From positions 1 through 30,028 of the IMG/VR virus record IMGVR_UViG_3300032225_001688: a stretch of DNA of 30,028 bases; one strand, 5' to 3'. The notes under the pieces are model-generated. The model was not told the origin of the DNA and made no database searches. It saw only the letters and a list, made by a program, of their open reading frames with translations. Below, piece after piece: positions 1 through 30,028 of this stretch; the first letter of the stretch is position 1; the number at the start of each line of letters is the position of its first letter. Position numbers and translations under genes: made by a program. Origin of the DNA: a virus. Its lineage: Duplodnaviria; Caudoviricetes.

Positions 1-1
1 C

Positions 2-292
2 GAAATGCAGGCCGCTAGAGTAGGTTTTGCTAGATTTGCAGAGGAATTAAACGGCGGATACCCGGACCCAAATACGGGTCAAGAGATTGATAGACTCTTT
101 AAGATCGTAGGAGAAATTAAGAAGTTAGAGGAGAACAAAGAAGTTCTTCGCATGACTGTGGAGCGTCAAAGCTCCGGGGGAGTCATGTCCGCACTATTCG
201 GAGACCGGGCAAACACTCTTAGAGAGTTGCCCAACAATGGCTTAACTGAGGGAGATGCCAGCAAAATAATTAAGGACCATTTAGAAGGATAG
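2..292 (+). CDS. Hypothetical phage protein, C-terminal part (frame open at the window edge)
   Basis: ORF track 5..292; the frame has no stop back to base 2; no recognised motif. Confidence 0.7.
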   Translation, partial: EMQAARVGFARFAEELNGGYPDPNTGQEIDRLFKIVGEIKKLEENKEVLRMTVERQSSGGVMSALFGDRANTLRELPNNGLTEGDASKIIKDHLEG

Positions 293-333
293 TACCTGAT
301 CACAGTAAGAATATATAAGAAAGAGGATATGTA

Positions 334-2388
334 ATGTTTTCGTTTAAATTAGCAGAAGAATTCGTCAGTAGCTACCGCTCAAAGAAGGTCCCATGGGGCT
401 ATCAAGATGCTGCCGGTAACTCGGTAGGTGAGATTACATTTCTCCGTACATACTCTCGTCTTAAAGAGGACGGAACCAAGGAGACTTGGGTAGATGTATG
501 TGAACGTGTCATTAATGGCATGTACTCCCTACAAAAAGACCATGCCAAGACTCAACGTCTGCCATGGTCAGATTCTAAGGCTGCTTCTTCAGCCAAAGAG
601 GGCTTTGACCGATTATTTAACCTGAAGTGGACCCCACCTGGACGTGGTCTTTGGATGATGGGTACCCCACTTGTTAATATTCAGAAAAACTCTGCAGCAT
701 TGCAGAACTGCTCTTTTGTATCTACAAACGCTATGACTAAGATTGATCCAGCAAAACCATTTGCTTTTCTCATGGAGGCATCTATGCTGGGAGTTGGTGT
801 TGGCTTTGACGATAAGGGAGCAGACAAAGACTTTACTATCCACCCTCGTCAAGAAGGAGAGACTTATGTCATCCCAGATACCAGAGAAGGCTGGGTCGAA
901 AGCACCGCAGCCCTCATCAATAGCTACCTTAAACCAGATACGAAGTGCCCTGTATTTGACTACTCACAAATTCGACCAGCCGGTGTTCCGATTAAAACCT
1001 TTGGCGGAACTGCAGCCGGAGCAGAACCATTAATTAAACTTCATAACCATGTAACTAAGATCTTTGGGAATAGGGCAGGCGAAAAGCTCACACGTCGTGA
1101 CATAGCTGATCTTGGAAACTTGATCGGAGTATGTGTTGTTTCTGGAAACGTACGTCGTTCAGCTGAGCTACTAATTGGTCGCATTGATGACCAAGACTTT
1201 CTGAACTTAAAAAATTCAGAAGCATTCCCAGAACGTAACTCATATGATCCGGCAGCTCCTGGTTGGGGCTGGATGTCTAACAACTCTGTTGAGGTATCAG
1301 TCGGCCAAGACCTTACTCCCATTATTGATGGTATTGCCCGTAATGGTGAGCCTGGAGTTATCTGGATGGATGTAACTCGTAAGTACGGCCGCCTTTCAGA
1401 CCCAGAGAACAATAAGGATTGGCGAGCAGCTGGGTACAACCCATGTGCAGAGCAGTCTTTGGAGTCAATGGAGTGCTGTACTCTCGTAGAGACCTATATC
1501 AATCGTCATGACAGCTTAGATGATTTCAAACGCACCTTAAAATTTGCATATCTTTATGCTAAAACGGTAACTTTGATTCCAACTCATTGGGAGGAGACCA
1601 ACGCTATCATGCAGCGCAATCGCCGTATTGGTACGTCTATCTCCGGTATCGCAAATTTTGCGGATACAAAGGGTCTCCCACTTCTTCGCACATGGATGGA
1701 TGAAGGCTATGCGGTAGTAACTAACTATGACAAGAGTTACTCTGAATGGTTAGGTATTCGTGAATCAATCAAGATGACCACAGTTAAGCCATCCGGCACT
1801 GTATCAATCTTAGCTGGAGAATCACCGGGAGTTCACTGGACTCCAGGAGGTAAACACTTCCTGCGAACAATCCGTTTTGCTAATAATGACCCTATGCTAC
1901 CTTTATTTAAGTTAGCTAACTATCGGATTGAGCCTTCGAGTACCGACCCAGATAATACCTCGGTCGTATACTTCCCAATTAAATCAGAGGCTATGCGTTC
2001 TGAGAAGGACGTATCTATTTACGAGAAGATGGCACTAGCTGCTACTGCTCAACGTTACTGGTCAGATAACTCTGTATCTGTAACCGTATCTTTTAACCCT
2101 AAGACAGAAGCTGAAGCTATTGGTACCGTGTTACACATGTATGACGGCCAATTGAAGACCGTGTCATTCCTTGCTATGGATGATACGCTTTATCCCCAAA
2201 TGCCGTACACACAAAGTACTGCTGAGGAATACGAAGAATCCCGAATGACCTTGTTCCCAATTGATTTGGCCGGGGTATATGAGGGTATGGCATTTGATGC
2301 TGTAGGTGAAGCTTTTTGCAGCACAGACGCTTGTGAGGTAAAAATGATTAAAGATTTAAAACCAGGGGAGACTATCGCATATAACTAG
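334..2388 (+). CDS. nrdJ: Class II (adenosylcobalamin-dependent) ribonucleoside-triphosphate reductase
   Basis: 684 aa with RTYSR, PPGRGLW, ALQNC, GNVRRSAE, NPCAEQ (thiyl-radical Cys), VKPSGT and C-terminal CSTDAC; RBS AGAGGA. Confidence 0.95.
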   Translation: MFSFKLAEEFVSSYRSKKVPWGYQDAAGNSVGEITFLRTYSRLKEDGTKETWVDVCERVINGMYSLQKDHAKTQRLPWSDSKAASSAKEGFDRLFNLKWTPPGRGLWMMGTPLVNIQKNSAALQNCSFVSTNAMTKIDPAKPFAFLMEASMLGVGVGFDDKGADKDFTIHPRQEGETYVIPDTREGWVESTAALINSYLKPDTKCPVFDYSQIRPAGVPIKTFGGTAAGAEPLIKLHNHVTKIFGNRAGEKLTRRDIADLGNLIGVCVVSGNVRRSAELLIGRIDDQDFLNLKNSEAFPERNSYDPAAPGWGWMSNNSVEVSVGQDLTPIIDGIARNGEPGVIWMDVTRKYGRLSDPENNKDWRAAGYNPCAEQSLESMECCTLVETYINRHDSLDDFKRTLKFAYLYAKTVTLIPTHWEETNAIMQRNRRIGTSISGIANFADTKGLPLLRTWMDEGYAVVTNYDKSYSEWLGIRESIKMTTVKPSGTVSILAGESPGVHWTPGGKHFLRTIRFANNDPMLPLFKLANYRIEPSSTDPDNTSVVYFPIKSEAMRSEKDVSIYEKMALAATAQRYWSDNSVSVTVSFNPKTEAEAIGTVLHMYDGQLKTVSFLAMDDTLYPQMPYTQSTAEEYEESRMTLFPIDLAGVYEGMAFDAVGEAFCSTDACEVKMIKDLKPGETIAYN

Positions 2389-2422
2389 ATGGTAACTAAT
2401 CTTTGTGAAACTATGGTAAAGT

Positions 2423-2875
2423 ATGGGTATGAAAACATTAACCACAACCCGTCTTTGCCGCAGTTGCAAAGTAGATAAACCACTAGAAGATTATTATACC
2501 GACTTTCGTGTTAAAGATGGTTGTCGGTCTAAATGCAAAAATTGTCTAACCAATGGTATGCCTCCGGGTCCAGTACCTATGGATCCTCTTACAAGGCATA
2601 CAGTTAATGCAAAGGGGTGCCATATTTGGTCGGGTGCAATTCATCCTTCAGGATATGGAACTGTAAAATGGAAGGGTAAGGCAACGGTAGCCCATAGAGT
2701 TACTTATGAGTTATCTAAAGGAGAAATACCAAAAGGGTCGGTTATAGACCACCTATGTAGTGTAAAACTTTGTGTTAATCCAGAACACTTAGAGGCTGTA
2801 TCATTCTCTGTAAACACGCAGAGAGCGTGGAACCGCCAACACTGCCAAACATGCACATGCACTAATAACGCCTAA
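2423..2875 (+). CDS. HNH endonuclease with N-terminal Cys-rich zinc finger (homing-endonuclease-like)
   Basis: CxxC..CxxCxxC N-terminus; CHIWSG, AHRVTYE, IDHLCSVKLCVNPEHLEAVS..N. Confidence 0.9.
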   Translation: MGMKTLTTTRLCRSCKVDKPLEDYYTDFRVKDGCRSKCKNCLTNGMPPGPVPMDPLTRHTVNAKGCHIWSGAIHPSGYGTVKWKGKATVAHRVTYELSKGEIPKGSVIDHLCSVKLCVNPEHLEAVSFSVNTQRAWNRQHCQTCTCTNNA

Positions 2876-2883
2876 GGAGAAAC

Positions 2884-3030
2884 ATGTCAGACGAACTACA
2901 CCCAGACCTATTTGACGAAGACTTCGAAGAAGACTTTGAGGATGGTTTTGATGAGCTAGACCTCGATGAAGAGGATCTAGAAGAACTCGAAGCAGAGCTT
3001 GCAGATGATGAGCCTGTAGACGAGGCATAA
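2884..3030 (+). CDS. Ultra-acidic 48-aa protein (absent from ORF track)
   Basis: RBS TAAGGAG; MSDELHPDLFDEDFEEDFEDGFDELDLDEEDLEELEAELADDEPVDEA; 27 of 48 residues D/E, no K/R; followed by a terminator. Confidence 0.8.
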   Translation: MSDELHPDLFDEDFEEDFEDGFDELDLDEEDLEELEAELADDEPVDEA

Positions 3031-3050
3031 AAAACGCCAACACAAACATT

Positions 3051-3089
3051 AGGCCCCCCGCTCAATTAAGAGCGAGGGGCCTTTTGCTT
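3051..3089. terminator. Probable bidirectional intrinsic terminator between convergent units
   Basis: GGCCCCCCGCTC-AATTAA-GAGCGAGGGGCC stem, followed by TTTTGCTT on + and a T-rich run on -. Confidence 0.8.
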
Positions 3090-3096
3090 GTCCTAA

Positions 3097-3306
3097 TTAA
3101 CTAGCTAACACACGTCCTGAGCTATCGGTTAACTCAAAGTACTGTGTATCAGAGTCTTCTATATCTTCATAGCTCTCCAACTCATCTGGATATGTCTCGC
3201 CGTCTAACAACTGCTCGTATATATCCTTTGCATGGTCTGCATTATCGGCATCAAATACTAGTGTGCCGCTTTTTTGCATACTAAACATTACTTTGAACTT
3301 AGCCAT
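3097..3306 (-). CDS. Small acidic hypothetical protein
   Basis: 69 aa; RBS GGAGGAG; FDADNADHA resembles the VEADSLQEA motif of 4317..4511. Confidence 0.75.
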   Translation of the reverse strand: MAKFKVMFSMQKSGTLVFDADNADHAKDIYEQLLDGETYPDELESYEDIEDSDTQYFELTDSSGRVLAS

Positions 3307-3441
3307 TTATATATCTCCTCCGCAGCTGCAATGTCCACAACCGCATTGTTTCGTTTCTAGTAGTGATAGTTCTTCATTTTCTTTTACTTCTTTAATAAGA
3401 TCATTTACTGTCTTAAATGGAACTACGGTTTCCATATCCAT
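3307..3441 (-). CDS. 44-aa protein with Cys-rich C-terminus (absent from ORF track)
   Basis: MDMETVVPFK...KQCGCGHCSCGGDI; TAATG-coupled to the upstream gene; stop abuts the next ATG. Confidence 0.65.
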   Translation of the reverse strand: MDMETVVPFKTVNDLIKEVKENEELSLLETKQCGCGHCSCGGDI

Positions 3442-3728
3442 TAGGCCTCCCGCTTGAACGAAACTTCTCCACTGAAGTTTACCGGCTTCTCTTTGGCATC
3501 TAGCTCAGCCCCAGCTACCATCTTTATAGACTTACGTGGAGTTGTTGTTTGTACTACATCTTTAAGCCATCGTTTAGCAGCTGATACATTAGCCCATGCT
3601 GCAGAGTATGAGTCATACGAGGTTTCTATGCCGTCATCATTAAGGGTAACGGTTGCCAGCCATGCTCCACCCTTTGTTTGATTTTTTACGATACGTGCTT
3701 TGAACGTACTGGTTACTTTCTTAGCCAT
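3441..3728 (-). CDS. Hypothetical protein
   Basis: 95 aa; RBS AAGGAG. Confidence 0.8.
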   Translation of the reverse strand: MAKKVTSTFKARIVKNQTKGGAWLATVTLNDDGIETSYDSYSAAWANVSAAKRWLKDVVQTTTPRKSIKMVAGAELDAKEKPVNFSGEVSFKREA

Positions 3729-3738
3729 TTATTTCTCC

Positions 3739-3984
3739 TTATAGATTAATATCTTCGTTGAACCCTACTTGCTTCAGGTCACGTAAGATGTTTTTGCCAG
3801 CTCTTCGGTCCCCTAAGGACTGCGGTCCAAAGAAGACCACTTTCTTTGTCTTGGGGTTAACCACTTTTACGTGGTGTTTACCTGGAGTTATCGTGACCGT
3901 AAGGCCAGCTGTTTCCAGGGCAGAGACAAGTTTCCTTATCTCTTTGGTTTTTATATTAAGTTGTGCGAACAGCATTGTGTTCAT
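3739..3984 (-). CDS. HicA-like (dsRBD-fold) mRNA interferase
   Basis: IRKLVSALETAG..GKHHVKV...GDRRAGKNILRDLKQVGF matches the HicA-like pattern; RBS AAGGAG. Confidence 0.65.
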   Translation of the reverse strand: MNTMLFAQLNIKTKEIRKLVSALETAGLTVTITPGKHHVKVVNPKTKKVVFFGPQSLGDRRAGKNILRDLKQVGFNEDINL

Positions 3985-4047
3985 TTCTCCTTTTTAGTGT
4001 AAACTTGTAGATGTAAGCTCTTAAAGAACAGAGTTCACACCCTCAAG

Positions 4048-4070
4048 GCCCCGGGATTGCGCCCCGGGGC
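4048..4070. terminator. GC-rich hairpin after the stop of 4072..4269 (terminator, attenuator or stabiliser)
   Basis: GCCCCGGG-N7-CCCGGGGC; weak U-tract. Confidence 0.5.
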
Positions 4071-4071
4071 T

Positions 4072-4269
4072 TTACATTTCCTGGATGCTTTCTATATAAG
4101 ATTCTTCTCCAGGTCTATTTATGTGTGCTGTATTGACCCATTCCTTAAGATTTCTATCGTAGACTTTCAAAGACCACTCTCTATTATTTATATCGCTTTG
4201 ATCGTCTATTCTCCATTTCTTAAGCTTGACTCTGAACGTTACACGTAGGTCATATAGATCGTTATCCAT
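4072..4269 (-). CDS. Hypothetical protein
   Basis: 65 aa; RBS AAGGGGG. Confidence 0.7.
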   Translation of the reverse strand: MDNDLYDLRVTFRVKLKKWRIDDQSDINNREWSLKVYDRNLKEWVNTAHINRPGEESYIESIQEM

Positions 4270-4316
4270 TTATCCCCCTTCTCTTATTCCATTCTAGCGG
4301 GATTGTTTGTGTTGGG

Positions 4317-4511
4317 TCAAATCTCTTCGCCGTCCTCGTTGTATACGGATCCGATTTCTGTCCAACCAGCTTGTTTATCTTCCAACCATAGGTGGGACTC
4401 ATCATTGGTTATGGTGTCCTCTGCCCTATCGATAGCTTCTTGTAAGCTGTCTGCTTCCACCATATAGTCATAGATTATATGGTCGTGTATTGTTACTTTA
4501 TACGTTGACAT
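4317..4511 (-). CDS. Small acidic protein (DpnD/PcfM-like V-x-A-x-S-x-x-E-A motif)
   Basis: MSTYKVTI...YMVEADSLQEAIDRA. Confidence 0.7.
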   Translation of the reverse strand: MSTYKVTIHDHIIYDYMVEADSLQEAIDRAEDTITNDESHLWLEDKQAGWTEIGSVYNEDGEEI

Positions 4512-4980
4512 ATCTTAGCTCTCCATTCTCATTGATTACTGTGTTTCCTGCCTCACCGTAACATTCCTCAACTATTTTAGGGTCGAGTTGATCCCGCATT
4601 GTTACAAAGTGTTCAACCGGCCAAGCCATACGGAACACCCTTAGCAATAGTTGTGCTAAGGAATAGTTCTCGTCAAGGCGTAGCGCATAGTTCAATAGGC
4701 TGGTTGATCTCTCTGTATCACCCAGCTCATAGTAGTAAATAGCTTGCAGAGTTACAAATGGCACTAGATCTTCAGCGGGAGCATGCACACACAGATACTG
4801 CATGAACTTGACACCTTCTTCTAATGACCATCTGTTAGGTAAACCCATAAGCCAGTCACGCACTTGTAGGTCTGAGTTAACCGCTAAGATAACTGCTTCT
4901 AACTTCTCACCAGTTAACTCTATGTCATTGTTAAGTGAGTCTGTGATGAACTCACATGCTTGCTTGCGTGTTACTATCAT
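4498..4980 (-). CDS. DUF4192-like protein
   Basis: VRDWLM..HAP...TLQAIYYYELGD...ALRLDENYSLAQLL matches the C-terminal pattern of actinobacterial DUF4192 proteins. Confidence 0.65.
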   Translation of the reverse strand: MIVTRKQACEFITDSLNNDIELTGEKLEAVILAVNSDLQVRDWLMGLPNRWSLEEGVKFMQYLCVHAPAEDLVPFVTLQAIYYYELGDTERSTSLLNYALRLDENYSLAQLLLRVFRMAWPVEHFVTMRDQLDPKIVEECYGEAGNTVINENGELRYVNV

Positions 4981-5438
4981 TTTTTCTCCTTTTTCTCAAC
5001 TGAACGGAATGTACCTTCAGGCGTAGGCCATCGGTATGGTAGATCGTTTGGCACATTAAACCTGTAGTAATCAGGATTTTTGCGCCTTAGATTAGATTTG
5101 TGTGATCGGTGAATCTGTCGTTTACCCCACCACCATGGTTTGGCAAACGATGAGTCGGGGAAGCTATTCTTTTTCCATAACTCAAGCACCTGGGCACGTA
5201 CATTGTCTACAAACCCACGGCTCTCCCACTCATCACATATTGCACAGATATAGTTAGCAAGTGCACCTTCGTGCCCACGCCACATAACTGCTGCTGGGTG
5301 ATTGCGCCATCCTTTAGTTAGACCCAAGTTAGCCCTAAGTATTTGCAACCCTTCCACACGTTGCTTACCTAGTCTCTTATTGTCTAAGGACTTAGCTGTT
5401 TTAACTTCATCTGGCCAAGGTAAGAATGTATTTACCAT
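4977..5438 (-). CDS. Pyrimidine-dimer DNA glycosylase-like protein (MSMEG_6728 family)
   Basis: TFLP..LDNKRLGKQRVE..QIL..GWRNHPAAVMWRG..HRSHKSNLRRKNPDYY. Confidence 0.85.
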   Translation of the reverse strand: MVNTFLPWPDEVKTAKSLDNKRLGKQRVEGLQILRANLGLTKGWRNHPAAVMWRGHEGALANYICAICDEWESRGFVDNVRAQVLELWKKNSFPDSSFAKPWWWGKRQIHRSHKSNLRRKNPDYYRFNVPNDLPYRWPTPEGTFRSVEKKEKK

Positions 5439-5563
5439 AGTTTTGCCTCAGAACATGTTTTGCATACTGTATAGATATACCCATCTGGGTAAGTTACTTC
5501 GTACCCATCATCTGATAGTATATCTTTGCAGTTATAACAAGATATAAGTGCGTGGATTTCCAT
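5432..5563 (-). CDS. 43-aa CxxC..CxxC zinc-finger microprotein (absent from ORF track)
   Basis: MEIHALISCYNCKD...VCKTCSEAKLW; GGAGGACTAATG coupling. Confidence 0.65.
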   Translation of the reverse strand: MEIHALISCYNCKDILSDDGYEVTYPDGYIYTVCKTCSEAKLW

Positions 5564-5646
5564 TAGTCCTCCCCTTGTTCAATGCACTTATGGTTTTCCC
5601 ACAAGCCCACTTTCATTTCATCTCCACACCATGTACATATAGACAT
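5563..5646 (-). CDS. 27-aa CxxC..HxC microprotein (absent from ORF track)
   Basis: MSICTWCGDEMKVGLWENHKCIEQGED; GGAGGACTAATG coupling at both ends. Confidence 0.6.
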   Translation of the reverse strand: MSICTWCGDEMKVGLWENHKCIEQGED

Positions 5647-5807
5647 TAGTCCTCCAATAGCATTGGAATAAGATCCTCTGCATCATACTTAATCAATAGG
5701 TGTTTTACTTTTTCTTTGTTTACCTCATAAAGCTCTTCCTCCCTTTGCTTTAGCATTTCACTTAGCCATGTTGCCGGGTCTTCTTGCCTTAGTCGGTTAT
5801 TTATCAT
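5646..5807 (-). CDS. 53-aa hypothetical protein (absent from ORF track)
   Basis: MINNRLRQED...LIPMLLED; ATGA overlap with the upstream gene. Confidence 0.6.
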   Translation of the reverse strand: MINNRLRQEDPATWLSEMLKQREEELYEVNKEKVKHLLIKYDAEDLIPMLLED

Positions 5808-5995
5808 GCAAATGACGCAAACGTAATTTGGTTATCTTGAGCCCATTCTTCTGGCTCAGAGATAGATTCAATTGTTAAGTTGGCACCACCATCTGAAATG
5901 TCATCTGATGCATACAAAAGCCACATCTGGGCGCTTTCGTAGTCATTAAATGGGCCTATCAAAGTCTCAGTGAGACTATCGTATACTACGTGCAT
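5804..5995 (-). CDS. Hypothetical protein (start moved to MHVVY)
   Basis: RBS AAGGAG precedes ATG 5995; 63 aa. Confidence 0.75.
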   Translation of the reverse strand: MHVVYDSLTETLIGPFNDYESAQMWLLYASDDISDGGANLTIESISEPEEWAQDNQITFASFA

Positions 5996-6020
5996 TTTGT
6001 TCTCCTTTGTTTGTGTTGGG

Positions 6021-7874
6021 TTAGCGTCCACGCTTTTTGATTGCGCTCATTACTACAGACTTAGCAAATGGCAATAAATCTTTAGCTGTTTTAATTCTGC
6101 CAAAGACTTCAGCACCATGTTGCCAAGTTTTTTCATCTGTACCACGTTCTTTGTAAAACTCCATATCTCTATCATTCATGATTAGCGTCATGACTGTAAG
6201 GATTCCACGTTTAGAGATACGTTCAATGATTTCATCATTTTTAGCCACATCAAACTCACCATCGGTAATCATGAACAACATTTTATTCTTCTTACGAGAA
6301 GCCATTAGAAGTTGTTCAGCAGCAAGCAATGTGGAGTATGGATTAGTTCCACCATTGCCATAGATGAATTTGTATTGGGTTCGGTCCGCAAGTTCATTAC
6401 GGCCGTAGGCTAGTTCTGCTTTATCATCGAATGCATAGACTGTAACTGGTGCACCAATTTGTTCTAGCGCACGTTTGATAGTCCAACATGCAACTGATGC
6501 ATGCATATCATTACGTGCACCAGACATAGACCCTGACCTATCTACTAAGATCACAGCCTCTACATCAGCACCATCGCTACCTTCATCCCAACGATCAAAG
6601 GCTTGATCAATCTCACAGCCTCTGACTGCACGTAATACATTGAGCTTGCCACTAGCCTCTTCACGATGCCACATCGGCTCACATTCATCACGTAAGCGTT
6701 CTAGCTCACGTGCGAATTTACGATATAGGACCATTGATTCAGCAGGCACGGAAGTTATATCAAACTTACCTTGCTTCAATACATCATCATGTCTACCATC
6801 TCCACCCACGATAACTTTTTGCTTCGTCTTAACATCCTGCTGAACGTCTTTACGTTCTAGCACTGTCTGGATGGCATCCTCAAGCATTTCCTGGATGTCA
6901 TTTGGTATACCACCAACACTTTCCACATGGCCTGTGCCAGGTTCTGTAGAGTTATGTGGGGTTTGATTTTGCTGTGCCTGCTCTCGTATTGCTAGAGCTT
7001 CTTCAGCGGTTTGTGGTTGCGTTGGGTTGTTTGTGTTGGTGGGTTTACCTAGAGTAGGTTTAGACTGTACGTCTGTAGACTCAGCTTTACCCATACCACC
7101 AGCACGACCGGCATCCTTCTCCTGTGCCTTACCAGGTTCGGGACGACCTTTACCTACAGGGTCACGAGAACTACATCCGTTAGGACCTTGAGGCATTTTA
7201 GGAAGATTTAGATTTCCTAGTACCTCATCGTTCCAACGCTTGATTAGTTCCTGACCTTTAGCATAGTCACGTGGGAATGCCAGCACACGATATTGATCTA
7301 CAATATCTGCGATGACCGGCACGAGTTCAGGTTTAATAAACAGATCCCTGAATGCTTGCCTGATTTCAATCGGTAGATACCTGCGCCCACGCACCAGCAT
7401 ATAGTTACCTATAGCTTCTTCGGGTGTGCTTGATAACCACCGTGCTATTGTTGCTGTTAGATACGGTGCAATAGATGGATACCTAGCAACTAACAAAGTC
7501 TCAATACGTTGGTCTTCCAACATATTTGCAGACTCAAGATAGTCATTCTCAAGTACCCACTTCATGAACGTTGTACCTTTGCGTGGTGTATACAGGTGAT
7601 GAGCAAGCTCGTGATAATTGAGGCCGTTAACCTGAGTTAGCGTCTCAACATCCATCTCGTTAATCTGACTAGCATTAAAGGTAATAGATTGACCATCAGA
7701 CCACGCAGGTGCTGGGCCATCTTCTACTACCTTAATGATTACCGGATCTCCGGAGAGAACACGGTCAGCTTGTTCATACACACGACAGAGAGCGTTGAGT
7801 CTTACAGCACGTAGCTGTGTTTCCTCATTTTTCTCATTCATATACCACGATTCATTTAAGTCTTCTTGGAACAT
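6021..7874 (-). CDS. vWA (MIDAS) domain protein with N-terminal HEXXH region, CobT-like partner of the AAA+ ATPase
   Basis: YHELAHH, NMLEDQRIE, low-complexity linker, VDRSGSM, GGT, ITDG. Confidence 0.9.
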   Translation of the reverse strand: MFQEDLNESWYMNEKNEETQLRAVRLNALCRVYEQADRVLSGDPVIIKVVEDGPAPAWSDGQSITFNASQINEMDVETLTQVNGLNYHELAHHLYTPRKGTTFMKWVLENDYLESANMLEDQRIETLLVARYPSIAPYLTATIARWLSSTPEEAIGNYMLVRGRRYLPIEIRQAFRDLFIKPELVPVIADIVDQYRVLAFPRDYAKGQELIKRWNDEVLGNLNLPKMPQGPNGCSSRDPVGKGRPEPGKAQEKDAGRAGGMGKAESTDVQSKPTLGKPTNTNNPTQPQTAEEALAIREQAQQNQTPHNSTEPGTGHVESVGGIPNDIQEMLEDAIQTVLERKDVQQDVKTKQKVIVGGDGRHDDVLKQGKFDITSVPAESMVLYRKFARELERLRDECEPMWHREEASGKLNVLRAVRGCEIDQAFDRWDEGSDGADVEAVILVDRSGSMSGARNDMHASVACWTIKRALEQIGAPVTVYAFDDKAELAYGRNELADRTQYKFIYGNGGTNPYSTLLAAEQLLMASRKKNKMLFMITDGEFDVAKNDEIIERISKRGILTVMTLIMNDRDMEFYKERGTDEKTWQHGAEVFGRIKTAKDLLPFAKSVVMSAIKKRGR

Positions 7875-7883
7875 GTATCCCCC

Positions 7884-9290
7884 TTAAACTGTGGCTGATT
7901 GTGCTACCCATTGTGCCAACTGCTCATCAATGTTAACGTCTGCTTCCTTTTCAATCTCAACTGGGACTTCAATGCCGAAGTCAGACTTGATATTGTGTTC
8001 GTGTGTTTGGAATACCAAACGCACAGAAGCTTGCTCATCTGCTGAGAAGTGAGCAATAAAGTTCTCAACCGCAAACTCATAGCCAAGATCTTCATCATTG
8101 ATAAAGTCTTCAATTTCCATGAGCATGTTAGTTGAGATTGGTGTTTCATACTGACCCTTGGCTGCTTCAGAACGCAATTGCTTGACTAGAAGAAGCAAGG
8201 ATTTAGATGTGATAAGTTGTGACTCTACGTTGTCATCGTAATCCCATGACAATTGAATGTCAAAGCGATTACGCATAGCAAAGTTGAGTGGGGTTGTACC
8301 GATGTAATCTGGGTTCATGGTTGCAAAGATTGTTAAGTCTTCGTGAGCCACGATTGTTTCACCCATGTGGTCAAGCAGCGTAATGCTACGACGACCATCA
8401 GTGAGTGGATATAGAGTGGTGTAGATTTTAGGACTGATAAAGTTCATCTCGTCCAGCAATAGCACACCACCGTTGCGAACTACGTCAGTGACTGGGCCAT
8501 CAATCCACCCATAGCCACCCATACCATCAGGAATAAAGCCACCAAATAATTGGCGAGATTCCATAGATGCGTTACCAGATACTGTTGCCATACGAAGACC
8601 GCGTTCTGCGGCCCACGCTTCAACAGCTGTAGTCTTACCTGGACCGGTTGGACCATAGATAAGAACATTGATGTGTTTATCACGTGCTTTATCGAAAGTC
8701 TTAAAGTCTTGGACTCCGTAGACCTTGCGATGGATATAACGTTCAGCCAGTTTAATTGGAGGAACTGTTGCCAATGACACGGCAAACGTTGGGGATGCGC
8801 TCTGTTGAACAGGCGCAGCGTCTTCGTTTGTTTGTGTTGGAACAGTAACTACCAATGGAACTGTTGTGCTAGTTGAAGCACGGTTATCTGTTACGTATGT
8901 TTCCAATGAATCATCTCCCATACTAATTTGTTCGTAGAAGTTACAGAGAACATCTACTAGTGGTGTTGTATCTGTTGTTGGCTCAGCCTTAGAATGCTTA
9001 TCGCATGCCTTGGTGCCCAACACTGGAGAGTATCCCTTAGAGGTCATGGCACGATTATCTGCTGGTGTAACGTACACACCTACAGGCATTCGGGTCAATA
9101 TCTCTTCATCTAGGATCTCAGTTGTTAGTTCGTCTAGAGTAGTTTCCTCCCATTTATTTTGGGGGCCCTTTGTTCCATCCGTTAACCTTGAGTACACACG
9201 CACATTACCATCATGTGGTGTAATAAGAACTTGACGACGGTCGCCATCAAGACTCTCACTATATGACTCAGTGAACATTGCTATGTCCAT
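7884..9290 (-). CDS. MoxR/CbbQ/CobS-type AAA+ ATPase with long N-terminal extension
   Basis: Walker A GPTGPGKT, WIDGPV, Walker B LLLDEMN, ATMNP, RNRF; RBS GAAAGG. Confidence 0.92.
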   Translation of the reverse strand: MDIAMFTESYSESLDGDRRQVLITPHDGNVRVYSRLTDGTKGPQNKWEETTLDELTTEILDEEILTRMPVGVYVTPADNRAMTSKGYSPVLGTKACDKHSKAEPTTDTTPLVDVLCNFYEQISMGDDSLETYVTDNRASTSTTVPLVVTVPTQTNEDAAPVQQSASPTFAVSLATVPPIKLAERYIHRKVYGVQDFKTFDKARDKHINVLIYGPTGPGKTTAVEAWAAERGLRMATVSGNASMESRQLFGGFIPDGMGGYGWIDGPVTDVVRNGGVLLLDEMNFISPKIYTTLYPLTDGRRSITLLDHMGETIVAHEDLTIFATMNPDYIGTTPLNFAMRNRFDIQLSWDYDDNVESQLITSKSLLLLVKQLRSEAAKGQYETPISTNMLMEIEDFINDEDLGYEFAVENFIAHFSADEQASVRLVFQTHEHNIKSDFGIEVPVEIEKEADVNIDEQLAQWVAQSATV

Positions 9291-9313
9291 TTGTTACCTT
9301 TCTCTTGTTTGGT

Positions 9314-9550
9314 TTAATCGTCACCTAGAAGTCTGTCTTCCATAACGGTGGCGAGAGTGAACATGGCTTGCTTTTCTACAGGCCATTCTGTTATTAGATC
9401 AAACAATATGTCATGGTTAATTGCTTTATCCATAACTTTCTTGAACTTATCGACTGCATAATCCAAGAATTCTTCTCGCTCTTCTTCTGGAATCATGTCA
9501 AGAGTAAACTCTTGTTGTTCCATTCCTTCATCATCACATTCGTGACACAT
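9314..9550 (-). CDS. Acidic hypothetical protein (start moved to MCHEC)
   Basis: RBS GAAAGGG precedes ATG 9550; 78 aa. Confidence 0.7.
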   Translation of the reverse strand: MCHECDDEGMEQQEFTLDMIPEEEREEFLDYAVDKFKKVMDKAINHDILFDLITEWPVEKQAMFTLATVMEDRLLGDD

Positions 9551-9680
9551 AGCGTCCCTTTCTATTAAAAAGGTTGGTTGGCTTACCCCCGTTGCGCACA
9601 GGGACAGGACGTCTCCGCACATTATCTTCTCATCTCGCATACAACTAGTTACTTCGTACTACTAGCTGCGTGAGCCATAT

Positions 9681-9707
9681 AAATTACTCTGCTATAGGGT
9701 TTGTCAA
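9681..9707 (-). promoter_or_regulatory. Candidate internal sigmaA-type promoter
   Basis: TTGACA-N15-TAATTT on the minus strand; the spacer is short. Confidence 0.4.
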
Positions 9708-9765
9708 GTATGCTTGAGGTTGGCTTAGCCAACCAACCTTTGGATGTACAACTAATTAAATAAAC

Positions 9766-10062
9766 CTATAGTTGCCATCCGGTTGATACAGTTACGGATC
9801 CAGTAACATCATACTGATCCCAACTGACATTCTTTTGCCAACGGTCTGAGATAACTCTTCGACCGCTTTCCCGTGTAGATTCGTAGCAACCAAGATATGA
9901 CTCATGGTAATGCTCGTAATTTTTACGGCGGGTATTGTAGATTTCCAAGTACTTTTGTTGTGCTTGGATGCGACGACCACAATTACCGCACGAATTGATA
10001 TCTTGTATCAACTCGTCTTGTGATTGTAGTTCGTCTATTTCCAACTTATCCTCTTGGGACAT
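9766..10062 (-). CDS. Hypothetical protein with CxxC..HxH..C motif
   Basis: 98 aa; RBS GAAAGGG. Confidence 0.75.
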   Translation of the reverse strand: MSQEDKLEIDELQSQDELIQDINSCGNCGRRIQAQQKYLEIYNTRRKNYEHYHESYLGCYESTRESGRRVISDRWQKNVSWDQYDVTGSVTVSTGWQL

Positions 10063-10093
10063 TGGCTACCCTTTCTCGGGTTGTTTGTGTTGG

Positions 10094-10597
10094 TTAGTAT
10101 TTTCCTTGAGCTCGTTCAAGCTCAACGATATCTTTAGCACTAGCTGTGCTATTCATAAGCAAGTTGTTAAACGTTGCCACATCCATCTTCTTGCTTAAAG
10201 CCGATGCGACTGTGTTAATGAACGCACCTGCTTTACCTGGCTTATTACGTAGGATTGTTCGTGTAGCCAGAACAGTTTCACCCCATGCAAATGAGAGTGG
10301 TGCAAGATACTCACTATAAGATCTAATAGTGTTATCCATTCCATTTGGTGTGGATGCTACTGCTGCAGCCAATAACTGAAGAGCTCGATCTTTTGCTTCT
10401 CCAGATTCAGTATTGGTGATTAGGTCATTAATTACTGCGTCTCTAAAGTTTGTAGATATCTCAGAAATCTGTACTAGATTTACTGGAATAGATCCTCTCC
10501 TTAGTCTTTCAGCAGCAATTGTTGGATCGAAAGTTTCACTTGCCAAGTGATCTCCGATTGTCATGTTTGGATCGTAATTAAGTTGTAGGTCCAGCAT
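10094..10597 (-). CDS. Hypothetical protein, possible second DUF4192-like paralog
   Basis: FRDAVI..STP..LAPLSFAWGETVLA parallels VRD..AP..YYYELGD of 4498..4980. Confidence 0.6.
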   Translation of the reverse strand: MLDLQLNYDPNMTIGDHLASETFDPTIAAERLRRGSIPVNLVQISEISTNFRDAVINDLITNTESGEAKDRALQLLAAAVASTPNGMDNTIRSYSEYLAPLSFAWGETVLATRTILRNKPGKAGAFINTVASALSKKMDVATFNNLLMNSTASAKDIVELERAQGKY

Positions 10598-11324
10598 AAG
10601 CGGCTACTATCCTTTCTAGATCTGTTAGTGGTTTTTTTACTATATTGCCATTCTCTACCTTGATAGGCGAACCATCCCAAGCTAGAGAAACTCGTTTATT
10701 TCCGTAGTCACGTTTGCCTGTGCCACTACAGGGATAACATTCATACTCTTTAAAAAGTGTGTGACCTTTAGGATCTATGTTTCCATGATTACAGGGTAAG
10801 TAGTGAAAACGAGAGTAGTTATGTACTTTTATTGCGCCTTCATGTTCAGGGCATGAATAGATATTATTATCATTTACATTTCCCGCCCAACATGTGGCTG
10901 GATAACACACCCCATCTATACGACCAGACTGTTTACACATGCGACAGCCTTGTATTTTAGATGGTGTTAGTTTGGCATCTTGTTCATACAACTGAAACTT
11001 AAAGTTACGTTGCACAACTTCAACGCCTGTGTATTTAAAGATAGTATAACGAACACTCTGCGCACGTAATGGGTGCCATGTGCCGCCCCAATGCGTAGTT
11101 AGTGTGCCGGGTGAATGTAATGTTCTTGTATTGTCTGGATGTATAGTAATTAATGGGTGATTATTAACCCATGGCATTACTATCTGAATATCACTAGACT
11201 TATTAAACTTATTGGCATATTGAATACGATAACCTCGGTCATAAAGAGTACGTTCATACTTATTACGACCATTGTCTATATATGTTTGCCAATCGTTATA
11301 GGTTTTTTCGGCGTGGTAATACAT
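10578..11324 (-). CDS. Hypothetical protein with DnaJ-type CxxCxGxG zinc-finger repeats
   Basis: CRMCKQSG and CYPCSGTG. Confidence 0.75.
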   Translation of the reverse strand: MYYHAEKTYNDWQTYIDNGRNKYERTLYDRGYRIQYANKFNKSSDIQIVMPWVNNHPLITIHPDNTRTLHSPGTLTTHWGGTWHPLRAQSVRYTIFKYTGVEVVQRNFKFQLYEQDAKLTPSKIQGCRMCKQSGRIDGVCYPATCWAGNVNDNNIYSCPEHEGAIKVHNYSRFHYLPCNHGNIDPKGHTLFKEYECYPCSGTGKRDYGNKRVSLAWDGSPIKVENGNIVKKPLTDLERIVAAYAGPTT

Positions 11325-11626
11325 TAGTTAGCCTCCGCTGTTTCAAATAAGTTTACGGGGATTGGATCTTCCATGTCAACATACTGTAATTCGATGACAC
11401 GTTCGCGGTCGCGTTCTAGTGTTTGTGTTGGCTCATCATCTGTATACCATACGGATGTGAGAGATATCACAGAGGAGTTTGGTTTCAGCATCTTAAGCGC
11501 AAAGCCTAAGCCATCCATCAAACCACTGTAATAAGCGCGGGCACGTTGTTGTTCAATGCCGTGTAGTTCAGCATGCTCTTCTAGTATCTGCTGCTCAATA
11601 GCAGCAATAACTTTCTTCTTACGCAT
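11324..11626 (-). CDS. Hypothetical protein
   Basis: 100 aa; translationally coupled to its neighbours. Confidence 0.75.
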   Translation of the reverse strand: MRKKKVIAAIEQQILEEHAELHGIEQQRARAYYSGLMDGLGFALKMLKPNSSVISLTSVWYTDDEPTQTLERDRERVIELQYVDMEDPIPVNLFETAEAN

Positions 11627-11891
11627 TTAATAACTCCTGTAGTTTCTCAGGATCAAATGCTGGTGCGATGTTTGATGGTTGGTACACCTTGCCAGTTTTC
11701 CAATGTGGAATTGACTTGTGGTTCCAACGACCACCTGCTTTCTTCCAAGCCTCACGCTTGGCATTGCTCTCCGGACTGCGTCCATTGATGTGATCGAAGT
11801 TAGTCTTCGATGGTTGGGCAGGGCCTGGGTTTTTCTTTGCAGCCTTGCCATTTGGTCGGTTATCATTGCGATTACCTTTTGCTTTTACCAT
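11619..11891 (-). CDS. Basic hypothetical protein
   Basis: 90 aa; RBS GAAGGA. Confidence 0.7.
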   Translation of the reverse strand: MVKAKGNRNDNRPNGKAAKKNPGPAQPSKTNFDHINGRSPESNAKREAWKKAGGRWNHKSIPHWKTGKVYQPSNIAPAFDPEKLQELLNA

Positions 11892-11895
11892 TTAT

Positions 11896-12135
11896 CTATC
11901 CTTCCGGCGTAGATTGTGTGTGGATACTTTCCACTACACTGTGTAGCGTATCGATGCCATCATCCCACAGCATCAATGCTTCTTTGCGGGTGCAGTTGTG
12001 AAACAACACTGCTTCTGTTAAGAATAATAGTTTGTTTGTAGTATTGTCAAACGTTGGGGCGGGTACTTCTTGTTCTTGCCATACATACTGAGTGCCATTT
12101 GGCGTTTGTACATATTTACCTACTAGCTCTGTCAT
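11896..12135 (-). CDS. Hypothetical protein
   Basis: 79 aa; TAATG coupling, RBS GAGG. Confidence 0.7.
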   Translation of the reverse strand: MTELVGKYVQTPNGTQYVWQEQEVPAPTFDNTTNKLLFLTEAVLFHNCTRKEALMLWDDGIDTLHSVVESIHTQSTPEG

Positions 12136-12428
12136 TAGTTTTCTTCCTCATCATCTTCAAATGGATAGCTTTGAGGTTCAGGGTTTTTATCGTATGTGCC
12201 AGCGCTATTAGATACGCCTATGCTCTCTTCATCTAATCCTTCTAACATTATGTCTGCAATGCATGCACTCCAATTAATAGGTTGGTCAGGCTCTTGAGTG
12301 AGCATGTCTATTGCTGAAGGCACTTTAGAAGCCCAAGCAGATATAAGTTTTGCTGGGTCATGTACTTCAAACTCCAGTTCCATCTTTACAATGGTTGGTT
12401 CGTATTTACGTATCATTTTTATTTCCAC
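12135..12428 (-). CDS. Hypothetical protein with acidic tail
   Basis: GTG start, RBS GAAAGGA; 97 aa. Confidence 0.75.
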   Translation of the reverse strand: MEIKMIRKYEPTIVKMELEFEVHDPAKLISAWASKVPSAIDMLTQEPDQPINWSACIADIMLEGLDEESIGVSNSAGTYDKNPEPQSYPFEDDEEEN

Positions 12429-12453
12429 GGTAATTCCTTTCGGATATAGGTAA

Positions 12454-12484
12454 TGAGCAGTTTAGCCTTGTCATGCTCAGGACA
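12454..12484 (-). ncRNA. Candidate H-type RNA pseudoknot, copy 1
   Basis: UGUC-CUGAGCAU-GACA-AGGCUAAAC-UGCUCA; second copy at 15762-15789. Confidence 0.6.
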
Positions 12485-12545
12485 GGAGTTCTTTTACCTC
12501 AGGAAGAACTATAGAAACCAACCGCGCTAGGCGTTATTAAATTGT

Positions 12546-12995
12546 TTAGCGGATGAATGATGCCCAGGTTGATGATGAACTGATCTTGAATTCAGTATCA
12601 GTTGCACCATCAATTAGAGCGATAGCATTCTGGATTTGTTCGTATTCACTAACATCTTTATTGTAGTTAGTGTCTTTGTAAGCAGGCTTTTGCTCATATG
12701 ATGGGCGCTGACCAAGTGCTTCTTCAGCAACATCATTGTCAAATGAGTACTCAAGACTGAAACGATTACGATATTGATTTGGATTGACTGTCGTTTCTAC
12801 ACCTTTCACTGAGCTAATGTTTTGCTTAGCCCAAGTGATTGCTTTTTTATCCCATGCGTCTTGACGCTTTTCAAGAGTTGCATTGTCTTTTTCCCAAGCA
12901 ACTATCTCTGCGTCCATACGCTTGAGTGTGTCGTTTAGCTTCTTGAGCAAGTCTTTCTTAGCCCAAGTTGTTGCAATTACCTTGGTTGTAGCCAT
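12546..12995 (-). CDS. Hypothetical protein (start moved to MATTK)
   Basis: RBS GAAAGGA precedes ATG 12995; 149 aa. Confidence 0.8.
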   Translation of the reverse strand: MATTKVIATTWAKKDLLKKLNDTLKRMDAEIVAWEKDNATLEKRQDAWDKKAITWAKQNISSVKGVETTVNPNQYRNRFSLEYSFDNDVAEEALGQRPSYEQKPAYKDTNYNKDVSEYEQIQNAIALIDGATDTEFKISSSSTWASFIR

Positions 12996-13417
12996 GGTAA
13001 TCCTTTCTCTATACGTGGTCACACCACGGCTGTGATGTGCGTTTGTTTGTGTTGGGGCGTGTCTCCACATGCCCTGCATGGTTTATACTCCCCATACTAT
13101 GTGAGTTAGTTGCGTACTATCTATTCAGTACTTGAAGCGAGCCAATAAAGTGATGTACCCACGAAGTTACATCGAGTTTAAGGGGTGTCGGACCAGGGGG
13201 TCAGTAATCTATTTGGGTTACCTATTCTCATAGGGATGCCGTTCGAAGCCTTAGCAACTGCCTAACCTAACTGCGTTATTTCCTGTTAGTCTGTACGACT
13301 TGGATTGTTTATACAATCCGATAGACACACATCATGTATCTATCGCATCATATAGACAAAGATAAAGCCGGGGGAGCGTACCCTCACACGCTCACCCCGG
13401 CCTTGCCTAGTTATCTT
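12996..13417 (-). ncRNA. Candidate structured non-coding RNA or long leader (~420 nt)
   Basis: No credible gene; hairpins at 13367-13401, 13319-13345, 13302-13319, 13221-13234 (GAGA loop) and 13055-13074 (GAGA loop). Confidence 0.45.
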
Positions 13418-13645
13418 CTAGGCTTTATCACTAGGTTGTACGCCAAAGTCAATAACGACATGGCGTGCTACCTCTAAATATATTTCTGCATTAGAGAATA
13501 AATCTTCGGGGTGGTACAAACCTTCAGGTTTACATCCCCAATTCTGTTGTAGATAGTTCTTTAAACCAGGAACTAATCTATCTACGAACTGATCTGTTGT
13601 CATGTATCCACGAGCAATTAGTTCTTTATCAGATGGTCCAGCCAT
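13418..13645 (-). CDS. Hypothetical protein
   Basis: 75 aa; RBS GAGGAG. Confidence 0.75.
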   Translation of the reverse strand: MAGPSDKELIARGYMTTDQFVDRLVPGLKNYLQQNWGCKPEGLYHPEDLFSNAEIYLEVARHVVIDFGVQPSDKA

Positions 13646-13949
13646 GGCAATACTCCTCTTCTGTTTTTGGGTGCCAGTTTGTTATTGTTTTTTTAGGTAT
13701 GCCCAACCAATTTACAAATTCGTGGGCACATTTGTGACACAGCGTAAATTGCAGGGGGTTTTCTCCCCCTACATAGTAGATGTTGTCTACGAACATCATG
13801 TAGCCACCATCTAAGGATATGTCTAATGCCACAGGTATGTTTGGATCCATATAGTTTGGTCCATTTCTAAAAACTTGTGGGTCTTGACACCTATAGCATT
13901 CAACGATGGTGGTGGTTACGGCGGCGGGAATGTTTATGTTGGTGCTCAT
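13629..13949 (-). CDS. Hypothetical zinc-binding protein (CxxC...GGYxMFVD...CxxC)
   Basis: 106 aa; RBS GAGGTG. Confidence 0.75.
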   Translation of the reverse strand: MSTNINIPAAVTTTIVECYRCQDPQVFRNGPNYMDPNIPVALDISLDGGYMMFVDNIYYVGGENPLQFTLCHKCAHEFVNWLGIPKKTITNWHPKTEEEYCHGWTI

Positions 13950-14074
13950 TTAGGTAGCACCTCATTTATGATAGTAGATAGTTTCCTATCCATAATCTTG
14001 CAGCAATGACACATACACTCCTGCAAGCCTTGCTTTAACTCCCAGAGTTCATCATTGATATTCATCATCTTCAT
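13946..14074 (-). CDS. ~42-aa Cys-rich protein (absent from ORF track)
   Basis: MKMMNINDELWELKQGLQECMCHCCK...EVLPK; ATGA overlap with the next gene; start uncertain. Confidence 0.5.
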   Translation of the reverse strand: MKMMNINDELWELKQGLQECMCHCCKIMDRKLSTIINEVLPK

Positions 14075-14264
14075 CCCACCAGCCTTCCCAGTTATACCCA
14101 AAGGTAATCTCCCATCTAAGGAAATAGATAGTTATCTCTTTGTAGTATTTGTAAGGGCCTTCAATGGCTGCCCCAAATAAAATCCAAGGACTCCGTGATG
14201 ACATTGTACTTATAGTTTCTACCTCTGCGTAGAACTTACCTAACTTATATAATTTATTTGCCAT
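14052..14264 (-). CDS. Aromatic-rich hypothetical protein (start moved to MANKL)
   Basis: RBS GGAG precedes ATG 14264; 70 aa. Confidence 0.65.
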   Translation of the reverse strand: MANKLYKLGKFYAEVETISTMSSRSPWILFGAAIEGPYKYYKEITIYFLRWEITFGYNWEGWWDEDDEYQ

Positions 14265-14406
14265 TGGTACTCCAGTCTTTGAGATACTGCTGTGACTTGA
14301 GCGTGTGTACATCCATCTGTAACTGAATAACAATTGGGCGTAACATATCTATTGATGCCCGTAATGCTTCCAGTTCTTTCTCAAGGTCTTTCCGTTGTTT
14401 ACGCAC
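14254..14406 (-). CDS. 50-aa coiled-coil-like protein (absent from ORF track)
   Basis: GTG start with RBS GGAAGG; MRKQRKDLEKELEALRASIDML... Confidence 0.55.
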   Translation of the reverse strand: MRKQRKDLEKELEALRASIDMLRPIVIQLQMDVHTLKSQQYLKDWSTNGK

Positions 14407-14647
14407 TTAGTTTCCTTCCTGCTTGGAATGACATAGGTGAGAGATAACCTATGCCAAAGTATTCCTTACCACCCCATACTCCATAGAGTCCGGGTGTTTT
14501 CTCAGCGTATTCATTACACGCTGAAAGCAATGGGCAAGCCTTACACATAGCAATGGCTAGCTTTTTATTCGGGTCTGCCTTTGAGAGCGGAAAGAATATC
14601 TCCCGATCAGTCTGGGCACATAACTGTTCACCATTCATCTTAAACAT
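14399..14647 (-). CDS. whiB: WhiB-family Fe-S transcriptional regulator
   Basis: CAQTDREIFFP, CKACPLLSAC, YGVWGG. Confidence 0.93.
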   Translation of the reverse strand: MFKMNGEQLCAQTDREIFFPLSKADPNKKLAIAMCKACPLLSACNEYAEKTPGLYGVWGGKEYFGIGYLSPMSFQAGRKLSA

Positions 14648-14749
14648 TTACCATCTCCAGTCTTGGTCTTCTTGGTCGATTTTGTACTGCTCATTGATCA
14701 TGTATGTAAGCAAAACAATACTTACTATTGTAAAGATTACGAGTAACAC
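14648..14749 (-). CDS. 33-aa single-TM membrane peptide (absent from ORF track)
   Basis: GTG start, RBS GGGGAG; MLLVIFTIVSIVLLTYMINEQYKIDQEDQDWRW; stop abuts the whiB ATG. Confidence 0.55.
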   Translation of the reverse strand: MLLVIFTIVSIVLLTYMINEQYKIDQEDQDWRW

Positions 14750-14922
14750 ATCTCCCCCTCTCTCAGCAATTCAACTGCCAAACTTTCGAGGGATTTTTCG
14801 GGGGTCAACTTTGTAACTACACGCTTTGTACAGTGTGTAGAGGAGAAGATAACAACTTGACCGCTAGGTAACTTGGTAGTCACCTTGGTAGTGCTTCTAG
14901 TAAATGTGGCTGTACCTATCAT
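14737..14922 (-). CDS. Hypothetical protein
   Basis: 61 aa; RBS GGGAG. Confidence 0.65.
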   Translation of the reverse strand: MIGTATFTRSTTKVTTKLPSGQVVIFSSTHCTKRVVTKLTPEKSLESLAVELLREGEMCYS

Positions 14923-15065
14923 ACTAACTGCTCCCTTCCATAGTAATACTCAGTCTTAATAGCAGGGCTGAGTAGGCTGAAGTGTCTATCACACAGGTGC
15001 TGTGGGAATAGACCTTTGATCTCGATAGAGCAGGTTGCTCTCTCCTTACATAGCATGCACATCAT
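14919..15065 (-). CDS. 48-aa CxxC..CxxH zinc-finger protein (absent from ORF track)
   Basis: RBS AAAGGAGG; MMCMLCKERATC...HLCDRHF. Confidence 0.7.
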   Translation of the reverse strand: MMCMLCKERATCSIEIKGLFPQHLCDRHFSLLSPAIKTEYYYGREQLV

Positions 15066-15097
15066 AGTTTCCTCCTTTCTTGACTCCCCTCATAGGG

Positions 15098-15514
15098 AGT
15101 GAGAGATACATAGGGAAGCAAGTAACTACCAGAACTGGTTCGTACTCAAGTCCTATGTACCTTCCACAACCTACAAAAATGGAAAAAATCGCGGGGGATT
15201 ACTATCTACCAGATGACTTACCATTCTTAAGGTCATCACTATCAGGTAGAACAAAGGTAAAGCCTTGCTTAGGCATAAGGATAAGACGGAACTCATCTTG
15301 TATAGCCTGTCTAGCCTGTGCACTGCCACAAGATAGACAGGTGTGCCTACCTATCTCCCAGCGAGCCTGAGGTACAGGCTGTCCGCAACTAATACATTGC
15401 ATAATTACTCCTAACTACTATCTAGATAGATAGTGAGAGATACATAGACACCCTTGTAGTAAGCGCTTACCCAACTAGGCTACGAGTCGATGCTCTTGCC
15501 TATGTATCTTCCAC
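15098..15514 (-). repeat. Two long stem-loops sharing the same closing arms
   Basis: AGTGAGAGATACATAG at 15098-15113 and 15432-15447; CCTATGTAYCTTCCAC at 15152-15167 and 15499-15514. Confidence 0.8.
15202..15402 (-). CDS. DksA/TraR-type C4 zinc-finger protein
   Basis: CISCGQPVPQARWEIGRHTCLSC; RBS AGGAG. Confidence 0.7.
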   Translation of the reverse strand: MQCISCGQPVPQARWEIGRHTCLSCGSAQARQAIQDEFRLILMPKQGFTFVLPDSDDLKNGKSSGR

Positions 15515-15794
15515 CACATACCTGATAATAGATAAGCCACTAGCCTCCCAACCTGGTGTTATAACCAGACGGCTATAACGGCTAGAAGGCCAGTGGCCTA
15601 TCTTGGACATAGTGGTACTCAGACTCCAACCCCAACTGGCATACCACAATGCCGTGTCGCAGCACGGGTGTCATGGCAATTACTGCCCCCTATCTATGCC
15701 AATAGGTGAACTATGGACATAGATAGAAGGCGGGAGAGATATAAGTCTCCCCCGCCACCTATGAGCAGTTTATAGACCTACTCAGGTCTTGGGA
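15403..15794 (-). ncRNA. Candidate structured non-coding RNA (~390 nt), including pseudoknot copy 2 at 15762-15789
   Basis: Back-to-back long stems at 15433-15514, 15530-15603, 15685-15731 and 15729-15756; most mismatches become G-U pairs on the minus strand. Confidence 0.55.
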
Positions 15795-16346
15795 TTAGTT
15801 GGAAATCAACTCCGGAACCCCTAGATACTGAGTTTTAACAGACTCAAAGAGTTCTTGAGCCTTTAGAAATAACTCAGTTGCTGCTGGTGATGTAACCAGC
15901 GGCACCTTCTGTACCTTTTCCACCGCTGCTACTAGACTATCCATAGCATCAATAGTGGAAGTGCCGTTCAAGGCATTGGTATTAGCCTCGTCTAGCGTCT
16001 CTTGCTTATCAAGATCAGAAACGCGAGCGAGTTCAGCCTTCATAGCAGCAAGGTTAGATGAAACCTTGATGCGGTTGAAGTTCTTGGACTTACCAAGGAA
16101 GGTAGCGTTGAGTGACTTGACATCTATCTCAGGACATACTGAGAGGATGTAGCCGCCGACAGCATTACCAGCGTTGATAACGCCCTTGAGACCAACAGCA
16201 ATTAGGTGCTGTGGGGTGATAGCAGCGTCCTTCAGGAATGTGTTATCCCTGAAGTCCTCCATCATCCACGCCTTCTTGCCGTTGTGCTTTGCTACTGCTG
16301 ATGTCACAATGGTCTGTGAGTCAGCAGATAAAATGGCGAGAGCCAT
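15795..16346 (-). CDS. Hypothetical protein, first gene of the leftward module (start moved to MALAI)
   Basis: RBS-like GAAAGCAGGT precedes ATG 16346; the upstream extension lies in a hairpin; 183 aa. Confidence 0.75.
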   Translation of the reverse strand: MALAILSADSQTIVTSAVAKHNGKKAWMMEDFRDNTFLKDAAITPQHLIAVGLKGVINAGNAVGGYILSVCPEIDVKSLNATFLGKSKNFNRIKVSSNLAAMKAELARVSDLDKQETLDEANTNALNGTSTIDAMDSLVAAVEKVQKVPLVTSPAATELFLKAQELFESVKTQYLGVPELISN

Positions 16347-16379
16347 TTGGCACCTGCTTTCTAGGTAGTTGGACACACG

Positions 16380-16436
16380 CCAACATACCTCCCCCACCTA
16401 CCGACCCGAAAGCCGATAGATGAGAGAGGTTGTTGG
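16380..16436 (-). other. 25-bp RNA hairpin in the 5' leader of the leftward module
   Basis: CCAACAACCUCUCUCAUCUAUCGGC-UUUCGG-GUCGGUAGGUGGGGGAGGUAUGUUGG; 5 G-U pairs, 1 bulge. Confidence 0.7.
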
Positions 16437-16592
16437 AGTTGGAATCCTTTCCCTTTTGCCCCTGATGGGTTACAACCTTATTTTAATCCGTAACGCACCC
16501 CCCACCCTTAAAGCCCGCCGAGCCCGCCGATTGACGAGGCTAGACGAACTAGTAGCTCCCAGGTGGGGTAGGCAGTGGCCAAAAGGTGGGGG

Positions 16593-16608
16593 TGTGATTT
16601 TTCTCACA
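16593..16608. promoter_or_regulatory. Perfect CRP/GlxR-type box in the divergent control region
   Basis: TGTGA-TTTTTC-TCACA. Confidence 0.6.
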
Positions 16609-16697
16609 CTTGGGATAATTAAGGCAGTGGCTTGAACTATCTATGATCATAGTTTTACTGGAGCAAAAATCGGCGGGTAGCTGTATACTTTAACTCT

Positions 16698-16811
16698 ATG
16701 GATGACAAAGAGCGTCTTAAGCATTGGACATGTTGTTTTTGTGGGAAAATTTATCCCGTTCCAGGATTAGCGAGGGATTGTGAGCTTAAATGCCTAGAGA
16801 AAAGTTCATAG
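16698..16811 (+). CDS. 37-aa Cys-rich protein, possibly leaderless (absent from ORF track)
   Basis: TATACT at 16684-16689, 8 nt before ATG; WTCCFCGKIYPVPGLARDCELKC. Confidence 0.6.
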   Translation: MDDKERLKHWTCCFCGKIYPVPGLARDCELKCLEKSS

Positions 16812-17284
16812 GTCACAACCTAAATGATGATGAGGCTAATAAGAAGCTCAATCTTGCTGCAGCTATGTTTGGCTTTGCAGACCCTGCATTCCAAAGTGAG
16901 AATGCAGAAGATCCATCTGAAGGTTACACCTCTGAGTACTTCGGTGATGGGTGGGAACAAATGCCAGCTCCATCTACCGGTAAGAGGCGGAGAGCTAGAT
17001 GGATTGGCTACCATCGGGGTATGCAGATGCTAGTTGTTGTCTTTACATATGATCCTCGTAAGAAGGCTAATCCAGGAAAACAGACCAGGGCGGGTGATGT
17101 ACAGCCTTGGGTTCGGTACGAGGATGTAGATTTAGAGATGTGGGAAGAGCTTAAAGGTTATCACTCAACTGGAGAGTGGTTAAAATTCTCAGGGGTAGAA
17201 AATGGTAATTATTACCGTACAAGACCAGGTGAGATAGATAAACTTACAGAAGAATATCTACAGGGTTTAAAAGTACCTAATTAG
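16790..17284 (+). CDS. KTSC-like domain protein
   Basis: RARWIGYHRGMQMLVVVF...VRYEDVDLEMWEELKGYHSTGEWL. Confidence 0.65.
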   Translation: MPREKFIGHNLNDDEANKKLNLAAAMFGFADPAFQSENAEDPSEGYTSEYFGDGWEQMPAPSTGKRRRARWIGYHRGMQMLVVVFTYDPRKKANPGKQTRAGDVQPWVRYEDVDLEMWEELKGYHSTGEWLKFSGVENGNYYRTRPGEIDKLTEEYLQGLKVPN

Positions 17285-17359
17285 GGTTTTATAGGCTATA
17301 ATTATAATAGAGACGCCGAATGGGTCTCAATTAACTTATATCGTCTAAGGAGATATATT

Positions 17360-17860
17360 ATGGCTTCAGGCTACCCTTCAGGTTCCCATCATGATCGTTT
17401 ATCAGATCAGTGGGGCACTAGAAAACAAGTAACACTTCCTTCTCAGCAAGTAACCATCCAAACCCTATTTCCTCAGTTCAATCGCTGGGCTATCGGCTTT
17501 GATCCTATGCTTGATGTATTCAAGCAAGTAGCGGCGCAATCTAAAGCTGCTGGTTATCCACCTTATAACATCTACCGCGATGAGGACACATACGTCCTTG
17601 AGCTGGCTGTTGCGGGCTTTGCTAAGGAAGATATCACAATCTCTGTCAAAGAGCTCCAGTTGACCGTACAAGGCCAATTAGAGGCATCTGAGACTGAACC
17701 TATCCATAAGGGAATTGCAACCAGAGACTTCAAGCAAGACTTCGTATTAGCGGAGTATGTAGTTGTCAAGAGTGCAGAACTCAAAGATGGATTGCTTCGA
17801 ATCACTCTGCAGCAGGAACTCCCAGAAGAGTTACAACCAAAGATCATCAAGATCAAATAA
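17360..17860 (+). CDS. hsp20: Small heat-shock protein (Hsp20/alpha-crystallin, IbpA-like)
   Basis: IGFD, YPPYNI, LAVAGF, HKGIA.R.F, A.LKDGLLRI.L..ELPE..P..I.I; RBS AAGGAG. Confidence 0.95.
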   Translation: MASGYPSGSHHDRLSDQWGTRKQVTLPSQQVTIQTLFPQFNRWAIGFDPMLDVFKQVAAQSKAAGYPPYNIYRDEDTYVLELAVAGFAKEDITISVKELQLTVQGQLEASETEPIHKGIATRDFKQDFVLAEYVVVKSAELKDGLLRITLQQELPEELQPKIIKIK

Positions 17861-17913
17861 CCTGCTATAATTAATAAAGAGCCCTAGTATGGTATCGCCC
17901 AGCTAGGGCACTT

Positions 17914-17985
17914 TGGTCTTTAGCTCAGAGGCAGAGCGGGGAGCTGTTAACTCCTAGGCCCCTGGTTCGATCCCAGGAAGACCAG
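17914..17985 (+). tRNA. trnN: tRNA-Asn(GTT)
   Basis: Acceptor TGGTCTT/AAGACCA with G73; D-arm GCTC/GAGC; anticodon arm GGGAG-CTGTTAA-CTCCT; T-arm CCTGG-TTCGATC-CCAGG; CCA not encoded. Confidence 0.93.
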
Positions 17986-18028
17986 CAAGTGTAAATACAA
18001 GGGCTGCCCGCCGAAAGTTTGGAAAATT

Positions 18029-18136
18029 ATGGAAGATTTAAAATTAGATGTGCTCTGCTTCAATTGCGGGGTGATGTTTACTTTACCTGTAGGAATTAAG
18101 AACCCGACAGCTAGATGCAAGGAGTGCACTGACTAA
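18029..18136 (+). CDS. 35-aa CxxC..CxxC microprotein (absent from ORF track)
   Basis: MEDLKLDVLCFNCGVMF...ARCKECTD; TAATG coupling. Confidence 0.6.
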   Translation: MEDLKLDVLCFNCGVMFTLPVGIKNPTARCKECTD

Positions 18137-18297
18137 TGCCAAGATATGACTATACATGTAATAAATGTAACGCTACTCAAGAGATTGAGCGTGGATTTGG
18201 TGAGGATCATGAACCCACCTGTTGTCAAGAGACTATGAGTCGTATATGGTCCCCTACTGCTACTATATTTCGTGGTGGTGGCTGGGGAGGACAGTAA
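18136..18297 (+). CDS. FmdB-family zinc-ribbon protein (absent from ORF track)
   Basis: MPRYDYTCNKC...PTCC..MSRIWS...FRGGGW; RBS AAGGAG. Confidence 0.85.
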   Translation: MPRYDYTCNKCNATQEIERGFGEDHEPTCCQETMSRIWSPTATIFRGGGWGGQ

Positions 18298-18722
18298 TGT
18301 CAGATAGATATCGGGCTAGAAGGTTTATGCCTTCAGTTGACCCCGATAACTATGCTGCCATTGCAGCTGCCCTAAGAAATGACCGTGAGGCTAGCAGATT
18401 ATGTGGACCAGGTTATGAAGAGATATATGCCCCACAATCTGACCCACTAAGGCCTAGAGCTCAGAAGTGTTGTTATAACCCCGCCACTGAAACGTTAGTC
18501 ATTGTAATGACAGATCCCGGCGTTGGTGGTAGACCGAGATACAGCTGGATACAGTATGATATGGTTAACCCTGAGATGTGGCAAGAACTGCGCTCTGGTA
18601 CTTCTACAAATGAGTTTGTTACCCAAGCCTTAAATGGTTGGCCTTGGTTAACTACATCGTTTGGTCAATTGCCAAGAACTCGCTCTGAAACATTTGACAT
18701 GGGTTTTCAAGAATACTTGTAA
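18297..18722 (+). CDS. KTSC-like domain protein, paralog of 16790..17284 (start moved to MSDRY)
   Basis: RAQKCCYNPATETLVIVM...IQYDMVNPEMWQELRSGTSTNEFV; RBS GGAGG, TAATG coupling. Confidence 0.65.
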   Translation: MSDRYRARRFMPSVDPDNYAAIAAALRNDREASRLCGPGYEEIYAPQSDPLRPRAQKCCYNPATETLVIVMTDPGVGGRPRYSWIQYDMVNPEMWQELRSGTSTNEFVTQALNGWPWLTTSFGQLPRTRSETFDMGFQEYL

Positions 18723-18749
18723 TACTCTAAGTCTCTACGAGAGGGTACG

Positions 18750-19316
18750 ATGACAACGCTAGTAGCTATACAAGGTGACGGCTGGTCTGTTATTGGATGT
18801 GACTCACGTGCATCTGATGAGGGTGGGCGCTTTATGGATTTAGCTACTCATAAAGTTATAAACAATAGTGGCGTATTGATTGCAGTCTCCGGCGCTTCTA
18901 GAGGCGGAAACATTGCACAGTTTGGTTGGGTGCCTCCTAAACCTACTAAAACTGAAAATCTTGATAAGTTCATGACTAATAAGTTTATCCCATCACTTCG
19001 TAAAGCTTTTCAAGATTCTGGCTTTGAAGGTAAGGAAGATGGAGATGCTGCGTGGCACGACTCCAATTTAATTGTCTCTATACGTGGAGTACTGTACCCA
19101 ATTTTTAATGACTACTCGTGGGATCGTGAAGCCCGAAATGTTTATTATGCCGGTTCAGGCGGGGATGTTGCTCTTGGGGCACTTGAGGCGCTAGACTACT
19201 CTAAGGTAAAAACTCCAGAGGCTGCCGAAAAAATCTTGCGTAAAGCTGTAGAGATTGCCTGTAAGCACGATATTTATTCCGGCGGAAAAATTATTACACA
19301 CATACAAATCGCCTAA
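18750..19316 (+). CDS. Proteasome beta-subunit/HslV-like Ntn threonine peptidase
   Basis: N-terminal M-TT, GCDSRAS, conserved K, AGSGG..ALGAL, D.YSGG. Confidence 0.88.
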   Translation: MTTLVAIQGDGWSVIGCDSRASDEGGRFMDLATHKVINNSGVLIAVSGASRGGNIAQFGWVPPKPTKTENLDKFMTNKFIPSLRKAFQDSGFEGKEDGDAAWHDSNLIVSIRGVLYPIFNDYSWDREARNVYYAGSGGDVALGALEALDYSKVKTPEAAEKILRKAVEIACKHDIYSGGKIITHIQIA

Positions 19317-19386
19317 TCCTTAATACTATATATCCGTCCCTAAGTGCACCGGGACTATAACCCTCTATATAGAAAAAGGTAAAATA

Positions 19387-20358
19387 ATGGCCGTAAATAA
19401 CAATGGCAATTTGCTTGATACCTCAGGCAACGTTGCAGTAGATTTCGTATGGGGAAACTTCCCTATGCAACCAAACGATGATCGCACAGATGGAACAGCT
19501 GTTGAAAAGGTTGCAAATAATGCATCTGAAAACAAGCAGTGGTCAGGATACTCAGTTTATCCAAGTGCTCGTCTAAACGCATCTTACGATAGCCACGCTA
19601 TCGCAGAAGCAGAGTGGGCTAACTATCCTTCATTTATTGCAGCTGAACCTAATTACATGGTTTCAGCAGTATCAGGTGATGGAACAACAGTTACATACAC
19701 ATGTCAGAATTACTTCAAGGGTGGAGAGACCGTAAACATTACAGGTCTTACAGCTTCAGCTTATAACCTTTCATCAGCAACAGTTGTAAACCCAACTAAG
19801 GTTTCATTCCAAGTTACTAACGCAGCTAACGCTGGTTTGATCACAGGACAGTACGGTAAGGTTCAATCAACAACTGCTATTACAGCAGCTGATGGTGCAG
19901 GAATTGCTTACATCAATGTACCTTCAGTAATTGGTAATACAACCGCTGTTGCTCTTGATCAACTTCTAGATGCTGGCTACGAAGCAGCTAATATCACAAC
20001 TGCAACAGCAGCTACAAACGCAGCTTCAACAATCACAGCAGTTTCACGTACTCTTACAGCAGCAACAATTACCTCTTCAGGTGCTGGTGCAAAGTACCCA
20101 GTTGGAACAAAGATTACAGTTGCATCACTTGTTTCTCCAGATACAGCACTAAACGGTACTTGGACAGTTACAGCAGTTGCTACAAATACTGTTTCTTTCA
20201 CAACCACAACATCAGGTACTCTTTCAACAACAGGTCTTTCTGTTGCTGGACTTACAGGTGTTGCTGGAACAATCAAGACTCAGTCAACAGCAGCAGGCGC
20301 TGCCTCAACTGCAACAACAGCAACAATCACAATTACACCGTTTGCAACAGCCTCATAA
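19387..20358 (+). CDS. Thr/Ala-rich beta-strand protein with PASTA-like segment, probable virion surface protein
   Basis: Two similar beta modules (GETVNITGL, GTKITVASL) around VPSVIGNTTAVALDQLLDAG; own promoter and terminator; strong codon bias. Confidence 0.6.
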   Translation: MAVNNNGNLLDTSGNVAVDFVWGNFPMQPNDDRTDGTAVEKVANNASENKQWSGYSVYPSARLNASYDSHAIAEAEWANYPSFIAAEPNYMVSAVSGDGTTVTYTCQNYFKGGETVNITGLTASAYNLSSATVVNPTKVSFQVTNAANAGLITGQYGKVQSTTAITAADGAGIAYINVPSVIGNTTAVALDQLLDAGYEAANITTATAATNAASTITAVSRTLTAATITSSGAGAKYPVGTKITVASLVSPDTALNGTWTVTAVATNTVSFTTTTSGTLSTTGLSVAGLTGVAGTIKTQSTAAGAASTATTATITITPFATAS

Positions 20359-20376
20359 GCTTAAAGCAAATAAAAG

Positions 20377-20409
20377 AGCCGGGAGTTCACGCTCCCGGCT
20401 TTTTGCTTT
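20377..20409 (+). terminator. Intrinsic terminator
   Basis: AGCCGGGAG-TTCACG-CTCCCGGCT-TTTTGCTTT. Confidence 0.88.
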
Positions 20410-20426
20410 AGTGAGACAATACTCCT

Positions 20427-20702
20427 ATGACCCATCCAAAGAAGAAACATCGCCAATTTAAATTAGGTGTAAAAGATGCCTCTGTTGTAGGCAGATTAGG
20501 TGGGGGATATCCTGTATACGGGACATTAGACTGGTACCAACAACTTTATGGTGTAGGATTAACCGGTGTAGGAAACTATGGCGGATCTAATATCGACTCA
20601 ACATCAAATCAAGAAACGGGTAATGATGGCACAGATAGCGGAGCAGCAACAGCAACTGGAGATGCAGCTGGAAGTTCAGGCGACGGGGCGGGTGCAGTGT
20701 GA
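20427..20702 (+). CDS. Gly-rich hypothetical protein
   Basis: 91 aa; overlaps the next gene by 80 nt. Confidence 0.55.
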   Translation: MTHPKKKHRQFKLGVKDASVVGRLGGGYPVYGTLDWYQQLYGVGLTGVGNYGGSNIDSTSNQETGNDGTDSGAATATGDAAGSSGDGAGAV

Positions 20703-20844
20703 TTCTTGCTCTGCTCGAGCAATGATCGTATCTATTCTGCCGTATGGCGAGTTATCTTTCTGTATGCACCACTATAATCAACACGCTCAAGCACTTACAG
20801 ATCAGGGCGGAATTGCTAAACTTTTATCTGTAACTGAAGACTAG
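20623..20844 (+). CDS. Small actinobacterial zinc-binding protein (DUF7455-like)
   Basis: CDSCSARA...GELSFCMHHYNQHAQAL; start uncertain. Confidence 0.65.
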   Translation: MMAQIAEQQQQLEMQLEVQATGRVQCDSCSARAMIVSILPYGELSFCMHHYNQHAQALTDQGGIAKLLSVTED

Positions 20845-20857
20845 GATCGGAAACCAC

Positions 20858-21763
20858 ATGAATTTTGGCAAAGGCGGACAAAATATTGTCCAGGCTGGTA
20901 GCGGCGGCTCTAATGTATTTAAAGGTTTTGGCGGAAACATTTTAGAGACCTATCTTGGAACTAAACTTCGCCGTGGTGAACGTGATTATCACCGTGAAAA
21001 AGATGAAGAGTCTCGCATCCGTATTAATGATGCATCTCATCTGTCAAGAGTAAAAGCTAATGCGCTTGAAGGCCTTTTGCAACCACAAATTGCATCAAAT
21101 TATTATGACCAGGCATTTAAAACTTATGGTGAAAATCACCCAGAAGTTTTAGCTGGAAATAAACAAGCAAATGATCCAATTCGCCCTGAGTTTGCAAAAG
21201 CAGTTTTTGAACGAGGAGTAACGTCCGGTAAGCACGGAGTATTTCCTGCCCAAGTTCCTGCAAGTGTTTTTCAAGGTCAAAATTGGGAAGCATCTCGTGA
21301 AGCAAAACAAAATAGTAAAACTTCTAAAGATGATACTTCTGCAACAGTTGCTCGTTTTGGAAAAGACGGTAAAATTACACGTGAACCAGTTAGCTATGGA
21401 GATATTGGGGTTGAAGAAAGTTTTTCTGAACGTCCTCCTGCAAGTATGACTAAAGTTGATGAGTCTACTCGCCCAAGTAACCAAACCTTTACTCCACAGC
21501 AAAAAGCAGATTTAGAAAAAGAACGACCAAGAACATCTAATCTTAATATGGGTATAAATGAAAGTCGTCAACCTTCTGCAAATGATGTTAGTGAAGCAGT
21601 TGGTTTAGGAAAAGTTACTTTAGAAGAAGCGTCTGATTTGTCTCCTACACATAATCGGATTTATAAGCCAATTATTAACGATGCTCCAGATTCAGACATT
21701 GATATTAACGAAACACATAAACGAGCAGGTTTAAACAACAACACAGAAGGAACTAAATACTAA
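20858..21763 (+). CDS. Hydrophilic hypothetical protein
   Basis: 301 aa; RBS AGGA; TAATG coupling to the next gene. Confidence 0.8.
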   Translation: MNFGKGGQNIVQAGSGGSNVFKGFGGNILETYLGTKLRRGERDYHREKDEESRIRINDASHLSRVKANALEGLLQPQIASNYYDQAFKTYGENHPEVLAGNKQANDPIRPEFAKAVFERGVTSGKHGVFPAQVPASVFQGQNWEASREAKQNSKTSKDDTSATVARFGKDGKITREPVSYGDIGVEESFSERPPASMTKVDESTRPSNQTFTPQQKADLEKERPRTSNLNMGINESRQPSANDVSEAVGLGKVTLEEASDLSPTHNRIYKPIINDAPDSDIDINETHKRAGLNNNTEGTKY

Positions 21764-23961
21764 TGGCTGGTCAATTTGATAAGTATGTAAAGATTCTTGG
21801 CAATGGTTCACGCCCAGATCGTTTCCAGGGTGTTCCGGAACAATATGCAGGTGACCCTAACGCAGTACCAGATATGGTTGTTCCACCGCTTCTTACTGTA
21901 GAAGATACAATAAATGTTGGCGGTAAAGATAAAAATATTACAAGATCTGCCGTAAATGTTGCTCAAGGGCGTAAAGCAGATCTTGCAGCACGAGATCTAG
22001 AATTGCAACGTAAAGAACTTCGTGGTAATGCACGTAAGCGTCAAGCTCAAGGCCTTAGCACTACAACTATGCGTCTTAATGAAAAAACAGGGGAGGCATA
22101 TGATACTGAAGAAAATAAGCCTGCTCCTTCAGGCCGTGTTATGCCTACCCGTCAAGCTAACCCTAAATATTTAGCTGCAGATGCTCAACGTCGAAATGAA
22201 GATATAGCCGCAGAGACTGAGGCAGATGATCGTAGATCAGGCATTACTAAAAGTGATGAGTATCTTGCCGAACAATCATTTAATAAGTCTGAAAAAACTA
22301 AAGGCTCTAATACTCGTTCTGTAAATGGAGTTACCTTTGACGCACGTGATTACCAAGCTGAAGGGCCAGAGGGAATAAGAGATACACGCCCCCTACAACC
22401 TTCCCCATCTCTACTTCAATCATCTACTTTTGCAGATTCACAAGCTGAAGCCCAGGCTAAGTCTAAATTTAGAGATTATGAAAAACCTTCTGGAAAAGTT
22501 TCTGACTATAAGCCTACAAAAAGTAAGGGTGATCTTGCTGCTGACAAATCAGAGGCGCTTCTTGCTCAAGGTGCAAGAATTGCAGACAAAAAAGACAAAG
22601 AAGGCCCTACAACTGTAGATTACGGCGATACTCTTTCTCCAGAAAATAAAAGCGTTACAAATCCTTATGATGAAAAAGGTAATGTAAAGCCAGAATATAA
22701 TAATCCTAACAATATTTACAGCACAACTATGAGTGAGCAGAACGGTGAGATTGTAGAAGGCGGCATTCAAAAAGCTCCTTATACAAAGCCAGAGAATTGG
22801 ACAAAGCCAACTAAATATCCAAAGCCAGTAGCTCCTAAACCTCGTGTTCTACCTGCAAGTGTATTAAATACATCTGGAACTGAAAGAATTGATGTAAGAC
22901 AGGCTGAAATTGAACGCAGACTCCATGTTGCAAATAAAACTATGCCTACTAAAACAACTGTTCTAGATCCAAATGAACTCCCTGCTAGACCTCAAGCAGG
23001 TCAAACTCCTGAAGCAGGACTGATTGCAGCAGCAAAGCGTGAAACACGTGCTACAAATCTTGCTGCTGAAGGTAAGGAAATGACAACTGTTGCACCAGAA
23101 GTTATGGCTACAGCAAAGCGTCTTGGTAAAACATCTATGTATAACCTTACTCCGGATTATATGAATCAAACAGCGTTTTTATCCCATGAGGCTATTCAAA
23201 AGGCAACTGTTGCTCACGCTTTCGGTGTACACGATTTACTAGGGACTGAAAACGATAAGCTTCATCAATATCTTGGTGGAAGTCCTTTATTGGCTAAGTC
23301 TCGCCTAGCAACTGCATATAAAATTGTTGACCGCAACCGTCGTGGGCTTCCTGAAAAAAATGCTGGGGAGTTTGATGTTCTACGCGGTATGGTTCATGCT
23401 GGCACTAACGCATCAAAAACTAGACGTGGTCTTGTTCAGGGTAAGACAAGTAAAGTTATTGTTAACGGACAGAGTGTTACTCTTGCTGAAGGATCTCCAG
23501 AAAATCGTGCACTTACCCACGCAAAGGCAAGTAAAGTTGTTGATGAAACTGAGGCTGCACCTAAGTCTGCTATTGGTGTTGGGACACCATATGCACCTGA
23601 AGCTGGACTTAACCGTTATGGAAAACGCAAAGTTGGAGAGCCTCTTGAAAAAGCTGAGCTAACAGACTTTAGTCCTGCAGAACTTCGTAATAAGAAAATG
23701 GTACCAGGCGCCGATGATTCAAAGGCTAAGATGGGCCCAGTAGAAAAAGAAGTAACTTCAGAGGCACCAACTGTTGCTGAAAGACTTAAAAAAGGCCCAA
23801 AGAATAACACCCCAAAGGAAAAGGCACCAGTAACCAATACTTTTGCAAAAGTTACAGGCACTGATTTTCTAAAACAATCTGCTGAACGTCAGAACCTAAA
23901 AAGTACAACTATGCGTCTTAATGAAAAAGGCGAAGCATACGATACTGAAGATAAGAAGTAG
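21763..23961 (+). CDS. Large, probably disordered hypothetical protein with internal repeat
   Basis: 732 aa, no Cys; TTMRLNEK(T)GEAYDTE occurs twice. Confidence 0.85.
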   Translation: MAGQFDKYVKILGNGSRPDRFQGVPEQYAGDPNAVPDMVVPPLLTVEDTINVGGKDKNITRSAVNVAQGRKADLAARDLELQRKELRGNARKRQAQGLSTTTMRLNEKTGEAYDTEENKPAPSGRVMPTRQANPKYLAADAQRRNEDIAAETEADDRRSGITKSDEYLAEQSFNKSEKTKGSNTRSVNGVTFDARDYQAEGPEGIRDTRPLQPSPSLLQSSTFADSQAEAQAKSKFRDYEKPSGKVSDYKPTKSKGDLAADKSEALLAQGARIADKKDKEGPTTVDYGDTLSPENKSVTNPYDEKGNVKPEYNNPNNIYSTTMSEQNGEIVEGGIQKAPYTKPENWTKPTKYPKPVAPKPRVLPASVLNTSGTERIDVRQAEIERRLHVANKTMPTKTTVLDPNELPARPQAGQTPEAGLIAAAKRETRATNLAAEGKEMTTVAPEVMATAKRLGKTSMYNLTPDYMNQTAFLSHEAIQKATVAHAFGVHDLLGTENDKLHQYLGGSPLLAKSRLATAYKIVDRNRRGLPEKNAGEFDVLRGMVHAGTNASKTRRGLVQGKTSKVIVNGQSVTLAEGSPENRALTHAKASKVVDETEAAPKSAIGVGTPYAPEAGLNRYGKRKVGEPLEKAELTDFSPAELRNKKMVPGADDSKAKMGPVEKEVTSEAPTVAERLKKGPKNNTPKEKAPVTNTFAKVTGTDFLKQSAERQNLKSTTMRLNEKGEAYDTEDKK

Positions 23962-23969
23962 GTTTAAAA

Positions 23970-24152
23970 ATGTCACGCTCAGAGGTTTTCTCGTCTAAAC
24001 CTCGTGAGGTTCAGGTTCCTAGGAATCTGCGCCATAACGCACGAGAAGCTGCAGAGTACCTAACAGGTCTTAAGCCTGATCAAGCTGATGACTCACATGT
24101 TATCACCCGCCAGCGTTATGGTCGTGGTGCTAGTGGGGAGTCCTCAAACTAA
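23970..24152 (+). CDS. Hypothetical protein
   Basis: 60 aa; TAATG coupling. Confidence 0.65.
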   Translation: MSRSEVFSSKPREVQVPRNLRHNAREAAEYLTGLKPDQADDSHVITRQRYGRGASGESSN

Positions 24153-24358
24153 TGGGACACTCTAACAATACTGTATATACTAACGGCGGAGAATTTAACG
24201 GCCGTGGCGTGCATAAATGGCATTGCTTAGATTGTTCTTGGAACCATCAAGAAGTTGGTGGGCGTAAAGAACAAAATCGTGGGCAACGTAAAGCAGAGAG
24301 CCATAAGTGCTATAATTCTGCTAATGACTCTTGGAGTAATCGAAAGGACTTACAGTAA
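24152..24358 (+). CDS. Hypothetical protein with CxxC..HxC motif
   Basis: 68 aa; TAATG coupling on both sides. Confidence 0.7.
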   Translation: MGHSNNTVYTNGGEFNGRGVHKWHCLDCSWNHQEVGGRKEQNRGQRKAESHKCYNSANDSWSNRKDLQ

Positions 24359-24633
24359 TGGCAACTAAATCAAAACCAAAAACAGCCGCATGGACACGCA
24401 AAGAAGGTAAGAACCCAGAAGGCGGATTAAACGCTAAGGGTCGTGCTTCTGCTAAGGCAGAGGGTCATAACCTTAAGCCACCTGTTTCTGCTAAAGAAGC
24501 AAAGAAGTCCCCTAAGTCTGCTGCACGCCGTAAATCATTTTGTGCACGTATGGGCGGTGTAGACGGCCCAATGAAAGACAAAAATGGTAAGCCTACACGT
24601 AAGGCTCTTGCACTTCGTAAGTGGGACTGCTAA
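24358..24633 (+). CDS. Small basic phage protein (DUF6321-like)
   Basis: GGLNAKGRAS...RRKSFCARMGG...ALRKWDC. Confidence 0.75.
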   Translation: MATKSKPKTAAWTRKEGKNPEGGLNAKGRASAKAEGHNLKPPVSAKEAKKSPKSAARRKSFCARMGGVDGPMKDKNGKPTRKALALRKWDC

Positions 24634-24842
24634 TGGCTACTGCAAAGAAAGCTGCTGCAAAACCAAAGACAAAGTCTAAGGTTAATGAGGCTGGAAACTA
24701 TACCAAGCCTGGTATGCGTAAATCATTATTTAATAAAATTAAGGCCGGTACTAAAGGCGGAGATCCAGGCGAATGGTCTGCTCGTAAAGCTCAGTTATTA
24801 GCATCTGAGTATAAGAAAGCTGGCGGAGGCTACAAGGACTAA
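24633..24842 (+). CDS. Small basic phage protein (start moved to MATAK)
   Basis: NYTKPGMR..IKAGTKGGDPGEWSARKAQLLASEYKKAGGGY. Confidence 0.75.
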   Translation: MATAKKAAAKPKTKSKVNEAGNYTKPGMRKSLFNKIKAGTKGGDPGEWSARKAQLLASEYKKAGGGYKD

Positions 24843-24843
24843 A

Positions 24844-25080
24844 ATGGCTAAAGCTAAATCGCAGCAGTCTTTAAGTAAGTGGACCAAGGAAAAGTGGCGT
24901 ACCTCTGACGGTAAAGAATCTAAAGGTAAAAAACGCTATCTTCCAGATAAAGCTTGGGATTCCCTATCTTCATCAGAAAAAGCTGCAACAAATAAGGCTA
25001 AAGCAAAAGGAAACAAATCAGGTAAGCAATTTGTTGCACAACCAAAAAAGGTAGCAAAGAAAACAGCGAAGTACAGATAA
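24844..25080 (+). CDS. Small basic phage protein (DUF5872-like)
   Basis: SLSKWTKEKWRTSDGK..RYLPDKAWDSLS..EKAATN..K..GKQFVAQP. Confidence 0.75.
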   Translation: MAKAKSQQSLSKWTKEKWRTSDGKESKGKKRYLPDKAWDSLSSSEKAATNKAKAKGNKSGKQFVAQPKKVAKKTAKYR

Positions 25081-25721
25081 TGGCTAAGAAAAAAGCCTGG
25101 GTTCCTGGAGAACATTCCGACCCTGCATCACCTATTGCTAAAAAGTTAAGTGCTGAGCCAGGTCGTTTAGTTGACGCACCAAAAATAATAAAGCCTAAAA
25201 ACCCGGGTATTGGTGCAGTATCTTATATTGAGTCTCAAGATGGGCCATGGGACGATGAAAAAGGTGATAAAGAAGTTTTAGGTCGTTATGTACATTTATT
25301 TAAGGGTTTTCATGACTCACGTCCTGAAGATATTGATATGAACGCACTAGGGCAACATTGGACTATTGATCCAAGTACTGCTGAGGACTATGCTACTCAT
25401 GGAGAAGATGGTACGTGGAAACAAGGAACTAACCATACTGTTTTAGAGGGTAGAGTACTTAAAGATCATTTAATGAGTGATGAAGATATGACAGATAAAT
25501 TTAGAAATGACCATAGTTTGCGAGCCGGAGTTGGCTTTAGAAACGCATCTCGTGAAGTACCTATTCTAAATGGTAAGCCTATTCATATAGTTGCTACCCA
25601 CCATATAGTTACAGATGAGAATCGTAAACCTATAAGCTCAGTACGAAAAGAAACTACTAGTTTAGTTGGCATGACTAATCCAAGTAAAAGAATGGAAAAG
25701 AGAAATAATAATGACAACTAA
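25080..25721 (+). CDS. Hypothetical protein, possible ADP-ribosyltransferase-like fold
   Basis: VHLFKG..GQHWTIDPSTAEDYA..VLEGRV..SREV; the ORF is solid, the fold call is tentative. Confidence 0.55.
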   Translation: MAKKKAWVPGEHSDPASPIAKKLSAEPGRLVDAPKIIKPKNPGIGAVSYIESQDGPWDDEKGDKEVLGRYVHLFKGFHDSRPEDIDMNALGQHWTIDPSTAEDYATHGEDGTWKQGTNHTVLEGRVLKDHLMSDEDMTDKFRNDHSLRAGVGFRNASREVPILNGKPIHIVATHHIVTDENRKPISSVRKETTSLVGMTNPSKRMEKRNNNDN

Positions 25722-26007
25722 GAAAAAAGCAGTAGCTGGCGGCAAAGAATACAAAGGCTCTGCTGCTAATGGTGGTCGTAAGATTATTGTTGAGCACTAT
25801 AAAGATAAAGACGGTAACTGGAAAACTACTTCTAAAAACGCTGCCAAAGCTAAGTATGAGAAGAAGCACGGTAAGCTACCAAAAGGCACAGACGTAGATC
25901 ATAAAAATAACAACCACGATGACGACTCCGCCAAAAACCTGCGCCCGCTCTCCCACGGTAAGAACACCGCTAAGGAGAACAAGCGCAGGGTTGGCAAGAA
26001 GTCTTAG
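25711..26007 (+). CDS. Small basic HNH-like protein
   Basis: DVDHKNNNHDDDSAKNLRPLSHGKN. Confidence 0.75.
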   Translation: MTTKKKAVAGGKEYKGSAANGGRKIIVEHYKDKDGNWKTTSKNAAKAKYEKKHGKLPKGTDVDHKNNNHDDDSAKNLRPLSHGKNTAKENKRRVGKKS

Positions 26008-26519
26008 ACCAAGGGTACTGCTTTTAACCAGTACTGAACTACTCCACTATATCGCTGGTTTTTACCAGCTCTCCATGCTGTCCAATTTTTACCCCCAGCA
26101 GACATTTTAAAGGCTATCTGGGCATTGGTGACCGGATCATATAGGTCATCAGCTGAACTAAGCTTATATTGGCTTACACGGGCTTTTAAAGACCCATATA
26201 CGTTGACTTGAAAGAGACCATACGAGTTATCCCCCGTTTTGGCATTGCCATTGTGGGATCTTGGATTTCCGTGGGATTCTTTCATAGCAACAGCCCAAGC
26301 AATCTTTAATGCATGACCTCTAAAACCAGTCAGGTATAAAAGCTCATAAAGTTGCTCTTGAGTTAACTTATGTAGTTTGGAGTATTTCATTATGGGGCTC
26401 ACGCATATGGGAGCTACCTTTGTTTTAACAGCCTGAGCTGTTTGAATGAACGTATTTGTTAAGACCAATGTTAAGGCCATTACGATTACAAATAGTTTTC
26501 TTTTTCCATCAAATATCAC
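26004..26519 (-). CDS. Secreted lysozyme-like/lytic transglycosylase (SLT fold)
   Basis: Signal peptide (KRK, hydrophobic core, AQA); AVAMKES, SYGLFQVN, DPVTNA, WTAW; GTG start, RBS AGGAG. Confidence 0.85.
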   Translation of the reverse strand: MIFDGKRKLFVIVMALTLVLTNTFIQTAQAVKTKVAPICVSPIMKYSKLHKLTQEQLYELLYLTGFRGHALKIAWAVAMKESHGNPRSHNGNAKTGDNSYGLFQVNVYGSLKARVSQYKLSSADDLYDPVTNAQIAFKMSAGGKNWTAWRAGKNQRYSGVVQYWLKAVPLV

Positions 26520-26691
26520 ACTATCTCCTAGGCTAGAAGGCCAACCCGAATCTTTTACCTACTGTCACTAGATAAAAAATAGCTCAGCGTCTGTCTGCCA
26601 AGCTAGTTGCAACCCTTTTGTTACGTAGTTAGTGTTAGGGCAGTTTCCTGTCCCTATATCTATCTTAGCAGTAAATACAGGGTTGGTGCAA
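26520..26691 (-). promoter_or_regulatory. Promoter and structured 5' leader of the transglycosylase
   Basis: TTGCAC-N18-TAAGAT with TGn extension, then five hairpins, the last abutting the RBS. Confidence 0.6.
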
Positions 26692-26710
26692 CCGCCAAAC
26701 CCAAATATAG

Positions 26711-26726
26711 TGTAAGATAGATCACA
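26711..26726. promoter_or_regulatory. Near-consensus CRP-type box
   Basis: TGTAA-GATAGA-TCACA (1 mismatch) between divergent genes. Confidence 0.4.
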
Positions 26727-26748
26727 TAGTATAAAAAAAGGGATAAAA

Positions 26749-27030
26749 ATGCGAATCGTACAAAGAATTGTTACAAAACAAGGCCATTATGTTCCAACTA
26801 GTTCTCATGCGCCACGAGGACCATTTCCTCCAGAGTTATTTGCTGAACCGGAAATTATTACAGACTACATCCCATTTGACGAGGAACATTCAAGGGGTGC
26901 TACAGCACAGACTGAGTTTAAATCACCTAAGCTTTTTCGTTGTAAAGACTGCACTATGATAGTATTAGAACATGAAGTGCCAGATCACTGGTGCGAGGGA
27001 ACGGGCGAAGAAGATGGCACAGACGCATGA
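26749..27030 (+). CDS. Hypothetical protein with C-terminal CxxC..HxC finger
   Basis: 93 aa; RBS AAGGGA. Confidence 0.75.
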   Translation: MRIVQRIVTKQGHYVPTSSHAPRGPFPPELFAEPEIITDYIPFDEEHSRGATAQTEFKSPKLFRCKDCTMIVLEHEVPDHWCEGTGEEDGTDA

Positions 27031-27307
27031 CGTTGGTAAGTTTTACTGGCATTTAATGACTTATCCAGTAAAACCACCAGTAGTACTAGAGCGTGCAGAA
27101 ACTCAAGAAATTGATGGGCAATATCGTTTTGGTAAGGGTTGGTGTTTAAGACTACCACTAACAAGGAAGTCTATTGTTATAGGTAAGTGGGTTAAGCACT
27201 ATACTGAAAGTCAAGCGTTAACTAATGCAATCAATGGGCGTAGTATGAAACAAGAAGAAGTTGACTGGGATGTTATTAGATTTGGGGCACCGTATGAAGA
27301 TCTTTAA
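27014..27307 (+). CDS. Hypothetical protein (start moved to MAQTH)
   Basis: 97 aa; overlaps both neighbours. Confidence 0.7.
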   Translation: MAQTHDVGKFYWHLMTYPVKPPVVLERAETQEIDGQYRFGKGWCLRLPLTRKSIVIGKWVKHYTESQALTNAINGRSMKQEEVDWDVIRFGAPYEDL

Positions 27308-27533
27308 GCGTAAAAGTAAAACTGTAAAAGAATTAACTAAAGTTCAACGTAGAGTAAATTCTTTGTCTACTCAAGAGCTTCTTACTTGGACGGATCAAAT
27401 TATGTATTCTATTGGGCGTAATCTATCCTCTTGGCAAAAAACACAGTACAAAGATAGCTTAGCAGAGGCACGCTTAGGTGCAGAATCTCTTAGCGCTATT
27501 TTAAATACCCTTAATGAAAGACATGGCCTGTGA
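27294..27533 (+). CDS. Hypothetical helical protein upstream of the terminase (start moved to MKIFK)
   Basis: 79 aa; GTGA overlap with terL. Confidence 0.7.
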   Translation: MKIFKRKSKTVKELTKVQRRVNSLSTQELLTWTDQIMYSIGRNLSSWQKTQYKDSLAEARLGAESLSAILNTLNERHGL

Positions 27534-29107
27534 CCACTGGTGAGTTTGACGAGCTAGAGCCGGAAGACTTTGACGAGTTTGGCAATGTACTGCCAGAAGA
27601 AGTTGAAGATGACGGTTTAGATGAACTTTCTAAAGAGTTTGTAAAAGCTCTTGTAGAAAAGATCATGGGTTTTATGAAAGTTTTAGTGGGGCACGAGCTA
27701 CACGCTTACCAACAACCTTTAGCTCGCAGATTGATAGAGTCCGTAATTATTAACGACGGTGAGGAAATTACAGCTCTTGCTTCTCGTCAGAGTGGTAAGT
27801 CTGAAACTATTGCTAACACAGTGGCAACCCTTATGGTTATCCTTCCACGCCTAGCTAAAATGTACCCAGAGTTAATGGGTAAGTTTGGTGATGGAATTAT
27901 GGTGGGAATGTTTGCCCCTGTCCAATCACAGGTAGAAACCCTTTATTCTCGTACAGTATCCCGCCTAACTAGCGAATCGGCTTTAGATGTACTTGGGGAT
28001 CCTGAAATTGACGATATGGTTTCTAAAACGCCTGGCGTAGTAAGAAACATCCGCCTTAAGAACTCAGGCAGTAGCCTTATGATGATGACCGCTAACCCTA
28101 GAGCTAAAATTGAATCTAAGTCTTTTCACCTCATCATTATTGATGAGTGCCAAGAAGCAGATGACTTTGTAGTGGCTAAATCTATTTCACCTATGGGTGC
28201 GTACTATAACGCCACTATGGTTAAGACAGGGACTCCTACAACTCACAAGAATAACTTTTATAAAGCTATTCAGTTTAACAAGCGTAGACAAACTGGTAGA
28301 AATGCTAAACAGAATCACTTTCAGTGGGATTGGCGAGACGTAGCCAAAGTAAACCCTAACTATGAAAAGTTTATTAAAAAAGAAATGCTTCGCATCAATG
28401 AGGACTCTGATGAGTTTCAACTTTCCTATAACTGCAAATGGTTGCTGGAGAGAGGAATGTTCGTTACATCTTCAATCATGGATGACCTTGGAGATACCTC
28501 TCAAGAAATTGTTAAATCTTGGCATAGATCTCCAGTAGTTGTGGGAATTGACCCTGCACGAAAGATGGACTCGACGGTAGTGACAGTAGTATGGGTAGAT
28601 TGGGATCGCCCTGATGAATATGGCTACTATGATCATAGAGTATTAAATTGGCTTGAAATGCAGGGCGATGATTGGGAAGAACAATATTTCCAGATACAAC
28701 AGTTCTTGTCATCCTACGATGTGCTTGCAATTGGAATCGACGCCAATGGTGTTGGTGATGCAGTGGCCGGAAGATTAAAAATCTTAATGCCTCGTGCAGA
28801 AGTAATCCCGGTTACATCTAGTCCTACAGAGCAGTCTAAACGGTGGAAACACTTACAGGCTTTGATTCAGCGTCAAATGGTTTCCTGGCCATCCCATGCA
28901 AAAACTCGTCGCCTACGTATTTGGAAAAAGTTCTACCAACAGATGACGGATGCCGAAGTTCAGTATAAAGGCCCAAATTTTATGGTAGCTGCTCCAGATG
29001 AGGCGCATGCTCACGATGACTTTGTAGACTCACTAGCATTGGCATGCTCTCTTACCCAAGAACTAGTTATGCCTACAATTGAAGTTTCAGCAAGTCCTTT
29101 CTTCTAA
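27530..29107 (+). CDS. terL: Terminase large subunit
   Basis: Walker A ASRQSGKS, Walker B LIIIDE, TGTP, nuclease motifs VGIDPA, IDANGVG and HDDFVDS. Confidence 0.93.
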   Translation: MTTGEFDELEPEDFDEFGNVLPEEVEDDGLDELSKEFVKALVEKIMGFMKVLVGHELHAYQQPLARRLIESVIINDGEEITALASRQSGKSETIANTVATLMVILPRLAKMYPELMGKFGDGIMVGMFAPVQSQVETLYSRTVSRLTSESALDVLGDPEIDDMVSKTPGVVRNIRLKNSGSSLMMMTANPRAKIESKSFHLIIIDECQEADDFVVAKSISPMGAYYNATMVKTGTPTTHKNNFYKAIQFNKRRQTGRNAKQNHFQWDWRDVAKVNPNYEKFIKKEMLRINEDSDEFQLSYNCKWLLERGMFVTSSIMDDLGDTSQEIVKSWHRSPVVVGIDPARKMDSTVVTVVWVDWDRPDEYGYYDHRVLNWLEMQGDDWEEQYFQIQQFLSSYDVLAIGIDANGVGDAVAGRLKILMPRAEVIPVTSSPTEQSKRWKHLQALIQRQMVSWPSHAKTRRLRIWKKFYQQMTDAEVQYKGPNFMVAAPDEAHAHDDFVDSLALACSLTQELVMPTIEVSASPFF

Positions 29108-29194
29108 AAAGAATGCCTTTAGGCTGACTAATTAGTAAATAACGACGAGAATTGTGCATGAGGACCTCAATCCCCAACCTATAGGAGAATAAAA

Positions 29195-29602
29195 ATGGCA
29201 GTAGATAATATCGCCCCAACACCTCAGTTTCCTGAGCGTCCGGGCACTTCTTACGAACGTAAGATGTCAATGGCAATGCCAGGCCTTCGTGGCCCACTTC
29301 GTTTCGAAGAAGGTATTGCAACAGACACAGATGTACCAAATGATTTCCAACTTGGTTTGGATCAAGGTTATGACACTCCAGAAGGACGTCCTAACCACAA
29401 TACAAACGTAATGGAAAAGTATGCGGATGAGACAATGCGTGAACGTGCTCACGTTGGTTCAGCTGCATGGGTAGAAGCCCCAACATATCTTGGCGAGTTT
29501 GCTCAAGGTAACTTTGGAGACCACTCTACAGTCGTTATCGAAGAGGTTATACGTAATGGCTCACGCCAGGAGCGTATGAACCCAGCTTCAGTCTTAGACT
29601 AA
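29195..29602 (+). CDS. Hypothetical protein downstream of the terminase
   Basis: 135 aa; RBS AGGAG. Confidence 0.8.
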   Translation: MAVDNIAPTPQFPERPGTSYERKMSMAMPGLRGPLRFEEGIATDTDVPNDFQLGLDQGYDTPEGRPNHNTNVMEKYADETMRERAHVGSAAWVEAPTYLGEFAQGNFGDHSTVVIEEVIRNGSRQERMNPASVLD

Positions 29603-29678
29603 AAAATACGATAGACTATACCGGTCTCCAGCTCTGTACCCCTTTCTCCGGAGCTGGAGGCCTTTATAGGAGGAGAAT

Positions 29679-29945
29679 ATGGCACAACCAAATAATCCAA
29701 AGTTGTACAACATGTTATTAGCGCAAGCTAAAGCAAAGTATCCTTCTCACAAACCAAATGGTTTAAGCTTTCCAGCTGCTAAATGGTTTGGTAATGAATA
29801 CGCAAGACAAGGCGGGGGCTTTGTAGATTCAATTAAAGAAGTTGATCCAAAGCTACGTGATTTTAAGCAAGAAGATATTGAGAAAGAAAAACGTAAAAAA
29901 GCATTAGAAAAAAAGAAGAAGAAACAATCAGGTTTCGTCGTTTAA
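29679..29945 (+). CDS. Basic hypothetical protein
   Basis: 88 aa; RBS AGGAGG; NPKLY..AK.KYP..PAA.W....Y...GGGF. Confidence 0.8.
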   Translation: MAQPNNPKLYNMLLAQAKAKYPSHKPNGLSFPAAKWFGNEYARQGGGFVDSIKEVDPKLRDFKQEDIEKEKRKKALEKKKKKQSGFVV

Positions 29946-29978
29946 GTTGGGGGCAACTATGAAGTCAGGATGTAATCA

Positions 29979-30028
29979 ATGAGCGGTGGTATGGATTTTT
30001 CACCTCCCAGTTATCGGGCGGCGTCATC
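29979..30028 (+). CDS. N-terminal fragment of the next gene, probably portal
   Basis: MSGGMDFSPPSYRAAS runs off the window; the portal call rests on position after terL and a recalled N-terminus only. Confidence 0.45.
   Translation, partial: MSGGMDFSPPSYRAAS

What the first reader, a model, noticed from the sequence alone, without database searches (positions are those of the whole stretch)
3037..13942. Strand-polarised 12-mer CCAACACAAACA tiles the early module every 0.9-1.8 kb
Seen: exact copies start at 3037, 4304, 6008, 7028, 8829, 10082, 11420 and 13044, with a 1-mismatch copy at 13931; gaps are 1267, 1704, 1020, 1801, 1253, 1338, 1624 and 887 bp. I found none in the other ~19 kb, and a given 12-mer is expected far less than once in 30 kb. 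Every copy reads CCAACACAAACA on the locally transcribed strand, and the single + copy follows the last + gene. Three copies lie 0-1 nt after a stop codon. The coding copies are read in two frames (PTQT, TNTN), two of them in linkers of the AAA and vWA proteins, so the signal is nucleic acid rather than protein. Known: mycobacteriophage L5/Bxb1 stoperators are asymmetric 13-mers oriented with transcription near gene junctions, and lambda nut/boxA sites are oriented RNA elements. Inference: a module-wide control system (elongation roadblock, antitermination reloading, RNA-binding tag, or DNA-entry signal) read by an unidentified phage protein. This is the best candidate for a new system here.
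Basis: partly seen in the sequence, partly recalled or inferred. Interest (0 to 1): 0.82.

Follow-up and report, generated by a model that had tools for sequence, protein, structure and literature searches.

The report
Phage nickase target tiles early genes
A ~100-kb actinobacterial phage family writes one exact 12-letter DNA word at even ~1.4-kb intervals through its early genes, and the word comes, goes and changes spelling together with one small phage HNH nuclease, so it is likely that enzyme's target, predicted to be nicked on one strand for a purpose not yet shown.

Summary
Confirmed: 8 exact copies plus one 1-mismatch copy (shuffles give 0), evenly spaced (P=9e-5). Relatives keep the word at nucleotide level, even inside genes. 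This scan noted the array on other DNA before (e1-6089861, e1-6068870), reader unknown.

New here is a candidate reader: a 98-aa HNH_3 protein with an intact I-HmuI-like active site (window 25711-26007). Of 60 widely shared frames it is the only one present in all 15 word-bearing genomes and absent from all 3 complete word-less ones. Divergent HNH alleles go with different words (CCAACCTAACAA, CCGC[AC]ACAAAAA; 5 of 5 in a prediction test). An unrelated 40-kb phage with the HNH has 8 related words on one strand. Two near-complete HNH-bearing 35-40-kb phages lack a word.

Polarity is not universal: several relatives place it antisense or in inverted pairs. One copy fills a conserved promoter spacer. 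No cI, stoperator repressor or integrase was detected.

Best reading: programmed strand-specific nick sites like T5/tf/phiKMV interruptions, concentrated in the early block. Nicking and purpose are untested; a non-cutting roadblock is the main rival.

The parts
3037..3048 (+). Word copy at the end of the converging (RNR-side) transcript, 3 nt before the terminator hairpin; the only copy on the + strand
   Evidence: same place in every clade locus that reaches it
3051..3082 (.). Terminator-like hairpin at the convergent junction that closes the early block
   Evidence: 13 pairs, 10 G-C
4291..4320 (-). Sigma-A-type promoter-like site TTGACC-18 nt-TAGAAT; the word copy at 4304-4315 overlaps the -35 and fills the spacer
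   Evidence: kept in 16 of 17 clade loci with varying TANNNT hexamers, one of them with a degenerate word
4304..4315 (-). Word copy, 1 nt after a stop codon, inside the promoter spacer
6008..6019 (-). Word copy between the vWA stop and the next ribosome-binding site
7028..7039 (-). Word copy in the vWA linker (TNTN; read as PTQT in relative L002)
8829..8840 (-). Word copy in the AAA linker (PTQT); all four codons invariant in 14 homologues
10082..10093 (-). Word copy directly after a stop codon
11420..11431 (-). Word copy inside the 100-aa ORF 11324-11626 (PTQT); lost in L004, which has a copy about 600 nt upstream instead
13044..13055 (-). Word copy in the leader of the gene ending at 12546
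13931..13942 (-). One-mismatch copy CCAACATAAACA at the start of a 106-aa ORF; the same variant recurs in relatives
3097..16397 (-). Counter-oriented, presumed early, gene block (MoxR-type AAA, vWA, WhiB, pyrimidine-dimer glycosylase, small unknown genes); the only long block against the main strand in complete G001
25711..26007 (+). 98-aa basic HNH_3-family protein, candidate reader and nickase; D63, H64, N76, N85 align with I-HmuI residues 74, 75, 87, 96; lies about 1.5 kb upstream of the large terminase gene
27530..29107 (+). Large terminase gene (context for the HNH)

Best explanation
The 12-mer is likely the recognition site of the phage's own small HNH nuclease (window 25711-26007), which is predicted to nick one DNA strand at each copy, so that the early gene block would carry a programmed single-strand break about every 1.4 kb. 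Shown: the word, its even spacing, its nucleotide-level conservation, its co-occurrence and co-variation with the HNH, and the conserved catalytic residues. Inferred: direct binding (about 0.85), cutting given binding (about 0.75), and late expression (from gene position among main-strand genes before the terminase). For purpose I commit to T5/tf/phiKMV-like interruptions made late in infection that act as swivels, capping the torsionally closed stretch of the heavily transcribed early block at under 2 kb during packaging or the first minutes after entry (about 0.4 given nicking). Shut-off of early transcription by nicks at the promoter spacer and unit ends is next (about 0.3); priming of recombination or terminal-repeat/pac processing takes the rest. 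Which strand is cut is not known.
For: Presence/absence: of 60 G001 frames found in at least 14 of 15 word-bearing genomes, only the HNH is absent from all 3 complete word-less genomes; the same holds for 1 of 52 G479 frames. On a core replication-gene tree the word-less G474, G476 and G019 each sit next to word-bearing genomes. 13 of 13 long records picked by the HNH carry 6-15 copies. Of 7 picked by capsid alone, G479 and G480 have both, G474, G476 and G477 (79% complete) neither. Co-variation: G478, with a divergent HNH and no canonical word, has CCGC[AC]ACAAAAA 9 times in the same layout, its top de novo word. All 5 further records with that HNH type carry it (9, 8, 4, 4, 1 copies) and none the canonical word. 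G016 has another HNH type and CCAACCTAACAA. Y49 goes with CCAAC, K49 with CCGC, E89 with ..AAAC, G89 with ..AAAAA; G490 (H47, Y49) uses both starts. Across families: the 40-kb G493 has the HNH and 8 related words on one strand, its top de novo word. 26 of 28 metagenome HNH loci examined (207.5 kb) hold 43 family words against 2 reversed controls. Enzyme: PHROG HNH hits at E 2e-6, Pfam HNH_3 on homologues, I-HmuI as the top though weak PDB match by sequence (E 0.18) and fold (E 0.45); D, H invariant in 156 of 156 distinct homologues, the two Asn in 155 and 154. I-HmuI is a nicking enzyme (PMC3017599, passages). Even spacing independent of gene borders in four relatives too (P<=2.5e-4) points to a length-based physical role.
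Against: No binding or cleavage was tested. G492 (complete, 40 kb) and G494 (87%) carry an HNH of the family but show no dispersed word, and the word predicted by the residue code was not found; G491 (36% complete) and the 20-kb locus L648 show none either; G488 (90%) shows only 3 CC-start copies. G475 has a word but no HNH in its record, which stops short of the syntenic place. Only 3 complete negatives exist; the subset not picked by HNH or AAA gives Fisher P=0.1. Kin share both traits, and the metagenome loci include near-duplicates and were scanned with words already seen. The structural match to I-HmuI is below significance and the model is weak (pLDDT 63). Known interruption sites lie on one strand (PMC3517423, Discussion), whereas this family uses both. 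The HNH gene moves around the genome in distant relatives, so a fixed link to the terminase is not shown.
Confidence: 0.6

Rival explanations
1. The same HNH reads the word but acts mainly as a bound, polar transcription barrier (stoperator-like or Tus-Ter-like): it represses the promoter whose spacer it fills, shuts off or insulates the early block, and reinforces terminators; cutting is rare or secondary.
For: One copy fills a conserved promoter spacer (16 of 17 loci), as L5 operators do (PMC6550527, PMC9283540 passages). Copies sit next to terminator hairpins in several independent places. In long ORFs of the myophage records 69 copies are sense and 11 antisense. All 27 inverted pairs point outward and lie in spacers between cassettes. 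G478-type HNH genes often contain their own word, which would suit autoregulation. Tandem copies 12-15 nt apart occur near the HNH in 40-kb phages.
Against: Catalytic residues are kept in nearly all 156 homologues. Orientation relative to transcription flips between clades. The sense bias in ORFs is partly a coding effect, since antisense forces CLCW/VCVG/FVL. Sense copies lie in late genes such as terminase and scaffold.
Confidence: 0.2
2. The word and HNH form a packaging or genome-end module (pac/terminal-repeat processing with the terminase, or nick-primed replication and recombination), and the early block is simply where ends are made.
For: The HNH lies 1.5 kb before the terminase in the window. 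Terminase-linked phage HNHs are strand-specific nickases (PMC3592412, abstract and section 24); T5-like phages place a nicking endonuclease beside the terminase (PMC10194208, passage). In G493 four of 8 copies lie between the HNH gene and the terminase start. 15 of 27 inverted pairs enclose perfect 8-15-bp inward stems that stop at the word's outer end, as nick-and-fold-back repair could produce.
Against: Packaging needs one or a few sites, not an evenly spaced array each kept inside coding linkers. Site orientation relative to gene order differs between clades. Three complete relatives package without either part. The protein lacks the CxxC zinc motifs of the terminase-linked HNHs described in PMC3592412.
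Confidence: 0.1
3. The word is an RNA or host-read element (nut/boxA-like reload site, RNase site, host Chi/KOPS-like signal) and the HNH link is hitch-hiking.
For: Strict sense polarity and placement just after stop codons in this clade. The canonical word is unchanged across very divergent phages. HNH-bearing G492 and G494 lack it.
Against: The word changes with HNH alleles and recurs with the HNH in an unrelated 40-kb phage. It is antisense in whole clades. It is not enriched over the reversed control in 401 Actinomycetes genomes; the one cluster there is duplicated NRPS-like modules. No Rfam match.
Confidence: 0.1

Closest known systems
Programmed single-chain interruptions of T5/BF23, phiKMV-like phages and Pseudomonas phage tf (PMC3517423, passages and Discussion read)
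   Same: Multiple non-palindromic consensus sites in the phage's own genome, unevenly concentrated in one part; sites differ between related phages; in T5 the responsible genes (sciA, sciB) map to the late region; function unresolved.
   Different: There nicks were shown and lie on one strand; here nicks are only predicted, both strands are used, sites are evenly spaced through the early block and tied to promoters and terminators, and the cognate enzyme family can be tracked with a residue-to-base pattern.
I-HmuI / I-BasI nicking HNH homing endonucleases (PMC3017599 passages; PDB 1u3e)
   Same: Same catalytic motif (VDH..N..NL..N) and HNH_3-type fold; asymmetric site.
   Different: I-HmuI is 174 aa, intron-encoded, with a degenerate 24-bp site used for homing. 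This protein is 98 aa, free-standing, and its presumed 11-12-bp site is maintained in many copies in its own genome.
Operators and stoperators of cluster A mycobacteriophages (L5, Bxb1, TipsytheTRex; PMC6550527, PMC9283540 passages)
   Same: Asymmetric 12-14-bp repeated sites, oriented with transcription in this clade, one inside a promoter.
   Different: No HTH immunity repressor or integrase detected; sites confined to one block, often inside ORFs, evenly spaced; orientation flips in relatives; candidate reader is a nuclease.
Terminase-associated HNH nickases (HK97 gp74, N.phiGamma; PMC3592412 abstract and section 24)
   Same: Small phage HNH near the terminase gene; strand-specific nicking; relief of supercoiling proposed there as one function.
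   Different: Those are zinc-ribbon HNHs with 3-7-bp sites next to cos; this one has no CxxC motif, a longer presumed site and a selected array of targets.

Membership tests
Programmed single-chain interruptions (T5/phiKMV/tf) | Nicks physically present at the sites in virion DNA | not testable with these tools
   No isolate; no sequencing run was listed
Programmed single-chain interruptions (T5/phiKMV/tf) | Repeated non-palindromic consensus in the phage's own genome | tested here: met
Programmed single-chain interruptions (T5/phiKMV/tf) | All sites on one genome strand | tested here: not met
   Window 8 minus and 1 plus; G011 6/7. Met only in some relatives: G012 10/10, G013 9/9, G493 8/8
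Programmed single-chain interruptions (T5/phiKMV/tf) | Phage-encoded nicking gene in the late region | tested here: inconclusive
   HNH 1.5 kb before terminase in the window and co-varying with the word; activity untested; position varies in relatives
I-HmuI-type nicking HNH | Asp-His general-base motif with downstream Asn residues | tested here: met
   roles of the I-HmuI residues are recalled
I-HmuI-type nicking HNH | Intron-encoded, homing, long site with C-terminal DNA-binding domain | tested here: not met
   Free-standing 98-aa ORF against 174 aa for 1u3e; longer fused forms were not searched
I-HmuI-type nicking HNH | Single-strand cleavage activity | not testable with these tools
   Needs purified protein
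Cluster A stoperator system | Asymmetric sites oriented with transcription | tested here: inconclusive
   Met in this clade; not in G012, G013, G469, G472, G473, G493
Cluster A stoperator system | At least one site is an operator in a promoter | tested here: met
   Sequence level only:
Cluster A stoperator system | HTH immunity repressor and lysogeny genes | tested here: not met
   None detected by Pfam in 68 G001 proteins and 39 window proteins. A MerR-like HTH is also in word-less G019; a BldC-like HTH is only in G001
Cluster A stoperator system | 20-30 sites across the genome | tested here: not met
   8-12 sites in one block in G001, G002, G006, G007
Host chromosome signals (Chi/KOPS-like) | Over-represented, polar word in host genomes | tested here: not met
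   Not found above the reversed control in the 401 Actinomycetes genomes searched; the true host is unknown and may not be among them

The most novel reading that the evidence does not exclude
A mobile two-part device: a minimal domesticated HNH nickase plus an evenly spaced, retargetable array of its sites, with which lytic phages write timed single-strand breaks or roadblocks across their early module to switch or relax early transcription. It has spread between unrelated actinophage families and changes its target word by a few residue swaps.
Probability: 0.35. Interest if true: 0.9.

Novelty: new variant of a known kind. Interest (0 to 1): 0.82.

Why it matters
Why phages nick their own genomes at fixed sites has been open since T5 (PMC3517423 calls the function unclear). 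Here is a large natural series of enzyme alleles, matched target words, clean losses and different site layouts, which makes the question testable with a 98-aa protein and short duplexes. It also names a reader for an array this scan had flagged twice as unexplained. A compact nuclease with an 11-12-bp site and natural specificity variants would be a useful rare-cutting nickase scaffold; the family has 2171 clusters and no match among 50,697 cultured phage records.

Tried and rejected
Literal word in the paper library: two searches returned 15 and 11 listed papers, none on phage by title. Searches for the arrangement (listings, six papers opened in part) showed no report of this word or HNH family; subscription journals are mostly not covered and no supplements were read.

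The G245 cluster is repeated NRPS-like modules. Rfam: no real match.

Other readers rejected: the BldC-like HTH (only G001); the MerR-like HTH and WhiB (also in word-less G019); the HicA-like ORF, the 95-aa ORF 3441-3728 and other early genes (missing from word-bearing genomes). A column-wise co-variation scan of core genes singled out none. The Atlas search on the 95-aa ORF was uninformative.

I first took G016 to lack the HNH; it lies in the last 1.7 kb that I had not fetched. The pattern TTGACY+word in viral contigs gave 42 loci, 12 clade members and 30 single chance matches. Cultured Gordonia and Brevibacterium relatives of the AAA gene lack the array in the 41-kb stretches read. No RNA holder was listed, so no reads were laid. 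A VIA-align fold search of the HNH model had not finished after three collections. A replication fork-trap reading (recalled Tus-Ter analogy) was judged weak because backup sites would rarely be used and layouts differ between clades.
Full report
Observation. The word CCAACACAAACA is present exactly as reported: eight exact copies (3037 on +; 4304, 6008, 7028, 8829, 10082, 11420, 13044 on -) and CCAACATAAACA at 13931. Shuffles give none. Spacing is more even than chance (mean 1362 bp, CV 0.22, P=9e-5), and so it is in G001, G002, G006 and G017 (P<=2.5e-4).

Context. The window is a 30-kb virus record with class II RNR, MoxR-type AAA, vWA, WhiB and terminase genes. The AAA's best cultured matches are Brevibacterium and Gordonia phages, so an actinobacterial host is likely; the lake habitat comes from earlier scan notes, not from my calls. 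The complete relative G001 (99.8 kb) has sheath, baseplate, PolA, RecA and primase genes; no integrase or cI-type repressor was detected in 68 proteins scanned. Nearly all genes run one way except one ~14-kb block, which holds all 8 copies. I call it 'early' from its content and layout; timing was not measured.

Selection on nucleotides. Seventeen loci with AAA at 69-91% identity keep the array, with sites gained and lost. In AAA the word is the longest invariant nucleotide run in 14 sequences, against 31 of 250 invariant-residue columns with one codon; in the vWA linker it is read in two frames. The 4304 copy fills the spacer of a promoter-like TTGAC[CT]-17/18-TANNNT site kept in 16 of 17 clade loci.

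The wider family changes the picture. Among 80 RNR-related loci, distant myophages carry the same word in other layouts. G012, G013, G469, G472 and G473 place it antisense to early cassettes, just after terminator hairpins. Ten records or stretches hold 27 inverted pairs, all pointing outward; 15 enclose perfect inward stems of 8-15 bp, while outward pairing never exceeds 2 bp. Scattered copies occur in late genes, mostly sense: 69 against 11 in long ORFs. Sense polarity is thus a clade trait. The word is not enriched in 401 Actinomycetes genomes.

Profiling G001 genes pointed to a 96-98-aa HNH, window 25711-26007. A systematic screen confirmed it: 1 of 60 widely shared G001 frames, and 1 of 52 G479 frames, is in all 15 word-bearing genomes and in none of the 3 complete word-less ones, and it is the HNH both times. 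Thirteen of 13 long records picked by the HNH have 6-15 copies; five more have 9, 2, 5, 8 and 1, the 2-copy G457 also having four CCGACACAAACA and the 1-copy record being 51% complete. Of seven records picked by capsid alone, two have both, three neither (one 79% complete), G475 has a variant word with the HNH region missing from the record, and G478 has a divergent HNH and no canonical word.

Co-variation. I predicted a variant word in G478 and found CCGC[AC]ACAAAAA nine times, all sense, in the same layout. Five further records with that HNH type all carry it (9, 8, 4, 4, 1) and none the canonical word. G016 has a third HNH type and CCAACCTAACAA. Residue 49 (Y or K) tracks CCAAC or CCGC, residue 89 (E or G) tracks ..AAAC or ..AAAAA, and G490 uses both starts. 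The word-less genomes do not form one clade on a PolA-SNF2-DnaB-primase tree. The unrelated 40-kb phage G493 has the HNH and eight related words on one strand, antisense to its genes. In 26 of 28 metagenome HNH loci (two truncated ones left out) there are 43 family words against 2 controls in 207.5 kb.

Against. G492 (complete) and G494 (87%) have the HNH and no detectable word; G491 (36%) and L648 show none; G488 shows few. Twenty-nine near-complete genomes with both against three with neither gives P=2e-4, but most were selected by the HNH or AAA and are related; the unselected subset gives P=0.1.

The enzyme. Homologues carry Pfam HNH_3. The best PDB match by sequence and by fold is I-HmuI, both below significance (model pLDDT 63). 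The Asp-His pair is invariant in 156 distinct homologues and the two Asn nearly so, so it is probably active. I-HmuI nicks one strand (PMC3017599, passages). No cultured phage record matches it.

Mechanism. Shown: word, spacing, conservation, HNH co-occurrence and co-variation, intact motif. Inferred: binding, nicking, late expression, purpose. The closest known phenomenon is site-specific single-chain interruption in T5, phiKMV-like phages and tf, whose function is unresolved (PMC3517423, passages and Discussion). Even spacing that cuts through the two largest genes suggests a length-based role, so I favour nicks as swivels in the early block. The promoter-spacer and terminator-adjacent copies keep a shut-off or insulator role open, by nicking or by binding alone, much as stoperators work (PMC6550527, PMC9283540, passages). 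A packaging role like terminase-linked HNHs (PMC3592412, abstract and section 24; PMC10194208, passage) is less likely for an even array.

Novelty. Look-ups for the HNH link found nothing. Nine library searches showed no paper on the word or this HNH family. It works like programmed self-nicking but fails the one-strand criterion, and it is not a stoperator system. Verdict: real, probably a new variant of a known kind, interest 0.82.

Noticed in passing
L105:18490-18530 (G011); L106:18930-18990 (G012); G011:49147-49200: A parS-like palindrome and paired DnaA-box-like words (both labels recalled) sit directly beside the word at early-cassette borders in distant relatives; cassettes also carry GTTA[TC]-n6 repeats and GACAC words resembling MtrA/GlnR and WhiA sites (recalled).
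   Followed up: no
window 15760-15790, 12455-12482, 13075-13100 (- strand): A recurring hairpin with a loop ending TATAAA or GCTAAA upstream of several early genes and of the 13044-class copies; no Rfam match. May relate to the leader RNA in earlier scan notes.
   Followed up: partly
window 3739-3984 (-): 81-aa ORF that looks HicA-like by eye (phrog_2089), downstream of the promoter that holds the word; present in 11 of the whole or partial records profiled but not all word-bearing ones.
   Followed up: partly
G001:10410-11888: Queuine tRNA-ribosyltransferase-like gene (phrog_887) in all family genomes checked, hinting at 7-deazaguanine DNA modification; the canonical word has no G on its strand.
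   Followed up: no
G483:43756, G485:16534, G482:50405, G484:33289: G478-type HNH genes contain their own target word within the codons for the ARHKK helix.
   Followed up: no
G012:88636, G014:67573, G015:77371, G479:71658, G480:16518, G485:30474: A copy lies right after a hairpin in an intergenic gap just before a gene, after the major capsid gene where this was mapped, in several distant relatives.
   Followed up: no
G492:34184-37405 and 150; L639:7000-12400: Other repeated near-palindromic words in the early regions of 33-40-kb HNH-bearing phages, likely ordinary operators.
   Followed up: no
window 16790-17284 and 18222-18722: Two paralogous unknown ORFs at the start of the main-strand region, conserved across the family.
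   Followed up: no
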